The position numbers were made by a program, and so were the translations under genes. A DNA stretch of 64,000 bases from Parcubacteria group bacterium. GTDB lineage: Bacteria > Patescibacteriota > Minisyncoccia > Phycocordibacterales > GCA-002724975. Shown here piece after piece: positions 1 to 64,000 of this stretch (positions within the stretch are counted from its first letter, which is position 1; every line of letters begins with the position of its first letter). The notes beneath the pieces are model-generated. The model saw only the letters and a list, made by a program, of their open reading frames with translations. It did not search any database and was not told the origin of the DNA. The DNA lies in contig PBQF01000039.1 in the NCBI GenBank assembly GCA_002724975.1, positions 1,152 to 65,151 of the forward strand, written 5' to 3'.

Positions 1-836
1 TCAGCCAAACCAGGAGCCAGCTCTGGCTCTTTTTCAAAAACATCAATTGAGGCACCTTTTATCTTTCCAGATTTTAGTGCATCAACCAAAGCAAACTCAT
101 CTACAACTGGACCTCTGGAGGAATTAATTAAGTACGCACCTTTTTTCATCATAGCGAGGCGTTCTTTATTTATTAAATGTCTTGTTGATGGAAGAAGTGG
201 AACATGAATGGTCACGACATCTGCCTCTTTCAAAACTGCTTCTGGTGTATCATAAAATTTCGCACTTAAATCTTTTTCAAAATGTTCATTCTGTTTAATG
301 TCGTAGTAGATAATATTCATATCAAAACCCTTGTGAGCATGGTAACCAACACGATAACCAATTCGTCCCGCACCCAAAACCCCTAAGGTCTTCCCCTTCA
401 AATCAGTTCCTAAAAGTAATTCTGGTGCCCAGCCTTTGTATTTCCCTTCCCGCGTAAATTTATCTCCTTCGGTTACTCGCCTAGTAATAGAAAGCATTAA
501 AGCCATGGTGTGCTCAGCGACAGTGTTGGTCAAAACACCTGGTGTATTAGTAATTGTAACTCCTCTTTTCTTGGCTTCCTTTATGTCAATATTGTTATAG
601 CCAACTGCGTAATTGGCGAAAATTTTTGCACTCGGAGCTGCGTCAAAAATTTCCCCATTAATCTGATCTGTTAAAAGGCAAAGTACAGCGTCATACTCTT
701 TTTTCTTAAGCTCTGTTGTCAGCTCTTCTTTGGTAAGAACTCCGTCTTTGGCACTGACATCAACCTCGTGCCCTGCGTCTTGGAGCATTTTGATTCCAAC
801 TTCAGGGATTTTTCTTGTCACATAAACTTTTGACAT
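1..836 (-). CDS. D-isomer-specific 2-hydroxyacid dehydrogenase (glycerate dehydrogenase / hydroxypyruvate reductase-like), partial (C-terminus beyond window edge)
   Basis: Reverse-strand ORF begins ATG at 834-836 (MSKVYVTRKIPEVGIKMLQDAGHEVDV...) and runs off the left edge. Rossmann GxGxxG-like 'GVLGAGRIG' and the typical GyaR/2-HADH layout are present. Absent from the ORF track only because it is truncated. Confidence 0.8.
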   Translation of the reverse strand, partial: MSKVYVTRKIPEVGIKMLQDAGHEVDVSAKDGVLTKEELTTELKKKEYDAVLCLLTDQINGEIFDAAPSAKIFANYAVGYNNIDIKEAKKRGVTITNTPGVLTNTVAEHTMALMLSITRRVTEGDKFTREGKYKGWAPELLLGTDLKGKTLGVLGAGRIGYRVGYHAHKGFDMNIIYYDIKQNEHFEKDLSAKFYDTPEAVLKEADVVTIHVPLLPSTRHLINKERLAMMKKGAYLINSSRGPVVDEFALVDALKSGKIKGASIDVFEKEPELAPGLA

Positions 837-920
837 GAAATCATTATATCAAAAATAATTTCATAGAGTTTTCAAGGCTATTGATTTCCCTTAGCTTACT
901 GGTATAATCCCAGAGTAAAC

Positions 921-1139
921 ATGGCTCAAATATTGCCTATAATTCAGATAGCCCTTAGCGTCCTTTTGATTGCAGGGGTTCTCTTACAGCAGTCTGATGC
1001 TGGTCTTGGAAGCGCCTTTGGCGGAGGAGACGGTTCAGGACAGCACACTAGAAGAGGTATGGAAAAAAACATTTTCAATGCGACAATTATTATTGCTATT
1101 CTTTTTGCCGTTTCGGCATTTATCGCCCTTATAATATAG
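921..1139 (+). CDS. secG: preprotein translocase subunit SecG
   Basis: 72-aa two-TM protein with LLQQ...GLGSAFGGG...G motif characteristic of SecG. Confidence 0.75.
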   Translation: MAQILPIIQIALSVLLIAGVLLQQSDAGLGSAFGGGDGSGQHTRRGMEKNIFNATIIIAILFAVSAFIALII

Positions 1140-1245
1140 ATTGCCCAGCGTCATTTTCCTTTAATGGGAAAGTGCAGTCGGGCTTGTAATATAATCCACC
1201 TTGTTATACTCTTTACTTGTAAGGACTGGTCTCCAATAATCACAA

Positions 1246-3024
1246 ATGGAACTTCCCTGTACTCTTATTCAATCCGTGAACGACTTACGAAATAAACTTA
1301 AAAAGCGAATCAATATAAAATTTCTGGATAGACTTCAAGCTTCTATTCAGAATCTTAATTTCAAAGATAAAGTAACCTTTTACGCTTTCGCTGCCCTTTT
1401 AATTTTAAGTACTTTCCTCTTATTAATGGGAGCCAGTCGTGCCTTAACAGTTGAGATACCGAGAGAGGGTGGAAAAATTACCGAAGGAGTAATCGGCTCT
1501 CCTAGATTTATCAACCCCCTTCTGGCTATTTCGGACACCGACAGAGATTTAACCAGCTTAGTCTATTCAGGATTAATGAAGGCAACCGCTGAAGGGGCCT
1601 TGGTTAATAACTTAGCTGAGAGCGTTGAAATTTTAGATGGAGGCCTTAGATATATTTTTATAATAAAAGAGGATGCAGTATTCCATGATGGCGAATCGGT
1701 CGACGCTGATGATATTGTCTTCACAGTAGAAATGGCTAAAAACGATTTATTAAAGAGCCCCAGAAGAGCTTCATGGGAAGGAATCGACGTTGAGAAAATT
1801 GATAATAAGACCGTGATGTTTAGTCTAAATGAACCTTACTCACCATTTCTAGAAAATGCCACAATCGGCATATTACCATTCCATATCTGGGGTGAGTTAA
1901 AAGTAGAAGAAATAACATTCAGTGATTTTAATATTGAGCCAATTGGTTCTGGCCCATATGAAGTCAAAGATATTAAAAAGAATTCATCCGGCATTCCAGA
2001 ATCATATAAGCTCTCCGCCTTTGGTGAACATATTTTAGGAGAACCATTTATTCAGGAAATTGAATTGAAATTTTACGACAGCGAAGGAGAGCTGATAAGA
2101 GCCTTTAATAAGAGAAACGTGAATAATATCCATTCCATTTCTCCGGAATCAACAGCAAGCCTGAAAGGAAGGGGTACAACTATTATCACTTCTCCTCTCC
2201 CAAGAGTTTTTGGATTATTTTTCAACCAGAACCAAGCAACTGTCTTTACCAATATAGAAGCCCGTGCAGCACTCAATGCTGGTATTAATAAAGAAAGAAT
2301 CATTTCAGAAGTTTTAAACGAATTTGGAACATCGGTGGATGAGCCACTTCCCCCAGGAATCTCAATTAGAAGAAAAGTGAAAATAACAGAAGACAGTAAT
2401 TTGAATCCAACTGAAGAAGCAATAAATATATTAGAGAGAAATGGCTGGGCAAGAGGCAGTGACAATATTATGATTAAAAAAACGAAGAAAGAAGACTACA
2501 GATTAAGTTTTTCAATTTCAACTTCAAATGCACCAGAGTTGAAATCAGTCGCGAATATTCTAAAGGAAGAATGGGAGAAAATTGGAGCAGAAATTGAATT
2601 GAGATTTTTTGAAACCGGCCTTTTGAATCAAGAAGTTATAAGGCCAAGAGAATATGACTCACTTCTATTTGGAGAAATAGTCGGCAGAGATTTTGACCTC
2701 TTCGCTTTTTGGCACTCTTCACAACGAAACGACCCTGGTTTAAATATCGCCCTTTATACAAACATTACAGCTGATAGTTTGCTCGAAGGTATTAGAACAA
2801 CTTCAACTAGACGGGAGAAAGAAGATCTGTATATTGAATTTGAAAGAGAAATTGAAAACGATATTCCGGCAGTCTTTCTTTACTCGCCTGATTTTATATA
2901 TGCAACAAATAAAAAAATTAAAGGTCTTAGTGTTGGAATCGTTACAACCCCAGCAGAACGATTCTTACATGTGGATGAATGGTACTTAAAGACCGACAGA
3001 GTCTGGCCATTCTTCACAAATTAA
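1246..3024 (+). CDS. ABC transporter substrate-binding protein, family 5 (peptide/nickel type), N-terminal membrane anchor
   Basis: 592-aa ORF; N-terminal TM then SBP_bac_5-like fold (oligopeptide/dipeptide binding protein architecture). Confidence 0.65.
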   Translation: MELPCTLIQSVNDLRNKLKKRINIKFLDRLQASIQNLNFKDKVTFYAFAALLILSTFLLLMGASRALTVEIPREGGKITEGVIGSPRFINPLLAISDTDRDLTSLVYSGLMKATAEGALVNNLAESVEILDGGLRYIFIIKEDAVFHDGESVDADDIVFTVEMAKNDLLKSPRRASWEGIDVEKIDNKTVMFSLNEPYSPFLENATIGILPFHIWGELKVEEITFSDFNIEPIGSGPYEVKDIKKNSSGIPESYKLSAFGEHILGEPFIQEIELKFYDSEGELIRAFNKRNVNNIHSISPESTASLKGRGTTIITSPLPRVFGLFFNQNQATVFTNIEARAALNAGINKERIISEVLNEFGTSVDEPLPPGISIRRKVKITEDSNLNPTEEAINILERNGWARGSDNIMIKKTKKEDYRLSFSISTSNAPELKSVANILKEEWEKIGAEIELRFFETGLLNQEVIRPREYDSLLFGEIVGRDFDLFAFWHSSQRNDPGLNIALYTNITADSLLEGIRTTSTRREKEDLYIEFEREIENDIPAVFLYSPDFIYATNKKIKGLSVGIVTTPAERFLHVDEWYLKTDRVWPFFTN

Positions 3025-3039
3025 CAGTTAATTATTAAT

Positions 3040-4866
3040 TTGAAAGTGAACAAAAAACAAAAAGTGGCTAGACGGCCTTCTTCTCCAAAAGGCTTTAGTC
3101 AAAACAAAGGAAAGAGAAGTATGCGAATGAAAAGGGGTCCAAAAAAAATCCCAAGGGTTAATATTAATACCGAAAAATTACATAAAATTCCAGATTTGAA
3201 AAAAGGTGATGTAAGAATTATTACCCTTGGTGGAGTCGAGGAAATCGGCAAAAATATGACCGCTGTTGAGTACGGCAATGACATCGTTATTATTGATTCT
3301 GGTTTTCAATTCAAAGAAGAGGACACTCCGGGTATAGACTTCATTCTGCCCAACACAAAATATCTTGAAGAAAGAAAGCACAAAATTAAAGCACTCTTGA
3401 TTACACATGGACACCTTGATCATATTGGAGCAATCCCTTATGTCATGGACAAAATTGGTAATCCTCCGATTTATACCAGAGAGTTCGGCACAATGATGAT
3501 TATGAAAAGACAGGAGGAATTCCCTACTTCACCAGCTCTTAATATAAAAATAGTTAAGGGTAAAGAGAAAATTAAATTCAGTGACCTCTCTGTTAGCTTC
3601 TTCGAGGTCGACCACTCCATTCCAGACTCCATGGGGATTATTGTAGAGACTCCTTATGGAGATATTATTAATACCGGCGATTTAAAGATTGACCACCACG
3701 ACGGCATTCCAAGTAAGAGAGAGGTTGATAAATACAAGCTTTTCAAAAACAGAAAGGTCTTGATGATGACACTTGATTCGACAAATATTGAAAGACGAGG
3801 CTGGTCTTTGCCAGAAGATATTGTTATAGAAAACGTTAAAAAGATAATTAAAGACGCCAGAGGTCGGTTGATTATTGGAGTCTTCTCATCACATATCGAC
3901 AGAATTATCTCCTTCATAAATTATGCAGAAAAATTAAATAAAAAAGTCGTTATTGAAGGGTTTAGTATGAAAAACAACATTGAGATTGTTAAAAAACTGG
4001 GACTAATAAAGACAAATAATATTATCCCAGTCGCAACTATGGAAGATTACCCGCCAGATAAAATCTTAATCCTTTCAACCGGAGCCCAAGGTGAGCAGTT
4101 TGCGGGGCTAATGAGAATGGCCAATAAAACACACAAGCATATCAAACTTAATAAAAATGACACGGTCTTGATGTCTTCGTCAATTATCCCCGGAAACGAA
4201 AGAGCTATTACCAAACTGAAAGACAATCTTTACAGGCATGACCCAAAGGTTATTACTTATCTTGATGCAGAAGTCCATGCATCCGGACATGCTTACAGGG
4301 AAGAAATCACATGGGTTCACAAACAAGTTGATTACAAATTCTTCATGCCAGTTCACGGATATCACTATATGCTGAAAATGCATGCGGAGTTGTCGGAATC
4401 GCTTGGCACCAGACCCGAAAATATTGTTGTTCCTGACAATGGCTCAGTTATCGAAATCACAGATAAGGGCACAAAAATAAATATCAGAAAGGAAAAAGCG
4501 GCATCAAACACTATTATGGTGGACGGCTTTTCTGTCGGCGGTACTCAAGAGATGGTCATCCGAGATAGAAAACTTTTGGCAGAGGATGGGATTGTTTTAG
4601 TTGTAGCTTCAATCGATCCTCGAACTGGATCTCTCCGAAAATCACCCGATATTATTGCCAGAGGATTCGTTTATGTGAAAGAGTCGCAGGATTTATTGGC
4701 TCAAACCCGACTTATCATTAAGAAGAGTGTGGAATCAAACACTAAAGGCATGAACCCTATAAACTTTGATTATATCAAAGACGCCCTAACCAATGATGTT
4801 CGAAAATTTCTATTTCAGAAGACAGCTAAGTCCCCAATGGTAATTCCTGTTATAATAGGGGTCTAA
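3040..4866 (+). CDS. rnj: ribonuclease J (metallo-beta-lactamase / beta-CASP RNase)
   Basis: VRIITLGGVEEIGKNMTAVEYGNDIVIID N-terminus and HGHLDHIGAIP (HxHxDH) motif. About 600 aa with a Lys-rich N-terminal extension; the true start may lie somewhat downstream. Confidence 0.85.
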   Translation: MKVNKKQKVARRPSSPKGFSQNKGKRSMRMKRGPKKIPRVNINTEKLHKIPDLKKGDVRIITLGGVEEIGKNMTAVEYGNDIVIIDSGFQFKEEDTPGIDFILPNTKYLEERKHKIKALLITHGHLDHIGAIPYVMDKIGNPPIYTREFGTMMIMKRQEEFPTSPALNIKIVKGKEKIKFSDLSVSFFEVDHSIPDSMGIIVETPYGDIINTGDLKIDHHDGIPSKREVDKYKLFKNRKVLMMTLDSTNIERRGWSLPEDIVIENVKKIIKDARGRLIIGVFSSHIDRIISFINYAEKLNKKVVIEGFSMKNNIEIVKKLGLIKTNNIIPVATMEDYPPDKILILSTGAQGEQFAGLMRMANKTHKHIKLNKNDTVLMSSSIIPGNERAITKLKDNLYRHDPKVITYLDAEVHASGHAYREEITWVHKQVDYKFFMPVHGYHYMLKMHAELSESLGTRPENIVVPDNGSVIEITDKGTKINIRKEKAASNTIMVDGFSVGGTQEMVIRDRKLLAEDGIVLVVASIDPRTGSLRKSPDIIARGFVYVKESQDLLAQTRLIIKKSVESNTKGMNPINFDYIKDALTNDVRKFLFQKTAKSPMVIPVIIGV

Positions 4867-6014
4867 TGAAACAGAAAATTACCGCACTTTATTTGGTGGC
4901 ATTCTTTCTGAGTCTTCATATTGCCCTGCCGGCTTATGTCAACTCAACTTTCTTAAGTAATTTCGTGGCCGAGAGATTTATTGGAATCATCTACACCATT
5001 GGTTCAATTTTGACAATTATCATCTTCGCCTTTGTTCCGCAAATCCTAACAAGATTTGGTAATTTCAAAGTAGCCGTTACTATTCTTGGAATTGAAACAC
5101 TGGCAGTAGTTTCTCTGGCTATAACCCAAAATCCAATTTTTATCATTATCGCTTTCATTGGAAGCATTAGCTTAATTAGGGTTGCGGCTTTTAATTCAGA
5201 TGTCTTCTTGGAAAGTTTGTCTACCGATAGCAAAACTGGAGGCATCAGAGGATTCTTTTTCTCATCCTCAAATGTTGCCTGGGTTGCTTCCCCTGTTTTG
5301 GCTGGATTTATTTTGGGTGACGACAATTACACCAGACTCTATGCCCTGACTGCCTTAGCTGCAATTCCAGTCATAATTATCTTCTTTAAAAAATTCAGTA
5401 ACTTTAAGGATCCTGCTTACGACCATTTTCCGTTTTGGAAAACCCTCAAGATAATGATGAACCGTGACGGCATTAGAAAAATATTTTTGTCAAATATTAT
5501 GCTACGGTTTTTCTATTCTTGGATGGTTATTTATACGCCGATTTACCTGCACGAACATATTGGTTTTAGCTGGGGTGAAATCGGTTTAATTTTCTCCATC
5601 ATGCTTGTGCCTTTTGTGGTTTTGGGAATCCCTCTTGGCAAAATTGCTGACAAATATATCGGAGAAAAAGAACTTTTGAGCTTAGGCTTCGTTATTGTCG
5701 CAGTTTCGACAGCTTATCTTTCATTTGTTGATAGTTCAAACTTTTTAGTCTGGGCACTGGTTCTCTTGGTTACCAGAATCGGAGCAAGTATGGTTGATAT
5801 TATGAGTGAGACATACTTCTTTAAAAAAATAGATGGCAGTGATTCCAACTTACTTGGATTTTTCAGAATGACTGGACCAATCGCCTTTATAATAGGCCCT
5901 CTTCTTGCAACACTTGTTCTGCCTTTCGTTGGTATAAAATATCTGTTCTTAGTCTTGGGAATTTTAATGCTTTGGGGACTTCGATACTCATTAACCCTTA
6001 AGGATACCCTTTAA
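4866..6014 (+). CDS. MFS transporter
   Basis: 382-aa, about 12 predicted TM helices with MFS-like loop motifs. Confidence 0.7.
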   Translation: MKQKITALYLVAFFLSLHIALPAYVNSTFLSNFVAERFIGIIYTIGSILTIIIFAFVPQILTRFGNFKVAVTILGIETLAVVSLAITQNPIFIIIAFIGSISLIRVAAFNSDVFLESLSTDSKTGGIRGFFFSSSNVAWVASPVLAGFILGDDNYTRLYALTALAAIPVIIIFFKKFSNFKDPAYDHFPFWKTLKIMMNRDGIRKIFLSNIMLRFFYSWMVIYTPIYLHEHIGFSWGEIGLIFSIMLVPFVVLGIPLGKIADKYIGEKELLSLGFVIVAVSTAYLSFVDSSNFLVWALVLLVTRIGASMVDIMSETYFFKKIDGSDSNLLGFFRMTGPIAFIIGPLLATLVLPFVGIKYLFLVLGILMLWGLRYSLTLKDTL

Positions 6015-6127
6015 ATCACCCTTCAATAACGGCGAGAACATCAATAGCAACCAAAATTCCAGTATTATTTTTGCTTCCACTACTGCTGTATAACTCTTCA
6101 TGCATGAGTAGATTTTAACAACAAAAC

Positions 6128-6162
6128 ACCCCCTCCAAAAAGAAGGGGTGTTCGTAAAAACA
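6128..6162 (-). terminator. intrinsic terminator hairpin (ACACCCC...GGGGTGT) with T-tract on minus strand
   Basis: aacaccccctccaaaaagaaggggtgtt palindrome flanked by A/T runs, downstream of the 6173..6451 (-) ORF. Confidence 0.5.
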
Positions 6163-6172
6163 TTTCCTAAAA

Positions 6173-6451
6173 TTATCGGCTCTTTAGGTATACCAGCAAA
6201 GCAAAGACAAACGCTGCTATGTGGAACCATAGGTCTGAAGTCAGTCCTCCACTCCAATCTTCAATGATTATCAAGGCCGTACCCAAGGCATAAACTAAGG
6301 TAAAGTAGACATGGACGCTCTTGTGTCCTCCCCAGGCATACAAAAGCTGAATAAGCCATGCCACTGCCACCAAAGCTAAAGCTAAAGTCATCATAATCTT
6401 CTTAGCATTAATATTAAAAAACCTTAAGGAATTGAGCTCCGACAAGCTCAA
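6173..6451 (-). CDS. hypothetical small membrane protein
   Basis: 92-aa ORF with 2-3 hydrophobic helices; the start may be an internal Met. Confidence 0.35.
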   Translation of the reverse strand: MSLSELNSLRFFNINAKKIMMTLALALVAVAWLIQLLYAWGGHKSVHVYFTLVYALGTALIIIEDWSGGLTSDLWFHIAAFVFALLVYLKSR

Positions 6452-6532
6452 AACAAATAAATAAAAGGTTATTTAAATGATAGAACAAAATTAGACCACA
6501 ACTTAGAACACTTGTGGAAAAGTTTTTAAGGT

Positions 6533-6790
6533 TTAAACACCTAAAAGTTTGGCTAATTTGGGCTCATCGAAGCCAATAACAATATCTTGCTGCTCTCCTT
6601 CTGCACCATTACTGACTATGATTACTGGAACACCCATTTGACTAGTTTTTTCTATCATTTCTTTTCTTTTTTCCATATCAGTTGCCACATTGTAATCCGT
6701 AAATTCTATATTCTTTTCACCAAAATATTCTTTGGCTGCATGGCAGAAGTGACAGGCTGGTGTTGTGTAAATCTCCACTTTTTTAGACAT
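6533..6790 (-). CDS. glutaredoxin-like / thioredoxin-fold protein (CHFC active site)
   Basis: MSKKVEIYTTPACHFCHAAKEYF... classic Grx/NrdH-like CxxC N-terminus, 85 aa. Confidence 0.75.
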   Translation of the reverse strand: MSKKVEIYTTPACHFCHAAKEYFGEKNIEFTDYNVATDMEKRKEMIEKTSQMGVPVIIVSNGAEGEQQDIVIGFDEPKLAKLLGV

Positions 6791-6825
6791 ATTTTTTGTG
6801 TTTAATTAAAAAAATAATTTAAGTC

Positions 6826-7281
6826 TTAGGATTTTATCATTTCTCCATCATATGAATCAACCCCTTTTTTCAAAACATACATCCCTAATAAGAAAAGGAC
6901 AATGGAAGTCGCAGCAGAAACCATGCAATATACACAAAACTCTCCTATGACAAAAGCTTGAAGATAAATAAACCAAAAAGAAACAAGAAGCCCGATAGTC
7001 GTAAACTTCGCAACCTTTCTGATTAGAAGGGTGCTCCTGTTAATGTTATATAAGAGAGTTGCAAAAAATATAATTGCGTAGTAAATCAGTCCAAAGGCGG
7101 CTACTGGTATATTGAAAAGTTCCGAATATTCACTCTGGAGGACTATGTCACAATCTTGAATTAGAAAACATCCGGCTTCCCCTCCCTGTAGATGAGTAAG
7201 AGTTAAATAGCCAGCATTCAGCATGCCAATCAAAGAAAAAAGAAGTAAAGAATTTATAAGCCAATTTTTGGGTTTTTGCAT
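6826..7281 (-). CDS. vitamin K epoxide reductase (VKOR) family membrane protein
   Basis: 4-TM protein with a loop Cys pair (GCFLIQDC) and a TM CxxC (CVYC), located next to the thioredoxin-fold gene. Confidence 0.65.
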   Translation of the reverse strand: MQKPKNWLINSLLLFSLIGMLNAGYLTLTHLQGGEAGCFLIQDCDIVLQSEYSELFNIPVAAFGLIYYAIIFFATLLYNINRSTLLIRKVAKFTTIGLLVSFWFIYLQAFVIGEFCVYCMVSAATSIVLFLLGMYVLKKGVDSYDGEMIKS

Positions 7282-7373
7282 TATTTACTAGAGGTCTTTA
7301 TCATGCCCCAGAGCCACGGATTAATACATCGGCCAGAACTATAATTAATAATATATGTCATTATACCAAATTG

Positions 7374-7444
7374 CTGCCGGACAGGGACTCGAACCCCGAT
7401 TTTTTGGACCAGAACCAAACGTCCTACCATTAGACGATCCGGCA
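7374..7444 (-). tRNA. tRNA-Gln (anticodon CTG)
   Basis: Cloverleaf readable on the minus strand: acceptor TGCCGGA/TCCGGCA, D-arm GTCT-AATGGTA-GGAC, anticodon stem TTTGG/CCAAA with loop TTCTGGT, T-arm CGGGG-TTCGAGT-CCCTG. Confidence 0.8.
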
Positions 7445-7483
7445 TTCGTAATTAAGATAACTCAAATTTTTAGAATTTAAAAG

Positions 7484-8419
7484 CTAGATTTTCAAGTACC
7501 TTCTAACAGCTAGATAACTTGAACCGCCCCCGAGAACAATCCCAGCAACAAGCATTATTAGAAAAATATGACCAAAGTTGTTTAGATAGTAGTCAAAAAT
7601 ACTAATTCCCCCAAAAAAGGTTTCGGTTGAAGGACCGAGCCAAAGAGTTAATGGGTAAAAGAGAATAAGAGCAATGAAGGCAGAAATAACCCCAGATAGG
7701 GCGCCCTCTACCACAAACGGCCCTCTGACATATTTGTTTTCTGCCCCCACTAGTTTCATTACGGAAATCTCGTCCCTTGCTGTAAAAACCGTCAAGCGAA
7801 CCGTGTTAAACGTCATAGCTATGGAAATAAATATAAATAGGAATACTAGGGCTAAAGAGAGTGTTTCAATTGAATCTATAATACTATTAAGGTGGTCAAT
7901 TGCTACTTTGTTTTGGTAATAGTTAACCCTATCGATAATTGCATTCCCGTCTCCGGAAGCTAAAGCATTCTGTGAATCCAAAAATTTGGCAATGCCTTCA
8001 TATTGAGAAGTCTCTTTGGCTTTAATATTTAAATTCGCGCCCAGCGGATTTTCATTAAGTTCATCAAGAGCCTGTAAAATAAGCTGGTCATCCTCGTGCC
8101 TTTCCCTAAAAACTGCAAGTGCTTTCTCACGGTTTACATATTCAACAAGGCCAACCTCCGGTAAAGCTTCAACTTGAGTTTTCAAGTCCAAGATTTCTGA
8201 TTCAGGAGCAGTAGTTAAAAAATAGACATTGATATCAACTTTATCCTTTAATTGAGTTAATGAAGTATCAAACATTGCCCCCAGAAAAATCAGGGCACCA
8301 ATGATAAAAAGGGAGAGAGCCATAACCAAAGTTGAAGCCAGCGAAACAAAAGCATTTCGCCAAAAGCCAACAAAACCTGAACGAAGTATTCTCTTTAAGT
8401 CAGTCCACATCATAAACAT
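7484..8419 (-). CDS. ftsX: cell division ABC transporter permease FtsX
   Basis: 311 aa with the FtsX topology (N-terminal TM, large extracytoplasmic loop, 3 C-terminal TMs), immediately downstream of ftsE. Confidence 0.8.
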   Translation of the reverse strand: MFMMWTDLKRILRSGFVGFWRNAFVSLASTLVMALSLFIIGALIFLGAMFDTSLTQLKDKVDINVYFLTTAPESEILDLKTQVEALPEVGLVEYVNREKALAVFRERHEDDQLILQALDELNENPLGANLNIKAKETSQYEGIAKFLDSQNALASGDGNAIIDRVNYYQNKVAIDHLNSIIDSIETLSLALVFLFIFISIAMTFNTVRLTVFTARDEISVMKLVGAENKYVRGPFVVEGALSGVISAFIALILFYPLTLWLGPSTETFFGGISIFDYYLNNFGHIFLIMLVAGIVLGGGSSYLAVRRYLKI

Positions 8420-8425
8420 ATTCTA

Positions 8426-9106
8426 CTACAAAGTGTATTTACCAGATTTATCATCCCTAACAACCTTACCCATATCTAAAGTAATAACTCTCCTGCCGAG
8501 TGAATCAACCACACCTTTGTTGTGAGTCGTCAGAATAACGGTCGTGCCGAGGTCATTAATTTTCTTCAGAATCTGAACAATTTCTTGTGTGTTTATAGGG
8601 TCTAAATTCCCAGTTGGCTCGTCAGCAATAACAACCTCCGGCTGATTTATAATCGCCCTTGCAATAGCTAAACGCTGTTTTTCTCCACCAGAGAGTTCGT
8701 GAGGGAAATTCCATGCTTTCTCGGTTAAATCTACAAGCTCAAGAACGTGTGGCACATCAGATTCAATTTCTTCATCACTCTTGCCAGCGACTTCCATGGC
8801 AAAGGCAATATTTTCATAAGCAGTCTTATTTGGTAAAAGCCGAAAATCCTGAAAGACAGTGCCAATTTTTCTTCGATGGTCATTTAATTCATTTTTACTT
8901 AAAGAGCAAACATCTGCCGAACTATAAAAGACTGCTCCATCTGTCGGCCTCTCTTCAGCTAAAAGCATTTTTAAAAGGGTGCTTTTCCCTGCTCCAGAAG
9001 CACCAACAATCGAGACAAATTCCTTTGGTAAAACGGTAAAGCTCACCTTGTCTAAGGCTACAGAATCGTCAGAGTAAATCTTTGAAACATTATCAAAGTG
9101 AATCAT
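8426..9106 (-). CDS. ftsE: cell division ATP-binding protein FtsE
   Basis: GASGAGKST Walker A, LSGGEKQR ABC signature, 226 aa. Confidence 0.85.
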   Translation of the reverse strand: MIHFDNVSKIYSDDSVALDKVSFTVLPKEFVSIVGASGAGKSTLLKMLLAEERPTDGAVFYSSADVCSLSKNELNDHRRKIGTVFQDFRLLPNKTAYENIAFAMEVAGKSDEEIESDVPHVLELVDLTEKAWNFPHELSGGEKQRLAIARAIINQPEVVIADEPTGNLDPINTQEIVQILKKINDLGTTVILTTHNKGVVDSLGRRVITLDMGKVVRDDKSGKYTL

Positions 9107-9108
9107 TA

Positions 9109-9978
9109 TTAGAGATTTTTTTCTGCTTTAATAAATTCTTCCAACCCACCATCTAAAACACCCTCAACGTCCCTGACTTCCACTTCTGTTCTGTGGTCCT
9201 TAATCATTTTATATGGATGAAGAACATAGGAGCGAATCTGGTTTCCCCATTCAACCTCGGTAGTTTTTGAAACATAAAGTCCATGCTCTTTCTTCTTCTT
9301 ACGCTCTTCCTCAATATGATATATCTTCCCTTCAAGAATTTCCAGCGCTTTTTCCTTATTTTGCTCTTGACTTCTTTCACTTTCTACATGTACAGAAAGC
9401 TTAGTTGGTTTGTGCACAATTCTGACAGCCGTTTCTCTCTTATTTACATTTTGTCCCCCCGGCCCTGATGATCGGGCAAAAGAAATATCTAAATCATCCT
9501 CTGAAATGTCCATCTCCTTTACACTTTCGAATTTGGGAATCACTTCAACCATTGAAAATGAAGTGTGCCTCTGACTCTTGGCGTTAAACGGGGAAATTCT
9601 GACAAGCCGATGAACTCCTGATTCATTTTTTAGGGTTCCGTAGACATTCTTCCCTTGAATTTCAAATGTAAGATTCCTGTATCCTCCATGATTATTTTCG
9701 TTCCGGTGAAGAATATTAATAATCCAACCCTTGTCTTCTATATATTTCTGATACATTTTGAAAAGCATTGCCGAAAAATCTTCGGCATCGTCGCCGCCCG
9801 CTCCGGAGAAAATTGTCATGACTGCTCCCCCTTTGTCATATTTCCCAATACCTTCAAGCTGGTCCTTTAATTCCTGAAGTTCTTTTATTTTTGCCTGCGC
9901 CACATTTTTATCATTCCAGAAATCAGAAGATTGTATCTCTTTTTCCAGACTTTCAATTTTTGATTTTATATCATCCAT
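9109..9978 (-). CDS. prfB: peptide chain release factor 2 (N-terminally short form)
   Basis: SGPGGQNVNK GGQ motif and an RF2-type core. The ORF-track N-terminal extension (to 10113) runs through a tRNA gene, so the start is assigned to ATG at 9976-9978 (MDDIKSK...). Confidence 0.8.
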   Translation of the reverse strand: MDDIKSKIESLEKEIQSSDFWNDKNVAQAKIKELQELKDQLEGIGKYDKGGAVMTIFSGAGGDDAEDFSAMLFKMYQKYIEDKGWIINILHRNENNHGGYRNLTFEIQGKNVYGTLKNESGVHRLVRISPFNAKSQRHTSFSMVEVIPKFESVKEMDISEDDLDISFARSSGPGGQNVNKRETAVRIVHKPTKLSVHVESERSQEQNKEKALEILEGKIYHIEEERKKKKEHGLYVSKTTEVEWGNQIRSYVLHPYKMIKDHRTEVEVRDVEGVLDGGLEEFIKAEKNL

Positions 9979-9989
9979 AATGCTTGATG

Positions 9990-10062
9990 AGCCGAAGGCG
10001 AGGATTGAACTCGCGACCTCACCATTACGAGTGGTGCGCTCTACCAACTGAGCTACTTCGGC
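9990..10062 (-). tRNA. tRNA-Thr (anticodon CGT)
   Basis: GCCGAAGTAGCTCAGTTGGTAGAGCGCACCACTCGTAATGGTGAGGTCGCGAGTTCAATCCTCGCCTTCGGCT read on the minus strand; anticodon loop CTCGTAA. Confidence 0.85.
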
Positions 10063-10071
10063 TTTCAAGGG

Positions 10072-17840: not shown

Positions 17841-18290
17841 ATGATTCACACTGATTTGAAAAAAGAAATGCAGGAGGCTTTGAAAGCTAAAGAAGAAGTT
17901 AGACTATCGGTTATCCGAGGACTTTTGAGTGCCTTTACCAATGAGCTTGTGACTAAAAAAAGAAAGCCGGACGGAGAGCTTAGTGACGAAGAAGCAATGG
18001 AGGTAATTTCAAGAGGTGCCAAACAAAGAAAAGATTCTATCGAGCAGTTTAGAAAAGGCGGACGGGAAGATTTGGCTCAAAAAGAAGAGGAGGAGCTTAA
18101 AATTCTTGAAAATTATCTGCCAGAAATGATGAGTTGTAAAGAAATTGAAAAAATTGCCCAAGCCAAAAAAGAAGAGATGGGGGTTGATGATAAGGCCAAA
18201 ATGGGAATGTTAATGGGAGCAATTATGAAAGAATTAAAAGGTAAAGCTAATGGTGAAGATGTAAAAACCGTTGTTGAAGGCTTATTTTAA
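17841..18290 (+). CDS. GatB/YqeY domain protein
   Basis: MIHTDLKKEMQEALKAKEEVRLSVIRGLLSAF... typical YqeY. The track start at 17814 is an unsupported extension. Confidence 0.7.
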   Translation: MIHTDLKKEMQEALKAKEEVRLSVIRGLLSAFTNELVTKKRKPDGELSDEEAMEVISRGAKQRKDSIEQFRKGGREDLAQKEEEELKILENYLPEMMSCKEIEKIAQAKKEEMGVDDKAKMGMLMGAIMKELKGKANGEDVKTVVEGLF

Positions 18291-18313
18291 ATTTTAATTA
18301 TATAAACACCACG

Positions 18314-18348
18314 ACCGCGGACAGCAAATTGTCCGCGGTTTTAGTTTT
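18314..18348 (+). terminator. intrinsic terminator (ACCGCGGACA-gcaaat-TGTCCGCGGT + TTTAGTTTT)
   Basis: Perfect 10-bp stem immediately after the yqeY-like stop. Confidence 0.75.
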
Positions 18349-18539
18349 AAATCATCAAGGAAACCCTGACTTACGTCTCCGAGCAGAGCTCAGAATTAGA
18401 TAGTAAACATAAGCGGGGGAACACACGATGACACAGGCTGAGAGACCCAGAATCAATAGGATAAGGGTCACAATCTTCTTGATTCTCTTCATGGTCTTCA
18501 CCTCTAAACTCAGACTACCATCCTGAAAAACGAAGTCAA

Positions 18540-20507
18540 TTAAGGTGCCACTCCATATTTCCACTCTAGGATTTCGTAATCAAAGGTAGGCGGCGCAGAA
18601 GAACCGTCTTTGAAAAAGTTTGTGAAAAGAGTGTAATCATCAAAAGCAGGACCAATCCGAATTTTGAAAATAGCAACAAAGAAATCACTTCCCTGCACCG
18701 CTCCATTACCAGTATAGTTATCGCCCTGTTCCGTTTTTTCAACATCAATATGATTCGTAAAATGTGAAGCTAATTCAGTGGAACTAGCAATAATTCCTTT
18801 GAAAACTACCCGATGTCCTTTTCCTGACATTGAAGCAGTAGCAAGATAGGTACAATAGCCATCATTTTCTGGAGTCCCGTCTGTTGGAGAATAATAACCG
18901 CCGGAAAGATAGGTTGAGGTTTCGGGCATACAATAGTATCCGGCTACTTTTACAGCATTTGAATTCGCTGCTTTTGGCGTTCCATTTATGTCATTCCCAC
19001 CAGAATCTGTGCCATTTCGATTAAAGCCATTATTTGACCTCCAATTTGTTGAGATACTTCCTAAAGTACCAGTATCAATCCTCTCCATTGAAAACGGATT
19101 TGCTACATTAGAACCAGCACACCATGAGCCCGAACAGCTTGATGTAGTTGGCGTTGAATCAAGAGTGGTGCTGGCTTGTCCGCCAAGAGCATGAATCAAA
19201 CTTAGAGTTTCTTGTGTGTTCGACAGTTCGGAACCTGCTCCATCTCCGCTAAACGCAGCAGTTAAATCTGCGGTAACACTTGTTGCATCGTCGTCGGTCC
19301 TTTCAATCAAATAGTAACTTGATGCGGCGATGGTGCCCGTCAAATTAATTAAAGGCACTCCGTCTGAAGCGACAATTTTCACACTTGATAAATCAATAGT
19401 GCCTGAACTCCTGTTGTATAGCTCAATCCATTCATCAGCAGTGGAAGATTGTGTCCCCGCCCAAGCAATTTCATTAATTACAACTGGCATTGTCGAAACG
19501 TCTACGCTTTGAGCGGTTGATGTTGAAGTATTGTTTGAAGTATCTGCTACACTCACTTCAACTGACACACTTGCGCCATTTGAAACTGAAAGTGTGGTTG
19601 AAGTTCCTGTTAAAGTTTCTTGAAGCACTCCGTCTTTCCAAACTTTATAGGAAGCAATGCCTGTTGATGATGAAGTCCAAGAGATATCTATAGTTTCGCT
19701 TCCTGAAAGACAAGTTGTGGTGCTTAAAGAATTATCACACTGAAGAATTGAGAAGGTGTCAAAGGTCGGCGCAGTTGTATCAATTTCAAGCTCTATAATC
19801 GTGCCATTAATAGCGACATTCCCTGCTTCATCAGTTGCATAAAAAATAATTGTGTTAGAACCTTCCGAAATACCAGAAAGAGTTAAAGACCAAGTTCCGT
19901 TTGTTGCAACCGCAGTGTCAGAAGAAAAATCAGTACTAACAGTACTATCTGCTTCTGCAGTCCCTTCAAAAGTAATTGTTGAAGTTGCAAAAGGAGAACT
20001 AAAATCATCAGGTGAAATAACAACCGGTTTGTCGGGAGCAGTTGCATCTACAACCGCAGCACCACCACCACCGCCACCGCCGGAAATTATTTCTCCACTA
20101 CCACTCCCTCCACCCAATGATGATTCAGGGGGTGAAAAATCTGGCTCAACAAAAGGCTCAATTACAGTTTCTAAAACTGGTTCTGGTGTCGATTCCGGTG
20201 CAGAGATAAAAACAGGATTTGGTTCAGGTGTCGGCTCAGGTACAGGAACTGGATCAGGGACTGGCGTTGGTTCTGGAACAACTTCAACAACAGGTTCCGG
20301 AGCCGATTCTGGCTCAGAGTTTTCTTGAACAACTCTGACTGCAGATGCTATACTATTATTTCTGTAATTGATGCCACCTAATTTATCTAATCCTTTTAAG
20401 ACTTCTGGCCAAAAAAATAATAAGAGAAAAGCAAGAATAAAAAGAACAACACTCAAAAAAGCAAAAAAGCCAAGGTTAGAATGTTTCTTTTCAAAATTAT
20501 CCTCCAT
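18540..20507 (-). CDS. secreted/surface protein with Pro-rich linker, Gly-rich segment, Ig-like repeats and a lamin tail domain (LTD)
   Basis: N-terminal TM, a PEPTPVPDPVPVPEPTPEP linker, and VVINEIAWAGTQSSTADEWIELYNRSSGTIDLSSVKI which matches LTD. Confidence 0.65.
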   Translation of the reverse strand: MEDNFEKKHSNLGFFAFLSVVLFILAFLLLFFWPEVLKGLDKLGGINYRNNSIASAVRVVQENSEPESAPEPVVEVVPEPTPVPDPVPVPEPTPEPNPVFISAPESTPEPVLETVIEPFVEPDFSPPESSLGGGSGSGEIISGGGGGGGAAVVDATAPDKPVVISPDDFSSPFATSTITFEGTAEADSTVSTDFSSDTAVATNGTWSLTLSGISEGSNTIIFYATDEAGNVAINGTIIELEIDTTAPTFDTFSILQCDNSLSTTTCLSGSETIDISWTSSSTGIASYKVWKDGVLQETLTGTSTTLSVSNGASVSVEVSVADTSNNTSTSTAQSVDVSTMPVVINEIAWAGTQSSTADEWIELYNRSSGTIDLSSVKIVASDGVPLINLTGTIAASSYYLIERTDDDATSVTADLTAAFSGDGAGSELSNTQETLSLIHALGGQASTTLDSTPTTSSCSGSWCAGSNVANPFSMERIDTGTLGSISTNWRSNNGFNRNGTDSGGNDINGTPKAANSNAVKVAGYYCMPETSTYLSGGYYSPTDGTPENDGYCTYLATASMSGKGHRVVFKGIIASSTELASHFTNHIDVEKTEQGDNYTGNGAVQGSDFFVAIFKIRIGPAFDDYTLFTNFFKDGSSAPPTFDYEILEWKYGVAP

Positions 20508-20572
20508 AAAAAAATTATACCCTTAATCTAATATAGATATTCATTGAAAAGTTGAAAAGCTGTGGAAATACT

Positions 20573-20755
20573 TTATTTCCAGTCTTTAATAACAATCATA
20601 CTCCCTTTTCTTTTTAAAACCACTTTTTGTTTGCCTCTCCATTTAAGTTTTCGAACAAATTCCACAGGAATATTGACAGATACACTCCTACCGCCACCAG
20701 AACGAACAAGTTTCCGTATATTTCTTTCTTCTACTTTTTTTCTTGACATATTCCT
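20573..20755 (-). CDS. SpoVT/AbrB (MazE-like swapped-hairpin) small DNA-binding protein
   Basis: 60-aa MSRKKVEERNIRKLVRSGGGRSVSVNIPVEFVRKLKWRGKQKVVLKRKGSMIVIKDWK. Absent from the ORF track (borderline length) and antisense to the spurious + ORF at 20562-20795. Confidence 0.5.
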   Translation of the reverse strand, partial: RNMSRKKVEERNIRKLVRSGGGRSVSVNIPVEFVRKLKWRGKQKVVLKRKGSMIVIKDWK

Positions 20756-20828
20756 ATTATATCACTCTGCTCTGTGCTTGCACGGTGCACTATAGCCACC
20801 CCAAGCTTGGGGTAATGGGTGTGTATGT

Positions 20829-20860
20829 ATGAAAAGGGAACCTTTCTTCGGAAAGGTCCC
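20829..20860 (-). terminator. intrinsic terminator of cassette 4 (GGGACCTTTC-cgaa-GAAAGGTTCCC + TTTTC)
   Basis: Near-perfect 10-11-bp stem at 20836-20860 with a T-tract on the minus strand. Confidence 0.7.
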
Positions 20861-20889
20861 TGTTTAGTTTGCGCCGTAAGACGCCTCTT

Positions 20890-21153
20890 CTAGGCAGAGC
20901 CACATAAAATCGTAGCCTCGCCATCCTCATAAATCAGCTTCCTCCTTCTCTGTGAACACTCACTAAGGAAGCCTGGCGTCTCGGTGAAAATGTCAGCTGG
21001 AGCCATATACCAAGTCAGTAGACCGACAAGACGACCTTCGCTGTCGAGCCTGTGAGCTGCTAGCAACAATTTCTTTTTGTCACGAGCAACACTGATGAAT
21101 GGTCCCTCAATCATCCAGAACTCACCAGATGAAAGCGGTGTCGGCACCACCAT
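20890..21153 (-). CDS. hypothetical small protein (74-87 aa; alternative ATG at 21114), GC-rich cassette 4 gene 2
   Basis: GC3-rich ORF. The ATG at 21112-21114 lies 10 nt after the upstream gene's stop, behind a GGTGAG SD-like element. Confidence 0.45.
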   Translation of the reverse strand: MVVPTPLSSGEFWMIEGPFISVARDKKKLLLAAHRLDSEGRLVGLLTWYMAPADIFTETPGFLSECSQRRRKLIYEDGEATILCGSA

Positions 21154-21328
21154 TTCGCATGACCCAAAGTGATTGGGTAATCTGCGAAGTCAGTTCCGAT
21201 CCCTCCGCTCGCGTCTCTAAGAAGTACGCGAGAAGCACCGCCAACAAAACTCCTACCCCAATAGTGCCCAAGACCAGCTTGAGTACAGTTGAGAAACTCG
21301 GCGCCTTGTCCATCTCTTCTACCTGCAT
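21122..21328 (-). CDS. hypothetical single-TM small membrane protein (about 68 aa), GC-rich cassette 4 gene 1
   Basis: MQVEEMDKAPSFSTVLKLVLGTIGVGVLLAVLLAYFLE... with a GGGGGT SD 5 nt upstream. Confidence 0.45.
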   Translation of the reverse strand: MQVEEMDKAPSFSTVLKLVLGTIGVGVLLAVLLAYFLETRAEGSELTSQITQSLWVMRNGGADTAFIW

Positions 21329-21370
21329 TAATACCCCCATTAAAAGGATGGGCCTAGTTATCCCCCACTG

Positions 21371-21399
21371 ATTAGACCAAAAAGGAAGATTAAAATCAA
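21371..21399 (-). promoter_or_regulatory. sigma70-like promoter of cassette 4 (TTGATT-17-TCTAAT)
   Basis: -35 at 21394-21399 and -10 at 21371-21376 on the minus strand. Confidence 0.45.
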
Positions 21400-21400
21400 G

Positions 21401-21568
21401 CTAGCAATCAGTCGAGTCTTCAGGACACTCTCGCACAATACTTTCGGACGAAATTTCACCGGAATTATTCTCTGCAACTCCAGCAAGATAAATCAAAACA
21501 AGACTAACAAAAATTACACCAATGAAACCAAACAGAAACCTGTAAAAGTTTTTTGTCAGAATTTCCAT
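21401..21568 (-). CDS. hypothetical small membrane protein (55 aa)
   Basis: MEILTKNFYRFLFGFIGVIFVSLVLIYLAGVAENN... Host-like AT-rich codons. Lies between the TPR gene and cassette 4. Below the ORF-track length cutoff. Confidence 0.35.
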   Translation of the reverse strand: MEILTKNFYRFLFGFIGVIFVSLVLIYLAGVAENNSGEISSESIVRECPEDSTDC

Positions 21569-21586
21569 AATTCCAATTATACCAAA

Positions 21587-22369
21587 TTAAAGTTTTTCCA
21601 ACTCACTTTCTGCGTGATTCTGAATATCAATTAATCCAAGCGTTTCTGCTAGAGCAACTGTTTCTTTAAAGAATTTCTTAGCGTTAACAACATCTCCGGT
21701 ATCACGATAATACTCGGCTTTTTTTAAAGGGAAATATATTTCATCCATTAAAAGATTACTCCCCTGCTCTAAAAGAAGTAGAGCATTTGCTCTGTCTTCA
21801 AGCTTGAAAAAGAAAATATTATAAAGGTTGTCGTAATAATTGAGATAGGCCGGATTCTTCTCAATTGCTTGAACATAGAAGTCTTTGGACTTTTCAATAT
21901 CAAGCAAATTAGTATAGTAGAGATTTCCAAGATTTCCATATGCAACATGGTCAAATGACCAAACTTGAGTCATAAACAACCAAATTTCCTCCGCACCTTT
22001 GTAGTCTTCTATTGAGTTTCTAAAAAGAGCCAATTGAAGCCATTCACCCCGGAGAGCTGGGTCTTCTTTTAGTGCAGAAACAATTGTTTGATATTGTTCC
22101 ATTGTATTATTCTTTATTTCCTCACTATAAATTTCAGGAACGGTAAACTCTCTATCTAAGCCTGGAATTATTTCCTCTGGTATTTCCTCCCCAAAAGAAG
22201 CGTCTACTCTATTTTCTCCATCGGTAATAGTATCCGAAGTAGTTGTAGAAGTATTCTCTTCATTGTCTGGAGCTTTTCCGATATTAGTCAAATCATTATA
22301 GATAAAATACCCAAGGGCACCCAGTAAGATTATAAGCAATAATATAGGCAGGATTGTTTGTTTATTCAT
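21587..22369 (-). CDS. TPR-repeat protein with N-terminal membrane anchor
   Basis: Start at MNKQTILPILLLIILLGALGYFIYN; the C-terminal half carries TPR-like repeats. Confidence 0.6.
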   Translation of the reverse strand: MNKQTILPILLLIILLGALGYFIYNDLTNIGKAPDNEENTSTTTSDTITDGENRVDASFGEEIPEEIIPGLDREFTVPEIYSEEIKNNTMEQYQTIVSALKEDPALRGEWLQLALFRNSIEDYKGAEEIWLFMTQVWSFDHVAYGNLGNLYYTNLLDIEKSKDFYVQAIEKNPAYLNYYDNLYNIFFFKLEDRANALLLLEQGSNLLMDEIYFPLKKAEYYRDTGDVVNAKKFFKETVALAETLGLIDIQNHAESELEKL

Positions 22370-22527
22370 AGGGACATATATTAACAAAAAACCACCCCTA
22401 TACAAAGGAGTGATTTTTTGCTCAACTTATCTCTTCTGGCCACAACAAAAGCCGCCCAAAGGGCGGCTTTTGCCTTGCTAGCAGACTCCTTCACAAGAGA
22501 AGCGCTAGTAGAGTAATGACTAGATTA

Positions 22528-25500
22528 CTAGATGGTGTGCCCAATAGACTCCGCAGTCATATTAGATGACGGAAGTCCTTGTACCTGATAACCATTAGTG
22601 AAGTCTAGGTCATTGATTGTGTTCTGAGTTGTGGTTGAGATTGGTGACCAAAGGAAGTCATCATTTGTGTCTCCGTCTAGACCACTTGCGACCTCCATCC
22701 ATGTAGCTGCGTTAACTGAGTAAGCCGCGTCACCCAATAGACTAACACTGATACTTTCTGAACCCGTTGAGGTCCTTAGATTACTTGCTGTAGCTCTAAG
22801 TTCGAAGTATCGTGTTGCACCACTTGGAACAACATAAGTCGTTGTAGCTGAACTCTCACCTGTTTTATCAGGATAAATTTCAACTATTGACTTCTGAGTC
22901 GTTGCACCTGTTGTGTCACCTAGGCCGTTGAAGGCTGAGCCTCCATTAAGTAGACCATCTGATGAGAATGTGGTATCAGCGGAGCTGAAGTCATTAGAAG
23001 TGTATGCATACAATTCATAATTTGTGGTTGTAGCATATACTGTTGACGATCCAACACTGAATGACCACTTGTAAAGAGCAACGTCTCCATCAACTGCAGT
23101 TACCATGAACTTGTAGAGAGTGTTAGCACCTGTCTCGAGAACCTTCTCGGCTGAGGTTAGCGCCACTCTTTCAAGGGTTGGGTAAGCTGCCATAATCCTC
23201 ACACCCTGTGAAGCAGTATCGCTTCCTGCTGGTGTGATATTTGATCCTGAAGCATCGCCTGTTCCGTAGTTACCATTGACTCCTTCGTTATCACCGTCAT
23301 AGTCAACCTTTAGAAGGTCACCTGACCTGGTCATAGGACCATTTGCGGTAATAGCTCCAATGTCACCCTTAACAACAAGTATCTTTGATCCTCCATTAGG
23401 AACCGTAAAGGTTGATGTCAAAGTTGAGGTTGCAAAGTCTCCAGTTGGGAATGTGGCAGAACCATATTCGTTTCCATCAGTGTCCCAAAGAGTTACTTTC
23501 CTTCCAACAAGAGCATTAGGTGTGTTTGATGCAACATCGGTTAGCTGTAGAGCTACCTGTTGCAAGCTAATGTCTTCGTTTAGAGCAGAGAACTTAATCC
23601 TTGATAGCTCAACGCCTGTTGAACCAGCTGACACAATCCTGTAGCCTGGGCTACCAGTGTCAAGCGTAGGGGTTAAGGTTCCACCTGTTGCTGAAGTCAT
23701 TAACTGACCGTTTGCTTCATTAAGTGTTTCTGTAACTGTCTGTCCTGATGTAAGACCAGTAGCACCTGTAAATCCAGATGCCTGACCTGTGTCTAGTCCC
23801 CACCAGTAAATACCAGTTGCTCCTGATGAAAGGTCACATACTAGAGACAATGTCTTAGATGTTCCCTTTGATAGAAGAAGGCCAGTACCGTCAAAGGTAA
23901 AGGACGTTGATGAACCAACTGCAGATGGGTTTACAACATTTGAACCACTTGTTACAGATGTTGAACCGTCCATCAATTGACAGTTAGAAACGTCTGTAGC
24001 AGTACCACTTGTATCGTAGTACAACGGAATTGTTGTCAACCTTACATCTTCTCCCGAACTTGAAACATCAAGGATATAGTTTGCATACGTGAATCCACTT
24101 TCTCCGGCAATAACAGTCTGGGCAAGTGGAATACTCGATACAGAAACTGTAAGAGCTCCAGCTTTGATTGTCATTGTGTTTGTTGTAAGAGCAGATGCTG
24201 GTGATGGGGTAATTGTGTTACCTGTAACCGATCCTCTCACTGTACCCCAGTCTGTTGGAGTAGTTGAAGCAAGAAGTGTGTCATCTGTATCCAAGTCAGT
24301 ACCAACCTTAGCCTTAATGGTGTAAGTGTTGATTCCAACTGGGAATGTAACTGTGTCAGAGAAGACGAATGAACCAACAGATGAGCCTGTCGTATCTGAA
24401 CTGTCGGCAGCAGTACCATCGACTGGTCCTGCAACAACAGATCCGTTTGCGTCAACAAGAACAATGTTTGTTAGGTCGTCACCATCTTCTGTTGTGGCGT
24501 TACCAATTTGTAGGTTGAAAGGAATTTTTGCAACACTAATTGATTCGCCTCGTACGTCAACATCAAATGCTCCAATAGCAACATTTAGTGTGTTGACTGA
24601 AATATTCTGAGCTGGAACTGCACTTGAAGTAGAAACATTAATTGTTCCTGCTGTAACAGTTACGACAGCACCGTCATACCACGGGTCTTCACTAGAAGTG
24701 AAACAAGCTGTACCTGTGGTTCCACCACAAGAGTTTGTCTGTGGAGGTGTAAGACCATATCCGTACAAATTACCTACTACATTAACATCAGTTCTCTTAG
24801 CAATATCGAAGGCAACATTTCGGCCTGAACCGCCAGATATATCACCTTTAACTGATATTTCCTTAGAAAATCCTTTGTCAATTTCAAGTCCTCCTGGGAA
24901 GACTGTAGTGTAGACATCGTTAGATACGCTTACAGGATAAGCAACACCATCAACATAGGTCATCACGTTATCTAGGTCACCCGGACCAGCAGAACCTGTT
25001 TGGTCCCATCTGACTGAGTTAAGAGTAACTTTTTCTGCAGAACCTGCAGAAACCTTAATTGATGAGAATGTATATCCTGTTTCTCCAACTTCCTTAGATT
25101 GAGCTGCTCCTGGGTCTGTTGAACCACGAGCCATGGTAACTGCACCAATGGTCAAGCTCTCGTTCATTGTGTGAAGTGCACCAGAAATTGGAAGTGAGCC
25201 TGAAACGGCTGCACTAGTGTTCACTGCAACAACATCCATTCCAATAACTTCTCCTGCACCTGAAGGTGAAAGAGATGCGGGTCTGTTGACCGCAATAGTC
25301 ATAGTTCTTGAGTGACCGGCTTCAATTGTGAAGTCCTCGGTCAATGTTGCTTGGTGCGAAGAGTTTAGGGTCTTGGCAATACCTAATTGCGTCCCATTCT
25401 CGTCAAGGAGAACGGCACCGTCAACGTTTCCGTCGACACCAACTCCAACTCTCTGAACAACAATTCCATCAACAACAACATCCCCGTCAGCTGAAGCTGT

Positions 25501-26202
25501 AAAAGTAACGTTTGTAAATGGAATTCTAGCTGCTCCCAATGGAGCAAGCTGTGCGGCAGGTTGTGCTGGTGAAGAAACAGTTAATCCAGATCCTGCTGGA
25601 GCTGGTGTAGCTGATTCATCTTCACCTTCATCGTCGCCTGTCATTGCATCACAAAGTGATTGTGCATGAGCTCTTGATGAAGGGCCCCAGTATCCCGTAC
25701 CAGCTGAAAGTCCAACTGGTGTAAGAACTTCTGCGGCATACTTGTCCTGGAACTTAACAACAGCTCCTTTGGACAAAGAACCAAAGTATTCTGTCTCATT
25801 TCCAGAAGAACCAACACCTGAAGCTGCTACTTGTGTAGAAGCATCCATGTTCAAGAAACTCTGGACATTCAAGACACCTGGTCCTGAATCTCCCTGCGAG
25901 TAGTTAGTTGAAAAAGTGTAACTACATGTTCCACTTCCTCCACCACTCTGCGTGTTTAGTTGAGCTTGTAGCGCGGCGATTGTTGCCAGCAAACTATCAA
26001 TCTGAGCTTGAAGCTCTTCACTAGTTGCCCCATGTGCTAGTTGGGGAGTAGCCAAAGCTACACCAACAGACATGAAGATTGCTGCTGTAAACAATACAAC
26101 CCCTGCAACAACTCTAGAGTATTTTGAATCTCTAATTACTTGCATGTATTGATTTTTAATTTTAATACGACCGTAAGAAATAAATTTCAGACGATCGACC
26201 AT
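22528..26202 (-). CDS. giant (1224 aa) secreted surface protein, Thr/Ser/Gly/Val-rich beta-repeat architecture with PG-binding-like N-terminal module (putative adhesin/S-layer-like)
   Basis: GGAGG SD before the ATG at 26202, signal/TM, coiled coil, a PG_binding_1-like segment (GAVVKFQDKYAAEVLTPVGLSAGTGYWGPSS), then about 1000 aa of low-complexity beta-rich repeats. Confidence 0.6.
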   Translation of the reverse strand: MVDRLKFISYGRIKIKNQYMQVIRDSKYSRVVAGVVLFTAAIFMSVGVALATPQLAHGATSEELQAQIDSLLATIAALQAQLNTQSGGGSGTCSYTFSTNYSQGDSGPGVLNVQSFLNMDASTQVAASGVGSSGNETEYFGSLSKGAVVKFQDKYAAEVLTPVGLSAGTGYWGPSSRAHAQSLCDAMTGDDEGEDESATPAPAGSGLTVSSPAQPAAQLAPLGAARIPFTNVTFTASADGDVVVDGIVVQRVGVGVDGNVDGAVLLDENGTQLGIAKTLNSSHQATLTEDFTIEAGHSRTMTIAVNRPASLSPSGAGEVIGMDVVAVNTSAAVSGSLPISGALHTMNESLTIGAVTMARGSTDPGAAQSKEVGETGYTFSSIKVSAGSAEKVTLNSVRWDQTGSAGPGDLDNVMTYVDGVAYPVSVSNDVYTTVFPGGLEIDKGFSKEISVKGDISGGSGRNVAFDIAKRTDVNVVGNLYGYGLTPPQTNSCGGTTGTACFTSSEDPWYDGAVVTVTAGTINVSTSSAVPAQNISVNTLNVAIGAFDVDVRGESISVAKIPFNLQIGNATTEDGDDLTNIVLVDANGSVVAGPVDGTAADSSDTTGSSVGSFVFSDTVTFPVGINTYTIKAKVGTDLDTDDTLLASTTPTDWGTVRGSVTGNTITPSPASALTTNTMTIKAGALTVSVSSIPLAQTVIAGESGFTYANYILDVSSSGEDVRLTTIPLYYDTSGTATDVSNCQLMDGSTSVTSGSNVVNPSAVGSSTSFTFDGTGLLLSKGTSKTLSLVCDLSSGATGIYWWGLDTGQASGFTGATGLTSGQTVTETLNEANGQLMTSATGGTLTPTLDTGSPGYRIVSAGSTGVELSRIKFSALNEDISLQQVALQLTDVASNTPNALVGRKVTLWDTDGNEYGSATFPTGDFATSTLTSTFTVPNGGSKILVVKGDIGAITANGPMTRSGDLLKVDYDGDNEGVNGNYGTGDASGSNITPAGSDTASQGVRIMAAYPTLERVALTSAEKVLETGANTLYKFMVTAVDGDVALYKWSFSVGSSTVYATTTNYELYAYTSNDFSSADTTFSSDGLLNGGSAFNGLGDTTGATTQKSIVEIYPDKTGESSATTTYVVPSGATRYFELRATASNLRTSTGSESISVSLLGDAAYSVNAATWMEVASGLDGDTNDDFLWSPISTTTQNTINDLDFTNGYQVQGLPSSNMTAESIGHTI

Positions 26203-26742
26203 ATAATCCTCCGCCTTGAGCGGAGAACCGTCAGGTAAAAATTCCGACCATTCTACCTAACGCTATTCACTATCCTCTTAAGAAATAAAAGCTAGTTAAA
26301 ATAAATTTAAGCTTCCAAAAATTAAGAAGGTTAGTAACAAAACGAATAAATTAAACTCATTGCCGTCGCGGTATATTACATTGTCAAAGTTCTTCTCTCA
26401 CTCTTTAATCACTCGCCAATTTTGTCTTTGATTTTTCTATTGTTAATTGGTCTATATAAAGACCCTTATATTTTCAAGACAAAAAAGCATTCGGACAAAC
26501 AGAATCCTGAGGACATTATAAAATTTGCTTAACGTCCTCGCAAAATTAGCTTTGTGGATAACCATTCAGCCGAAAAATCAAAGATTTTCCGGAGTCATGA
26601 AACCCACTGAATTTTTACATAAATAGCGAAAAAAGTCAATGGTTAAGCCACATTTTAGGTTTTTTGTCAATTGACAGATGATTATGTAAAATTTTGAAGG
26701 AAATTGGGGGAGAAGTCTGGGTGATATTTGATAATATTTAAA

Positions 26743-27576
26743 CTAAGCCAACATATATTTACTCCACCTTCTCTCCCCTTCTTTTTTTAAGACACCAGCT
26801 TTAACTAGAGCCACTAAGTCTCTTTGAACGGTTTTTTCACTATAATCTCCTATCAAGGAAGTAATGTCTTTAATCATGACTTTTTTCTTGTCCTTTATAA
26901 TTCTGATTATTTCTTGCTTTCTTTTCGAACCAGCTGTTACTTCTTGTCCTTTTAGATTGTCCTTTTGCCCAGTTCTTAAGGACGTATTTCTAAAAGACAC
27001 ATGTCCTTTAGAAATACGTCCTTTACCATGTCCTTTAACAAAATGACTTATATTACTTTCTTCCACCGAAGAGTACCCTGGCAATTCTTCAAGTCCGCCA
27101 TATTTAGATGCCTCTCTCCCATCACCGAGTTCTGAAACCTCAAAAAAATCATTATCAATAGTGTCAGAAGAAGAATTAGTTAAATCATAGTTTTGGCTTA
27201 AAAATTGAGACAAATTAACAATTTCCCCATTCAAAACCTGATAATTCATATTAGATATAAATCCAGTATTACAGAGCAAATCAAGGAAAGAACTTAATTC
27301 ATTTATCCTATATTTCAGATCATCAAAAACTAGCACATTTTTTGAAAAATTTTTCCGGAGAGAAAAAATGTCCTTTACAAGGTCTAAACTGGACTTTCTT
27401 ATCCTCCATTTTAGTGGCTCTTGAGATGATAAATGATTGGTGACTAAATAGATTGCGCAGGAGATTTTTTGACTCTTTTGGTATATAAAGGACAATGTTG
27501 GATTACCATAAAAAACGCTTAGTTTGTCCCTTTTTGAGAGATTCTTATTTGGGTTATATCTATTATCTCTATCCAT
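26743..27576 (-). CDS. putative transcriptional regulator with C-terminal winged-helix HTH (DeoR-like)
   Basis: C-terminus IKDITSLIGDYSEKTVQRDLVALVKAGVLKKEGERRWSKY; internal KGH/KGR repeats. Confidence 0.45.
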   Translation of the reverse strand: MDRDNRYNPNKNLSKRDKLSVFYGNPTLSFIYQKSQKISCAIYLVTNHLSSQEPLKWRIRKSSLDLVKDIFSLRKNFSKNVLVFDDLKYRINELSSFLDLLCNTGFISNMNYQVLNGEIVNLSQFLSQNYDLTNSSSDTIDNDFFEVSELGDGREASKYGGLEELPGYSSVEESNISHFVKGHGKGRISKGHVSFRNTSLRTGQKDNLKGQEVTAGSKRKQEIIRIIKDKKKVMIKDITSLIGDYSEKTVQRDLVALVKAGVLKKEGERRWSKYMLA

Positions 27577-27808
27577 ATGTCTTTTATAATATGTCCTTTA
27601 TAAAAAGCGTCCTTTATAAAATTTTTACAAAAACTTAAAGACATTATATATCGGACATTATAAAAATAAAAGGCATAAATAATTTAAAATGGCTTGTCCT
27701 CATGTTAAGTGGTTAAGCCATATGATAAAATTAAAGGGAAAAGTGAGGAGGAATGGTAAAGAGTCTCGATAAGAGACATTGGTTTAAAGTGTTGGTATAT
27801 ATTTAGAT

Positions 27809-30007
27809 ATGGGCAGAAGAAGAAAAGAGAAAAAAGTTATAAACCCCTTTAAAAAAATGAGGAAAGAGACGGCTCAGGCGGTTTACACAGTAATTCTTTT
27901 TGTTCTAGGAGTTTTTTTAATATTAGCTTCAATAGGAAAAGCAGGGGTAGCTGGACGCACCACATACAATGCACTTTTTAGTATTCTGGGCGTGGGTTAT
28001 TTTGTCCTACCCATTCTTTCTTTCACTCTTGGCGCGTCTCTTTTAAAAAACGATGGTGAGGATGAGTATGAAAAAAGTAGCATGGGAGTAACAAAAGGTT
28101 TGGGATCTTTTTTGTTTCTCATTTCTTCTTTAGGAATTATTGATTTGTTGTTAAAAAAGGGTGGAGTAGTGGGTAATTTTATTTCTGGGGTTTTTGTAAA
28201 GTTCTTTGATTTTTACGGTGGTCTATCTATTATGATTGCTTTGTTTGCAATTTCCCTTTTGATAATTTTCGAAGCAAAGCTTTCAAAAGAATCGTTTCTT
28301 TTTTGGAGAAAATTTAAAAAAGACGATGAATACGACGAAGGAGATGAATATAATGAAGATGTCTATATGGAAGATGAAGAAAATTATGAAGAGGTGGAAA
28401 AAGAAAACCACAATGAAGAAAGAGAGCCAACGATAAATAATTTTTCAGACAGGATAGCAAAAGTGGGTAGCATGATGTTTGCTTCAAGGATTTCTCAGAA
28501 AGATTATAACCCTCCGCCCCTTAGCTTGCTACAAGGAGATAGAGGGAGGCCCGGAGTTGGTGATATAAAAGCAAACGCAAATATTATAAAAAGAACTTTA
28601 AAAAATTTTGGTATGGATGTCGAGATGGATGAAATATCAATAGGTCCGTCAGTTACAAGATACGCCCTGAAACCAGCAGAAGGAATAAAACTTTCCCGCA
28701 TTGTAGCTTTAAAGCAGGATCTGTCTTTGGCACTGGCAGCACATCCCTTAAGAATAGAGGCGCCAATTCCTGGCAGGTCTTTGGTTGGTGTGGAAATTCC
28801 AAATAGTTCAAGGACGACGGTTGGATTAGGTTCGCTTCTCTCTTCGAAAGAATACCAGGAATCAGTAAAGCCACTTATGATTTCCTTGGGTCGTGGAGTC
28901 TCGGGAAAATCAGAGTTTGCCAACTTGGCTAAAATACCTCATCTTCTAATTGCTGGAGCAACTGGTGCCGGAAAATCAGTCACAATACACACAATTATAA
29001 ATTCTTTGGTTTTCAGGAATTCTCCCGAAAATTTAAGGTTTATAATGATAGACCCTAAGAGAGTTGAATTGACTGCCTATAATGGTATACCTCATCTTCT
29101 ATCTCCCGTTTTAACCAACCCTAAGAAAGCTATTTTAGCCCTAAAATGGGCGGCTAAGGAGATGGAAAGAAGATACGACATTTTAGAAACCGAAAGAGTT
29201 AGAGATATAGGTTCCTACCATGATAATGTTCTGAACCCATACCTCGACAGAAAAATACAGAAAGAAGGTGAGGAAAACGAACCCGAAAGGATGCCTTATA
29301 TATTAATCGTCATAGATGAGCTGGCCGACATTATGAGTACTTATCCAAGAGAATTAGAGGCGGCTGTTGTCCGGTTGGCACAGATGTCCAGGGCTGTCGG
29401 AATACATCTAGTCCTATCAACCCAGAGGCCTTCGGTCCAAGTTATAACAGGATTAATTAAAGCAAACATTCCAGGGAGAATTGCTCTTCAAGTTTCGTCA
29501 CAAGTTGATTCCCGAACAATTCTTGATCAGAGTGGTGCAGAATCACTTCTGGGTGCTGGAGACATGCTTTATATTTCCGGTGAAATGTCAAAACCAAGAA
29601 GAATCCAGTCAGCTTTCATATCCGAAGAAGAAGTTAAGAAAGTTTCAAAATATTTAAAGAAAAATTATGAAGAGAAACTGCCAGAGGGCTTTGATATTAC
29701 AAGTGAGGAAAATAACGGCAGTATTGATTTTGATTCAGTGTCGGCATCTTCCGGGTTCAGTGATAAAGATGATGACAACTTGTACGAAGACGCAAGAGCG
29801 GCCGTAATGGATGCCGGAAAGGCTTCGACGTCATACATCCAAAGAAAACTTCGTGTTGGTTATGCAAGAGCTGCAAGGTTAATGGATATGCTGGAAGAAA
29901 GAGGTGTTATCGGACCACAAGATGGTTCCAAGCCAAGAGAAATTTTGGAGGCAAATGAAAATAGCGGGTATGGAGAAAGTGATTATGAGGAGAATGAAAA
30001 TATTTAA
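27809..30007 (+). CDS. ftsK: DNA translocase FtsK/SpoIIIE
   Basis: N-terminal TMs, GATGAGKSV Walker A, C-terminal gamma domain (YIQRKLRVGYARAARLMDMLEERGVIGP). Confidence 0.9.
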   Translation: MGRRRKEKKVINPFKKMRKETAQAVYTVILFVLGVFLILASIGKAGVAGRTTYNALFSILGVGYFVLPILSFTLGASLLKNDGEDEYEKSSMGVTKGLGSFLFLISSLGIIDLLLKKGGVVGNFISGVFVKFFDFYGGLSIMIALFAISLLIIFEAKLSKESFLFWRKFKKDDEYDEGDEYNEDVYMEDEENYEEVEKENHNEEREPTINNFSDRIAKVGSMMFASRISQKDYNPPPLSLLQGDRGRPGVGDIKANANIIKRTLKNFGMDVEMDEISIGPSVTRYALKPAEGIKLSRIVALKQDLSLALAAHPLRIEAPIPGRSLVGVEIPNSSRTTVGLGSLLSSKEYQESVKPLMISLGRGVSGKSEFANLAKIPHLLIAGATGAGKSVTIHTIINSLVFRNSPENLRFIMIDPKRVELTAYNGIPHLLSPVLTNPKKAILALKWAAKEMERRYDILETERVRDIGSYHDNVLNPYLDRKIQKEGEENEPERMPYILIVIDELADIMSTYPRELEAAVVRLAQMSRAVGIHLVLSTQRPSVQVITGLIKANIPGRIALQVSSQVDSRTILDQSGAESLLGAGDMLYISGEMSKPRRIQSAFISEEEVKKVSKYLKKNYEEKLPEGFDITSEENNGSIDFDSVSASSGFSDKDDDNLYEDARAAVMDAGKASTSYIQRKLRVGYARAARLMDMLEERGVIGPQDGSKPREILEANENSGYGESDYEENENI

Positions 30008-30013
30008 TAAGTC

Positions 30014-30358
30014 ATGACCAAGGAAGCAAGAGTAATTAAAACAACAATTTCCAGTCTAATTGTTTTGGTTATAGCTTTTTTTGTTTTATTCCAATCTAGA
30101 AACTTAATAGCAGGACCACAATTAATAATAAATAATCCTTCAAATGGTGAGGTTGTTGAAGACTCCCTAACTGAAATATCGGGTATTGCAGAAAATATAT
30201 CGGAAATAAAATTAAATGGTAGAAACATTTTTGTTGATGAGAGAGGAAATTTTAATGAAAAAATTCTCTTATCCTACGGTTATAATACAATTATCATCGA
30301 AGCAAAAGATCGTTTTAATCGAAAAACTACAGAAAAATTAGAATTAGTTTTAAAGTAA
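30014..30358 (+). CDS. hypothetical secreted/membrane-anchored protein
   Basis: 114 aa, N-terminal TM, then a beta-rich domain. Confidence 0.35.
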
Positions 30359-30359
30359 A

Positions 30360-31367
30360 ATGCCAAAGAAAAAAATCATAAAAAAAGAAACTGGTAGCAA
30401 TATTGAAGATACCATAAACGAAATAAGGACTAAGTTTGGTGAAGAAGCCATAATGAAATTGGGGGACAAGCCAAGGGTTGATGTTGAGGCTATTTCAACC
30501 GGTTCAATTGGTTTAAATCATGCTCTTGGAATAGGCGGGTTGCCAAGAGGAAGAATTGTTGAAATCTTTGGCCCGGAATCTTCAGGAAAAACAACTTTGG
30601 CTCTCCATGCCGTAGCAGAGGCTCAAAAAAAAGGAGGCGTTTGTGCGTTCGTTGATGCGGAACATGCCATGGATCCAGAATATTCCAAGAAGCTTGGTGT
30701 CAAAGTGGATGAACTTTTGATTTCACAACCAGACACGGGCGAGCAATCCCTTGAAATAACGGAGTCCTTGGTTCGCAGTGGAAAAATTGATGTAGTAGTT
30801 ATTGATTCTGTTGCTGCCTTAACTCCAAAAGATGAAATTGAAGGAGATATGGGAGCCCATCATGTAGGGAAACAAGCAAGATTAATGTCTCAAGCTCTTA
30901 GAAAATTGACTGCGATTGTTGCTAAAAGTAAAACAGTGGTAATTTTCATCAACCAAATAAGAATGAAGATAGGAGTGATGTTCGGCAATCCCGAAACAAC
31001 TCCTGGTGGAAGGGCTTTGAAATTTTATACTTCTGTCCGAATTGATGTTAGAAGAATCGCCCAGATTAAAAAAGGAGACGAAGTTATCGGTAGCCGTACT
31101 CGGGCAAAAATTGTTAAGAATAAAGTAGCCTCCCCTTTCAAGTTGGCAGAATTTGATTTGCTCCACAACGAAGGAATCTCAAAAGAAGGTGAGTTGCTTG
31201 TTCTGGGAGAAAAATTTGGATTGGTTCAAAAAAGCGGAGCATCATATTCCTACGGTGAAGAAAAATTGGGAAGAGGATATGACGTAGCCAGAGCCTTTTT
31301 GAAAGAAAATAAAAAGGTAACAAACAGTTTAATAAAAGATATAAAAGAAAAACTTAAAGAAGAATAA
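30360..31367 (+). CDS. recA: recombinase RecA
   Basis: GPESSGKTT Walker A and the RecA L1/L2 regions, 335 aa. Confidence 0.95.
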
Positions 31368-31370
31368 CCT

Positions 31371-31703
31371 TTAAGCTTGTCTTTGTGGTGTTCTAAATAG
31401 AAGCCCTTTTATATTGTTTCCTAGAATAAAAACAGCAAGTATAAAAACAGCAACTGAAATTGTCTGAACAACAAGTTCGGTATTCATAAAAGCATATTTA
31501 TAGAAATACAGGACATGACCAGCGTCCATGCTTCCTAGATTCTTGGTGTTTTTGAAGACATTCATCAGAGAAACATTGGAAATAAATCCCCACAATAAGA
31601 TAAGTGTGATGTAAATTTTCAACGCGACTTTGCTAACTGTACTTCTGCAGTAAAAAATGAACTGAATACGTCTCATTATTCTGTTTTTTAATTTTGTTTC
31701 CAT
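31371..31703 (-). CDS. hypothetical membrane protein (possible anti-sigma factor, downstream of sigma gene)
   Basis: 110 aa, 2 TM; position immediately after the ECF-type sigma gene. Confidence 0.3.
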   Translation of the reverse strand: METKLKNRIMRRIQFIFYCRSTVSKVALKIYITLILLWGFISNVSLMNVFKNTKNLGSMDAGHVLYFYKYAFMNTELVVQTISVAVFILAVFILGNNIKGLLFRTPQRQA

Positions 31704-31705
31704 AA

Positions 31706-32305
31706 TTAAATTAAATTGTAACCATTAAGCTTTCGGAATTCTTTTTTGGCCCTGTAAATTCTGGTTTTAATTGCTCCAACAGATAAATTTTCCATTTTGG
31801 CAATTTCTTTCTGTGGTCTCCTTTCTATAAAGTGTAGGTGCAAAATCTTAGATAGAGTTTTCGGTAACTTTACCAAAGCTCTGGCCACATAGTCTGATAC
31901 TTCTTTTTTATGTAAACTCCCCGCCGTATAAGGATCCTCTATAACTTTGGACATATTTTCAGTAAGCTCTGTGATATTTTTTCTTTTCTTTTTCAGTCTC
32001 TGATAATAAGTAAATGAAGTATTAATCAGAATCTTATACCCCCAAGATTTAAAGGAGGCACCTTCCTGTTTTTTAAACTTAGGAGCATTCAAGTAGATTT
32101 TAGTGAATGTTTCTTGAACAATATCTTCAGCATCTTCCTTGCCATGAAGAATAGATCGAGCTTTTCTAAGAAAAGCTTCTTCATAACGAGTAATCAGCAC
32201 GGAAAAAATATCCGGCTTCGATATTGAGATGTTTAAGATTTCTTCATCAGACAAATCCTGATGGTCCACCTTCTCTTCTTTACCCCCTAAATTTAAAAAA
32301 GCCAT
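31706..32305 (-). CDS. RNA polymerase sigma factor, sigma-70 family (ECF-like)
   Basis: Region 2 (DAEDIVQETFTKIY) and region 4 (LSKILHLHFIERRPQKEIAKMENLSVGAIKTRIYRAKKEF). Start placed at the ATG at 32303-32305; the track extension to 32425 overlaps the divergent efp promoter. Confidence 0.7.
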   Translation of the reverse strand: MAFLNLGGKEEKVDHQDLSDEEILNISISKPDIFSVLITRYEEAFLRKARSILHGKEDAEDIVQETFTKIYLNAPKFKKQEGASFKSWGYKILINTSFTYYQRLKKKRKNITELTENMSKVIEDPYTAGSLHKKEVSDYVARALVKLPKTLSKILHLHFIERRPQKEIAKMENLSVGAIKTRIYRAKKEFRKLNGYNLI

Positions 32306-32427
32306 AAATGGGTTATTGCCAGCCCCGCATATGCGGGGACCTAGCAAACTTATAATATCTCGACCCCACTGATTATTGCAACAAGGAAGTTTGAAAAAGG
32401 TTACTAAATTGGTATAGAATAGCAATC

Positions 32428-32988
32428 ATGTTGTCATATAATGAAATTACACCTAAGAAATTTGTAGAACTTAATGATGAGCCGTATGAAGTAATTTCTT
32501 CACATGTTTTCAGAAAACAACAGAGAAAGCCGGTCAATCAAACAAAGTTAAAGAATCTAAAGACTGGAAAAGTGACAGAACGCTCTTTTGCCGGTTCCGA
32601 AAAGGTAGAGGAAGCTAATATAGATTCTAGAGAAATAAAATACCTTTATAATAACAGGGGAGAATATTGGTTCTCCAATCCTGATAATCCAAAAGAAAGA
32701 TTTAGTCTAGACCAAGAAAAAATCCCAGAGAGATTTAAATTTATAAAGGAAAACGATATTATCACTTCCCTTTCATTTAATAATGAAATAATCGAATTTA
32801 AAATCCCAATTAAAGTCAGTTTGAAAGTTAAGGAAGCTCCACCAGCAGTAAAGGGAAATACCTCTTCTGGTGCTAACAAAATTGTTACTCTAGAAACTGC
32901 CGCCACAGTAACCACTCCTATCTTTATTAAAGAAGGGGATATTATCGAAGTTAATACTGAAACAGGAGAATATACGGGAAGAGTTTAA
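32428..32988 (+). CDS. efp: elongation factor P
   Basis: 186 aa with EF-P KOW-like N-domain and OB domains. Confidence 0.85.
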   Translation: MLSYNEITPKKFVELNDEPYEVISSHVFRKQQRKPVNQTKLKNLKTGKVTERSFAGSEKVEEANIDSREIKYLYNNRGEYWFSNPDNPKERFSLDQEKIPERFKFIKENDIITSLSFNNEIIEFKIPIKVSLKVKEAPPAVKGNTSSGANKIVTLETAATVTTPIFIKEGDIIEVNTETGEYTGRV

Positions 32989-33192
32989 TTACCTTGAAAC
33001 ATAGGGTAAGAGACCCATGAATCTAGCCCTCTTAATAGCCTCCTCTAACTTCCTATGATTTTTGGAGTTTATGTTCGTCTTCCGTTTGGAATTAATTCTG
33101 GCGTGGGAATTTATAAACTTCTTCAAGACTTCTGCGTCTTTGTAATCAATATACCTTATTCCGTGTTGTGAAAAATAATCCTGTTTAGACAT
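32989..33192 (-). CDS. rpsR: 30S ribosomal protein S18
   Basis: 67 aa bS18; rpsF-ssb-rpsR gene order. Confidence 0.85.
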   Translation of the reverse strand: MSKQDYFSQHGIRYIDYKDAEVLKKFINSHARINSKRKTNINSKNHRKLEEAIKRARFMGLLPYVSR

Positions 33193-33194
33193 AT

Positions 33195-33638
33195 TTAGAA
33201 TGGAATATCTTCTGGTTTAATATCTTCCTCTGGATACTCAATTGTATCAAGATTTTCCTTTTGAGGTGTTTGGTCTTCGGCTTCTTTTGGTGCTGGAGTA
33301 GCTCCCTTATCTCTTTTTGGACCAAATTGAACCCTGTCAGCAACAATTTCGGTCATATATTTTTTAACTCCATCATTTCCTTCCCAACTCCTGGTCTGAA
33401 TTCTCCCCTCAACCAAAGCACTTGAGCCTTTCTTTAAATATTGGGCAACATTTTCCGCCTGCCTACCAAAAACAACAATATTATGATAATCAGTACTATC
33501 TTGTTTGTTGCCTTCTTTGTCCTTCCAAACTCTATTAGTAGCCAATGAAAAAGTTGTCACTGGAACACCGGAAGGCAGAGATCTTAACTCTGGATCTCTA
33601 GTTAAGTTTCCAATAATGATTGCTTTGTTTAAATACAT
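33195..33638 (-). CDS. ssb: single-stranded DNA-binding protein
   Basis: OB-fold N-terminus (MYLNKAIIIGNLTRDPELR) and acidic C-terminal tail ...DIPF. Confidence 0.9.
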   Translation of the reverse strand: MYLNKAIIIGNLTRDPELRSLPSGVPVTTFSLATNRVWKDKEGNKQDSTDYHNIVVFGRQAENVAQYLKKGSSALVEGRIQTRSWEGNDGVKKYMTEIVADRVQFGPKRDKGATPAPKEAEDQTPQKENLDTIEYPEEDIKPEDIPF

Positions 33639-33643
33639 AATTG

Positions 33644-34144
33644 TTATTCAACTACTAATTCATCAATGGCTTTGTCAACTTGAACTTCTGAAATCGGCTC
33701 TTTTTCCTTTGAAGATTCTTTAGATTTCTCTTTAGGTAATGAGATACTTGGCACCATACTCGGTTTTCGAAAAATCATTTTACTTTCTCTGACCGATTTA
33801 ACAAGCAAAAATCTCAAAATATTTTCCATTCTCCCCAACTCCGTCTTCATTTTAGAAACTGAACCAGGATTAGCTTCAAACTTTATCCATCCGAAATAAG
33901 CAGTATCAAAAACTTTTTTTTCGTTACCAATAACTTTACTCATTTCGTAGGCAAGTTTTATAGACTTAGGAGCTCCCTCCTCACCAATAAAAAGACCTCC
34001 ATTCTTCTCAATAACAGATTTTATATTTGAAACTTCGCCCACTAAATTTTCTTCAGCAATAATGGGAAGAAGATGAAAACCGAGCTCGTAAACCCCCAAC
34101 TCGTCCCCCACCGATAATTCATTATTTTTTACTCCTTCAGCCAT
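33644..34144 (-). CDS. rpsF: 30S ribosomal protein S6 (with C-terminal charged extension)
   Basis: ATG at 34142-34144 (MAEGVKNNELSVGDELGVYELGFHLLPII); the track start at 34189 is a TTG inside the upstream terminator. Confidence 0.75.
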   Translation of the reverse strand: MAEGVKNNELSVGDELGVYELGFHLLPIIAEENLVGEVSNIKSVIEKNGGLFIGEEGAPKSIKLAYEMSKVIGNEKKVFDTAYFGWIKFEANPGSVSKMKTELGRMENILRFLLVKSVRESKMIFRKPSMVPSISLPKEKSKESSKEKEPISEVQVDKAIDELVVE

Positions 34145-34180
34145 GAAGGACAGACTATCATGTAAATACAGCCTTTTCAA

Positions 34181-34231
34181 GAAAAACAAAACTGCCTAGG
34201 GGTCTTTCGTTTTTGATTAACCCCTGGGCAG
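34181..34231 (-). terminator. intrinsic terminator of cassette 5 (CTGCCCAGGGG / CCCCTAGGCAG stem, 17-nt loop, TTTTGTTTTTC)
   Basis: 10/11-bp stem at 34192-34202 and 34221-34231 with a T-tract on the minus strand. Confidence 0.65.
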
Positions 34232-34249
34232 AAATCAACTTAGTTCTTC

Positions 34250-34723
34250 CTAGATTCTTCTTTGCCTCTGGTAGCACATGGGACAGATGGACTTGCCATC
34301 TTTTGTGCGCGTGGCCACAGACTTGTCCCTCCTGCACAAAGAGCAAGGCTCGTGTGTAGATTTGTCATGGTAGCGGGCTCTCTGGTAGCACATGGGACAG
34401 ATGGACTTGCCATCTTTTGTGCGCGCGGCCACAGACTTGTCCCTCCTGCACAAAGAGCAAGGCTCGTGTGTAGATTTGTCATGGTAGCGGGCTCGCTTAT
34501 AGCACACGGGACAGATGGACTTGCCATCTTTTGTGCGCGTGGCCACAGACTTGACCTCTTCGCACAAAGAGCAAGGCTCGTGTGTAGATTTGTCATGGTT
34601 GCGGGCTTGCATATAGCACGCACGACAAATTAGTTGACCCATCTTACGATTTTGGGCAACTCCTTTCTTTCTTCTACCACAAACACCGCAACGCTGCTGC
34701 TGCCAGTGCCAATTACGTTTCAT
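34250..34723 (-). CDS. tandem zinc-ribbon repeat protein (157 aa; 4 x about 37-aa CxxC...CxxC units), GC-rich cassette 5
   Basis: ATG at 34723 is preceded by GGGAGGAAGG. Repeats of HDKSTHEPCSLCRRDKSVA.RTKDGKSICPMCYQRARY. The underlying 111-bp DNA repeats are about 97% identical. Confidence 0.6.
   Translation of the reverse strand: MKRNWHWQQQRCGVCGRRKKGVAQNRKMGQLICRACYMQARNHDKSTHEPCSLCEEVKSVATRTKDGKSICPVCYKRARYHDKSTHEPCSLCRRDKSVAARTKDGKSICPMCYQRARYHDKSTHEPCSLCRRDKSVATRTKDGKSICPMCYQRQRRI
34262..34640. repeat. 111-bp tandem DNA repeat array (about 3.5 copies) within the zinc-ribbon gene
   Basis: Units begin at 34262, 34373 and 34484 with 2-6 substitutions per copy; they generate spurious ORFs on both strands. 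Confidence 0.9.
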
Positions 34724-34803
34724 TAGGTCGCCTTCCTCCCTTCTGGTTTAAAATAATGAAAAATAAAAAACATGAGTGCCCTGCGAGAGAAGTGTCTTGC
34801 GAG

Positions 34804-34832
34804 AGACTAGCACAGACATTACATATTGTCAA
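34804..34832 (-). promoter_or_regulatory. sigma70-like promoter of cassette 5 (TTGACA-17-TAGTCT)
   Basis: -35 at 34827-34832 overlaps the TatD stop codon; -10 at 34804-34809; about 80-nt leader. Confidence 0.5.
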
Positions 34833-35623
34833 AATTTTAAATTAAAGAATTTTGAACTATTCTCAAGAAGTTTGGGTATTAATTCAGTTTCTGAAATTTT
34901 CTTTATTTCGGCAATCCTTTTTGCTACTTCAATAACATAAATGGGTTCATTTCTTTTCCCTCTATGGGGTACAGGAGCTACAAATGGAGCATCTGTTTCA
35001 ATATGTATCATTTCTAGTGGAATACTTTCTATAATCTCATTAAAGTCTTGAATATAAGTAATAAGGCCAGTGAAAGAAATGGTAAATCCAAATTTAATGT
35101 ATTCTTCCGCAATTTCTTTTGTGGAAGCGAAGAAATGCGAGTTGCCTCTTAACTTGTCTTTATATTCTTTCTTTTTGGATTCCAGAATCTTAAAAACATC
35201 CAAATGTGCATCCTGCGTACCTTTGCTAGGACGTACATGGAGCATTAAAGGTAAATCATGCTTTGCGGCAAAATCAATTTGCCTTTCAAAAAGCTCTTTT
35301 TGTTTTTCTTTTTCCTCTTCATTCTTTAAACGAAAATAATCTAAACCGCACTCCCCTATGCAAACAACTTTTGGGTTTTTTATTAATTCTTCAAAAAAAC
35401 CTTCATCAAAATCATCTACCGAGTCTGTTGGATGAATACCAACACATGCCCAAATATTTTCATTCTCATTTGAAAGTTTTACAGCCAGTTCCGAAGTTTT
35501 TTTATCAACACCAATAACAATTGTCCCAACCTCTTGTTTATTCATCCTTGAAATAACCCCAGGTAAATCATCGTTGAACTCTTTCAGATTGAGATGAGAG
35601 TGTATATCTATGTATTTAATCAT
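34829..35623 (-). CDS. tatD: TatD family hydrolase (Mg-dependent DNase)
   Basis: MIKYIDIHSHLN... TatD fold, 264 aa. Confidence 0.85.
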   Translation of the reverse strand: MIKYIDIHSHLNLKEFNDDLPGVISRMNKQEVGTIVIGVDKKTSELAVKLSNENENIWACVGIHPTDSVDDFDEGFFEELIKNPKVVCIGECGLDYFRLKNEEEKEKQKELFERQIDFAAKHDLPLMLHVRPSKGTQDAHLDVFKILESKKKEYKDKLRGNSHFFASTKEIAEEYIKFGFTISFTGLITYIQDFNEIIESIPLEMIHIETDAPFVAPVPHRGKRNEPIYVIEVAKRIAEIKKISETELIPKLLENSSKFFNLKF

Positions 35624-35768
35624 TCTCACTCGAGCTTGCTTAAACGATGGTCATAAGTATCTAAAAGACCCCAGATACCTCTCCAAGAGGTAATAATTGC
35701 AAAAACGATTAACAAAGAATAAATGTTTGGATGATTTTTTCTAAGTCTTGAAATATTATTTTTCATGA

Positions 35769-37211
35769 CTATTTTCTTAAGAATAATGGTTTTGGAATAA
35801 CTTTTCCTTCAATTCCCTTTGATATTATTTCTGCTGTTTCTGGAAGAAATGGCTTTAGAAGTGTGGCTATTTCATACAGACGAGTAGCAAGATAAGCAAC
35901 AATCTCTTTTGCTTTTTTTTCGTCCTTCTTAATTAACTTGAAAGGCTCAGTTTCTTGAATATGTGCGTCAAGTATTCCTATTTCTCTCCAGATGTAATCG
36001 AGCGCTTTGTTAAATTCAAAGTTGTCTATATGTATTCTGAGTTTATCAAAATCCGCCCCTTTTAAAATTTCTTCCTTTTTAGGTAAAACTATCTCAACCC
36101 CATAATCAACATACATCTTCATAATTCTACTAAAGAGATTCCCGAGACCATTGGCCAAGTTTGCATTATAGCTTTCCAATAGAATTTCTTCTGAGAAATT
36201 ACTATCTTCAACAGGAGAAACGTGCCTCAAAAGATGGTATCTCAAAGTATCAGTCCCGAATTTCTCCACAATTTCAAAAGGGTCGACGATATTGCCTATC
36301 GACTTTGATATTTTCTCACCCTTCACTGTTATAAAGCCATGGTAGAAGATTTCGTCAGTTGTCTTAATGCCAGCAGAAATTAGCATTGCCTGCCACATTA
36401 GAGACTGGAATCTAACTTGGTCCTTACCAGCAAATTGTATTGTCTGCCCATCATTCCAGAACTTTTGAAAATTGCCGTCTTTATCATCAGGCCAGCCAAG
36501 AGTTGAAATATAATTTGTTAGGGCGTCAAACCAAACATACATTACATGATTTTCATCTCCCGGCACTGGTACCCCCCAAGGCATTTTTTCTTTTATTCTC
36601 GATACAGAAAAATCTTCCAAACCACTCTTAACAAAATTTATTGCTTCCTCCCTTCTCCATTTAGGAGTAATGACTTTCGGATTTTTAAGGTACTCTAGCA
36701 ACTCTTTTTCATATTTACTGAATCTGAAAAAATAATTTTCTTCCTCAACCTCTTCGAGGTTTTTTGTTGAATGGTTTGGACAACGGTTGTTTTTACACTC
36801 GTCCTCCTTTATAAAACGCTCACAAGAAATACAATAAAGTCCTTTATAATTTTTTTTATATATATCACCTTTCTCCTGACATATTTCCCAAAGTTTTTCT
36901 GTAGCCTTAATATGATTTTCATCCGTTGTTCTTATAAAATTGTCATAACTTAAGTTAAGAGCTTTTTTTAATTCATCAAACTTTGGGGCTAGCTCATCAA
37001 CATATTCCTGAGGTTTCTTGCCCACTTCTTGGGCAGCGTTAAAAATTTTCAAACCATGCTCATCTGTTCCAGTATTAAAAAATACTTCCCGGCCCAAAAG
37101 TCTTTCGAAGCGAGCTCTGGCATCAGCCTGAATAATCTCCAATGCAAACCCAATATGCGGTTTGGCATTAACATAAGGAAGTGTGGTTGTTTGATAGAAT
37201 ACTTTTTTCAT
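35769..37211 (-). CDS. metG: methionine--tRNA ligase
   Basis: Class I motifs (HIGF variant of HIGH, KISKS), Zn knuckle CISC...CPNH; start at MKKVFYQ. Confidence 0.9.
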   Translation of the reverse strand: MKKVFYQTTTLPYVNAKPHIGFALEIIQADARARFERLLGREVFFNTGTDEHGLKIFNAAQEVGKKPQEYVDELAPKFDELKKALNLSYDNFIRTTDENHIKATEKLWEICQEKGDIYKKNYKGLYCISCERFIKEDECKNNRCPNHSTKNLEEVEEENYFFRFSKYEKELLEYLKNPKVITPKWRREEAINFVKSGLEDFSVSRIKEKMPWGVPVPGDENHVMYVWFDALTNYISTLGWPDDKDGNFQKFWNDGQTIQFAGKDQVRFQSLMWQAMLISAGIKTTDEIFYHGFITVKGEKISKSIGNIVDPFEIVEKFGTDTLRYHLLRHVSPVEDSNFSEEILLESYNANLANGLGNLFSRIMKMYVDYGVEIVLPKKEEILKGADFDKLRIHIDNFEFNKALDYIWREIGILDAHIQETEPFKLIKKDEKKAKEIVAYLATRLYEIATLLKPFLPETAEIISKGIEGKVIPKPLFLRK

Positions 37212-37267
37212 AAAAATCAATCGGACCACTCTAGAGGTCCGATTAATAAAGACTCCTAGAGAAAATG

Positions 37268-38356
37268 TTACTTGGCCTCATGCATGACATGTTCTTCGAC
37301 CAATTTTTTGTTGCCTACCTCGATATCATTTATAAATTCCATGATTACTGTAGCAATCGGAACAGATAGAATTATACCGAGGAAACCAGCCAATCTAACA
37401 CCGATTAAAATAGAGATTATGACAAAAATGGCCGGTAGTCCAGTGACTTTCTTAACAACCAAAGGAAAAATGAGGTGGTTCTCGAACTGCTGAATGATCA
37501 TATATAGAGCCATAACTATAAGACCAGTAGTTACTCCTCCCTGATCAAAACCTAGAACAATAGCCGGAATAGCGGCCAAAATAGGCCCAAATAGAGGTAT
37601 GAGCTCGAAAATAGCTGCTAATACAGCCAGAAGAAAAGCAAATTTTATATCAAGAATAGCAAGCCCTAGATAGACTAATACACCAATTATCAGGCCCAAA
37701 ACTAGCTGCCCCTGCATCCAAAGACCAATTTTAACCTGTGACCTCCTCCATAAATCAACAATGTATTCTTGGTGCTTGGCTGGAGTAATAATTCTCAAAA
37801 AGTTACCAACACCATTTTCTTGAACTGAAAGATAAAAAGAAAGAACAACTATTAATATAAAACTCATAGCGCCGCCGAAAATAGCACTAGCAGTTTTCCA
37901 GAATCCTTCGGTGGCACTGCCAATCATATTTTGAAACTGGCTGACAAAATCAGTAATAGAAAGATTTTGTGATATATCCTTGACCGCTGGATTTAGAATA
38001 CCTAAATCTTTATCATTAATGGGATTCCAAAAATTAATGTTATCAACAAACTGTGGAAGATTAGTTACAAAACTTGAAACCTCTTTAAAAAGAGACGGTA
38101 CAAAAGAATAAAAAAGTCCAATAAAAAAAACTGCCAAAAGAAGATAGACCAAAATGACCGCAGGTAATCTTGGAATTTTGTGTCTTCTGAACCATTTAAC
38201 AGCTGGTTCGATTGCCGAGGCAACAACTACCGAGGTAAGCATGACCAAAACCAAGTCTCTAAAAAGGTAGAGCGCAGAAAACAAAAGAATGAAAAGTATC
38301 GACTTAATAATGGTCCCAGAATCAATATGAATATTGAGGTCTCTTCCTCCTTCCAT
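37268..38356 (-). CDS. AI-2E family transporter (PerM/UPF0118)
   Basis: 362 aa, 8 TM, typical AI-2E layout. Confidence 0.7.
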   Translation of the reverse strand: MEGGRDLNIHIDSGTIIKSILFILLFSALYLFRDLVLVMLTSVVVASAIEPAVKWFRRHKIPRLPAVILVYLLLAVFFIGLFYSFVPSLFKEVSSFVTNLPQFVDNINFWNPINDKDLGILNPAVKDISQNLSITDFVSQFQNMIGSATEGFWKTASAIFGGAMSFILIVVLSFYLSVQENGVGNFLRIITPAKHQEYIVDLWRRSQVKIGLWMQGQLVLGLIIGVLVYLGLAILDIKFAFLLAVLAAIFELIPLFGPILAAIPAIVLGFDQGGVTTGLIVMALYMIIQQFENHLIFPLVVKKVTGLPAIFVIISILIGVRLAGFLGIILSVPIATVIMEFINDIEVGNKKLVEEHVMHEAK

Positions 38357-38413
38357 TAAGATTATTATTACACTTTAGAAAAAGAGAAGCAAAGGATTAA
38401 ATTTGAGCACCCC

Positions 38414-40348
38414 TTAATCAATAACCCTTTCGCCTCCAGTCTTGAAACTCGGGTCCGTACTTATTCGAGTAGTTAGTTCCCCCTTAGTGCTTTCCAGAAG
38501 AGCGCCGGTAAAATCATCTTTAGCTGTTACCTTAGATTTGTTCACAAGAATCGGAACATTGTTAACCTGACTTAAACTTGGAGTAAAACCTATTTGAAAG
38601 GCCACTTCTCGAGCCGATGAGGAAAATCCCGAGCCGGAAGCAATAGCCCCAACATCCCAAGAAACCTCCCTATTAACAGAGTTGTAATTCAAAGTTTCCT
38701 CCGAAGCGCTTGTGTTAGCGGTCCACCTGATATAAGAAGGGAGTTTAGCTGAAATAACTATGTCCGAAGCATTATTAACGCTGTTACTTAAAGTCCAAAT
38801 AACTGTGTAGGTTGTCTCTACTTCTGCCTTTGGAGGAATAGGACCTGAATTCAAAATTGGTCCTGAAAAATGAACTATTCTGGGTGCCAGAGAAAGATTT
38901 GTATCAAATCTTATACTTTTCTTTGACGAAGAAATAACTTCTTCTGACACATTAGATTCTGAAAGTCTCCTACCTCTAACACTAACATTTAACGAGACCT
39001 CGGGATTTCTTAGAGAAGCCCCGGTAAACTCCATTGAATTAAACCTAAAATTAACAGTGCCATTGTCTCCTGGATTAACAGATTCAAAAAAAGGACTCCT
39101 TTCTTGATTCCAAACAACAATATCACTCAAAGAATCAAAAAATCCTCCTCTAACAAAAACTGAATTTTCATCAACATCTCCAACAATTTTTGCTTCTATT
39201 TCTACATTTGCAATACTTGTTGGTAAATTGTTCTTCCATAGGATATCAACATTCACAATTTCTCCGACTGGAGTACTGTAATTATTTGAGGTGCTGCCAT
39301 CGACTACAATATCAAGAGACAGAAATGGTTTTTTTATAAAAATTAATTGAGTTGATGAAACAAAGGCAGTTTTTAGTTCCTGTTCGTCATCTTCGCTTTG
39401 AAGGCCACTGAAAAATCTAAAAATTCTTTCTTCATTGTCCTGGCCTTCAAGGACTCCTGTTATTTCTATTTTTTTCTCCTCGCCCGGAGACAAATCTCCT
39501 ATTTTCCAAATATTTTGTTCATACGAAGTCCGTGGTACAGATTCTTTAAATGTAAAACCAAATGGATACTCGGCAATAAACATTAAATCTTCTATTAGAT
39601 TATTGGAGTTTGACTTCAGAGTGACATCAAGTGATATTTCTTTACCAGAATTAACTTCTGTTAGAGACTCTATTGAAAAACTTACTGGTGAAGAACTTAT
39701 TTCAATTTCATATTCTTTTTCTTTAAAGAAAATAGCATTTGAACCCGAAACCCTGTATTCAACTGTTAACTTTATCTTTTCTTTGCTTCCCTCTTCCCCA
39801 AAAAGAACAGCATTTATCTCCTGCTCGAATTTATCTCCTGAGCCTATGTTACCTAAAGGAAATCGCTCCCGAGGAAGCTCAAGAGAGAGATTATTTGGTG
39901 ATCTGGTACCATCTGGATACTCAACAATCAAATCGGCTAATTCCAGAGCCGTATTATTATCATTAAAAACAATAATATCTAAAGAAAGTCTTTCCCCTCC
40001 ACTAACCGAGACAGGGCCTGAAACACTAACTTCAACATTGTCTGAAGAAATAATATTCCCCCCACCAAATAAGACAAACGAGGCAATAGCTAAAGCAAGA
40101 ATGAAAAATGCTACAGAACCTACCAAAAACTTTTTTAAAAAATTTCTTTGTTTTTTAGCCATTTGATTTTCTAAGGTTGGATTTTCAACAAGATTTTTCT
40201 TATCCTCTTCGGACCAGTCGTCTCTTATATCATTAACATTAATCCCAGTCGGTCTTCTTATATTCTCATCGGGCTGAGAAAAAGACCTGGAGTCCAGATG
40301 TTTTTTAAGTTCTTCTATTTTACTTTTCTCTTCATTTTCATTCTCCAT
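38414..40348 (-). CDS. hypothetical membrane-anchored extracellular beta-rich protein
   Basis: 644 aa; acidic cytoplasmic N-terminus, one TM, large extracellular portion. Confidence 0.4.
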   Translation of the reverse strand: MENENEEKSKIEELKKHLDSRSFSQPDENIRRPTGINVNDIRDDWSEEDKKNLVENPTLENQMAKKQRNFLKKFLVGSVAFFILALAIASFVLFGGGNIISSDNVEVSVSGPVSVSGGERLSLDIIVFNDNNTALELADLIVEYPDGTRSPNNLSLELPRERFPLGNIGSGDKFEQEINAVLFGEEGSKEKIKLTVEYRVSGSNAIFFKEKEYEIEISSSPVSFSIESLTEVNSGKEISLDVTLKSNSNNLIEDLMFIAEYPFGFTFKESVPRTSYEQNIWKIGDLSPGEEKKIEITGVLEGQDNEERIFRFFSGLQSEDDEQELKTAFVSSTQLIFIKKPFLSLDIVVDGSTSNNYSTPVGEIVNVDILWKNNLPTSIANVEIEAKIVGDVDENSVFVRGGFFDSLSDIVVWNQERSPFFESVNPGDNGTVNFRFNSMEFTGASLRNPEVSLNVSVRGRRLSESNVSEEVISSSKKSIRFDTNLSLAPRIVHFSGPILNSGPIPPKAEVETTYTVIWTLSNSVNNASDIVISAKLPSYIRWTANTSASEETLNYNSVNREVSWDVGAIASGSGFSSSAREVAFQIGFTPSLSQVNNVPILVNKSKVTAKDDFTGALLESTKGELTTRISTDPSFKTGGERVID

Positions 40349-40354
40349 AATAAA

Positions 40355-40951
40355 TCAAAGGTCACTAGCTTTAATAGACTGATTTATCTCTTTAACAATA
40401 AGTGGCCTGAAATTATTGGTATAACTCAACATATCACTATTATAATCAGCACCAGCCAACAGGGCTTCTAATTCATGATTGTCTTGCACATATCCCAGAC
40501 TTCTCAAGGTTCTAAGAACGATCAGAGTTTCAAGGTCAGAAACACTTTTATCATCGTGTGCGCCAGACTCCATAAAGTCAAAACCTTTGGTTATTATATC
40601 AAATAACTCCCTGTTGCTGTCCTCTTCGCCGAGAACCCTTTTCAAAAAAAGAAGCACTCTGGTGGAAGACTGAAGTTTTATTTTGTTATTTCTAAATGAG
40701 TCAGGAAGATTTTTTATCTTGTAAGCCTCGGTTATGTGCCAGCCATTTTTACCTTTAATTAGATAGAGATTAATTAGAAAAAGATTCTGTAAATTGTACT
40801 TGAGCTTCGACTTTAACTCCCTAACGCCCTGCGCTCTAACTCGAATAAGACCAAAATCCCGAGTAAAAATATTATAATTTCTACTGGCTTCGCCAATATT
40901 TGCTCCACCAATAACAATACCTGCGGTTTTATATTTTGTGTAAGACATCAC
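40355..40951 (-). CDS. recO: DNA repair protein RecO-like (short form)
   Basis: N-terminal OB-like RecO segment (GIVIGGANIGEASRNYNIFTRDFGLIRVRAQGVRELKSK). Confidence 0.5.
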   Translation of the reverse strand: MMSYTKYKTAGIVIGGANIGEASRNYNIFTRDFGLIRVRAQGVRELKSKLKYNLQNLFLINLYLIKGKNGWHITEAYKIKNLPDSFRNNKIKLQSSTRVLLFLKRVLGEEDSNRELFDIITKGFDFMESGAHDDKSVSDLETLIVLRTLRSLGYVQDNHELEALLAGADYNSDMLSYTNNFRPLIVKEINQSIKASDL

Positions 40952-43900
40952 TTAATTTTAATAGTTAAGGTTATCTCTCCTACCTTAACTTCTTCGCCTT
41001 CTAGAGAACTCTCTTTTTTAATAGAGTCTAGACCACAAACACTTTTTATTTCCTCTTGATGTTTATCAATAAAACTGGTATCTCCATCCGAAGAAAAAGA
41101 TAAAGAAATGGTGTCGCCTGGCTTCAGGCCCATATTCTTTCTCGTGTTTTGAATATACCTGATTAAATCTCTAGCATCACCTTCCTCTCGAAGCTCGGGG
41201 GTAATTTCTACATCAAGCTCAACTTCTAGTGATAAATTCTTGTCAAAAACCACTTTTTTTATATTAGTCTCATCTTTAATTAGATTAATAAGTTCATCTC
41301 TAGCTTTTAACTTTTCGCTTTTAACTTTTAACTCATTCAACGGTTGTCTAACCTTAATTCCAGCAGACGATCTGGCCTCAAGACCAAGAGATACTATATT
41401 TCGAATTTCTTTCATTTCTGAGAGAATATCTTGGTCTACAGAGCCAGTTTTTAGCCATTCATCTAAATGCACGCTCTCTTTCTCTCCACCCACCTTTCCA
41501 TACAAATCTTCCGCAATAAACGGAGTGAATGGAGCCATCAATTTGGAAAGTTCTTGTAAAACATGTCTAGTAGTAGATAAAGCATTTTGTTTGTCCTCAC
41601 CTTTCCCCTTAAATCTATCTCGTGACCTTCGAATATACCAAGTAGATAAATCGTTAATGAAATCAATAAATGGCCGTGCGGCTCTGTCTAGTTCATATTC
41701 ATCCATTGCTTTTGTTACTTCTTCGTTTAATTCTCCCAGACGAGAAATAATCCACTGATCTAAAACATTTTTGGAATCGGAACTACTTTCCTCTCCTTCT
41801 TTAAAAAGCTCATAAAATGAGAGAACATTTTGTAAACGCAAAATCACTTTCTTGTAAACTTCATCAACTCCGCTTTCTAAAAAGTTTAAATCTTCCCCTT
41901 TCATCACAGGAGATGACAAGAGATAAAGTCTCAGAGCATCAACTCCATATTTATCAAAAATAAGAAGTGGGTCAGGATAATTCTGTTTTGACTTAGACAT
42001 TTTACTACCATCTTCTGCTAAAACATTTCCGGTTGTAACAACATTTCTAAAAGCCACATCCCCAAAAAGCATAGTTGAAATTGTATGAGTGTAATAGAAC
42101 CATGTTCTCGTCTGCGCAATATATTCAGCAATAAAGTCAGCTGGAAATTGCTTACCCTCCTTCGGATTAAATTCTTCTGTATTTTCAAAGGGATAATGAT
42201 TTTGCGCAAAAGGCATTGACCCTGATTCGAACCAACAATCAAATACCTCTGGAACTCTTTTCATTTGCCCCCCACAGGAACAATTAAATTCCACAATATC
42301 AATGTAAGGTCTATGTAAATCAAGCTCATACAAATCATTATGTGGCAGGATATTAAACTCTACTTCTCGTACTTCGGAGTTATCAAAATAATCGATGTTT
42401 TCAACCAAATAATTTGCATCCCTGCCCATCGCCGCTCCATATAAAAGATGAATTGGCGTTCTGTGGCTTATTATAAGGATATTTTTGCCTTGATATTTTG
42501 AATCAATTTCATATATAAACTCTCCCATTCTTACTCTTATATCATTCCTGTTCTCGCCGTGCGGACATTTCTTTTCAAACTTTTCGTGCGTATTGCTGAA
42601 AAGTTTAGAATATTCTTCAATCGTTTCGCCATCATATTCCCCAAAGTCTTTCTCGGCAAGCCGTTTGTCATAAACAACTTCAAGACCAAGTTCTTTTGAA
42701 ATAATTTCTGCAGATTCTTTGGCCCTTAAGACTGGTGACGAAAAAATTAAATCAATCTTTTCATTTTTTAATTCCCTTGCTCTCGCCAGAATGTTTTTCT
42801 CTCCCTCGCTAGTTAAATGATTGTCTTTATTACTTCCAGAGTCCAGATATTGTTTTAAATTACTATCAGCGTTGCCGTGACGCATGACAAGATATTTGTT
42901 GCTATTATTTTTTAAACCAAGATCGTCTATTGAACCAACAACTTTCAGAGCATTGCATAAATGACATTTCCAAATTGGAAGAGGAGAAGCCCAGTATCTT
43001 GAGCGAGAAACATTCCAGTCAGGTGCGGTTTCTACAATATGTTCAAATCTGCCATGTTTTAGGTGTTCAGGTATCCATTTAATTTTTTTATTAAGCTCCA
43101 AAATTTCATTTTTTACTTTTTGTATGTTTACAAACCATGCTTCCATAGCATTATAGAAAAGAGGAGTTTCACATCTATAACAATGGGGATAGCTGTGTGT
43201 GTAAAGAATTTCTTTAAAGACAAGGTTATTCTTTTTTAGGAAGTCTAATATATCTTTTTCTGAATCTTTAAAATATTGACCCTTGATTGAGTCTAGAGAA
43301 TCATCATTAAAATACCCTCTCGAATCAAGAAGTGGAATTGCTGGTAAATCTTTTTCTAATCCAAGACGATAATCATCTTCCCCATAAATAACAGCTGTGT
43401 GAACAACACCTGTTCCCTCTTCGATTGAAACAAAATCAGCCGTAGTTATATACCAAGCTTTTTTATCAGATTTCTCAACTTTATCTATATTAAATAATGG
43501 TTCGTATTGAAGGCCGTCTAGAGCCCCGCCAAGGAGTATGCCACTAACTTTTCTCCTTCCGCCAACACCAACATCTTCCTTTTTATCCTTTGCTACAATC
43601 AGATTTTCCCCATCCATATTCCACATTTCGTATTCAATATCTTCTCCCACAGCCAAAGCTACATTTCCAGGCAAAGTCCAAGGGGTTGTTGTCCAAGCCA
43701 AGATATAAGTATTTTCATCAACAATTCCCCAGTCTTGAATTTCTTGTCCGGGCTTCAACTTAAATTTAACAGTTACAGATGTGTCTGTAACGTCCTTATA
43801 ACTATTATCCATAGCAATTTCTGCTTTTGCTAACGAAGTCTCACACCTTGGACAATATAAAAGCACTTTCCTTCCTTCATAAATTAAATCTTTGTCATAG

Positions 43901-44394
43901 ACCTGTTTGAAAGCCCACCAAACAGATTCAATATATGCATTGTCCATTGTTTTATAAGAGCCATCAAAATCAACCCATCTGGCAAATCTTTTTATTGTCT
44001 CTCTCCACTCGTCTACATAATGAAGAACTTTGCTTCTTGCAATTTGGTTAAATTCTTTAATGCCAATCTTTTCTATTTCTTTCCTACTTGAAATACCAAG
44101 TTCTTTTTCAACAATGGTCTCAATAGGCAAACCGTGACAATCCCAGCCCCATCTTCTGGGGACATGATATCCTTTCATAGTCCAATACCTTCCAACAACA
44201 TCCTTTACCGCTGAACCAAGAAGATGCCCGTAGTGGGGTGTCCCAGTTGCAAATGGCGGACCATCATAAAAAGTAAATGGTTTATTATTTTTGGTTTGTT
44301 CTAGAGATTTCTCGAAAATTTTATTCTCTTGCCAAAACTTTAAAATTTCTTTCTCTCTTTTAGCTATTTCGCTTTTTTTATTTTCTTGAGCCAT
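40948..44394 (-). CDS. ileS: isoleucine--tRNA ligase (type 2) with inserted histidine-phosphatase (PGM-like) domain
   Basis: PHYGH (HIGH), GWDCHGLPIE, KMSKS. An approximately 195-aa RHG...SHRTPI histidine phosphatase module lies between the WKCHLC zinc knuckle and the DLHRPYID...CSCGG segment. Confidence 0.85.
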   Translation of the reverse strand: MAQENKKSEIAKREKEILKFWQENKIFEKSLEQTKNNKPFTFYDGPPFATGTPHYGHLLGSAVKDVVGRYWTMKGYHVPRRWGWDCHGLPIETIVEKELGISSRKEIEKIGIKEFNQIARSKVLHYVDEWRETIKRFARWVDFDGSYKTMDNAYIESVWWAFKQVYDKDLIYEGRKVLLYCPRCETSLAKAEIAMDNSYKDVTDTSVTVKFKLKPGQEIQDWGIVDENTYILAWTTTPWTLPGNVALAVGEDIEYEMWNMDGENLIVAKDKKEDVGVGGRRKVSGILLGGALDGLQYEPLFNIDKVEKSDKKAWYITTADFVSIEEGTGVVHTAVIYGEDDYRLGLEKDLPAIPLLDSRGYFNDDSLDSIKGQYFKDSEKDILDFLKKNNLVFKEILYTHSYPHCYRCETPLFYNAMEAWFVNIQKVKNEILELNKKIKWIPEHLKHGRFEHIVETAPDWNVSRSRYWASPLPIWKCHLCNALKVVGSIDDLGLKNNSNKYLVMRHGNADSNLKQYLDSGSNKDNHLTSEGEKNILARARELKNEKIDLIFSSPVLRAKESAEIISKELGLEVVYDKRLAEKDFGEYDGETIEEYSKLFSNTHEKFEKKCPHGENRNDIRVRMGEFIYEIDSKYQGKNILIISHRTPIHLLYGAAMGRDANYLVENIDYFDNSEVREVEFNILPHNDLYELDLHRPYIDIVEFNCSCGGQMKRVPEVFDCWFESGSMPFAQNHYPFENTEEFNPKEGKQFPADFIAEYIAQTRTWFYYTHTISTMLFGDVAFRNVVTTGNVLAEDGSKMSKSKQNYPDPLLIFDKYGVDALRLYLLSSPVMKGEDLNFLESGVDEVYKKVILRLQNVLSFYELFKEGEESSSDSKNVLDQWIISRLGELNEEVTKAMDEYELDRAARPFIDFINDLSTWYIRRSRDRFKGKGEDKQNALSTTRHVLQELSKLMAPFTPFIAEDLYGKVGGEKESVHLDEWLKTGSVDQDILSEMKEIRNIVSLGLEARSSAGIKVRQPLNELKVKSEKLKARDELINLIKDETNIKKVVFDKNLSLEVELDVEITPELREEGDARDLIRYIQNTRKNMGLKPGDTISLSFSSDGDTSFIDKHQEEIKSVCGLDSIKKESSLEGEEVKVGEITLTIKIK

Positions 44395-44420
44395 AAATTA
44401 TTTATAGTAAACTTGTCGAA

Positions 44421-46085
44421 TTACATTTTTTCTGGAATTTTAATTCCCAAAAGATGAAGACCGTTTTTTAAAGTGTTGGCTACAGCCTTAGTTAAAAATA
44501 TTTTGTACTCGCCACCCTCTTCTACAATTTTCTGTGTTGCATAAAAACCATTAAAGCTACCCGCCAAATCAATCAAGAATTTGGATATTAACTGCGGAGA
44601 TTTGTCCTGCCAAGCCCTCAAAATAACTTCAGGAAATTTATAAAGCATTCTCTCAATTTCGATTGATTCCCAGTCATCCGGCAATTCGTTGGAAGGTTTT
44701 AAGCCCTTGGCTTTAGCAATATCCAAAACAGATTTTGCTCGAACAGTTGTATACTGTAAATATGGCCCTGAATCGCCCTCAAATGAGATTGATTTATCAA
44801 AATTAAAGATAATATCTCGACCAATTCCTTGCTTTAAAATCGAATACTTTAAGGCGGAAATAGCTACCATTTCAGCTACTTCTTCCCGATTCTCAACCTC
44901 TCTTTCCTCCATTACCTCTAAAACTTTATCCTGTATTTCCCCGAGCAAAGAATCTGCCGAAATCACGTCACCTGTTCTTGAAGACATCTTTCCTTCTGAT
45001 AGACGAAGCATTCCATGTCCAATATGAGTTGTTTTGTTAGCAAATCCTTCCTTTTCATAAACATGCTTCATTACTTCAAGTAAAACATCAAAGTAAGCAT
45101 TCACTTCGTTACCTGAAATGACATAGGATTCGTCGTAAGAAAAATATTCATCCTTAATTTTGGCTAGACCAAGTTCTTTTGCTTCATAAGTTGGTAGTCC
45201 AACAGAATTAATAAAAACTCTTGTATGAAGTCCGTAATTTTCTCCTTTGAAAACAATGGCTCCGTCACTCTTTTGAAAAAGATTTGCATTACTCTCAACT
45301 ATTTCCCTTCCCTCTTTCCCAGCCTCGCTCTCAAAAAACAACTTGTCAAATTCTGTGCCAAGTTTTTCATACATTTTTTCAAAATTATCCAGAGAAATTT
45401 CCTTACCTTGATCGTAAACTCTATTTATTTCCTCGTCCTCCCTACTATAAATCTTTTTGTTAATTTCTATAATCTCTTCTTTTGCCTTTTCGTCTTCTTC
45501 AAAACTTTTTGATCCTTTCGAATACGCCTCTCCCAAATCTTCATTTGTTTCTACTTTTTTCTTATCTTTCAAAATACTCCAAATAGCTTTAGCAATATGA
45601 AGTCCAACATCACCTTGATAATTTACCCTTCTCACATCAGCACCACCGAATTCTGCAATTCTTGAAAGAGATTCCCCGATAGTGTTAGTCATTAAATGCC
45701 CAATATGAAAAATCTTAAATGGGTTTGGGTCTGTATATTCAAGAATTACTTTTTTACCTGCAAGTGTTTTATTTTTACCAAAGCTTTCTTTAGTAGCATC
45801 CTTTAAACTGCTTGCAAAAAATTCTTTAGTTAGATGGAAATTAATAAACCCCGCTCCGGCTACATCAATTTTCTCTACTTCTTTTGGTTTTTCTAGATTC
45901 TCGACTATCTTCTCTGCTAGTTCTTTAGGGGAGTTTTTCTCTTTTTTAGATAGAATTAGAGCGATATTTGTTGAGTAGTCTCCATGAGAAAAATCTCCCG
46001 GGTGCTCAAAAATAACCTTATCGGCCGAAAGCCCAAGCTTTCCCAATGATTTCTGTAGTTTTTCCTTTAAAATATCGCTTATCAT
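44421..46085 (-). CDS. argS: arginine--tRNA ligase
   Basis: FHIGHLMTN HIGH motif, DALR anticodon-binding C-terminus. Confidence 0.9.
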   Translation of the reverse strand: MISDILKEKLQKSLGKLGLSADKVIFEHPGDFSHGDYSTNIALILSKKEKNSPKELAEKIVENLEKPKEVEKIDVAGAGFINFHLTKEFFASSLKDATKESFGKNKTLAGKKVILEYTDPNPFKIFHIGHLMTNTIGESLSRIAEFGGADVRRVNYQGDVGLHIAKAIWSILKDKKKVETNEDLGEAYSKGSKSFEEDEKAKEEIIEINKKIYSREDEEINRVYDQGKEISLDNFEKMYEKLGTEFDKLFFESEAGKEGREIVESNANLFQKSDGAIVFKGENYGLHTRVFINSVGLPTYEAKELGLAKIKDEYFSYDESYVISGNEVNAYFDVLLEVMKHVYEKEGFANKTTHIGHGMLRLSEGKMSSRTGDVISADSLLGEIQDKVLEVMEEREVENREEVAEMVAISALKYSILKQGIGRDIIFNFDKSISFEGDSGPYLQYTTVRAKSVLDIAKAKGLKPSNELPDDWESIEIERMLYKFPEVILRAWQDKSPQLISKFLIDLAGSFNGFYATQKIVEEGGEYKIFLTKAVANTLKNGLHLLGIKIPEKM

Positions 46086-46133
46086 AGGGCAAATTTTATC
46101 ATGATTACGGGCATATGCTAGAATAGTTGGAAT

Positions 46134-46796
46134 ATGGCACTCTCAAATAAAAGAATTCTTAAGGAAAAGAAGAAAGGAGACATTGTCATTGCCCCATTCA
46201 AAAAAGAGTACCTAAATACTTCAAGTTACGACCTCACTCTTGGCGAATATTATTTTCGAGAAAAGAAATCCCCCAACTACATGGGTATTTATAATATCTA
46301 TAAGAAAAGACACACTGAAGTTATCTGGGGAACAAAGCCAGAAAAGGCCACGAAAGCTAAGGAGGTTGTTCGTAATCCAGAGTTATTGGGTCTAGATCCT
46401 AATATGAGAATTATTCTTCTTGATCCAGGAGAAACAATCTTGGCCCACACCAATGAATTCATAGGCGGCAGGAATCATATTACAACTATGATGAAAGCAC
46501 GCTCTTCTCTTGGAAGAAACTTTATCGAGGTTTGTAAATGTGCTGGTTGGGGCGATGTTGGTTATACCAATCGTTGGACTATGGAAATCACAAACAATTC
46601 TAGAAGATATACTATTCCTCTTGCTGTTGGAGGCAGAATTGCTCAAATGATATTTTTTGAAACAGGAGAGATACTAGGCTCGGATTATACAAAAACTGGA
46701 AAATACCAGAGCAAAAAATCACTTAAAGATTTAAAAAAGGAGTGGAAACCCCAGATGATGCTCCCAAAACTTTATAAAGACTTTGAGAAGAAATAA
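46134..46796 (+). CDS. dCTP deaminase / dUTPase superfamily protein
   Basis: ILAHTNEFIGG...ARSSLGR... dcd-like motifs. Confidence 0.6.
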   Translation: MALSNKRILKEKKKGDIVIAPFKKEYLNTSSYDLTLGEYYFREKKSPNYMGIYNIYKKRHTEVIWGTKPEKATKAKEVVRNPELLGLDPNMRIILLDPGETILAHTNEFIGGRNHITTMMKARSSLGRNFIEVCKCAGWGDVGYTNRWTMEITNNSRRYTIPLAVGGRIAQMIFFETGEILGSDYTKTGKYQSKKSLKDLKKEWKPQMMLPKLYKDFEKK

Positions 46797-46798
46797 GC

Positions 46799-47221
46799 CT
46801 ACTTGGTCTCAATACCCATTGAACGAGCGGATCCTTCAATAATTCTCCTTGCTCCTTCAATATCTTTAGCATTTAAATCAACCATTTTCTTCTCAGCAAT
46901 TTCCTTTACTTGAGCTTTAGTAACACTCCCCGCTTTACTAACGGTGTTTTTCCCAGAACCTTTTTTAATTCCAGCCGCCTTTATTAAAAGGGATGATGTC
47001 GGCGGGGTCTTTGTAATAAAATCAAAGCTTCTGTCTTCATAAACCGAAATAACAACAGGTACTAACTCCCCTCTTTTATCTTGTGTCGCTTCGTTAAATC
47101 TGGTGATGAATTCTCCAATATTTATTCCTGCTTGACCAAGAGTTGGGCCCAAAGGAGGAGCCGGTGTTGCGGCACCACCTTGGACAATTGTCTTAACTTT
47201 TTTTACAACTTGTTTTGCCAT
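46799..47221 (-). CDS. rplK: 50S ribosomal protein L11
   Basis: [14 protein letters not shown] motif. Confidence 0.95.
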
Positions 47222-47223
47222 AT

Positions 47224-47769
47224 CTATATCTTTTTAACTTGAAGGTAATCGAGTTCAACCGGAGTTTCTCTACCAAACATTGAGACCATAACCTTAACCT
47301 TGCCTTTACCTTCATCAACTTCTCCAATCTTTCCTTCAAGTTCTTTAAACGGCCCATCGATTATAGAGACATGGTCGTCGATTTGCAAATCAATCTTATG
47401 TTTCAGCGTATCAGTACTCATCTTGTTAAATAATTCATCAATTTCCTCCTTCATTAAAGGAGTCGGGTGAATTCCAGAACCAACAAAGCCGGTCACTCTG
47501 GGAGTATTTCGAACAATGTACCAAGAGTCATCCGTCACAACCATATCTACCAAGACATAACCAGGATAAATTTTTTCTTCTTCAACAACTCTTTTGCCTC
47601 TCTTTATTTTTATTTTCTTTTCAGTTGGAACAACGACATCAAAAATTCTATTTTCATAACCCAAAGACTCAACTCTCTGTTTAAGATTGTGTGCTACTGC
47701 GTTTTCATATCCGGCATAAGTATGGATTGCATACCAATGCCTTTGTCCGTCTGTTTGTTGTTTACCCAT
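47224..47769 (-). CDS. nusG: transcription termination/antitermination protein NusG
   Basis: NGN domain plus a C-terminal KOW. Confidence 0.9.
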
Positions 47770-47771
47770 AA

Positions 47772-47948
47772 TTAAATTATTGCCTTCAGAATCTCCGAGA
47801 AAATAAAGTCAAATAGTCCAAGATATGCTGCTGTTAAAAGAGATATTAAAATAACTAAAACAGTAAAGGCAACTGACTGGAACCTTGTCGGCCAAGAGAC
47901 ATGCTTCATCTCTCCTTTTGTGTCCCTAATGTAATCTATTATTTTCAT
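47772..47948 (-). CDS. secE: preprotein translocase subunit SecE
   Basis: 58-aa MKIIDYIRDTKGEMKHVSWPTRFQSVAFTVLVILISLLTAAYLGLFDFIFSEILKAII. Conserved secE-nusG-rplK order. Below the ORF-track length cutoff. Confidence 0.75.
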   Translation of the reverse strand: MKIIDYIRDTKGEMKHVSWPTRFQSVAFTVLVILISLLTAAYLGLFDFIFSEILKAII

Positions 47949-47956
47949 AATTTTGA

Positions 47957-47982
47957 CATTTTTAAAAGCCCTCTCGGGGCTT
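47957..47982 (-). terminator. hairpin (AAGCCC-tctcg-GGGCTT) between secF and secE; secDF terminator and/or secE leader structure
   Basis: Stem-loop with flanking T/A runs. A TTGACC-16-TACTAT promoter-like element lies just upstream (48000-48030 on the minus strand). Confidence 0.45.
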
Positions 47983-48063
47983 ATTTACCGTCATAGTATC
48001 AGAATTATAAAAATGGTCAAGACCCCGTGCATAAAGTGGATTCATATGAATATCAAACGGGAT

Positions 48064-48960
48064 TCACTCACCCCTGTTCAGAACAACCAAAAGAGGGCTA
48101 GCTAAAAAGATCGATGAGTATGTTCCAGCTATAACTCCAATTACAAGAGTTAAAGCAAAATATCTTGTTGAGTCTCCTCCTAAAAATAGAAGAGTTAAGA
48201 GAACTAAAAGAGTGGTGAGGGAAGTATTAATAGAACGCGCATATGTTTGATTCAAACTTCTCCCAACGGTATCTCTAAAACTCTCTTTTCTTCCTTTTTC
48301 CTGATTTAAATTCAAATTCTCCCTAACCCTGTCAAAGACAACAATCGTGTCATTTACAGAAAACCCAAGAATGGCCAGAAGTGCAGTTACAAAGAGTATA
48401 TCAATTTCGGCTCCGCTAAATTTACCAAGGATTATAAAAGCTCCAGTCGGAATTAAAATATCGTGAACAAGGGCAACTATCGCAATCAGCCCATATTTCC
48501 AACTTGAAACTGGAAAAGAAACTCTCCTGAATGAAAAAGTAATAAATAAAATAATGGCCAGAACTACAATAACAATTGCAATATAAGCTTTTTGTTTTAA
48601 TTCCTCCCCGATAATAGGGCCAACCATGCTAAATCTTTTCTGGACAACTTCCCTGCTTCCTTCGAAAGAAAGAAGTGTTAGAAGATTGACTCTTTCACTA
48701 TCTTCTAAATCTCGAGTTCTTAAAACATATCCGTTTTCTCCTGTTGGCTGAAGTTTGTATCCCCCAATTGCCATATTAGAAACTTTATCTTTTACAGCAT
48801 CAGAACTAGGGCGCTCCCCTATATATTCAACTTCCAAAATAGAGCCTCCAGTGAAATCAATTCCAAAATTAAGTCCGCCAAAAATAATTAATCCCAATGA
48901 TACCAAAACTAAAAGTCCTGATATGATAAAGAAAAATTTTCTGTATTTTACAACAAACAT
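48064..48960 (-). CDS. secF: protein translocase subunit SecF
   Basis: 298 aa, 6 TM, SecF family. Confidence 0.9.
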   Translation of the reverse strand: MFVVKYRKFFFIISGLLVLVSLGLIIFGGLNFGIDFTGGSILEVEYIGERPSSDAVKDKVSNMAIGGYKLQPTGENGYVLRTRDLEDSERVNLLTLLSFEGSREVVQKRFSMVGPIIGEELKQKAYIAIVIVVLAIILFITFSFRRVSFPVSSWKYGLIAIVALVHDILIPTGAFIILGKFSGAEIDILFVTALLAILGFSVNDTIVVFDRVRENLNLNQEKGRKESFRDTVGRSLNQTYARSINTSLTTLLVLLTLLFLGGDSTRYFALTLVIGVIAGTYSSIFLASPLLVVLNRGE

Positions 48961-48962
48961 GA

Positions 48963-50270
48963 TTATTTAAACCCGACACCAAACATTCTATTAAATCTTT
49001 CTGGAACAACCGCCAAAAGAAAGGTTCTTGAAATTGAAATGGCTGTAATCATACTGACAATTACTCCCAAGCCAAAAGTCAAAGCAAAACCTTTCACTAA
49101 AGAAGTTCCAAACCAAAAAAGGATAATGGCAGTAATAATACTTGAAATATTTGAATCTCTGATTGAAAGCCAGGCTCGAGAAAAACCATTTCTAACTGCT
49201 TCTTCCATGCTCGGTGTTCCCTCTTCGAGTTCCTCTTTCATCCTTTCGAAAATAAGAATATTGGCGTCAACCGCCATACCAATTGAAAGGATAAAACCGG
49301 CAATACCAGCAGCAGTAAGTGTTACAGGAATAAGCTTAAAAATAGCCAGCATTAGCACTATATATATAGAAAGAGAAAGAATAGCGACTAACCCCGAAGC
49401 CCTGTACCAAAGAAGTAAAAAGAGAGCAACAAGAATAATACCCCAAATCCCAGCCTTAATCCCTGCCTCAACAGTTTGTGCTCCCAAAGATGGGCCAATT
49501 GATTGAGTACTAATAAGTTCAATGGCTAAAGGTAAAGCTCCAAAGTTTAAATCTCTAACAAGTTCTTTTGCTTCTTCTGGTGTAAACTGTCCGGTGATTA
49601 CTGCATTGCCACCAGAAATTTCTGTATTGATATTTGGTGCGGAGATGACTTCTCCATCAAGAATAATCGCCAAAGGTTCGCCAACATTTTCTCCTGTTAT
49701 CTTTTGAAATAATTCTGCCCCATCTTTATTAAACTCAAGTCCAATACTTGGGCTATTCAATGCACTTCCCGTTCGCCCTAAGCCGTCTTGTCCAAATTGG
49801 AGAGTTGCCCTTTTAACCATTCTGCCAGTTAAACCAGTTGGAATTAAAATATCTTCAACACTTGCTTCGGGATCTTGGGCAAGAAGAGATTCCCCGTCTT
49901 TAACAAGACGGAATTCAAGAAGCGGGGTTTTGCCTATCAAATTAATCGCCTCTTCCACATCTGTTACACCTGGAAGTTCAACAATTAATCTTTGGTCATT
50001 AACATTCCCAAAGAGACCACCTTCCTCGACTTGAACAACAGGTTCTCCAACTCCAAAGAGATTGACTCTGCGTTCAATCACATCCCGCAAAGCGTTCATT
50101 AAATCTTTTACTTCCGTCCGCCCAACCTCACTGGTATCTGCCTTATAAGCCAAGTGTGTTCCGCCAGAAAGATCAAGGCCAAGTTTAAAAGAGTCCTTGG
50201 TCAAGGCCAGATATCCTATAAAAACTCCGATTATGAGTATTAAGATGGCGGTAATTCTGAGTGCTGTCAT
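48963..50270 (-). CDS. secD: protein translocase subunit SecD
   Basis: 435 aa, periplasmic domain plus 6 TM. Confidence 0.9.
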   Translation of the reverse strand: MTALRITAILILIIGVFIGYLALTKDSFKLGLDLSGGTHLAYKADTSEVGRTEVKDLMNALRDVIERRVNLFGVGEPVVQVEEGGLFGNVNDQRLIVELPGVTDVEEAINLIGKTPLLEFRLVKDGESLLAQDPEASVEDILIPTGLTGRMVKRATLQFGQDGLGRTGSALNSPSIGLEFNKDGAELFQKITGENVGEPLAIILDGEVISAPNINTEISGGNAVITGQFTPEEAKELVRDLNFGALPLAIELISTQSIGPSLGAQTVEAGIKAGIWGIILVALFLLLWYRASGLVAILSLSIYIVLMLAIFKLIPVTLTAAGIAGFILSIGMAVDANILIFERMKEELEEGTPSMEEAVRNGFSRAWLSIRDSNISSIITAIILFWFGTSLVKGFALTFGLGVIVSMITAISISRTFLLAVVPERFNRMFGVGFK

Positions 50271-50300
50271 TTCGCTATAATATAGGAAAATTAAAAAAAG

Positions 50301-51647
50301 CTAAACCCCAGTCCTTGAGAGCAAGGCCTTGATTGTTTTAAGAGCAATCTTTAAATCAAGAAAGAAAGACCTATTTTTAATGTAATAAAGATCATAAGAA
50401 AGCTTCATTTTGGTCTCAGAAAAATCAGTCCCATGGTGGGGGTGATTATCATGGTAAATCTGAGCCCATCCTGAAAGCCCTGGTTTTATAAGGTGTCTAA
50501 CATTGTAATAAGGTATTTCTTCCTCATATTTTAGGGCCAAAGCGGGAATCTCTGGCCTTGGGCCAATTAGAGAAATATCCCCTTTTAAAACATTCCAAAG
50601 TTGCGGTAATTCATCAATACGGCTTTTTCTTAGGAAAGTTCCTACTTTAGTCACCACTCGCCTACTTTTTAGTACTTCTTCTCCTTCGTCTAGTCCTGAC
50701 ATACTGCGGAATTTAATAATTTCCACATGTTTATTGTCCTGACCAATACGACTCTGCCTAATAAAAATTTCTCCTCCATCATCCATTTTTATAGCAAGAA
50801 ATACAAATGGGTAAAAAATCAGTGAGAGCAAAGCTAGAGGCAAAGAAATAATTACATCCATCATTCTTTTAACAAGATCGTATGAGACTTTTGGTGAAAG
50901 AGAAAGGTTTTCTAAAAACCAGTCATACCCCAATAAAGAAACTGGCACCCTGTCAAAAATATCTTCATAAACTTTATACTTGTCAATAAATTCAACACCT
51001 TCATAAATAAGCTTGTAAAGATCTTGTAGAATTTTCTTTATCCTCTCACTTTTGAGATTAATAATGATATAAGAAATATTTTTTTCCTTAACCTCGTTCA
51101 GAATTTCTTTTGAAAGTTGCTTTACAGATTTATCAGGGCTAATGATTGAAGCAAAATAAAAACTGTAGCGGGAGTTGTTATTAACCTCCTCTACGAGGTC
51201 TCTTGTTTCCTCCTCACTATTGATTATTAAAGCTGCCCCCTTAACCTTATCACCTATAAAAGCACTCCCATAAATTCTCCAGATAAGTATCAGACCAAAT
51301 GACAATATCAGGTAAATAAAAAGATTTGTCTTTGGGGTAATTGCAAAATATGGGATAAGATAGAAAAAGAGAACAGCAATAAAAGTATTAATGACTTGAG
51401 TATTTAAAATAATATTCGGTAAACGATTTTTAAAAAGAATTGTGTGTTTTTCATAAAGGCCTGCAATAAAAAAGATTGTAATCCAGATGATAAAAATAAT
51501 AGAAAAAGCGATTATGTGTTCATCTAAATGAGCCTCCTCTGGGAATCCTAAATAGCTAATGAGAAGCATTGTAAAAAGTGAAAGATAGAGAAAGAAAACG
51601 TCTCCCAGAAAAAGAATTATTGCCTCTTTTTTGCTTTGTATAGCCAT
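50301..51647 (-). CDS. polyprenyl-phosphate sugar-1-phosphate transferase (WbaP/bacterial sugar transferase family)
   Basis: C-terminal ELPQLWNVLKGDISLIGPRPE motif, N-terminal TMs. Confidence 0.85.
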   Translation of the reverse strand: MAIQSKKEAIILFLGDVFFLYLSLFTMLLISYLGFPEEAHLDEHIIAFSIIFIIWITIFFIAGLYEKHTILFKNRLPNIILNTQVINTFIAVLFFYLIPYFAITPKTNLFIYLILSFGLILIWRIYGSAFIGDKVKGAALIINSEEETRDLVEEVNNNSRYSFYFASIISPDKSVKQLSKEILNEVKEKNISYIIINLKSERIKKILQDLYKLIYEGVEFIDKYKVYEDIFDRVPVSLLGYDWFLENLSLSPKVSYDLVKRMMDVIISLPLALLSLIFYPFVFLAIKMDDGGEIFIRQSRIGQDNKHVEIIKFRSMSGLDEGEEVLKSRRVVTKVGTFLRKSRIDELPQLWNVLKGDISLIGPRPEIPALALKYEEEIPYYNVRHLIKPGLSGWAQIYHDNHPHHGTDFSETKMKLSYDLYYIKNRSFFLDLKIALKTIKALLSRTGV

Positions 51648-51757
51648 AAATTAAGTATAATGTATCAGGTATTATGTATAATGTATAGATTATTAAACAA
51701 CAATATGATAATCTGGTCAATGTAACAATATACAGCTGGGTTAAGTTTCAAAATCTA

Positions 51758-52870
51758 ATGAGCGGAAGTAGAAAAAAAATAATATATTTGATTACCAAAG
51801 CGAACTTGGGCGGTGCGCAAAAGTATGTTTTCGACTTAGCCACTTCTCTCCCCCAAGACAAATTTGATGTCCTTGTTGTTCATGGACAAGGTAATATCTT
51901 AAGCAAGAAACTTCAGGAAGAGAAAATAAAAACCATTTTCGTTCCTGAGATGGGAAGAGATATAAATGTCTTGGGAGAAATAATTTCTTTCTTTAAAATC
52001 TTTAAGATTATTTTTGACTATAACCCAGACATAGTCCACGTAAACAGTTCAAAGGCCGGGGGTATTGGGGCCTTTGTGGCTAGACTAACCTTTACGCAAA
52101 AAATAATTTTTACTGTTCATGGTTGGGCATTTAATGAACCCCAATTTGATAATATCCTAACAAAATTCTTTTCTTGGCTGACGGTTTTTCTTTCAACAGA
52201 CACCATCGTCATTTCAAAACAAAATTTTGAGCAAGGTTTGAGATATCCTTTTGTAAAAAACAGATTTGCTCTCATCTATAATGGAGTAAAAGATACTAAT
52301 TTTAGAGAAAGGACTTCTGCCAGAAAATTCATTGCAGATTTAACAAAAGCAGACAGCAAAAAAATCTGGGTAGTGACAATTTCAGAACTTCATAAAAATA
52401 AGGGGCTTAGTTATTTAATAGAAGCTGTTTCTAAATTAGAAAAGAAACCCATTGTTTTTATAATTGGACCCGGAGAAGAAAGAAATAATTTGGGAAACTT
52501 AATTTCTAAACATAATCTAGAAGACAATATCTTTCTTATGGGATTTATTGACGAAGCGAGTACCTACTTAAAGGCTTTTGATATTTTTATCCTAACTTCA
52601 GTTAAAGAAGGGCATCCCTATGCACTACTCGAAGCGGGACTAGCAAAACTTCCAAGTATAGGAAGTGATATTCCTGGAGTGAAGGATATTTTAGAAAATG
52701 AAAATGGTATTTTAACCATACCAAAAGACCCCAACGACATTGCTGAAAAACTGGATGGCTTGATAAAAGATAAGGGAAAAAAGGCTCAACTAAGCCAAAA
52801 TTTACATAGTAAAGTTTTTGGAGAATTCTCCTTTAAAGAAATGTTAGAAAAAACTATATCTCTTTATTAA
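51758..52870 (+). CDS. glycosyltransferase family 4
   Basis: GT-B fold, E...E motif region in the C-terminal half. Confidence 0.8.
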   Translation: MSGSRKKIIYLITKANLGGAQKYVFDLATSLPQDKFDVLVVHGQGNILSKKLQEEKIKTIFVPEMGRDINVLGEIISFFKIFKIIFDYNPDIVHVNSSKAGGIGAFVARLTFTQKIIFTVHGWAFNEPQFDNILTKFFSWLTVFLSTDTIVISKQNFEQGLRYPFVKNRFALIYNGVKDTNFRERTSARKFIADLTKADSKKIWVVTISELHKNKGLSYLIEAVSKLEKKPIVFIIGPGEERNNLGNLISKHNLEDNIFLMGFIDEASTYLKAFDIFILTSVKEGHPYALLEAGLAKLPSIGSDIPGVKDILENENGILTIPKDPNDIAEKLDGLIKDKGKKAQLSQNLHSKVFGEFSFKEMLEKTISLY

Positions 52871-52958
52871 AAATTAATTAACGAATTGTTGGCTCACAAT
52901 ACCATCTTGGAAGCGGCCCCGATGGAGTACTTATTGTCTGGTGTTAGTTGTTAGTCAA

Positions 52959-54104
52959 TTAGTTTCCAATCATCCTCTCAACTCCTAAAAATTCATTTTT
53001 AGTGTCTTCTTTATGGTATGCTTTCCCGTATCTTCTCATGCCCATTAGGATTCCAAGGGCTAAAAATTCCGTCACGATATGTGAACCTCCGTAACTTAAA
53101 AATGGTACAGTTGTCCCAGTCACCGGCAAGAGTCCTATATTCATTCCAACATGAATAATAAAATGGCTTATCAAAAATATTGAAACTCCTAATCCAAAAA
53201 GTATCTCAAAATTTGTTGCCCCATGTAAAGCACTAAGTAATATTCTCCAAAACAAAACACCAAATAGAGAGAATAAAATAATAACCCCAATAAAACCCCA
53301 TTCTTCCGAAAAGGCAGCAAAAACAAAATCAGTCTCATATTCGGGTAAAAATTCCAAGCGCGATTGGGTGCCATAGCCAATCCCTTTTCCGGTAAGTTGT
53401 CCTGAACCAACGGCAATTGTCGATTGAAGAGCGTTATACCCCGCCCCCGAAGTGTCGGTTAAAGGATTAAGAAAAGTTAGAATCCTATCCTTCTGATATG
53501 GCACAAAAACAAAGCTCCATAATAAGACCATAGATAAAAGGCCAACAAGAAGAACTAGAAAGAGATGTTTTTTTGAAATTCCCGAAACTAAAACTAAACC
53601 AAGCCAAATCATAAAAATAATAATAGCTGAACCAAAGTCTGGCTGAAGCAAAACTAAAAGGAAAATTGTCAGGGCATAAAAACCAGAAACTAGAAGATGT
53701 CTGAAATTCGCAATCTCAACATGCCTCCTAGAAAAATATTTAGCTAAAATAATTATTAAAAAAATTTTTATTGGATCTGATGGTTGAAGTGAAAAAGCTC
53801 CAAAGTCAAACCAACTAATCGCTCCCTTTGTCACTTGGCCTGCAACGAAAAGAGTGATTAAAAGTCCGGTTGAAACAAGAAAAAGAAGAACGGAAACCCA
53901 GGTTCTTCGAAGAAACCTCCAATCAACTAAACTAGCCAGAAAAAAGACTCCAAAACCTATCAAAATCCAGATAATTTGCCTTTCGAAGAAAATACTCTCC
54001 CCAACAAAGGAATTCATGGTCACTAATCCGGCGCCTAACAAAGGAATAGTTGCTAGAAATAGATACCAATCTATGTTCAAACCGACTTTTTTAACTAAAT
54101 CCAT
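52959..54104 (-). CDS. SEDS family peptidoglycan polymerase (RodA/FtsW)
   Basis: 10-TM FtsW/RodA/SpoVE pattern. Confidence 0.85.
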   Translation of the reverse strand: MDLVKKVGLNIDWYLFLATIPLLGAGLVTMNSFVGESIFFERQIIWILIGFGVFFLASLVDWRFLRRTWVSVLLFLVSTGLLITLFVAGQVTKGAISWFDFGAFSLQPSDPIKIFLIIILAKYFSRRHVEIANFRHLLVSGFYALTIFLLVLLQPDFGSAIIIFMIWLGLVLVSGISKKHLFLVLLVGLLSMVLLWSFVFVPYQKDRILTFLNPLTDTSGAGYNALQSTIAVGSGQLTGKGIGYGTQSRLEFLPEYETDFVFAAFSEEWGFIGVIILFSLFGVLFWRILLSALHGATNFEILFGLGVSIFLISHFIIHVGMNIGLLPVTGTTVPFLSYGGSHIVTEFLALGILMGMRRYGKAYHKEDTKNEFLGVERMIGN

Positions 54105-54865
54105 TAGTTTCTAGTACCAAACTTTGGTAGAATTTCGACCCTTCCGATAGGGCTTTTGAAAGGATTGGGCCAAGTGAAAGTGACCTTCTCCATTGAGTCC
54201 GGACTTATGTTTTCGACAAGTGTTTTGGAACTAGCCATGGCGTTATCAGCCATGTCATAAATTATGGCAAACAGCTCTACGTCTTTTATTGAAACAAAGC
54301 CTCTGTTTTCAAGCTCTACATCAACCCTCGGAGAAGAATCAGTATTTATTATTCCTCTCTTATTTATTCGGAGATTTGAACTTATATTCTCCTGAGTCAG
54401 CCATTCAACTTTACTAGTGAATTCAAAGAATGTTTTATCTGGAGCCCTTTCTCTGGTCACAATTGTCCCTTCAAAAATAGGGAACCTCGTTTGAGCTGGG
54501 ATATCAGTTTTACCCTTTCTTTCATAAACTAGAACACCTTTGTCATCAAGAAGTGTGAAAGTGTAAAAGACATCTTGTGCCCCAGCACTCAGATTTGGGT
54601 TCTCTATCATGGCAACAGAATTATAGACTCCATCTCTTACTTCAAAACTTCTGGTCCAAAGAATTAATGGTTCAGCTACAGTAAATCCACAAATTTTTTC
54701 ACATCCACCACCGCAGTCGACTCCGCGTTCATTACTATTTTGTTTACCATCAAAACAAGTTGGCTCTTTATTAAAAATATTATAAACAGGAAGAGCAAAA
54801 ACAATGACGAGAATTAATATCAAACCCCCTAAATAGATAGATCTGTTTTTAGATGACCAACTCAT
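54104..54865 (-). CDS. hypothetical membrane-anchored secreted protein
   Basis: Start at the ATG at 54863-54865 (MSWSSKNRSIYLGGLILILV...). The track extension to 55192 runs through the 5S rRNA gene. Confidence 0.45.
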   Translation of the reverse strand: MSWSSKNRSIYLGGLILILVIVFALPVYNIFNKEPTCFDGKQNSNERGVDCGGGCEKICGFTVAEPLILWTRSFEVRDGVYNSVAMIENPNLSAGAQDVFYTFTLLDDKGVLVYERKGKTDIPAQTRFPIFEGTIVTRERAPDKTFFEFTSKVEWLTQENISSNLRINKRGIINTDSSPRVDVELENRGFVSIKDVELFAIIYDMADNAMASSKTLVENISPDSMEKVTFTWPNPFKSPIGRVEILPKFGTRN

Positions 54866-54932
54866 GAACTCTATAATACCAGAAAAACAAAATACTCCGC
54901 CATATTTAGCGAAGTATTTTGTTTTAAGTTCT

Positions 54933-55041
54933 CTAAGTTGGCGGTGACCTACTCTCGCCTTGCGACTACCATCGGTGCTAACAGGCTTAACTTCTGTGTT
55001 CGGAATGAGAACAGGTGTAGCCCTATCGCCAAACCACCAAC
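54933..55041 (-). rRNA. rrf: 5S ribosomal RNA
   Basis: Minus-strand GGTGGTTTGGCGATAGGGCTACACCTGTTCTCATTCCGAACACAGAAGTTAAGCCTGTTAGCACCGATGGTAGT...GTCACCGCCAAC. Confidence 0.9.
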
Positions 55042-55174
55042 TTAGAAAACTCAAATATTCAAAAGGTACGCCCTTACACTTTTTAGTGTGATATTGCCCA
55101 AAGACAACACACCCAAGTGTGTCACATCGGAAGATGTGGGGATAAATTGCAAACAAATTGTGGTTTTCAAAGCT

Positions 55175-58175
<3,001 letters not shown>

Positions 58176-58497
58176 AAGTTCAAAAACCACAATTTGTTTG
58201 CAATTTCCCAGCACTACTTTTTGATGGTGCTGGGTACCTGTTCAGTCCCACTTGAGATGAGACTGAAACTAATATATTGTCAAAGTTCAACCGCATTATG
58301 AATTTTAAAAAGAAAAAACCGCCTTCCAAGCGGTGCCAACCAAACAATGGAATACTCCAAAAAGTGATTAGCCTTTCCGCTTAAATATTGAATTTAACTT
58401 AATATTCATAAGCCCTAGTATTATATACACATTAGAGAGGAGGTCAACCCTGATAAAAGAAAAATCTCTGTCTCTTCTTTCAACTCTATAACAATCT

Positions 58498-58524
58498 GGT
58501 TCCAATTCTGTATAATTGGGGTCA
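58498..58524 (+). promoter_or_regulatory. 27-bp direct repeat copy 1 (ggttccaattctgtataattggggtca) containing TATAAT; putative promoter of methyltransferase gene
   Basis: Identical to the copy at 59453-59479; lies about 50 nt upstream of the ATG at 58573. Confidence 0.6.
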
Positions 58525-58572
58525 CAGCTTTTTGAGCTATATTTAACAACGTATTTTCAGTAGCCCAAAGGG

Positions 58573-59313
58573 ATGTTGGAACCATATGATATACTTCCCG
58601 TCATGCAAACTTTATATAGAAAACTCTCCCCATACTATAAATACTTTGTAAATTTTCATGCGGACACAAAAAAAGAGATTGAGGTTTTAAATAAGCTGTT
58701 TAAACAACACAAAGTAAAATCAATACTTGATATTGCTTGTGGTATAGGAAGACACAGTATAGCACTTGCAAAGTTAGGCTATGATGTGACAGGGGTGGAT
58801 TTTTCATCCTCTCAACTAGCACAGGCAAGGAAAGATGCAAAAGAAGCTGGTGTAAAGGTTACTTTCGTCAAAAAAGATGCAAATTATTTTACTTCACATA
58901 AAAAATTTGATGCAATAATTTGTATGTGGTCAACATTGGGGGAAGAACCTATGCAGTATGAAAAAGTAATACCAAATGTCTTTCGCTCTCTGAAAAAAAA
59001 CGGGGTATTTATAATAGACAATAGAGATTGGTCTGATATACCAAAAGGCGGGAAAAGAACTATACGCAACAGTTTATCTACTCCACACTACAAAATTAAA
59101 CAATTAATACTAGATAGATTTACCGAACATTTTCGCATCAGAGATATAACTTATACTATAAATGGAAAACAATATGATGACCTTTGTATTACACATATTA
59201 TTAGACCTAAAGAATGGGTAGCCGAATTGAGACAAGCTGGCTTTCGGAACAATAAAATAATAAAGAATTACAAAAGTAAGAAAACAAGTACTCTAATTGT
59301 GGGACAAAAGTAG
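58573..59313 (+). CDS. class I SAM-dependent methyltransferase
   Basis: Motif I DIACGIGRHSIALAKLGYDVTGVDFS, 246 aa. Confidence 0.8.
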   Translation: MLEPYDILPVMQTLYRKLSPYYKYFVNFHADTKKEIEVLNKLFKQHKVKSILDIACGIGRHSIALAKLGYDVTGVDFSSSQLAQARKDAKEAGVKVTFVKKDANYFTSHKKFDAIICMWSTLGEEPMQYEKVIPNVFRSLKKNGVFIIDNRDWSDIPKGGKRTIRNSLSTPHYKIKQLILDRFTEHFRIRDITYTINGKQYDDLCITHIIRPKEWVAELRQAGFRNNKIIKNYKSKKTSTLIVGQK

Positions 59314-59452
59314 TCACAGTGTTTCAACCACTGTTATCCCATGGGTTCTAATAAAGAGAGGTAGTCTGCTTATCAAGCAACTAAAGCTTTCTTTTCATCC
59401 TCAACCACAGTCCTCCCAAATTCCTGCCACTCTTTTAGCTCTATGACTAGTT

Positions 59453-59479
59453 GGTTCCAATTCTGTATAATTGGGGTCA
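59453..59479 (+). promoter_or_regulatory. 27-bp direct repeat copy 2 (identical), preceded by TGACTA at -35 spacing
   Basis: TGACTA-16-TATAAT arrangement; downstream lies about 150 nt with no convincing ORF before the GTAC-palindrome terminator. Confidence 0.55.
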
Positions 59480-59581
59480 GTTCATTAAATGGGCCCTCCT
59501 ACACCCTGTGCACATGGCACGAGCACTTACGCCGATGGACAAACAGAAATTCTTCTCTGGGATGGTTTCTTAATTTTTTAT

Positions 59582-59626
59582 GGTATGTACCATGGTACGT
59601 ACCACAGTACGTACTATTTTATTTTC
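59582..59626. terminator. cluster of overlapping GTAC-based palindromes (GTACCATGGTAC, GGTACGTACC, GTACGTAC) + T-run; convergent terminator between methyltransferase/putative sRNA and fusA
   Basis: Perfect palindromes at 59587-59598 and 59594-59603, followed by TATTTTATTTT. Confidence 0.5.
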
Positions 59627-61763
59627 GGGATTCTATTATTTTCTCTGCCACATTTGGAGGGACAACAGCATAACTATCAAACTCCATTGTTGATGTTCCT
59701 CTTCCTGCTGTCATTGAACGAAGTTCGGTGGTGTAACCAAACATTTCGCTTAAAGGAACTTTGGCTCGGATAACTTTCATGCCATGCCTGTCTTCCATTC
59801 CCTCAATTTGTCCTCTCTTAGAATTCAAACTTCCTGAAACATCACCAAAAAATTCTTCAGGTGCAACAACTTCAATACTCATTATCGGTTCTAAGATTAC
59901 AGGGTTGGCCTTTTTGGCTGCATCTTGAAAAGCTTTTGAACCGGCAATCTTGAAAGCAATCTCTGATGAATCAACATCGTGGTAAGAGCCGTCAAATAAA
60001 TTAACACTGACATCAACAATTTGATATCCAGCAACAACTCCCCTAGCCATTCCTTCTCTGATTCCTTTTTCAACTGCTGGAATATATTCCTGCGGAATAA
60101 TGCCACCTTTGATGCTATTTATAAATTCAAGACCATTTTTTCTTTTGGTATTCTTCGGCAAATCTTCATCAGCAATACTTTTGTCCATTGGTTTAACTCT
60201 AATTTTTACATGTCCATATTGTCCGCGACCACCTGTCTGCTTAATATATTTCTCCTCCTGCTCTGCCTCTCTCTGAATAGTTTCCTTATAAGCAACCTGT
60301 GGCTTGCCAACATTTGCCTCAACACTAAATTCCCTTTTCATTCTGTCTACCAAAATATCTAAATGAAGTTCTCCCATACCAGCAATAATAGTCTCCAATG
60401 TTTCGGGGTCAGTTTTTATTTTAAATGTCGGGTCCTCATCCGAAAGTTTTTTTAGGGCAAGACCCATTTTTTCCTGATCAGCTTTTGTTTTAGGTTCTAT
60501 TCTCATGGCTACAACTGGCTCTGGAAAGACAATTTGCTCAAGAATTATCGGCTTTGATTCATCACAGAGGGTGTGCGAGGTTTTAGTATCTTTAAGTCCA
60601 ACGGCTGCAGCAATTTCCCCAGCATAAACTGTCTCAACCTCTTCCCTCTTGTCTGCTTGCAAACGAACGATTCTCCCTAATCTCTCTTTTTCTTCTGTAT
60701 TTGAATTATAAATATATGAACCAGAAGAAACAGCCCCAGAATAAACCCTAAAGAATGTTAACTGGCCAACAAACGGGTCTGTCTGCAATTTGAATGCCAG
60801 AGCACAAAATGGCTCGTCATCGGAAGGCTTTCTTTCTTCCTCCTCATTTGTTTTAGGATTAATTCCCCTAACTGGTCGAATATCAACTGGAGACGGAAGA
60901 TAGTCAACAACACCATCAAGAACCAATTGCACTCCTTTGTTTTTCAGAGCACTGCCGGCATAAACTGGAAAAACTTCATTAGCTATAACCGCTTTTCTTA
61001 AAAGTTCTTTTAATTTGTCCAAAGGAAGTTCTTTGCCTTCTAAATAGTCATGCGTCATAACCTCATCATTCTCGACAATCCTTTCAATCAATTCTCCCCT
61101 ATATTTTTCTGCTTCAGCTTTCAGCTCCTCTGGGACTTCTCCTTCAACCACCTTCTCCCCCATTTGTCCTTCAAATCTGTAAGCTTTCATTTTCAAAAGG
61201 TCGACAGCTCCTTCGTGTTTTTCTTCAAGTCCAATTGGAATCTGCATTCGAACAGCTTTTTTACTTAGTCGCTCCAATATAGATGCGTACGATTTTTCAA
61301 AATCTGCTCCTGTTCTATCAAGTTTGTTTATAAGACAAAGTCTGGGCACTTGTGCCTCTTCGGCATATCGCCAGTTTGTCTCAGATTGTGGCTCAACTCC
61401 GGCAACACCGTCAAAAACAACAACGGCACCATCTAAAACTCTCATTGACCTTTTAACTTCAGCGGTAAAGTCAATGTGTCCAGGAGTATCAATAATATTA
61501 AAATTGGTTTTGTTTTCCTCTTTCTCTTTGTCTTCACCAATTTTTATCCAAGAGCATGAAATGGCGGCAGAAGTGATAGTTATACCTCTTTCTCTCTCCT
61601 GTTCCATCCAGTCAGTAATAGTATCTCCTTCATGAACTTCGCCGATTTTATGGCTCATCCCAGTATAAAAAAGGACTCTTTCAGATGTGGTAGTCTTACC
61701 CGCATCAATGTGGGCAATAATTCCAAAGTTTCTGGTTCTTTCTAGGGGATACTGTCTAGCCAT
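59619..61763 (-). CDS. fusA: elongation factor G
   Basis: [10 protein letters not shown]1 motif, 714 aa, str operon context. Confidence 0.95.
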
Positions 61764-61769
61764 AATTTA

Positions 61770-62237
61770 TTACCAGGCGAAGTGGGCAAAGGCCTTGTTG
61801 GCTTCAGCCATCTTATGAGTGTTTTCTTTCTTTTTGACTGCACCACCTTCCCCTTTGTCTGCGAGAATTAATTCCTGTGCAAGTTTCTTCCGCATTGGTG
61901 AACCTTTTTTTTCTTTAGCCGCTTCAATAATCCATCTCAAACCTAATGTTAGTCTTCTTTCCGGCCTGACTTCTCTTGGAATTTGATAGTTCGCCCCACC
62001 AACTCTTTTTGAACGAACTTCAACATTTGGTGACGCATTCATTACGGCCCCTTGAAAAACTTCGGTTGGTTCTTTTTTTGTTTCTGTCTTTATATCTTCA
62101 AAAGCACCGTAAACAATTTGTCTGGCGGTGTTTTTCTTCCCGTTTTCCATAACATAGTTAATAAGCTTTTGAACTTCTAGAGAGTTGTATCTTATATCTG
62201 GTTCTATTTTATTTTTTTTCTTCGGCCCTCTTCGCAT
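61770..62237 (-). CDS. rpsG: 30S ribosomal protein S7
   Basis: uS7 family, 155 aa. Confidence 0.9.
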   Translation of the reverse strand: MRRGPKKKNKIEPDIRYNSLEVQKLINYVMENGKKNTARQIVYGAFEDIKTETKKEPTEVFQGAVMNASPNVEVRSKRVGGANYQIPREVRPERRLTLGLRWIIEAAKEKKGSPMRKKLAQELILADKGEGGAVKKKENTHKMAEANKAFAHFAW

Positions 62238-62250
62238 TTATTTCTTTTGG

Positions 62251-62664
62251 TTATTCTTTTTTGGGTTTCTTTGTGCCATATCGACTTCTTCCTTTCTTCC
62301 TATTTGCCGCTCCCTCCGAATCTAAAACGCCCCTAACAACTGTATATCTAACACCAATATCTTTTACTCGTCCTCCTCTTAGAACTACCATGGAGTGTTC
62401 TTGCAAATTGTGTCCAATGCCGGGAATGTAAGCTGTCACTTCCATTCCGTTTGTTAGACGAACTCTGCAGATTTTCCTGACAGCGGAGTTCGGCTTCTTT
62501 GGGGTAGTCGTCTTGACTTGGATACAAACACCTCTTTTAAACGGAGAAGCAAATCCTGTAGGGATATTTTTCTTTGTATTAAAACCACGCCTCAAAGCAA
62601 TAGCCTTGGGCTTTTTTTCTATTTTCTTTCTCTTTTTTCTAACCAGCTGGTTTATAGTCGCCAT
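62251..62664 (-). CDS. rpsL: 30S ribosomal protein S12
   Basis: uS12 with conserved PKKPNSA and VRL segments. Confidence 0.95.
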
Positions 62665-62735
62665 CGTATTAAATATCCCGCTTTAGCGGGACTTCAGTAA
62701 TTTAATATTAAAATGGTTAAAAATCAAGCTATTTC

Positions 62736-63293
62736 TTAGATTTCAGAGCAGGATAGAGATTGTCTCACGGCATTTCTGCCGGCTTTTTGGTTTCTTAAAA
62801 GGCAACTTACATTGTTTGAAGCAAGGCCCTCTACTATATATGAGTCATCTTTCCTGCTGTTTTCGGGATTGTAAATAAAGCCTCTGGCTTCCAAAAATGC
62901 CCTTGTTAAGTCATCTTTATTTGAAATGGGCCCCACTGACTTTACAGAAAACCCTTCATAAGTTTCCCCGTTTAGAAATTCTCCTACGGATTCAACCCAA
63001 CCCACTTTTGTTTCTTTTGGAAAAGCGTAATTCAATGTGTTGGCTAAATAAAAATCCTTTATTATTTTAGGTGTTCCGTCAGCAAAGTTTTCATCAATAG
63101 TGATCGATTCAGCGGGCGCTGTATCTTCCTGTCCAGAACTTTCTGTTGCCACTGCCGATGCTGATTGTGTAATTCTGTCCTCTTCCTTCTCAACGCTTGC
63201 GCCGATAAAGTAAAGTGCAACAAGAAAAGCCAAGGCTAATGAAACTAGTACTGTTGCAGTTGATATTCCTTTTTTGTAATCTATTTTTTTCAT
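62736..63293 (-). CDS. hypothetical secreted protein (N-terminal TM/signal)
   Basis: 185 aa. Confidence 0.35.
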   Translation of the reverse strand: MKKIDYKKGISTATVLVSLALAFLVALYFIGASVEKEEDRITQSASAVATESSGQEDTAPAESITIDENFADGTPKIIKDFYLANTLNYAFPKETKVGWVESVGEFLNGETYEGFSVKSVGPISNKDDLTRAFLEARGFIYNPENSRKDDSYIVEGLASNNVSCLLRNQKAGRNAVRQSLSCSEI

Positions 63294-63295
63294 AA

Positions 63296-63862
63296 TTACT
63301 TACAAACCATTTCTTTCCATTCCCACATTAACGGACAATCTTCAGTATTCCAAATATTTACATTAGCAAGTGATGAAGGTAGATTACACTGTTCGCCTTC
63401 ATTAATACCTGGATTATGAAAATCACTTGAGCATCCACCTGTTGAAATAGCCTGCCAGAAAAATTCTCCCTCAACATCAACAACATTTATTATTTTTTCC
63501 ACCACTTCCACCACTTCCACCACTTCCACCACTTCCACCACTTCCACCGTTTTCTCTTCAATTGCTTCTACTTCTTCTACTACATTTTCTTCTACGGTTG
63601 GTTCCTCGGCCGGCACTTCTTCATCTTCGACAACTTTTGTAACTTCTTCATCTGCAAACTCTATGTTTATTACCTCACCTATTGTAGAAACCGTGGCCAC
63701 TGCCACATTCGACATATCATTTAACGAAAAGGAGAGAACATAAACTAAGTCTTCCCCAGCCAAAGCTAAAGCGTTGAAAAACTTTTTTAAAAGTTTTACA
63801 GGATTTGTAGAAGCATCTACAAAAGTATCATTTTCTTCCACAGCTTGAATTTCTTCCGCCAC
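63296..63862 (-). CDS. hypothetical acidic protein with (VVE)n repeat
   Basis: 188 aa, Glu/Val-rich; contains a 9-bp x about 5.5 microsatellite. Confidence 0.4.
   Translation of the reverse strand: MAEEIQAVEENDTFVDASTNPVKLLKKFFNALALAGEDLVYVLSFSLNDMSNVAVATVSTIGEVINIEFADEEVTKVVEDEEVPAEEPTVEENVVEEVEAIEEKTVEVVEVVEVVEVVEVVEKIINVVDVEGEFFWQAISTGGCSSDFHNPGINEGEQCNLPSSLANVNIWNTEDCPLMWEWKEMVCK
63499..63548. repeat. 9-bp tandem microsatellite (accacttcc)n encoding (VVE)n
   Basis: ccaccacttccaccacttccaccacttccaccacttccaccacttccacc. Confidence 0.9.
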
Positions 63863-64000
63863 AACTTGGGACGCTTCTTCACTTTCGTCATTAAAAAACG
63901 GCTCACTATTTATTGAACTAGAAAAGAGACCGGTGAAAAAACCAAAGTTATTTAAGAAGTCGGCAGAGCCATAATTTGAGTCAAAGACCGCATTTTCTTC

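Follow-up and report, generated by a model that had tools for sequence, protein, structure and literature searches.

Phage morons are independent units of promoter, gene and terminator with a deviant base composition, and RNA genes often account for GC-rich islands in AT-rich genomes. In variable slots beside surface-protein genes, functions in host interaction or phage evasion tend to turn over. Flexible islets at fixed slots, of the replacement type in marine bacteria, are the systems closest to the locus described here, and in Patescibacteria horizontally acquired regions, including genomic islands, have been documented (PMC12455944). With these islets the locus shares conserved anchors and a cargo that is species-specific and unrelated from one species to the next. 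It is a GC-rich islet of about 0.6 kb on the minus strand of a marine Parcubacteria genome, located in the 3' tail of a cell-envelope operon. The whole stretch of DNA that was analysed, 64,000 nt in length, is referred to as the window, and all positions are counted from its first nucleotide.

Composition and boundaries of the islet

Over positions ~20800-21400 the GC content is 0.47-0.54, versus 0.24-0.39 in the flanks on both sides. The two open reading frames of the islet, ORF1 and ORF2, have GC3 values of 0.62 and 0.49, whereas 33 ORFs of 200 aa or more, which serve as the host reference for the window, have a GC3 of 0.31 ± 0.04 with a maximum of 0.38. The excess over host genes amounts to 4.5-8 standard deviations. 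Since both GC and GC3 exceed those of the flanks and the host ORFs, the 0.6-kb segment is compositionally foreign. Upstream on the minus strand lie the genes for a TPR membrane protein (21587-22369) and for a 55-aa membrane peptide (21401-21568), both kept in relatives. The composition of the two genes is host-like, as had been stated in the preliminary description of this DNA. No direct or inverted repeats marking the edge of a mobile element were found around the islet, and a 10-nt inverted repeat (20813-20822 and 21333-21342) is at chance level.

No terminator was found between the end of the 55-aa peptide gene at 21401 and ORF1. Directly after the stop codon of this peptide gene, a weak promoter-like site can be read in the minus strand (21371..21399), composed of TTGATT (21394-21399), a 17-nt spacer and TCTAAT (21371-21376). 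The site was not reported by a scan for consensus promoters, and its −10 hexamer has no A at position 2. Transcription of the islet would proceed either by read-through from the envelope operon or from this weak promoter of its own. At the other end, an intrinsic terminator is located on the minus strand (20827..20860), with the sequence GGGACCTTTC-CGAA-GAAAGGTTCC followed by CTTTTCATAC. Its 10-bp stem and 4-nt loop occupy 20837-20860, with CTTTTC next on the minus strand. The islet transcript, presumably carrying ORF1 and ORF2 together, would stop at this terminator.

Palindromes (20774..20812) occupy the interval from the terminator to the promoter of the gene that follows. A perfect 14-bp palindrome, CCCCAAGCTTGGGG, is found at 20799-20812, and GTGCAC/GTGCAAGCAC palindromes lie within GTGCACCGTGCAAGCAC (20774-20790). 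The first of these was considered as a repeated REP/attC-like element and rejected as such, being present in one copy in the window; the chance expectation for the exact pattern with up to 2 mismatches was 0.22, and one match or more turned up in 18 of 100 shuffles. In the related locus L014 a different palindrome is present twice, which is not shared with the window.

The gene following the islet (20573-20749, minus strand) encodes a 58-aa AbrB/MazE-like protein, matched by Pfam MazE_antitoxin with E = 0.0025, which falls short of the curated cut-off. An extended −10 box, TGATATAAT (20756-20764, minus strand), sits 6 nt upstream of its ATG (20749), which implies that the mRNA of this gene would be leaderless or near-leaderless. 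The box is part of the AbrB/MazE-like gene and not of the cassette. The palindromes are located ~10-50 nt upstream of it. They had been described as palindromic 3' elements of the cassette; as they fall within the promoter region of the gene that follows, they are not necessarily a part of that cassette, and their position fits the 5' control region of the AbrB-like gene better, where they may act as an operator or a spacer.

Coding potential of ORF1 and ORF2

ORF1 (21122-21328, minus strand) runs from an ATG at 21328 to a TGA at 21122-21124, and its predicted product is a 68-aa single-pass membrane peptide. The ATG is preceded at 4 nt by GGGGGT, a Shine-Dalgarno-like run (21333-21338). An in-frame ATG at 21340 is an alternative start, giving 72 aa (21122-21340). 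The peptide has an acidic N-terminus (MQVEEMDKAPSFS) without a GG motif, a single hydrophobic helix (VLKLVLGTIGVGVLLAVLL...) and a 31-residue tail. With a best 19-residue Kyte-Doolittle mean of 2.53 (P = 0.0008 with random open frames of equal base composition as the reference), the hydrophobic stretch is beyond chance expectation. The GC1/2/3 values of 0.56/0.41/0.62 follow a pattern typical of genes, and ORF1 is probably a real gene. It has been deposited as MBO05900.1, a hypothetical protein of Parcubacteria group bacterium; AEGSELTSQITQSLWVMR is an example of its predicted tryptic peptides. ORF1 was also considered as a diverged copy of the conserved 55-aa peptide. This was rejected, as an HMM of five orthologues of that peptide ranked ORF1 102nd of 1,829 sequences, the set consisting of ORF1 and shuffled copies of ORF1.

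ORF2 (20890-21114, minus strand; ATG at 21112-21114) specifies 74 aa in a frame shifted by +1 from that of ORF1, with an ATG at 21153 as alternative start for a product of 87 aa (20890-21153). The distance from the TGA of ORF1 to the ATG of ORF2 (21112-21114) is 7 nt. The preliminary description, which had placed the ORFs, the terminator and the palindrome correctly to within a few bases, gave this spacing as 10 nt. A Shine-Dalgarno-like element GGTGA (21122-21126) is located 5' of ORF2 and overlaps the stop codon of ORF1. The product of ORF2 would be a beta-rich soluble protein of 74 aa, possibly coupled to ORF1 in its translation. No hydrophobic segment was found in ORF2. Its GC1/2/3 profile is flat (0.53/0.46/0.49).

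A single-sequence AlphaFold2 model of ORF2 showed a three-strand meander with a block-mean pLDDT of ~75 at residues 11-40, and values below 50 in the remainder. The structure models were of low confidence overall, with a mean pLDDT of 55-59. Foldseek against the PDB gave only insignificant matches (best E = 0.078), corresponding to a generic three-strand meander. A resemblance of the N-terminus of ORF2 to the first strands of RNase-H-like or IS110-type transposases was discarded upon a Pfam search at E ≤ 10 without any match. ORF2 has been deposited as MBO05899.1, again as a hypothetical protein of Parcubacteria group bacterium, and its predicted tryptic peptides include LDSEGR and LVGLLTWYMAPADIFTETPGFLSECSQR. 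The sole single-nucleotide difference between the window and all other assemblies is 20950 G>A, changing CAG to CAA, which is synonymous in the frame of ORF2. Support for ORF2 as a gene is weaker than for ORF1.

In dinucleotide shuffles of the islet, the longest ATG-initiated ORF reached at least 87 aa with P = 0.10 and the second-longest at least 68 aa with P = 0.03; in 1.5% of the shuffles (P = 0.015) the longest ORF measured 87 aa or more and the second-longest 72 aa or more. The antisense strand of the islet has a further open frame of 90 aa. ORF length by itself is weak evidence for coding. Gene calls differ between the assemblies of this species: the 651-nt gap is left without a gene in four of them, two from NCBI; others have a call for a single ORF or place the starts differently. 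A caution follows for similar loci, as 50%-GC inserts in AT-rich genomes yield plausible ORF pairs which gene callers treat inconsistently.

A six-frame Pfam scan of the islet at E ≤ 10 produced no fragment of a known family, and a degraded known gene was rejected on this result. With Rfam 15, no match at gathering score was obtained over the whole window, and at E ≤ 10 only two chance snoRNA matches (E = 7.8-9.1) appeared between 20300 and 21700. Folding z-scores of −1.9 for the minus strand and −3.4 for the plus strand, based on 20 shuffles only, were judged unremarkable.

Distribution and the variable slot in related species

When ORF2 was compared with 5.8 billion proteins in a word-indexed search, only its own cluster was returned. 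In an exhaustive HMMER scan of 1.84 billion representatives with ORF1 and ORF2 joined, only the 87-aa and 72-aa self-clusters were recovered, and neither a fused version nor a distant relative was present among these representatives. Pfam, NCBIfam, PHROGs and PADLOC gave no match above noise for either ORF. Against PDB sequences at E ≤ 1, there was no match for ORF2 and two chance transmembrane-segment matches for ORF1 (E ~0.7). Viral contigs, phage records and plasmid records were without match, and no relative of ORF1 or ORF2 was found at related loci, 39 of them from metagenomes and 80 from GTDB genomes. Judged from these collections, ORF1 and ORF2 appear confined to one marine species.

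Within this species the islet is carried by all 16 loci that were retrieved via the islet or a neighbouring gene, originating from TARA, deep-ocean and other marine samples. As these loci are 99.8-99.9% identical over 1150 nt and show no indels, the islet is a fixed feature of a single, nearly clonal population with a global distribution. Polymorphism for the presence or absence of the islet among members of the species was considered and dismissed, every assembly carrying the islet with identical spacing.

The operon upstream of the islet belongs to a conserved module of a giant surface protein of ~1200 aa (1224 aa in the window), the TPR protein and a membrane peptide of 48-56 aa (MKILTxNFYKFLFGFIG...). 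A first scan of genome contigs with the TPR protein gave no match. Its orthologues show 44-61% identity, and their contigs retain the genes for the giant protein and the TPR protein. The peptide of ~50 aa is present wherever the sequence of the relative reaches far enough, with the exception of locus L017. The pair of TPR protein and peptide forms the upstream edge of a variable slot. On the longer contigs, yqeY comes after the variable stretch, in opposite orientation, and in L014 and L019 a P-type ATPase gene follows as well. In the bacterium studied here, a member of the Patescibacteria (Parcubacteria/Paceibacteria), the P-type ATPase shares 61% identity with its counterpart in a Candidatus Campbellbacteria MAG.

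The orthologous loci of four or five related species were compared, and the content before yqeY or the P-type ATPase gene is wholly different between them. In the window the slot measures 3.1 kb and holds ORF1, ORF2, the AbrB-like gene and the gene for a 655-aa LTD surface protein. It is 0.3 kb in L013, with a membrane ORF of 71-86 aa, 0.47 kb in L019/L057, with a basic ORF of 66 aa and its own terminator, and 1.8 kb in L014, with ORFs of 133 aa, 133 aa (opposite strand) and 155 aa. In L016 it contains an ORF of 161 aa. The slot ORFs are mutually unrelated across species and GC-richer than their own flanks. Hydrophobic helices, several of them N-terminal, are found in the proteins of 155 aa (L014), 161 aa (L016) and 71-86 aa (L013). 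Deviant composition, absence from the loci of relatives and conserved anchors on both sides, the features of a horizontally acquired islet, are thus all present. The earlier suggestion that a foreign segment occupies the tail of an existing operon is borne out by the composition and by the anchors, between which the relatives have a different slot content.

The islet is one of five small GC-rich islands on the same strand of the window, at 10.3-10.8, 12.15-12.6, 13.6-14.0, 20.8-21.4 and 34.2-34.75 kb, among which no DNA similarity was detected. One of them, the sister cassette c1, has a full promoter, a Shine-Dalgarno site, an ORF and a terminator. Homologues of c1, 60-72% identical, occur in different neighbourhoods in other genomes, each as a GC spike and each with a 3' untranslated motif that is more strongly conserved than the coding part. 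That the five islands represent an undescribed class of self-contained promoter-gene-terminator units in AT-rich Paceibacteria is a doubtful proposition. Units of such a class would move between intergenic sites without a recognisable recombinase and keep their high GC content, a behaviour that c1 shows, and the site downstream of the TPR-micropeptide pair would then be a preferred landing slot. Membership of the islet itself in such a mobile class is a conjecture, since it is without homologue.

Explanations for the islet and comparison with known systems

The explanation we favour, with about an even chance of being correct, is that of a species-specific, horizontally acquired orphan islet of ~0.6 kb in a variable slot, encoding accessory, envelope-associated products. 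In related species the slot is filled by small ORFans, unrelated to one another and often anchored in the membrane, of which these products would be the local counterpart. The same ORFs may instead derive from one broken gene, which is unlikely but deserves consideration. In that case a protein of ~145 aa, anchored in the membrane at its N-terminus and carrying a beta-rich extracytoplasmic domain, would have been divided into ORF1 and ORF2 by a 1-nt insertion or a 2-nt deletion within 21122-21192, leaving a pseudogene or a decaying gene. The +1 frame of ORF2 is indeed open for ~25 codons upstream of its ATG, overlapping the tail of ORF1, and the slot of relatives holds single ORFs (155 aa in L014, 161 aa in L016) with an N-terminal helix and ~110-135 further residues. 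In a model of an artificial fusion, the last residues of ORF1 were placed as a strand beside the sheet of ORF2, at a pLDDT below 50. However, no intact fused protein occurs among the 1.84 billion representatives, the fused product shows no significant similarity to the single proteins of L014 or L016 (BLASTP E = 0.03-8), and the order of stop codon, GGTGA, 7 nt and ATG resembles that of a functional coupled pair. Programmed +1 frameshifting, for which the prfB-type shift site is the standard, is not suggested either, as there is no slippery site and UGG UGA G cannot re-pair. A comparably low probability is given to the islet as a decaying, largely non-coding foreign remnant, in which ORF2 and possibly ORF1 would be chance frames in stop-poor DNA of 50% GC. 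The 10% of shuffles that contain an ORF of 87 aa or more, the open antisense frame of 90 aa, the flat GC1/2/3 profile of ORF2, the lack of homologues (5.8 billion proteins searched with ORF2, 1.84 billion with both ORFs) and the assemblies with zero genes at the islet would all be expected of such a remnant. It accounts less well for the hydrophobic helix of ORF1 (P = 0.0008), the Shine-Dalgarno-like runs before both ATGs, the strong terminator directly after the ORFs, the P of 0.015 for two frames of at least 87 and 72 aa and the six frames without any fragment of a known family.

Two further explanations are weighed on the same evidence. A structured non-coding RNA would produce a GC spike of ~600 nt as seen here, and the folding z-scores (−1.9 and −3.4, from 20 shuffles only) point in the same direction, but Rfam offers no family for the islet, whether at gathering score or at E ≤ 10, covariation support is nil as relatives have no homologous sequence, ORF1 carries coding signals, and the comparable GC-rich island c1 in the same window is demonstrably protein-coding. 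This explanation is regarded as extremely improbable. The preliminary description had compared the two ORFs to a toxin/immunity, bacteriocin/immunity or small signalling pair, in which the membrane peptide would be a toxin or pore former neutralised by the soluble partner, or the reverse. Such a pair appears very unlikely. Like toxin-antitoxin and bacteriocin-immunity pairs, the islet has two very short, closely spaced genes, one of them for a membrane peptide with the small soluble ORF closely 3' of it, and in favour of this reading there is, apart from the layout, the adjoining AbrB/MazE-like gene, though a terminator lies in between and this gene has a promoter of its own. Unlike these pairs, it has no family match (PADLOC, Pfam, NCBIfam and PHROGs were all without result, and the protein searches gave self-hits only), no homologues and hence no conserved pairing, and no leader peptide, the N-terminus of ORF1 being acidic without a double-glycine or Sec-type leader. 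Transporter, export and processing genes are absent from its neighbours, which are those for the TPR protein, the 55-aa peptide, the AbrB-like protein and the LTD surface protein. Co-occurrence in other genomes had been proposed as a check on the pair, and in the collections searched the pair was found in no other species, which counts against the idea by its own measure.

Taken as an orphan islet, the locus is one more lineage-specific example in a candidate-phyla-radiation genome, with both ORFs already deposited as hypothetical proteins, and it marks, in a marine Parcubacteria species of global distribution, a variable slot beside genes for large surface proteins. Integron cassettes offer little resemblance: the attC core GTTRRRY is absent from both strands of 20760-20830, the palindrome is single-copy, the GC-rich cassettes are scattered over 25 kb and not arrayed, and no integrase is present among the neighbouring genes. 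In relation to phage morons, the islet differs in lying outside a prophage, in having no match in PHROGs or in the phage and viral collections, and in having no convincing promoter of its own; it resembles them as a small, compositionally deviant ORFan unit with its own intrinsic terminator. Compared with the flexible islets at fixed slots of marine bacteria and Patescibacteria (PMC12455944), it is very small, 0.6 kb in a slot of 3.1 kb, it showed neither an integrase nor a tRNA target nor direct repeats at its flanks, and variation is seen between species with fixation within the species. Besides the conserved anchors and the unrelated cargo, it has in common with these flexible islets a deviant composition and a cargo of small, putatively envelope-associated ORFans beside large surface-protein genes.

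Cassettes c1 and c2 and their 3' non-coding stretches

Among the small GC-rich islands of the window, c1 (10310-10740, minus strand) was found to be a complete unit of promoter, AGGAGG site, ORF and terminator. The promoter consists of TTGACT and TATAAT separated by a 17-nt spacer, the ORF encodes 90 aa (MADHHPQ...; GC 0.64, GC3 0.82) and the terminator is a hairpin followed by a T-run. Homologues of c1 with 60-72% identity were located on other metagenome contigs (L137, 3990-4330; L140, 3100-3426; L138 and L139), in gene neighbourhoods that differ between contigs (ruvC/obg; an aaRS gene). Each of these homologues forms a GC spike of 0.55-0.60 against a background of 0.41-0.46. The 3' untranslated stretch, GGAGTAA..CGTCCCGCTT.ACTGC.GGACGGAGAACAAGAATCC, is more strongly conserved than the coding part.

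The second island, c2, carries a GC-rich ORF of 90 aa (12333-12602, minus strand), followed on the same strand by a GC-rich non-coding stretch of about 180 nt (12150-12330) with a terminator at its end. The 12-mer AGAACAAGAAYC occurs both in this stretch and in the 3' element of c1. The stretch could be a 3'-UTR RNA element; Rfam gave no match.

The mechanically called ORF of release factor 2 (9109-10113, minus strand, 334 aa) extends upstream over two tRNA-Thr genes.

The variable slot beside the TPR gene

A gene for a conserved membrane micropeptide of 48-56 aa lies directly 3' of the TPR gene in five of the closer relatives; its positions include 21401-21568 in the window and, on relatives' contigs, L013 6164-6319, L014 7477-7623, L016 1769-1939 and L019 5821-5988. 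The family consensus is MKILTxNFYKFLFGFIG....SL..I..AG, usually with ECxxGxxxC at the C-terminal end, and no Pfam or NCBIfam family was matched. L017, whose TPR protein is the nearest relative (61% identity), lacks the gene; its spacer (1120-1310) instead contains CCCGTTAGA / TCTAACGGG four times, in inverted orientation, ahead of a GC-rich ORF.

The L014 slot contains two copies of the palindrome TACCAAGGTCGAACCTTGGTA (8266-8286 and 9175-9195), the second extended to a 19-bp stem. Two slot ORFs are each followed by one copy, which suggests that the L014 genome has a family of repeats of REP-like or terminator type. The palindrome is not shared with the window.

An AbrB/MazE-like gene of 58 aa occupies, together with its extended -10 box, positions 20573-20764 of the window (minus strand). 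Neither this gene nor the LTD gene (a 655-aa surface protein) following it was found in the orthologous slot of the relatives, despite the host-like composition of the AbrB/MazE-like gene. The box, TGATATAAT, ends 6 nt upstream of the ATG, which implies that the mRNA would be leaderless.

A GC-rich ORF with repeated Cys pairs

A GC-rich ORF of 157 aa (34253-34723, minus strand) encodes repeated C-x2-C motifs, among them three near-identical tandem repeats, ...HDKSTHEPCSLC..KSVA.RTKDGKSICP.CY.RAR.. Its matches in NCBIfam and Pfam are all weak and of the zinc-ribbon type only: DUF7419 and LIM in Pfam, both under the cut-off, and the zinc-finger region of Cas12f2 in NCBIfam (E = 9e-7, far under the cut-off).

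What the first reader, a model, noticed from the sequence alone, without database searches (positions are those of the whole stretch)
34181..34832. Cassette 5: gene for a 157-aa protein made of four near-identical zinc-ribbon repeats, encoded by ~97%-identical 111-bp DNA repeats
The ORF at 34250-34723 (minus strand) starts with a GGGAGGAAGG SD and an ATG. It encodes MKRNWHWQQQRCGVCGRRKK... followed by four tandem units of about 37 aa of the form ...ARYHDKSTHEPCSLCRRDKSVA.RTKDGKSICPMCYQR... Each unit carries CxxC-(about 17)-CxxC.

The DNA units starting at 34262, 34373 and 34484 differ by only a few substitutions. This implies very recent duplication or ongoing concerted evolution, and also potential for copy-number variation.

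The gene is GC-rich, has its own TTGACA-17-TAGTCT promoter and a long-loop terminator, and sits between tatD and the rpsF-ssb-rpsR operon. The rpsF promoter immediately downstream also uses a TAGTCT -10.

Tandem C4 zinc ribbons of this kind are typical of small nucleic-acid-binding or regulatory proteins. The exact family is not recognisable by eye.
Basis: seen in the sequence. Interest (0 to 1): 0.75.

Follow-up and report, generated by a model that had tools for sequence, protein, structure and literature searches.

The report
Acquired four-zinc-finger gene, repeat number variable
A small, very basic protein made of four cysteine zinc fingers, three of them nearly identical copies, is encoded by a foreign-looking gene inserted between tatD and rpsF of a Paceibacterota (CPR) bacterium; it belongs to an unnamed family, mostly seen in CPR bacteria, in which the number of fingers changes between near-identical strains.

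Summary
The ORF at 34250-34723 (-) is real and intact, and the same sequence is found in at least six independent assemblies.

The repeat period is 114 bp (38 aa), not 111 bp. There are three homogenised units, 90-99% identical at the DNA level, plus one divergent N-terminal unit.

An exhaustive phmmer search finds about 330 relatives (50%-identity cluster representatives). No Pfam or NCBIfam model captures the window protein. The commonest architecture in the family is a basic protein of about 145-180 aa with four fingers. All six named genomes that carry a family-specific motif are uncultured MAGs: five Patescibacteria and one Nanoarchaeia.

AlphaFold gives pLDDT 94. Each unit reads as a C4 treble-clef finger of the GATA/LIM type rather than a classical zinc ribbon.

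The gene is an inserted cassette. Its GC3 is 0.59 against 0.31 ± 0.035 for the genome (z = 8). Relatives have tatD directly next to rpsF, or a RelB/YafQ pair at the same site.

Unit number varies: 4, 3 or 2 in assemblies of this strain, which could be assembly collapse. It is 9 vs 7 and 7 vs 10 in two tandem paralogues of another species whose flanks are 99% identical.

The most likely function is nucleic-acid binding. This is inferred, not shown.

The parts
34181..34832 (-). Whole inserted cassette: promoter, leader, ORF and terminator, lying between the tatD stop codon and the native rpsF promoter.
   Evidence: In relatives the tatD-rpsF gap is 28 nt (L017) or 108 nt (L018). L019 has a RelB/YafQ pair at this site. 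Here the gap is 685 nt. GC3 is 0.59 against 0.31 ± 0.035.
34804..34832 (-). Promoter-like site TTGACA (34832-34827), 17-nt spacer, TAGTCT (34809-34804). The -35 element overlaps the tatD stop codon.
   Evidence: It is an exact match. The same TTGAAA-17-TA[G/A/C]TCT design precedes rpsF here and in three relatives. The pattern is not enriched over shuffles. The consensus scanner did not call it, because the -10 matches only 3 of 6 positions of TATAAT.
34775..34806 (-). Two tandem 16-nt direct repeats, TCTCTCGCAAGACACT and TCTCTCGCAGGGCACT. They start inside the -10 element and run into the leader, so they could be an operator.
   Evidence: These are the only two exact matches to the degenerate 16-mer in 64 kb. 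No tandem repeat of this kind was found upstream of other family members, only weak AT-rich 8-mers in L010 and L013, so function is unproven.
34731..34740 (-). Shine-Dalgarno-like GGGAGGAAGG, ending 7 nt before the ATG.
   Evidence: Read directly from the sequence.
34250..34723 (-). CDS of 157 aa plus stop codon. The protein has pI 9.9, 38 K+R against 13 D+E, and 16 Cys.
   Evidence: The exhaustive search gives 122 relatives at E <= 1e-10. The AF2 model has pLDDT 94.1.
34616..34690 (-). Finger 1 core (C12-x2-C15-x17-C33-x2-C36). It is the divergent, family-typical N-terminal unit with the 'V.xNRKxGxLxC' pattern.
34494..34607 (-). Repeat unit 2 (residues about 41-78, core CSLCEEVKSVATRTKDGKSICPVC).
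   Evidence: It is 89.5% identical to unit 3. Seven of the nine codon differences are non-synonymous.
34380..34493 (-). Repeat unit 3 (residues about 79-116, core CSLCRRDKSVAARTKDGKSICPMC).
34266..34379 (-). Repeat unit 4 (residues about 117-154, core CSLCRRDKSVATRTKDGKSICPMC).
   Evidence: It is 99% identical to unit 3 in the repeat finder register.
34182..34231 (-). Intrinsic-terminator-like hairpin (CUGCCCAGGGG ... CCCCUAGGCAG, 18-nt loop) followed by UUUUGUUUUU.
   Evidence: dG -26.6 kcal/mol, z = -4.39, and 0 of 200 shuffles fold as well. The scanner missed it because its loop limit is 8 nt.
34152..34180 (-). Native rpsF promoter TTGAAA-17-TAGTCT. This is context and marks the right-hand boundary of the insertion.
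   Evidence: It is conserved as TTGATT/TTGAAA-17-TAATCT/TACTCT in L017, L018 and L019.

Best explanation
**Shown**
- The region is a self-contained, laterally acquired gene cassette: its own promoter-like site, a Shine-Dalgarno sequence, a 157-aa ORF and a hairpin terminator.
- It is inserted at a recurrently used spot between tatD and the rpsF promoter of a low-GC Paceibacterota (CPR) bacterium.
- The product belongs to an unnamed family of small, strongly basic proteins built from tandem C4 fingers. Among named genomes the family was found only in uncultured Patescibacteria and one Nanoarchaeia MAG.
- The unit signature is E-x-C-x2-C-G-[KR]-x-[KR]-x-V-x2-R-x3-G-x-[PA]-[IVL]-C-x2-C-Y.
- Four fingers is the usual architecture in the family.

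**Inferred from the AlphaFold model**
- Each unit binds one Zn through four Cys in a treble-clef fold of the GATA/LIM type: a knuckle, a beta-hairpin and a helix that begins at the second CxxC.
- The units are joined into a fairly rigid rod by the conserved RYHDxSxHE linker.

**Inferred mechanism**
- The array binds nucleic acid, DNA more likely than RNA. Contacts would come from the conserved basic residues on the hairpin and helix of successive fingers.
- With no effector domain, it would act as a small regulator or architectural protein. It may repress its own promoter through the two 16-nt direct repeats that overlap the -10 and +1 positions.

**Shown for the family, plausible here**
- Units are gained, lost and homogenised in frame by unequal recombination between the repeats.
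- This explains the 90-99% identity of units 2-4 and the 4-, 3- and 2-unit forms seen in assemblies.
For: **The gene is real**
- The ORF is intact.
- It is identical in six independent assemblies, which are 99.98-100% identical to the window over 10 kb.
- The exhaustive search gives 329 relatives at E <= 1e-3 and 122 at E <= 1e-10.
- Twelve of the 16 Cys columns are invariant and the other four at least 90% conserved in a 38-sequence alignment.
- The AF2 model has pLDDT 94.1 and pTM 0.67.

**It was inserted and looks foreign**
- Relatives conserve the order AI-2E, metG, tatD, rpsF, ssb, rpsR, efp, sigma, recA. Their tatD-rpsF gaps are 28 and 108 nt, and one has a RelB/YafQ pair at the same site.
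- GC3 is 0.59 against 0.31 ± 0.035, z = 8.1.
- Other family members are also compositional outliers in either direction: 0.43 vs 0.51-0.52, and 0.48 vs 0.38.

**Taxonomic range**
- The degenerate family motif hit six genomes: five Patescibacteria and one Nanoarchaeia MAG.
- The host's RpsF is named Candidatus Paceibacterota.

**Fold**
- DSSP on the model puts the second CxxC of each unit at the start of a helix.
- The family profile's best PDB hits are the GATA-3 and GATA-1 double fingers, E = 2-4e-4.

**Nucleic-acid binding (indirect)**
- The window protein has pI 9.9, and nine relatives have pI 9.4-10.3.
- K/R is conserved at unit positions 6, 8, 13 and 27.
- Distant homologous arrays sit in proteins that act on DNA. 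P0003 carries a GIY-YIG nuclease domain, 64 bits against a cut-off of 22.6.
- In actinobacterial plasmids the arrays lie in ORFs of about 806 aa that RefSeq annotates as site-specific or phage integrase. These follow two tyrosine recombinases and an HTH gene.

**Repeat dynamics**
- L005 lacks exactly 114 bp, giving a 119-aa, 3-unit product.
- L034/P0001 is an in-register unit-2/unit-4 chimera of 81 aa.
- L022 and L024 have flanks 99.1-99.96% identical, yet differ by 9 vs 7 units and 7 vs 10 units in two tandem paralogues.
- Five of 157 family proteins (the window protein and four others) have unit pairs at least 80% identical, against a median of 43%.
Against: - There is no direct evidence of Zn or nucleic-acid binding.
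- The top structural neighbours include protein-binding fingers (LIM, CsfB, ClpX ZBD, RING).
- No neighbouring gene is conserved across 14 loci.
- No operator-like tandem repeat of this kind was found upstream of other family members.
- The promoter and the -10 motif are unverified and not enriched over shuffles.
- The recombinase nature of the long homologues rests on RefSeq annotation, a sub-threshold Pfam hit (13.2 bits against a cut-off of 27.1) and non-significant Foldseek hits to Cre (E >= 0.2, on a model of pLDDT 66).
- The 3- and 2-unit alleles of this strain could be short-read assembly collapses.
Confidence: 0.55

Rival explanations
1. The array is a protein-protein interaction scaffold or adaptor. 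It would bind a host or phage protein, for example a sigma factor, a protease or a chaperone client, as LIM domains, CsfB/Gin, the ClpX zinc-binding domain and the DnaJ zinc fingers do. It would not bind nucleic acid.
For: - Tandem LIM domains (PINCH1, LMO2) lead the Foldseek list.
- LIM is the best single-sequence PDB hit, E = 0.0046.
- The DnaJ Cys-rich domain appears in the profile search, E = 0.017.
- The variable residues between units lie at positions predicted to be exposed.
Against: - All of these matches are non-significant.
- The consistently high pI and the conserved K/R positions fit nucleic acid better.
- The fusions seen in the family are to DNA enzymes.
- No partner gene is conserved next to it.
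Confidence: 0.2
2. The gene is a mobile or phage-derived accessory gene ('moron') used in conflict, for example an anti-defence or host-takeover factor. Its rapid gain and loss of repeats would be driven by an arms race. Its biochemical activity could still be binding of nucleic acid or protein.
For: - It is inserted at a hot spot that holds a toxin-antitoxin pair in a relative.
- Its composition is foreign.
- The homologue P0152 lies in a phage-like contig with a terminase and LAGLIDADG genes.
- The L007 homologue sits next to an ORF pair that, read by eye only and never scanned, looks like a nucleotidyltransferase/HEPN-type module.
- Copy number varies between near-identical strains.
- Tandem paralogue pairs occur in L009, L013, L022 and L024.
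Against: - There are no PADLOC hits and no PHROG hit with a matched stretch passing threshold (best whole-protein E = 7.6e-5).
- tblastn finds nothing in 50,697 phage genomes.
- The family motif has no hits in IMG/VR.
- No mobility gene or clear target-site duplication flanks the cassette.
- Pooled pN/pS between units is 0.45-0.74, not above 1.
Confidence: 0.15
3. The protein is a zinc or thiol buffer: a Cys-rich store of metal or a redox sensor, with 16 Cys and about 4 Zn per 157 aa. It would have no specific macromolecular target.
For: - Cys makes up 10% of the protein.
- The gene sits next to ribosomal protein genes. In other bacteria zinc economy involves ribosomal paralogues, which is general knowledge and was not tested here.
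Against: - The adjacency to rpsF comes from insertion and is not conserved.
- The scaffold shows position-specific conservation of non-ligand residues (V10, R13, G17, I20, Y25).
- The confident rigid fold is typical of recognition modules.
Confidence: 0.05
4. The repeat array, or the ORF itself, is an assembly artefact or a non-coding repeat.
For: - Shorter forms with 3 and 2 units occur in other assemblies.
- Two other frames across the repeats are also open.
- The exact protein is absent from the 15-billion-protein collection, and it is not called as a gene in some records.
Against: - The identical 4-unit sequence is present in L001-L004 and L006, from NCBI, ENA and JGI projects.
- The exact product is indexed in 49 blocks of the collection.
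- Only this frame has homologues and a model of pLDDT 94.
- Collapse would shorten an array, not lengthen it, so four units is if anything a lower bound.
Confidence: 0.03

Closest known systems
GATA-type C4 zinc fingers (GATA-1/3/4, AreA), which are treble-clef DNA-binding fingers
   Same: - Both have four Cys ligands with C-x2-C-x16/17-C-x2-C spacing.
- Both have a knuckle, a beta-hairpin and a helix, followed by a basic segment.
- The Arg, Gly and Ile/Leu of '...R-x3-G-x2-[ILV]-C-x2-C' align with 'WRR-x3-G-x2-L-C-N-A-C' in GATA.
- The family profile's best PDB hits are the GATA-3 and GATA-1 double fingers, E = 2-4e-4.
   Different: - There is no Pfam GATA hit at E <= 10.
- Units 2-4 have x16 spacing rather than x17/18.
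- The TPLWRR and NACGLY motifs are absent.
- There are four to more than ten tandem units, with a structured 14-residue helix-linker between them.
- The host is prokaryotic (CPR).
- The matches are Cys-driven and marginal, so homology is not established.
LIM domains (CRP, PINCH, LMO2), which are pairs of GATA-like treble-clef fingers used for protein binding
   Same: - Both are tandem treble-clef fingers forming an elongated rod.
- They are the best single-sequence PDB hit (E = 0.0046) and the best Foldseek hits (E = 2.6e-3).
   Different: - LIM has eight ligands, C2HC plus C4, with a 2-residue spacer between the fingers. Here every finger is C4 and the fingers are separated by a helix and a linker.
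- The Pfam LIM score is 19.2 bits, below the 22.9 cut-off.
- LIM domains bind proteins and are eukaryotic.
Pfam DZR_2 / DZR 'double zinc ribbon' (PF18912, PF12773)
   Same: - This is the nearest Pfam neighbour of the family.
- 15 of 38 small relatives hit DZR_2 at E <= 0.1.
- Longer relatives pass its cut-off: P0003 scores 65 bits, P0002 32 bits.
   Different: - The window protein gives no DZR_2 hit at all.
- The model covers two generic CxxC pairs. It does not cover this unit signature, the linker or the four-finger architecture.
Zinc-finger arrays inside the integrase-annotated ORFs of about 806-881 aa on actinobacterial plasmids (Streptomyces, Rhodococcus, Mycolicibacterium)
   Same: - The unit type is the same: 'C-x2-C-G-x-x-[KR]-x-V-x-x-R-x3-G-x-P-[ILV]-C-x2-C'.
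- BLASTP gives 34% identity over 125 aa, pairwise E = 4e-11.
- phmmer E-values range from 3e-18 to 8e-10.
   Different: - Those arrays are embedded in large proteins with a C-terminal domain annotated as a tyrosine recombinase. They follow two recombinase genes and an HTH gene.
- The window protein is the array alone.
- The recombinase fold could not be confirmed here.
Variable-number tandem-repeat nucleic-acid binders (TAL effectors, eukaryotic C2H2 zinc-finger arrays). This is a resemblance in behaviour only.
   Same: - Both have near-identical tandem units of 34-38 aa.
- Differences between units cluster at a few exposed positions.
- Units are gained and lost in frame between close relatives.
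   Different: - The fold and the ligands are unrelated.
- No evidence exists for a code of one unit per base or per triplet.
- pN/pS between units is below 1.

Membership tests
Unnamed family of tandem C4 fingers (defined here) | Significant full-length sequence similarity to other members | tested here: met
   The exhaustive phmmer search gives 329 hits at E <= 1e-3 and 122 at E <= 1e-10. The best hits that are not the same gene reach E = 2.8e-45 to 2.7e-30.
Unnamed family of tandem C4 fingers (defined here) | Unit signature E-x-C-x2-C-G-[KR]-x-[KR]-x-V-x2-R-x3-G-x-[PA]-[IVL]-C-x2-C-Y, with all Cys conserved | tested here: met
   Twelve of the 16 Cys columns are invariant and the other four at least 90% conserved in 38 sequences. 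The logo was built from 465 units. The window units match except at position 5, where R or E replaces G.
Unnamed family of tandem C4 fingers (defined here) | Distinct N-terminal unit ('V.xNRKTGxLxC') followed by internal units, with the modal form having four units in 140-185 aa and a basic pI | tested here: met
   Forty-two of 150 hits are four-unit proteins of 135-190 aa. The window's unit 1 reads VAQNRKMGQLIC. The pI is 9.9.
Pfam DZR_2 (PF18912), double zinc ribbon | HMM score at or above the gathering cut-off of 27 bits | tested here: not met
   The window protein gives no DZR_2 hit at E <= 10. Fifteen of 38 relatives hit at E <= 0.1, most of them below the cut-off.
Classical zinc ribbon fold | Both CxxC pairs lie on beta-hairpin knuckles of a three-stranded sheet | tested here: not met
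   In the AF2 model (pLDDT 94) the second CxxC of every unit starts a 10-residue helix (H33-42, H71-80, H109-118, H147-155). This is treble-clef topology. It is a prediction, not an experimental structure.
GATA-type zinc finger (PF00320) | Pfam HMM match, and C-x2-C-x17/18-C-x2-C spacing with the TPLWRR and NACGLY motifs | tested here: not met
   There is no Pfam GATA hit. Spacing is x17 in unit 1 and x16 in units 2-4. The profile-to-PDB hit is only E = 2.3e-4, with a domain i-E of 0.03.
GATA-type zinc finger (PF00320) | Sequence-specific DNA binding | not testable with these tools
   This needs EMSA, SELEX or DAP-seq.
LIM domain (PF00412) | Two contiguous fingers (C2HC plus C4/C3H/C3D) separated by 2 residues, with a Pfam score of at least 22.9 bits | tested here: not met
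   The score is 19.2 bits. All fingers are C4 and are separated by a helix and linker of about 14 residues.
Toxin-antitoxin, defence or phage protein families | A match to a PADLOC or PHROG model, or presence in phage genomes | tested here: not met
   PADLOC gives none. PHROGs give only weak whole-protein hits, best E = 7.6e-5, with no matched stretch passing threshold. tblastn finds no phage match. IMG/VR has 0 motif hits.

The most novel reading that the evidence does not exclude
The family is a prokaryotic counterpart of TAL-effector or C2H2 arrays. It would be a modular zinc-finger array of variable length in which each unit of 34-38 aa reads a short stretch of DNA or RNA through a few repeat-variable residues. 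In the window gene these are unit positions 5-7, 12, 23 and 26; in L022/L024 they are positions 9-12, 22 and 26. Unit gain, loss and conversion would then retarget the protein within populations of CPR bacteria or their phages, for example in host-symbiont or phage conflict. The two 16-nt direct repeats at the gene's own promoter would be one such target.
Probability: 0.08. Interest if true: 0.85.

Novelty: new variant of a known kind. Interest (0 to 1): 0.5.

Why it matters
CPR (Patescibacteria) genomes are small and rich in genes of unknown function.

This finding defines a recognisable and apparently undescribed family. It has about 330 cluster representatives and no dedicated Pfam or NCBIfam model. 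Its members are small, basic proteins made of tandem C4 treble-clef fingers with a confident predicted fold.

The family moves between genomes. Members are compositional outliers in both directions, and this one sits at an insertion hot spot. The number of units also changes in frame between strains that are 99% identical.

If the array binds nucleic acid modularly, it would be a compact natural scaffold for programmable recognition, and a marker of fast-evolving regulation or conflict in CPR bacteria.

Even on the conservative reading, the family gives a name and a testable function to a recurrent class of 'hypothetical protein'. It also links that class to the zinc-finger arrays inside integrase-like proteins on actinobacterial plasmids.

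Tried and rejected
**Homology and database searches**
- The word-indexed homology search with the single protein found nothing. The exhaustive search was needed.
- The exact 157-aa and 119-aa sequences are not in the 15-billion-protein collection.
I replaced it with a hand-made degenerate DNA pattern for RYHDxSxHExCxxC.
- The exact 38-mer of the gene start is absent from JGI metagenome contigs, so unit counts could not be sampled there.
- A further look-up with RpsF returned only one de-duplicated place.
- The afdb50 structure library was unavailable.

**Phage and defence links**
- PHROGs gave only weak whole-protein hits with no matched stretch passing threshold, PADLOC gave nothing, phage genomes gave no match and IMG/VR gave nothing.
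- Only P0152 lies in a phage-like context.

**C-terminal domain of the long actinobacterial homologues**
- A five-sequence profile found nothing in Pfam or in PDB sequences.
- The AF2 model reached only pLDDT 66.
- The Foldseek top 20 are nearly all Cre, Tre or lambda integrase, but with E >= 0.2.
- Pfam Phage_integrase scores 13.2 bits against a cut-off of 27.1.
- I therefore report 'recombinase' as an annotation plus weak hints, not as shown.

**Other leads**
- No gene is a conserved neighbour across 14 loci.
- No operator-like tandem repeat of the window's kind lies upstream of other members.
- Rfam finds nothing in the cassette.
- The TAGTCT-type promoter pattern is not enriched in the window.
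- The generic scanner did not call the promoter or the terminator because of its thresholds.
- There is no paralogue elsewhere in the 64-kb window.
- The NCBIfam Cas12f2 model gives a local hit to unit 1 (E = 9e-7, 28 bits against a cut-off of 450). I treat this as a generic finger resemblance.
- The short flanking direct repeats (D4, D5) are too weak to call a target-site duplication.
- Literature searches found no description of the family.
Full report

The minus strand of 34250-34723 holds an intact 157-aa ORF. It starts with ATG and is preceded by GGGAGGAAGG. The protein is MKRNWHWQQQRCGVCGRRKK... and has 16 Cys arranged in four C-x2-C-x16/17-C-x2-C units.

Tandem Repeats Finder reports one array at 34266-34607. 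It has a period of 114 bp, 3.0 copies, 95% matches, no indels and a score of 612. The repeat finder gives copies starting at 34266, 34380 and 34494 with 100/99/90% identity.

So the period is 114 bp (38 aa), not 111 bp. Only three units are near-identical. In codon register, unit 3 vs 4 is 95.6% identical and unit 2 vs 3 is 89.5%. The N-terminal unit is only about 40% identical at the DNA level.

- TTGACA-17-TAGTCT is present exactly at 34832-34804, and TTGAAA-17-TAGTCT precedes rpsF.
- The 3' hairpin (34231-34192) plus U-tract folds at -26.6 kcal/mol, z = -4.4.
- The generic scanner missed both signals for threshold reasons, and the promoter pattern is not enriched over shuffles. These remain sequence features, not demonstrated signals.

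**2. Is it an assembly artefact?**

The exact protein is indexed in 49 blocks of public assemblies. Six loci from different NCBI, ENA and JGI projects are 99.98-100% identical to the window over 10 kb. Five of them carry exactly the same 761-bp tatD-rpsF interval.

One assembly (L005, GCA_024712145.1) lacks exactly 114 bp, giving a 119-aa protein with three units. An 888-bp ENA scaffold (L034, P0001) has an 81-aa, two-unit form. Its second unit is an in-register chimera of unit 2 (5' part) and unit 4 (3' part).

These shorter forms are what either unequal recombination or short-read collapse would produce, and I cannot separate the two. Collapse can only shorten an array, so four units is a lower bound for this strain.

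**3. Genomic setting: an inserted cassette**

The host is a low-GC CPR bacterium. Its RpsF cluster is named Candidatus Paceibacterota by NCBI.

Three relatives with 60-67% RpsF identity keep the same gene order: AI-2E, metG, tatD, rpsF, ssb, rpsR, efp, sigma, recA. Their tatD-rpsF intervals differ from the window:
- 28 nt in L017.
- 108 nt in L018.
- A RelB/YafQ toxin-antitoxin pair at exactly this position in L019.

The rpsF promoter design TTGAAA/TTGATT-17-TA[G/A/C]TCT is conserved in all four genomes, directly upstream of rpsF. The 652-bp cassette at 34181-34832 therefore lies between the tatD stop codon and the native rpsF promoter, and it brings a promoter-like site of the same design.

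Its GC3 is 0.59, and 0.66 in the repeat part. The 42 other long ORFs of the window have GC3 of 0.31 ± 0.035 with a maximum of 0.38, so z = 8.1.

I found no integrase, no convincing target-site duplication and no terminal inverted repeats. The window holds several other GC-rich islands carrying small genes.

**4. The family**

Pfam and NCBIfam give nothing above threshold for the window protein, and the word-indexed search found nothing.

The exhaustive phmmer search against 1.84 billion cluster representatives gave 329 hits at E <= 1e-3 and 122 at E <= 1e-10. Forty-two of the best 150 are proteins of 135-190 aa with exactly four units.

In a 38-sequence alignment, 12 of the 16 Cys columns are invariant and the other four are at least 90% conserved. 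The first unit has its own conserved pattern (V.xNRKTGxLxC), which the window protein shares.

A logo from 465 units gives the signature E-x-C-x2-C-G-[KR]-x-[KR]-x-V-x2-R-x3-G-x-[PA]-[IVL]-C-x2-C-Y-x-[RK]. The nearest Pfam neighbour of the family is DZR_2, hit by 15 of 38 members at E <= 0.1.

A degenerate DNA pattern for RYHDxSxHExCxxC hit six species genomes. Five are Patescibacteria (Saccharibacteria, Paceibacterota) and one is a Nanoarchaeia MAG. It also hit eleven metagenome contigs.

Other points about the family:
- Members are standalone genes, and no neighbour is conserved across 14 loci.
- Tandem paralogue pairs occur in L009, L013, L022 and L024.
- One member lies in a phage-like contig.
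- Several members are compositional outliers relative to their contigs, in either direction.

**5. Structure**

AlphaFold2 with the 38-sequence alignment gives mean pLDDT 94.1 and pTM 0.67. Each unit is a knuckle, a short beta-hairpin and a 10-residue helix that starts at the second CxxC. That is treble-clef topology, not a classical zinc ribbon.

No structural match is significant:
- Foldseek ranks tandem LIM domains first, E = 2.6e-3.
- The family profile's best PDB sequence hits are the GATA-3 and GATA-1 double fingers, E = 2-4e-4. The conserved R, G and I/L align with WRR...G..LC in GATA.

I therefore describe the unit as a GATA/LIM-like C4 treble-clef finger, without claiming homology.

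**6. Function**

This is inferred, not shown.
- The window protein has pI 9.9, with 38 K+R against 13 D+E. Nine relatives have pI 9.4-10.3.
- Basic residues are conserved at unit positions 6, 8, 13 and 27.
- Distant relatives of the array occur in proteins that act on DNA. P0003 carries a GIY-YIG domain above Pfam's cut-off.
- On Streptomyces, Rhodococcus and Mycolicibacterium plasmids, tblastn hits fall inside ORFs of about 806 aa that RefSeq names site-specific integrase or phage integrase family protein. Each follows two tyrosine recombinase genes and an HTH gene.

I could not confirm the recombinase fold. There were no Pfam or PDB sequence hits. Phage_integrase scored 13.2 bits against a cut-off of 27.1. 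The AF2 model had pLDDT 66, and its Foldseek list was dominated by Cre and lambda integrase at E >= 0.2.

On balance the array most likely binds nucleic acid. With no effector domain, the standalone protein would act as a small regulator or architectural protein.

Two 16-nt direct repeats (TCTCTCGCARGRCACT, 34806-34775) overlap the -10 and +1 positions of its own promoter. They are unique in the window, which makes autoregulation a testable guess. Other members lack repeats of this kind.

The protein-adaptor rival (LIM, CsfB, ClpX ZBD) is not excluded.

**7. Repeat dynamics**

Near-identical internal units (at least 80% aa identity) occur in 5 of 157 family proteins (the window protein and four others), against a median best pair of 43%.

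The clearest case of true copy-number change is L022 vs L024. Their flanks are 99.1-99.96% identical. Paralogue 1 has 9 vs 7 units and paralogue 2 has 7 vs 10 units, all in frame. The pooled synonymous difference between those units is about 0.4-0.6, which makes assembly collapse an unlikely cause.

Differences between units cluster at a few predicted surface positions:
- In the window gene: positions 5-7 (EEV vs RRD), 12, 23 and 26.
- In L022/L024: positions 9-12, 22 and 26.

Pooled pN/pS between units is 0.45-0.74, which is relaxed but does not show positive selection.

**8. Verdict**

It is a laterally acquired member of an unnamed family of variable-number tandem C4 treble-clef finger proteins that among named genomes was found mainly in Patescibacteria. 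The mechanism, nucleic-acid binding, is plausible but untested.

I rate the novelty as a new variant of a known kind, namely tandem zinc-finger proteins. Interest is moderate. The bold reading, a modular and retargetable recognition array, is not excluded but is unlikely on present evidence.

Noticed in passing
window ~10150-10770, ~12020-12730, ~13620-14000, ~20800-21400: There are four more GC-rich islands (GC 0.47-0.56 against about 0.36) in this low-GC genome, three of them next to tRNA genes. The two read in full each have a sigma-70-like promoter, a strong SD, an ORF of about 90 aa and a hairpin terminator. Examples are the ORF at 10407-10679(-) with GC3 0.82, and the ORF at 12330-12602(-) with GC3 0.64 behind TTGACA-17-TATAAT. 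None has a Pfam hit. They look like the same kind of acquired small-gene cassette as the one studied here.
   Followed up: partly
window 34145-34832; L017:2821-2848; L018:3893-4000; L019:1323-1978: The tatD-rpsF intergenic site is a recurrent insertion point. It is empty in two relatives, holds a RelB/YafQ toxin-antitoxin pair with its own TTGACA promoter in a third, and holds the zinc-finger cassette here. In both filled cases the insert starts at the tatD stop codon and leaves the rpsF promoter intact.
   Followed up: yes
window 34152-34180 and L017, L018, L019 upstream of rpsF: The rpsF promoter has a conserved and unusual design, TTGAAA/TTGATT-17-TA[G/A/C]TCT, in four Paceibacterota genomes. 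The acquired cassette's promoter uses the same TAGTCT -10.
   Followed up: partly
whole window vs L001-L006: The same strain, at least 99.98% identical over 10 kb, appears in unrelated public assemblies: NCBI GCA_002896295.2, GCA_024712145.1 and GCA_036012405.1, ENA ERZ9811112 and ERZ27245226, and JGI 3300005508. Its exact SSB protein is indexed in 159 blocks of the collection. Such clonality across projects suggests either a very widespread clone or a laboratory or reagent-water contaminant.
   Followed up: no
L031:4260-6683 (Streptomyces mirabilis pI), L032:4272-6692 (Mycolicibacterium aubagnense plasmid): On actinobacterial plasmids, distant homologues of the finger array lie inside ORFs of about 806 aa annotated as integrases. 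These are the last gene of a conserved block: integrase/tyrosine recombinase, tyrosine recombinase, HTH regulator, array protein. Forty plasmid records match, mostly Rhodococcus and Streptomyces.
   Followed up: partly
L022:5949-7869 vs L024:1681-3703: Two tandem paralogues of the family sit in two metagenome contigs whose flanks are 99% identical. They differ by whole units, 9 vs 7 and 7 vs 10, in frame.
   Followed up: yes
upstream 50-70 nt of family genes in L007, L009, L021, L022/L024, L027 (and weakly window 34724-34770): Several family members from different genomes share a leader motif, GTTCTTTTCCAAxCC...AACC...GGAGGTGA, just before the start codon. This could be a leader that travels with the gene. 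Its significance was not tested.
   Followed up: partly
window 34608-34717 (unit 1 of the protein): NCBIfam's Cas12f2 model (NF049972) gives a local hit to the first finger: E = 9e-7, 28 bits against a cut-off of 450, profile positions 52-90. It also hits two relatives weakly. This is probably a generic similarity between C4 fingers.
   Followed up: no
window 31371-32425: An ECF-type sigma factor gene (Sigma70_r2/r4_2) is followed by a 110-aa hydrophobic ORF that could be an anti-sigma factor. The pair is conserved in the relatives.
   Followed up: no

Follow-up and report, generated by a model that had tools for sequence, protein, structure and literature searches.

The ileS gene of the window, by which we mean the whole 64,000-nucleotide stretch of Parcubacteria DNA under analysis, is located on the reverse strand between argS and a recO-like gene. 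Its reading frame is unbroken and encodes a protein of 1148 aa, in which a histidine phosphatase domain is embedded in an isoleucyl-tRNA synthetase (IleRS) of type 2. No glycolytic genes were found within the 64-kb window. The genes, and the features within ileS, are as follows.

44421..46085, (-) strand: argS, directly upstream of ileS with a gap of 26 bp (Pfam ArgRS domains)
40948..44394, (-) strand: ileS, encoding the 1148-aa type-2 IleRS with the embedded histidine phosphatase domain, stop codon included (ORF listing, Pfam, TIGR00392)
42919..44394, (-) strand: IleRS N-terminal part, aa 1-492, with the first half of the Rossmann domain including PHYGH, the CP core, the CP1 editing domain, CP2 and the first half of CP3 (8c8u residues 5-474)
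42955..42966, (-) strand: first half of the CP3 zinc knuckle, C477-x-x-C480 (motif positions)
42328..42918, (-) strand: inserted branch-1 histidine phosphatase domain, aa 493-689 (Pfam PF00300, AlphaFold2, Foldseek)
42874..42882, (-) strand: R505-H506-G507, predicted nucleophilic histidine motif (R505 and H506 in 120/120 homologs, G507 in 118/120)
42859..42861, (-) strand: N512, predicted phosphate-pocket asparagine (118/120 homologs)
42724..42726, (-) strand: R557, predicted second phosphate-pocket arginine (120/120 homologs)
42652..42654, (-) strand: E581, predicted general acid (120/120 homologs)
42463..42465, (-) strand: H644, predicted second catalytic histidine (120/120 homologs)
40951..42327, (-) strand: IleRS C-terminal part, aa 690-1148, with DLHRPYID, the second half of the Rossmann domain including KMSKS, the anticodon-binding domain and an IleRS2-type C-terminal domain (8c8u 485-865 and beyond)
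42274..42282, (-) strand: second half of the CP3 zinc knuckle, C705-S-C707 (motif positions)
40355..40951, (-) strand: recO-like gene, directly downstream and overlapping the ileS stop, used as a synteny marker (Pfam RecO_N)

Judged from its motifs and profile matches, the host protein is a bona fide type-2 IleRS. The hallmarks on which an earlier note had based this assignment are all found where it had placed them: PHYGH at aa 53-57, GWDCHGLPIE at aa 83-92, KMSKS at aa 798-802, and the zinc knuckle with WKCHLC at aa 475-480 and CSCGG at aa 705-709, the latter preceded by DLHRPYID at aa 692-699. The ileS equivalog profile TIGR00392 matches the whole protein with 847.3 bits, above its cut-off of 621.4, and Pfam recognizes tRNA-synt_1, His_Phos_1, Anticodon_1 (aa 879-1020) and DUF5915 (aa 1021-1148). 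The nearest PDB structures are type-2 or Thermus thermophilus-like enzymes, and both P. megaterium IleRS2 (8c8u) and T. thermophilus IleRS (1ile) align with the host end to end outside the insert. The CP1 editing domain aligns with the isolated IleRS editing-domain structures 1wk8 and 1udz; in this domain, W234-T-T-T-P-W-T240 and the block from G327 to D341 (G327-T-G329, H332 and D341) do not vary among 58 homologs. The identical protein at NCBI is named 'class I tRNA ligase family protein [Candidatus Paceibacterota bacterium]'. That an IleRS class defined by curation has an extra enzymatic domain is not without precedent, as NF040702 ('isoleucine--tRNA ligase, N-acetyltransferase domain-containing') shows, but there the extra domain is GNAT and the IleRS lineage is another one, and the window protein scores 312 bits against 1999.

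The domain inserted in CP3

The His_Phos_1 family (PF00300) matches aa 502-679 of the protein (E 2.5e-34; 119.1 bits against a cut-off of 21.7), covers profile positions 2-180 of 194, and is flanked by two tRNA-synt_1 segments. When the protein is aligned with 8c8u, query residues 5-492 fall on chain residues 5-474 and query residues 690-1062 on chain residues 485-865. This break at 492/690 means that about 197 residues stand in for about 10, and it bears out the earlier proposal of an insert of about 195 aa between the halves of the zinc region (42325-42912, aa 495-690). Solved type-2 IleRS have about 10-40 residues at this site, in contrast to an enzyme domain of 197 residues in the window protein. 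With about 0.36, the insert has the same GC content as its flanks.

The insert thus separates the C477/C480 half of the CP3 zinc knuckle from the C705/C707 half. Both the name CP3 and the zinc motif of T. thermophilus IleRS CP3 are taken from the literature (PMC7191050). In insert-less relatives, the same CxxC...CxC pattern is present with its halves about 20 aa apart. The four-Cys pattern is kept in 68 of 120 fused homologs, and ligands are lost in 43%. The zinc-knuckle subdomain CP3 lies at the periphery of the catalytic domain, as a surface element of variable structure, and no contact of CP3 with tRNA or with the active site is reported in the IleRS literature that we found.

Judged from its sequence and its modeled fold, the insert is a complete branch-1 histidine phosphatase domain. 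From the histidine-phosphatase signature originally proposed, the RHG motif (LVMRHGNADSN, aa 502-512) and the second histidine (ISHRTPIHLL, aa 642-651) were retained, whereas 'EGE' (aa 530-532) was not: only G531 in it is conserved, and the acid is placed at E581. The spacing of +24 from R557 to E581 is presumably that of PhoE. The full set R505/H506/N512/R557/E581/H644 is kept in 118 of the 120 fused homologs, although identity among fused homologs is only about 42% across the insert, against about 58% in the IleRS core. Catalytic positions that are nearly invariant on such a divergent background argue for selection on catalysis. The AlphaFold2 model of the insert has a pLDDT of 95.6 and a pTM of 0.92, and its best Foldseek matches are PspA (4ij6), Rv2419c, 6s2q, 9mmh and PhoE (1h2e), with TM of about 0.8. 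In fold (TM about 0.8), size and catalytic core, the insert resembles Hydrogenobacter thermophilus PspA (4ij5/4ij6), Mycobacterium tuberculosis GpgP Rv2419c (4pz9), PhoE (1h2e), CobC (6e4b) and the riboflavin-pathway HFP (9mmh); however, these are only 20-24% identical to it and none of them is embedded in another enzyme. The E-value in Pfam, the complete set of catalytic residues and the predicted fold rule out an ordinary connective segment in which RHG occurs by coincidence. It is very probable that an active phosphatase resides inside CP3 of a functional IleRS.

The subfamily of the domain is less easily named. Its best NCBIfam match is the archaeal phosphoglycerate mutase profile dPGM_arch (NF038349), with 102 bits against a cut-off of 225, and the second best is the RNase H-acid phosphatase (PRK07238/NF005567), with 97 against 326. 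CobC gives 79 against 163, PspA 78 against 350, GpmB (NF002901) 51 against 261, and the dPGM profile TIGR01258 23 against 81.7; SixA is a weak match only. Assignment to dPGM, GpmB, PspA, CobC, SixA or the RNase H-phosphatase was rejected, the insert being below every curated cut-off. Since all equivalog cut-offs are missed, a substrate is not transferable from any characterized subfamily. The Rv2228c-type RNase H/acid phosphatase is comparable in that a CobC-like His_Phos_1 domain is fused to a nucleic-acid enzyme, but that fusion is terminal and has another partner. In dPGM, the second phosphate or the carboxylate of the substrate is bound by Arg/Tyr residues after the catalytic Glu and by an Arg-Arg pair; the consensus after E581 in the homologs of the insert, hydrophobic-N/D-x-G-x-F-D/E-G-K, resembles that of phosphatase-type members. 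The description 'phosphoglycerate-mutase-like' given to the insert in the earlier note applies to the fold only, since the domain misses every mutase equivalog cut-off and is closer to the small phosphatases. Names in IMG vary: one homolog is labeled 'isoleucyl-tRNA synthetase/bisphosphoglycerate-dependent phosphoglycerate mutase', and the free proteins of the subfamily, which we call hp, are labeled 'broad specificity phosphatase PhoE'.

Fused, free and duplicated forms in Patescibacteria

The IleRS-phosphatase fusion is carried by at least 483 GTDB species of Parcubacteria/Paceibacterota, counted in a GTDB scan with an alignment reaching from the insert into the IleRS core. Relatives in Gracilibacteria and Peregrinibacteria have one or two such domains. 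At all 80 fused loci inspected, the N-terminal part of IleRS, the insert and the C-terminal part lie in a single ORF, and no second hp gene is nearby. Among relatives, IleRS occurs both with the insert and, in sister lineages, without it. In these sister lineages, hp is a standalone gene of about 190 aa in the order argS-hp-ileS-recO, as seen at 6 of 6 loci checked (L081, L082, L084, L086, L094 and L095), and the partner IleRS has no insert. This order equals the synteny of the window with hp relocated. The free proteins, annotated as 'histidine phosphatase family protein' (e.g., in Staskawiczbacteria), belong to the same subfamily and are 37-46% identical to the insert. They share with it the N-x-Y-h-h-h-RHG start, the catalytic residues and the gene neighborhood, but are separate polypeptides whose partner IleRS has a short zinc-knuckle CP3. 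On this comparison of genes and gene order, the insert appears to be the fused form of a dedicated hp gene of about 190 aa that is sited between argS and an insert-less ileS in sister Patescibacteria.

Other arrangements also exist. Two to four tandem hp copies are present within some IleRS, a second insertion site lies after KMSKS, and five catalytic positions (R, H, R, E, H) are retained in every complete copy in multi-copy IleRS. It seems, therefore, that hp was repeatedly re-inserted or duplicated within IleRS. The same subfamily also occurs as a C-terminal fusion to ArgRS and to Sua5/TsaC, and 98 of the best 150 representative relatives are IleRS-linked. The ArgRS-hp fusion was found at a locus without ileS, so that the link may be to the locus or to aminoacyl-tRNA synthetases generally, and not to IleRS specifically. 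Insert-less ileS genes of Peregrinibacteria have no neighboring hp, which indicates that the partnership is not obligatory. In a neighbor-joining tree, one clade takes in 24 of the 35 free hp and another takes in 58 of the 61 fused ones; this separation is partial, and fusion events are not countable from the tree because the domain is too short and divergent.

The architecture had been considered non-standard at first. The fusion is real, but it is common in Patescibacteria and a case in SR1 was already described in 2013, in which IleRS is interrupted by two PGM domains and a Nudix domain (Kantor et al., 2013, mBio; PMC3812714). The window protein fits this description of a Patescibacteria IleRS frame internally interrupted by at least one PF00300 domain, and the phenomenon is the same, namely a CPR/Patescibacteria IleRS interrupted by His_Phos_1 ('PGM') domains. 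The SR1 protein, however, has two phosphatase domains and a Nudix domain, whereas the window protein, from Paceibacterota, has one phosphatase domain and no Nudix. An SR1-type Nudix insert is also absent from 15 long homologs and from precomputed Pfam lists. The 2013 description is one sentence long, without insertion site, residue analysis, distribution or function (PMC3812714). Beyond Kantor et al. (2013), no other mention of IleRS or another aminoacyl-tRNA synthetase with a histidine phosphatase was found in the literature.

Possible roles of the phosphatase

ArgRS and Sua5/TsaC, the other fusion partners of hp, both turn ATP into an adenylate and PPi. The embedded domain would hydrolyze a phosphomonoester or a terminal phosphoanhydride through a phospho-His506 intermediate, with R505, N512, R557 and H644 holding the phosphate and E581 acting as the acid. 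Because relatives have this phosphatase in a gene of its own directly before ileS, hp and IleRS probably cooperate. We infer a functional coupling of hp to IleRS and, in a wider sense, to tRNA enzymes that form adenylates. There, hp may dispose of a small phosphorylated by-product, or of a compound derived from a nucleotide, where it arises; PPi, AMP and other nucleotide derivatives are the leading candidates. The parts of this proposal differ in strength. A real functional coupling of hp with IleRS or tRNA enzymes is reasonably likely, and the explanation as a whole (a working IleRS, a competent phosphatase in CP3, derivation from hp, and coupling to tRNA enzymes) is slightly favored. It is possible, if somewhat doubtful, that hp is a dedicated partner of IleRS, ArgRS and TsaC/Sua5 whose substrate is PPi, which would make it a pyrophosphatase built into the enzyme, or else AMP or another nucleotide phosphate, for instance one derived from Ap4A; a by-product or nucleotide as the substrate of hp is by itself a tentative suggestion, rather doubtful at present. 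The Nudix co-insertion in SR1 IleRS (PMC3812714) is consistent with hydrolysis of a by-product or nucleotide.

Among the alternatives, the one that survives best regards hp as an independent metabolic enzyme merely co-expressed with IleRS and captured by fusion in compact genomes. It would then be a general phosphatase of the PhoE/PspA type, or else the phosphoglycerate mutase that is 'missing' from some Parcubacteria. Some Parcubacteria clades are reported to be without phosphoglycerate mutase (Jaffe et al.), and an embedded domain would escape annotation that gives one function to each protein. The top rank of archaeal dPGM in the NCBIfam list and the IMG names also speak for such an enzyme; its mutase version is weakened by the missed cut-offs of dPGM_arch and TIGR01258, by structural neighbors that are phosphatases and not mutases, and by the consensus after E581, which appears not to carry the Arg/Tyr residues of dPGM. 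Moreover, the RAAC4 OD1 genome carries the fusion (locus L045) and yet is reported to have the EMP pathway through to pyruvate (PMC3812714). Probably, hp is not a glycolytic phosphoglycerate mutase, and a hidden mutase of the clades lacking one is less likely than action on a by-product of tRNA enzymes. Mere co-expression finds support in the simple neighbor fusion ArgRS-hp, but leaves the internal insertion, the second site, the two to four tandem copies and the strict adjacency of hp and ileS unexplained. Taken together, the independent metabolic enzyme is unlikely. As a general matter, operon adjacency and fusion can also come from co-expression alone in very compact genomes.

Another possibility is that hp acts on a macromolecular phosphate, such as a 2'/3'- or other phosphate at a tRNA end, or a phosphorylated residue of IleRS, for example in reversing HipA-like toxin kinases that target aminoacyl-tRNA synthetases. 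The histidine phosphatase superfamily includes the protein and phospho-histidine phosphatases SixA, PGAM5 and Sts-1, and SixA is a weak match for the insert. Tethering of hp to the tRNA-binding enzymes IleRS and ArgRS would suit such a role, and several tethered copies would increase the local phosphatase concentration. However, the fusion partner Sua5/TsaC, by its chemistry, works on small molecules and not on tRNA, the nearest structures of hp are all small-molecule phosphatases, nothing points to an Ile-specific tRNA phosphate, and a kinase is absent from the conserved neighborhood of the ileS/hp loci. A macromolecular substrate is accordingly improbable. Still less probable is a catalytically inert hp serving as a structural or regulatory spacer in place of the CP3 zinc knuckle: the missing zinc ligands in 43% of fused homologs would allow hp to stabilize CP3 instead, but all six catalytic positions hardly vary although identity across the insert is only about 42%, and the same is true of tandem copies and free genes. 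It is hardly credible that the fusion stems from a chimeric assembly or a frameshift, or that the insert is a mobile or intein-like element or was gained horizontally in recent times, given the unbroken frame, the identical protein on 32 contigs from several sources, the fusion conserved over hundreds of species, the uniform GC and the lack of a Hint/endonuclease domain in Pfam.

Although few enzymes have been studied as thoroughly as aminoacyl-tRNA synthetases, we know of no other active phosphatase built into the catalytic domain of one. What is new here is the standalone hp gene in the order argS-hp-ileS-recO beside an insert-less IleRS; what was already known is one published sentence from 2013 on the SR1 case (PMC3812714). 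The pairing of hp and IleRS as adjacent gene, CP3 insert, insert at a second site and tandem copies, together with the fusions to ArgRS and TsaC, argues that tRNA charging in ultra-small cells is linked to a phosphohydrolase, and it is conserved over hundreds of species in a major radiation of uncultivated bacteria. If hp does hydrolyze a by-product of these tRNA enzymes, it would be a catalytic accessory in the synthesis of aminoacyl-tRNA that had gone unrecognized, and one that has become fixed in much of the Patescibacteria. Metabolic reconstructions of CPR could change as well, since a domain hidden in an 'IleRS' gene is missed by annotation that allows one function per gene.

The isoleucyl-tRNA synthetase and its insert

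An earlier note read the ileS product as an isoleucyl-tRNA synthetase (IleRS) interrupted by a histidine phosphatase, and all the motifs quoted there were found in their places.

Features of ileS and its product
40948-44394, minus strand: ileS, reading frame unbroken in the ORF listing, 1148 aa
aa 53-57: PHYGH
aa 83-92: GWDCHGLPIE
aa 475-480: WKCHLC
aa 502-512: LVMRHGNADSN, in the insert
aa 642-651: ISHRTPIHLL, in the insert
aa 692-699: DLHRPYID
aa 705-709: CSCGG
aa 798-802: KMSKS

The product scores 847 bits in the NCBI ileS equivalog (cut-off 621), which bears out the synthetase assignment. Pfam finds a split tRNA-synt_1, Anticodon_1 and DUF5915, the editing-domain motifs are invariant among homologs, and the full-length AlphaFold2 model has a pLDDT of 89.4 and a pTM of 0.82. 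Judged from its sequence, the host protein is a real and functional-looking IleRS. At the HIGH signature (aa 53-57), 57 of the 120 fused homologs P0001-P0120, IleRS relatives carrying the insert, have PHYGS, with the final His replaced by Ser, and PHYGH is present in only 39, the window protein among these. Absence of this His, the second of HIGH, is unusual in a class I synthetase.

Alignment to the type-2 structure 8c8u (Priestia megaterium IleRS2) pairs residues 5-492 with 5-474 and 690-1062 with 485-865, and about 197 residues replace about 10. The insert is flanked by the zinc ligands C477/C480 and C705/C707 (window 42955-42966 and 42274-42282), and these cysteines and the alignment confirm its claimed position between the two zinc-binding halves. 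In the AlphaFold2 model, two strands (474-477, 483-485) and a helix (489-492) precede it, and a helix (697-700) and two strands (702-704, 710-713) follow, which identifies the interrupted subdomain as CP3. CP3 is a peripheral element of variable topology among IleRSs, with a zinc motif in Thermus thermophilus IleRS (PMC7191050). The insert does not differ from its flanks in GC content.

His_Phos_1 (PF00300) matches aa 502-679, between two synthetase segments, at E 2.5e-34 and 119 bits (Pfam cut-off 21.7). Residue conservation was read from 120 aligned homologs, 49-56% identical overall, with about 42% identity in the insert against about 58% in the core. The catalytic set is R505/H506/N512/R557/E581/H644; 118 of these sequences show RHNREH at the six positions, and the other two deviate only at N512. 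G531, S553, E614 and R622 do not vary either. For the insert modelled on its own, the predicted fold has a pLDDT of 95.6 and a pTM of 0.92. Pfam match, catalytic set and predicted fold thus agree with the histidine-phosphatase signature claimed earlier; the "EGE" included in it, however, is not conserved as a motif, and the conserved acid is E581. The nearest solved structures (TM about 0.8) are small-molecule phosphatases: phosphoserine phosphatase PspA, glucosyl-3-phosphoglycerate phosphatase Rv2419c, mycobacterial hydrolases, the riboflavin-pathway HFP, PhoE and CobC. No NCBIfam equivalog cut-off was reached; the insert therefore forms a subfamily of its own, to which no substrate can be transferred.

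NCBIfam scores of the insert (score, cut-off)
Archaeal dPGM: 102, 225
RNase H/acid phosphatase: 97, 326
CobC: 79, 163
PspA: 78, 350

Going by sequence and model, the insert is a well-folded branch-1 histidine phosphatase with intact predicted catalytic residues, placed inside CP3. The earlier observation is therefore real and its interpretation correct. All four zinc-knuckle cysteines are kept in only 68 of the 120 fused homologs (ligands lost in 43%), and the homologs without them still always keep the phosphatase. In those, the ligands are mostly replaced together, chiefly by N, D, S or T.

Elsewhere in the window, metG, ileS and argS, three class I synthetase genes, lie on the same strand within about 10 kb (35769-46085, minus), with genes for an AI-2E transporter and a DUF11 surface protein and recO between metG and ileS. 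The 23S (55175-58174) and 5S (54936-55041) rRNA genes (54936-58174, minus) have no adjacent 16S gene, and a methyltransferase gene (58573-59313) is next upstream of the 23S gene. A mechanical ORF at 54104-55192, without any Pfam match, shares sequence with the 3' end of the 23S gene and with the 5S gene, which makes at least the 5' part of this ORF spurious. A release-factor ORF with PCRF and RF-1 domains (9109-10113, minus) overlaps two tRNA-Thr genes (9990-10145, minus) at its 5' end; since its PCRF match begins only at residue 73, the true start lies further downstream. For a 1224-aa ORF (22528-26202, minus) Pfam gives no match at E <= 0.001, and a neighbouring 655-aa ORF (18540-20507) has weak LTD and Ig-like matches only; both may encode CPR-specific surface proteins.

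Distribution and variants of the fusion

The window protein belongs to a widespread, barely described class of Patescibacteria IleRS. NCBI already has an identical protein under Candidatus Paceibacterota, and PF00300 is present in all 120 best homologs. Relatives occur in at least 483 GTDB species, scanned with one genome per species; Nomura-, Yonath-, Vogel-, Adler-, Lloyd- and Zambryskibacteria, RAAC4_OD1_1 and other Parcubacteria/Paceibacterota account for the best 80. In all 80 of these loci a single ORF encodes IleRS-N, insert and IleRS-C, and none has a second phosphatase ORF nearby. With a two-domain variant as search seed, the architecture was also found in Gracilibacteria, Peregrinibacteria, Peribacteraceae and "Altimarinota", where forms with zero, one and two domains coexist. 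One such relative is labelled [quoted passage not shown] in IMG.

Tandem His_Phos_1 copies in CP3 number two in P0219 and P0140, three in P0233 and four in P0122, and P0266 and P0210 have a second copy elsewhere, between KMSKS and the anticodon-binding domain. In these IleRS variants, catalytic R, H, R, E and H are retained by every complete copy. Among the best 150 representatives, 98 are linked to IleRS, 45 apparently free-standing and 7 were initially unclear, two of which a Pfam scan resolved as ArgRS and Sua5 fusions. The former (P0172, 689 aa; L092/L093 7001-9070) carries the same subfamily at its C-terminus, at a locus that lacks ileS and has recO directly after the fusion gene; the latter, a Sua5/TsaC threonylcarbamoyl-AMP synthase (P0179, 387 aa; L091 977-2140), also carries it C-terminally. 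Linkage to ileS is a conserved feature that has been re-invented repeatedly. An odd 1066-aa "IleRS" (P0247; L088 6001-9201) has an IS200-like Y1 transposase domain within its N-terminal half, then His_Phos_1 and a C-terminal GNAT domain, and lacks the anticodon-binding region; the gene may be decayed or chimeric. NF040702 is a curated NCBIfam class of IleRS with a GNAT domain.

The phosphatase as a separate gene beside ileS

The key new result is that this phosphatase is also encoded on its own, by a gene adjoining ileS. Searched exhaustively with HMMER, the insert matched not only IleRS fusions but also many complete proteins of about 190 aa, 37-46% identical to it and sharing an N-x-Y-h-h-h-RHG start. 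Ten aligned free proteins keep the catalytic residues, except that E581 is D and N512 is Q or T in some. The free family comprises at least 120 clusters under Patescibacteria or Staskawiczbacteria labels, and in a neighbour-joining tree built on the short domain, fused and free forms are only partly separated.

In all six free loci looked up, the order is argS-phosphatase-ileS-(x)-recO-DUF11/CLIPPER. The free gene ends 1-25 bp before an insert-less ileS, whose product (931-962 aa) is 35-50% identical to the window core and has an ordinary short CxxC...CxC CP3 loop. The window matches this synteny, with argS, a 26-bp gap, the fused ileS, recO and a DUF11 protein. The phosphatase lies either between argS and ileS or within ileS, and none of the 86 inspected loci has it in both places. 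Two insert-less Peregrinibacteria ileS genes have no phosphatase neighbour; the link is thus widespread, not universal. At these loci (L089 and L090, contigs of about 0.8-1 Mb), ileS encodes an IleRS of 1038-1039 aa and is adjoined by purine and riboflavin biosynthesis genes, which hints that the link to the phosphatase may go with metabolic reduction.

Possible role of the phosphatase

Full-text searches for IleRS or aminoacyl-tRNA synthetases plus "histidine phosphatase" returned nothing relevant, and no study of such IleRSs was found that covers insertion site, residues, distribution or function. This kind of protein was, however, already noticed in 2013, in a remark on an SR1 protein, which differs in having an additional Nudix domain (Kantor et al., 2013; PMC3812714). 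It is also visible in automatic annotation.

From family chemistry, the domain would hydrolyse a terminal phosphate via phospho-His506, E581 serving as the acid. IleRS, ArgRS and TsaC, the three enzymes it is fused to, each turn ATP into an acyl-adenylate and PPi, with AMP released later; TsaC is not known to handle tRNA. Nudix domains are typical of nucleotide-diphosphate hydrolases, and phosphoanhydrides are hydrolysed by other members of the histidine phosphatase superfamily. Because of this shared adenylate/PPi chemistry and the SR1 Nudix domain, the reading favoured, though at a low probability, is that the phosphatase would remove a small nucleotide-related by-product such as PPi, AMP or a derivative.

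That it is an independent metabolic enzyme, including the phosphoglycerate mutase "missing" in some Parcubacteria (PMC7304191), is doubtful, given the unreached NCBIfam cut-offs, the structural neighbours of the insert, and insertions at several sites and in several copies. A phosphatase of tRNA ends or phosphoproteins is unlikely, an inert spacer very improbable, and an artefact can practically be dismissed.

The alternative conserved architectures make a functional partnership of the phosphatase with IleRS likely, and this partnership is experimentally tractable.

What the first reader, a model, noticed from the sequence alone, without database searches (positions are those of the whole stretch)
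58498..59630. Identical 27-bp promoter-like direct repeats bracket a SAM-methyltransferase gene; the second copy heads a ~150-nt ORF-less transcript candidate
The sequence ggttccaattctgtataattggggtca occurs at 58498-58524 and again, perfectly, at 59453-59479. It contains an internal CCAATT...AATTGG inverted repeat and a TATAAT, and the second copy has TGACTA at -35 spacing.

Copy 1 lies about 50 nt upstream of the class I methyltransferase gene (58573-59313). Copy 2 lies 140 nt after the gene's stop. It is followed by about 100 nt of relatively GC-rich sequence (59480-59580) with no RBS-supported ORF, and then by the GTAC-palindrome terminator.

There are two readings:
- a duplicated promoter driving the methyltransferase and a small RNA;
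- the 27-mers acting as att-like boundaries of a methyltransferase cassette, sitting between the rRNA operon and the str operon.
Basis: seen in the sequence. Interest (0 to 1): 0.55.

Follow-up and report, generated by a model that had tools for sequence, protein, structure and literature searches.

The report
Strain-variable methyltransferase cassette bounded by repeats
The two identical 27-base repeats are the junctions of a 955-base, single-gene methyltransferase cassette that is present in about half of otherwise identical strains of this marine Parcubacteria species. It belongs to a small family of cassettes that pile up after the tRNA-Glu gene in related bacteria.

Summary
GGTTCCAATTCTGTATAATTGGGGTCA occurs exactly twice, at 58498-58524 and 59453-59479, and the repeat extends to 49 nt at 88% identity.

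Contigs of the same species with an identical fusA protein fall into two alleles. One carries both 27-mers and the methyltransferase. The other carries a single 27-mer and is exactly 955 bp shorter. Its flanks differ from the first by 0-2 SNPs in 6.6 kb.

The 27-mer is the end of a conserved ~136-nt module (59344-59479). This module recurs in other Patescibacteria contigs. There, one-gene cassettes, each made of a shared leader, a variable gene and the module, form arrays. The arrays start right after TGGGGTCA at the 3' end of tRNA-Glu and end with the displaced tRNA trailer. One allele at that locus carries a large serine recombinase.

The promoter reading remains plausible: the -10 is perfect, and a different promoter sits in the same register where the module is absent.

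The "ORF-less transcript" after copy 2 has no Rfam match, no fold signal and no conservation. It is simply the chromosomal flank. A 35-codon ORF on the opposite strand starts in the 27-mer, but its coding status is unresolved. The recombination mechanism is inferred, not shown.

The parts
58476..58524 (+). Left junction repeat: 49 nt, with the perfect 27-mer at 58498-58524. It contains a promoter-like ATAACA (58488-58493), 17-nt spacer, TATAAT (58511-58516). This copy is the one kept in the empty allele.
58525..58602 (+). Conserved cassette leader: a 48-nt 5' untranslated stretch plus 10 leader codons (MLEPYDILPV) fused in frame to the cargo gene. It is 88-91% identical to the leaders of two unrelated cargo genes in L036/L051-L055.
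58603..59313 (+). Cargo: a class I SAM-dependent methyltransferase. The native start is M11 of the 58573-59313 ORF, because homologues begin MQTLYK. The substrate is unknown.
59316..59334 (.). Short hairpin (ACAGTG-N7-CACTGT) between the cargo stop and the module. The terminator scan flags it on the - strand.
59344..59479 (+). Conserved ~136-nt junction module. It starts with GGTTCTAATA (59344-59353) and ends with the second 27-mer. It is 78-86% identical to modules in L025, L028, L034, L036 and L051-L055.
59431..59479 (+). Right junction repeat: 49 nt, with the perfect 27-mer at 59453-59479. It contains a promoter-like ATGACT (59443-59448), 17-nt spacer, TATAAT (59466-59471). Its last 8 nt, TGGGGTCA, equal the 3' end of tRNA-Glu in L034/L052/L053.
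58525..59479 (+). The 955-bp segment that is present or absent between strains: leader, methyltransferase, module and one 27-mer. The crossover cannot be placed more precisely than somewhere inside the 27-mer.
   Evidence: (464 vs 1419 nt from fusA end to the 23S anchor)
59373..59480 (-). 35-codon ORF (LTPIIQNWNQLVIELKEWQEFGRTVVEDEKKALVA) whose first nine codons are the 27-mer. The first codon here is CTG, where the homologues have GTG. Coding status is unresolved.
58421..58525 (-). Truncated copy of that ORF. It has a GTG start and is homologous only over 17 codons. Its 3' part overlaps the 23S promoter.
59480..59618 (+). Chromosomal flank between the cassette and the fusA stop: the 'ORF-less transcript candidate'. 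It is present unchanged next to the single 27-mer in the empty allele and is not conserved in any related locus. A + strand hairpin at 59592-59617 is followed by a T-run.
58420..58447 (-). Context only: a strong promoter-like site (TTGACC-16-TATAAT) for the 23S-5S rRNA genes, back to back with the left junction.

Best explanation
The two 27-mers are the direct-repeat junctions of a 955-bp single-gene cassette. The cassette consists of a shared leader, a methyltransferase and a conserved ~136-nt module. It sits in the fusA-23S spacer of this Parcubacteria species and is gained or lost by recombination inside the 27-mer.

Shown:
- Both alleles exist in near-identical genomes, and the breakpoints lie in the 27-mer.
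- The same module, 27-mer and leader separate other one-gene cassettes in a second species.
- There the array begins immediately after TGGGGTCA of tRNA-Glu and ends with the displaced tRNA trailer.
- In that species too, a cassette is present or absent with breakpoints in the 27-mer.

Inferred:
- The first insertions were made by a site-specific recombinase acting in trans. The candidate is the large serine recombinase carried by a sister element at the same tRNA-Glu site.
- That recombinase would cut in or at the edge of TGGGGTCA(C).
- The 27-mer also supplies the -10 element that drives whatever lies to its right. That is the methyltransferase at copy 1 and only the non-conserved flank at copy 2.
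For: Two alleles in the same species. Five contigs with an identical fusA protein have one 27-mer and 464 nt from fusA to the 23S anchor. Four have two 27-mers and 1419 nt. One scaffold has an N-gap between two 27-mers. The flanks differ by 0-2 SNPs in 6.6 kb, and both alleles occur on both backgrounds of the single shared SNP. The index lists the methyltransferase in 54 collection blocks and fusA in 112.

Absence in relatives. Relatives have fusA, ~750 nt, then 23S, with no methyltransferase or 27-mer. Methyltransferase homologues elsewhere are non-syntenic and lack the module and leader.

The cassette family. The pattern search found the 27-mer with ~110 nt of upstream homology in other contigs, including a MAG labelled Saccharibacteria. 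Homology ends exactly after GGGGTCA(C) in four different contexts.

The tRNA-Glu locus in the second species. In L052/L053 the tRNA-Glu 3' end is fused directly to the leader. In L053 this is followed by two cassettes and then CCAATCTTAGG.... L028 differs from L036 by one 750-bp cassette, and flanks are identical among five contigs. L034 has the same flanks but a 5.3-kb insert encoding a Resolvase+Recombinase+Zn-ribbon protein, with the module at its far end and a 12-nt repeat TGGGGTCACCAA.

Displaced terminators. L025 and L032 have a terminator hairpin 4-13 nt after the 27-mer, as expected for a displaced tRNA terminator.

Promoter. The hexamers score 10 of 12. In L036 the first leader is preceded by TTGACT-17-TAAATT in the same register without the module.
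Against: - No recombinase gene was found among 30 ORFs of the window that were scanned for this, and none lies in the cassette.
- No tRNA lies near the site in the window, so the site here is a secondary one whose origin is unexplained.
- The empty allele already contains 49 nt of module-like sequence.
- A 27-bp perfect repeat could support RecA-dependent or slippage deletion without any dedicated enzyme, and the data cannot tell loss from gain.
- The sequences to the right of the junction (leader, tRNA trailer, flank X) share no motif, which is unusual for serine-recombinase sites.
- No excised circle has been seen.
- Promoter activity is untested.
- The family rests on a handful of contigs from two or three lineages.
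Confidence: 0.72

Rival explanations
1. There is no dedicated mobility system. The methyltransferase segment is simply lost, or swapped between strains, by homologous recombination or replication slippage between two short direct repeats. The shared junctions in other genomes reflect local duplication and gene conversion.
For: The repeats are perfect over 27 bp and direct. RecA, RecO and RmuC are encoded in the window. No recombinase is nearby. Both observed polymorphisms, in the window species and in L028 versus L036, are compatible with simple deletion between repeats.
Against: Homologous recombination cannot create the novel joints seen here. The module ends at exactly the same base next to unrelated flanks in four contexts. 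The leader is joined to the discriminator base of tRNA-Glu. The module is 78-86% identical across organisms that share nothing else alignable. A recombinase-bearing element with the same module occupies the same tRNA-Glu site.
Confidence: 0.2
2. The 27-mer is a duplicated sigma-70 promoter. Copy 1 drives the methyltransferase, and copy 2 drives a functional ~140-nt small RNA (59480-59625) that ends at the GTAC-palindrome terminator.
For: Both copies score 10 of 12 as promoters, and a + strand hairpin with a T-run follows at 59592-59617. G+C is locally raised. The promoter, flank and terminator unit is intact in both alleles.
Against: There is no Rfam match at E up to 10. Folding is no better than shuffles on either strand. 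The flank has no similarity to the fusA-23S spacers of relatives or to any locus carrying the module, where the sequence after the 27-mer is a tRNA trailer or terminator instead. Duplication of a promoter does not explain the 955-bp presence/absence allele.
Confidence: 0.1
3. The 27-mer is conserved mainly because it encodes the N-terminus (TPIIQNWN) of a real 35-residue protein on the minus strand. The repeat is a partial duplication of that small gene.
For: The ORF has the same length and stop position in five distinct sequences, with no indels. Its frame has the highest synonymous fraction of the six frames, and pN/pS is 0.2-0.6. One homologue was called as a gene in a public data set (P0170). 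The genome lacks Shine-Dalgarno sequences in general, so their absence is not an argument against it.
Against: The full-length copy in the window starts with CTG, and the GTG-started copy is truncated after 17 codons. The empty allele has no intact copy. In L025 and L032 a terminator lies 4-13 nt upstream of the start. L032 shortens the ORF yet keeps the GGTTCTAATA motif at nearly the same distance, pointing to constraint on the DNA. There is no Pfam or PHROG family, and no protein in 5.8 billion shares three 5-residue words with it.
Confidence: 0.15
4. The two alleles are an assembly artefact of a repeat.
For: One scaffold (L047) has an N-gap between two 27-mers.
Against: The repeat (27-49 bp) is much shorter than the assembler k-mer shown in some record names (k141). 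Both alleles were recovered repeatedly from records of several sources (ENA, NCBI, JGI) whose contig names differ in format.
Confidence: 0.02

Closest known systems
tRNA-targeting integrative genomic islands, including tycheposon islands of marine Prochlorococcus (Islander resource PMC4383910; bioRxiv 10.1101/2020.12.28.424599)
   Same: In the related loci, insertion is at the 3' end of a tRNA gene. An intact tRNA lies at one end and a repeat of its terminus at the other. Successive insertions stack up, separated by that repeat. Some units lack a recombinase. Presence or absence varies within a population. Both tyrosine and large serine recombinases are used in tycheposons.
   Different: The units here are single genes of 0.75-1 kb with no integrase, replication or excision genes. 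They are separated by a conserved ~250-bp junction (module, 27-mer and leader) rather than a bare partial tRNA. The repeat shares only TGGGGTCA(C) and a T-loop-like GGTTC.A.TTC with the tRNA. In the window the site is not a tRNA gene but the fusA-23S spacer.
Staphylococcal cassette chromosome composite islands and recombinase-less pseudo-SCC units (e.g. PMC7029136, PMC10581047)
   Same: A large serine recombinase is involved, and the L034 protein's best NCBIfam matches are CcrB/CcrA, below cut-off. Insertion is at the 3' end of a conserved gene. Short direct repeats lie at every junction. Arrays are tandem and include units with no recombinase that are thought to be moved in trans.
   Different: The target is tRNA-Glu rather than rlmH. 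The units are about tenfold smaller. No recombinase has been linked to the window's species. The relationship of the L034 recombinase to Ccr is only family-level.
Integron gene cassettes
   Same: Both are arrays of single-ORF cassettes in one orientation, each ending in a conserved recombination-associated element. The enzyme is not carried by the cassette. Cassette content varies between strains.
   Different: There is no IntI, attI or Pc nearby. The junction does not fold end-to-end like attC and lacks the GTTRRRY/RYYYAAC cores. The junction itself carries a promoter-like site, a leader and a start codon, whereas integron cassettes are usually promoterless.
Xer/dif-dependent elements (IMEX; pdif modules of Acinetobacter, PMC12907356)
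   Same: Read as a 28-bp site, the repeat has an 11-6-11 layout with partly symmetric arms (8 of 11) and a central TGTATA identical to E. coli dif. It bounds a module that has no recombinase of its own. FtsK with a gamma domain is encoded in the window.
   Different: Only 15 of 28 positions match E. coli dif, and the conserved XerD arm is absent. pdif modules are flanked by inverted sites, whereas these are direct. The homology break lies at the outer edge of the right arm, not at the central region.

Membership tests
tRNA-gene-targeting integrative island | Insert lies between an intact tRNA gene and a direct repeat of the tRNA 3' end | tested here: not met
   In the window there is no tRNA within 45 kb of the site. 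The feature is met in related loci: L034 has a 12-nt repeat TGGGGTCACCAA, L052/L053 have tRNA-Glu fused to the leader, and L025 has GGGTCACAA.
tRNA-gene-targeting integrative island | Integrase gene inside the element | tested here: not met
   The 955-bp unit holds only the methyltransferase. No Resolvase or Phage_integrase domain was found in 30 window ORFs. The sister element in L034 does encode a large serine recombinase.
tRNA-gene-targeting integrative island | Precise empty-site allele in related genomes | tested here: met
   Five conspecific contigs lack exactly 955 bp and keep one 27-mer.
Integron cassette / attC | attC: imperfect inverted repeats whose ends pair (R''-L''/L'-R'), with a GTTRRRY core | tested here: not met
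   The 213-nt junction folded as single-stranded DNA gives z -1.5 on both strands with no end-to-end pairing. No GTTRRRY lies at the boundary, by reading.
Integron cassette / attC | IntI integrase with attI and Pc next to the array | tested here: not met
   None was found in the window ORFs scanned. The rest of the genome is not available.
Integron cassette / attC | Tandem single-ORF cassettes in one orientation | tested here: met
   There is one cassette in the window. Two lie in tandem in L036, L051 and L053.
Xer/dif site (IMEX, pdif module) | 28-bp site: two 11-bp partly symmetric arms around a 6-bp centre | tested here: met
   TGGTTCCAATT-CTGTAT-AATTGGGGTCA has arms 8 of 11 symmetric.
Xer/dif site (IMEX, pdif module) | Match to the dif consensus, especially the XerD arm TTATGTTAAAT | tested here: not met
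   15 of 28 positions match E. coli dif and 12 of 28 match B. subtilis dif. The right arm does not match.
Xer/dif site (IMEX, pdif module) | XerC/XerD-dependent recombination | not testable with these tools
   No xer gene was found in the window, and the genome is not in the GTDB collection searched.
Large-serine-recombinase cassette islands (SCC-like) | Ccr-type large serine recombinase acting on the junction repeats | tested here: inconclusive
   The L034 protein has Resolvase, Recombinase and Zn_ribbon_recom domains. Its best NCBIfam hits, CcrB/CcrA/XisF, are far below cut-off. Its action on the 27-mer is not testable here.
Sigma-70 promoter | -35 and -10 hexamers at 16-18 nt spacing | tested here: met
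   ATAACA-17-TATAAT and ATGACT-17-TATAAT score 10 of 12 each, but such sites are as frequent in shuffles (7 found vs 6.1 expected).
Sigma-70 promoter | Transcription start mapped downstream | not testable with these tools
   No transcript data are available. The only indirect support is that L036's first leader keeps TTGACT-17-TAAATT in the same register.
Small regulatory RNA gene (59480-59625) | Known family, conserved sequence or structure | tested here: not met
   No Rfam hit, z -0.6 and -0.35, and no homology in relatives or module-bearing loci.
Small protein gene (35 codons, minus strand) | Intact ORF with a start codon and purifying selection | tested here: inconclusive
   Length and stop are conserved in 5 sequences and pN/pS is 0.2-0.6. 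However, the window's full-length copy starts with CTG, and the ORF is shortened in L032.

The most novel reading that the evidence does not exclude
Patescibacteria carry an integron-like cassette platform that uses no integron machinery. Single-ORF cassettes of 0.75-1 kb would be inserted by a recombinase supplied in trans, directly after the TGGGGTCA that ends tRNA-Glu or a previous cassette. Each cassette would bring a ~250-bp junction that recreates the target. The junction would also supply a promoter, a leader and an in-frame start codon (MLEPDIL...) to the next captured gene. Any ORF would then become expressed on capture, and arrays could grow or shrink within a clonal population.
Probability: 0.3. 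Interest if true: 0.8.

Novelty: new variant of a known kind. Interest (0 to 1): 0.55.

Why it matters
Mobile elements and the sources of strain-level gene-content variation in the Candidate Phyla Radiation are poorly known. These bacteria have tiny genomes and few recognisable mobile elements.

This locus gives a clean natural example: the same chromosome with and without a one-gene cassette, with exact junctions. It also links that example to arrays at tRNA-Glu in other members of the phylum.

If the junction is a true recombination site that also acts as an expression signal, it would be a compact gene-capture system. That would be useful for understanding how episymbiotic bacteria exchange accessory enzymes such as methyltransferases, whose nearest relatives here are annotated in DPANN archaea. 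It could also serve as a simple marker for finding variable genes in these genomes.

For annotation, the result warns that the 'promoter plus orphan transcript' pattern next to such junctions need not be a small-RNA gene.

Tried and rejected
- Rfam at gathering and at E up to 10 found nothing in 58175-59700 except the rRNAs.
- Folding of 59476-59630 on both strands, and of the leader as RNA, was no better than shuffles.
- Ten contigs carrying the methyltransferase were 100% identical over the region, so they gave no covariation.
- Contexts of methyltransferase homologues (P0002, P0003, P0005) are not syntenic and have no module.
- The pattern scan of GTDB genomes showed the species is absent. 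It gave three chance hits plus one real hit (L025).
- The scan of IMG/VR gave one chance hit inside a phage structural gene.
- A relative of the L034 recombinase was not found in IMG/VR.
- The HMMER search gave one true homologue (P0170), one low-complexity repeat protein (P0169, spurious) and one weak match to helicase-associated-domain-like repeats (P0171, not pursued).
- Pfam and PHROGs found nothing for the small ORF.
- The attC-like fold was rejected.
- Canonical dif was rejected.
- An IS200/IS605-type single-strand mechanism was considered, because insertion is always 3' of GGGTCA and there are hairpins near both ends. It was set aside because the two hairpins are unrelated in sequence.
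Full report
**Observation.** The sequence GGTTCCAATTCTGTATAATTGGGGTCA is present at 58498-58524 and 59453-59479 on the + strand. No further match occurs in the window at up to three mismatches, and none in 100 shuffles. The repeat is really 49 nt long (58476-58524 and 59431-59479, 88% identity).
- 5S and 23S rRNA lie on the - strand (54936-55041 and 55175-58174).
- A 246-codon class I SAM methyltransferase ORF lies at 58573-59313 on the + strand.
- fusA, rpsG and rpsL lie on the - strand from 59619.
- The consensus scan finds ATAACA-17-TATAAT in copy 1 and ATGACT-17-TATAAT in copy 2.
- The same scan finds a + strand hairpin with a T-run at 59592-59617 and a strong - strand promoter-like site for the 23S gene at 58447-58420.

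**Organism.** The EF-G protein is 84% identical to that of a Candidatus Campbellbacteria genome and 75-77% identical to many Parcubacteria. The window therefore comes from a Patescibacteria (CPR) bacterium. The species is widespread in metagenome assemblies from several public sources. It is not among the GTDB representatives searched.

**The small-RNA idea.**
- The stretch after copy 2 (59480-59618) has no Rfam match even at E = 10.
- It folds no better than shuffled sequence on either strand (z -0.6 and -0.35).
- It has no similarity to the fusA-23S spacers of relatives.
- In every related locus that carries the repeat, homology stops exactly at the last base of the 27-mer.

Nothing supports a conserved RNA gene there. 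Transcription from copy 2 into this flank remains possible.

**The decisive result.** Looking up the exact EF-G protein returned contigs of the same species in two forms.
- Four contigs (L042-L045) have two 27-mers and 1419 nt between the fusA stop and an anchor at the 23S 5' end.
- Five contigs (L040, L041, L046, L048, L049) have a single 27-mer and 464 nt. This is exactly 955 bp less, which is the spacing of the repeats.
- The single 27-mer carries the left flank of copy 1 and the right flank of copy 2.
- One scaffold (L047) has an N-gap between two 27-mers.

Over 6.6 kb of flanks the contigs differ by 0-2 SNPs. The one SNP shared by several contigs is found with both alleles. The protein index lists the methyltransferase in 54 blocks and EF-G in 112, which fits roughly half occupancy.

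Relatives with 84-89% identical EF-G have fusA followed by about 750 nt and then 23S. They have no methyltransferase and no 27-mer. Homologues of the methyltransferase (at most 64% identity, several annotated in DPANN archaea) sit in unrelated contexts without the repeat. The methyltransferase segment is therefore an accessory cassette bounded by the 27-mers.

**A family of such junctions.** A degenerate pattern for the core of the 27-mer found it in other contigs. Alignment shows a conserved module of about 136 nt. It begins with GGTTCTAATA (59344 in the window) and ends with the 27-mer. Where another + strand gene follows, a conserved leader of about 78 nt comes next.

The leader includes ten codons (MLEP(Y)DIL...) that are in frame with three unrelated cargo genes:
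- the window's methyltransferase;
- a 234-residue methyltransferase-like protein;
- a 187-residue protein with no family match.

Homologues of the window's methyltransferase start at its eleventh codon, so those ten codons belong to the junction.

**The tRNA-Glu locus in a second species.** The contigs are L028, L034, L036 and L051-L055.
- In L052/L053 the array begins immediately after ...CCCCGTGGGGTCA, the 3' end of tRNA-Glu(UUC).
- The array ends with 27-mer|CCAATCTTAGG..., that is, the displaced CCA and trailer of the tRNA.
- Flanks are identical among these contigs (109 of 109 on the right, 137 of 137 on the left).
- The content differs: one cassette (L028), two cassettes (L036, L051, L053), or a 5.3-kb element (L034).
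- The L034 element encodes a large serine recombinase (Resolvase, Recombinase and zinc-ribbon domains) and carries the same module at its far end.
- L028 equals L036 minus one 750-bp cassette, with breakpoints again in the 27-mer.

In L025, from a MAG labelled Saccharibacteria, a tRNA-Glu(CUC) lies 1.8 kb before the module. In both L025 and L032 a terminator hairpin follows the 27-mer within 4-13 nt, as expected for a displaced tRNA terminator.

The last 8-9 nt of the 27-mer (TGGGGTCA, plus C) are identical to the tRNA-Glu terminus. The left part resembles its T-loop.

**Interpretation.** The 27-mers are junction repeats of a one-gene cassette. The cassette belongs to a family of insertions that target the end of tRNA-Glu, or a previous junction. 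The sharp, repeated boundary next to unrelated flanks argues that the original insertions were site-specific. Later loss could also occur by homologous recombination or slippage between the repeats.

The enzyme is not identified for the window's species. None of 30 ORFs scanned in the window is a site-specific recombinase. The L034-type serine recombinase is the best candidate by association.

In the window the site is not a tRNA gene. The empty allele already holds 49 nt of module-like sequence next to the 23S promoter, and the origin of that sequence is unexplained.

**Promoter reading.** The -10 is a perfect TATAAT and the -35 matches 4 of 6 in both copies. In L036 the first leader is preceded not by the module but by TTGACT-17-TAAATT in the same register. 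This suggests that a promoter at that position matters. Where the array starts at the tRNA, the first cassette would instead be co-transcribed with tRNA-Glu.

In both alleles of the window the right-hand 27-mer points into the non-conserved flank, which ends at the terminator before fusA. This is best seen as an outward-facing junction promoter that is insulated, not as a gene.

**The minus-strand ORF.** The 27-mer encodes TPIIQNWN at the start of a 35-codon ORF.

Evidence for coding:
- Five distinct homologues keep the same length and stop.
- Its frame has the highest synonymous fraction of the six frames, and pN/pS is 0.2-0.6.
- One homologue is annotated in a public data set.

Evidence against coding:
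- The window's full-length copy begins with CTG, and the GTG-started copy is truncated.
- The empty allele has no intact copy.
- Terminators abut the start in two loci.
- L032 shortens the ORF while keeping GGTTCTAATA at nearly the same distance: 107 nt, against 109 nt in five loci and 120 nt in L025.

I leave its coding status open. The genome lacks Shine-Dalgarno sequences altogether, so their absence is not informative.

**Comparison with known systems.** The closest are tRNA-targeted genomic islands and tycheposon islands, where successive insertions are separated by partial tRNAs and degraded units persist (PMC4383910; 10.1101/2020.12.28.424599). Also close are staphylococcal SCC composite islands, with recombinase-less units moved by serine recombinases (PMC7029136).

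Integron cassettes are similar in layout, but the junction fails the attC tests. The 11-6-11 layout recalls Xer sites and pdif modules (PMC12907356), but the sequence is not dif-like.

The new features are:
- the very small, single-gene units;
- the conserved 250-bp junction carrying expression signals;
- the host phylum;
- a secondary site between the str operon and the 23S gene.

**Verdict.** This is a real feature and a new variant of a known kind. The promoter reading is plausible. The small-RNA reading is unsupported.

Noticed in passing
window 58318-58447 (- strand): Between the 23S promoter-like site (58447-58420) and the 23S 5' end (58174) lies a 53-nt stretch (58377-58429) that is 77-83% identical to the same spacer in Campbellbacteria-like relatives. 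It is followed by a terminator-like hairpin with a T-run (58334-58318). This could be an rRNA leader or antitermination element, or a short leader transcript.
   Followed up: partly
window 54936-58174; L017, L019, L021: The 23S-5S genes follow fusA on the same strand with no 16S gene between them, and this order is conserved in relatives. The relatives' 23S genes are expanded (4.1-4.7 kb) by group I introns with LAGLIDADG ORFs. The window's 23S is uninterrupted at 3.0 kb.
   Followed up: partly
window 54104-55192 (- strand): A 362-codon ORF with no Pfam match, called as a gene in public annotations, overlaps the whole 5S gene and the 3' end of 23S. Its true start is probably further downstream.
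   Followed up: no
whole window (e.g. starts at 32428, 50270, 15048, 46134): No gene start examined has a Shine-Dalgarno sequence. Several have a TATAAT-like hexamer ending about 7 nt before the ATG, which suggests widespread leaderless mRNAs.
   Followed up: partly
window 58573-59313: The nearest homologues of the cassette methyltransferase (48-56% identity) include proteins annotated from DPANN archaea (Nanoarchaeum, Aenigmatarchaeota, Woesearchaeota). This hints at gene sharing between bacterial and archaeal episymbionts.
   Followed up: no
window 58498, 58583 (-), 59344, 59453: The 9-mer GGTTCYAAY occurs six times in the window, four of them in the cassette: both 27-mers, the left end of the module, and, inverted, the end of the leader at the start codon. 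The cargo gene is thus bracketed by inverted copies. These could be protein-binding sites or T-loop-like relics.
   Followed up: partly
L036 1-140; L055: In some alleles of the second species the first cassette is preceded not by tRNA-Glu but by ...AGTTCGGAAAGCCATAAATTAGGGTCA. This 27-nt stretch has the same register and ending as the 27-mer but a different left half. It is possibly the end of another element type in the same hotspot.
   Followed up: no
L034 100-5300: The 5.3-kb insert at tRNA-Glu encodes a large serine recombinase, a DUF5681 protein, a 738-residue DUF5667 surface-type protein with Thr/Pro/Ser-rich repeats, and small ORFs, all on one strand. No relatives were found in IMG/VR.
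   Followed up: partly
window 27809-30007: FtsK with a gamma domain is encoded here, implying a Xer/dif chromosome-resolution system in this genome. No xer gene or dif site was identified in the window.
   Followed up: no
window 63296-63862 (- strand): This ORF encodes a highly acidic protein with a (VE/VV) repeat run (VEVVEVVEVVEVVE) and has no family match.
   Followed up: no
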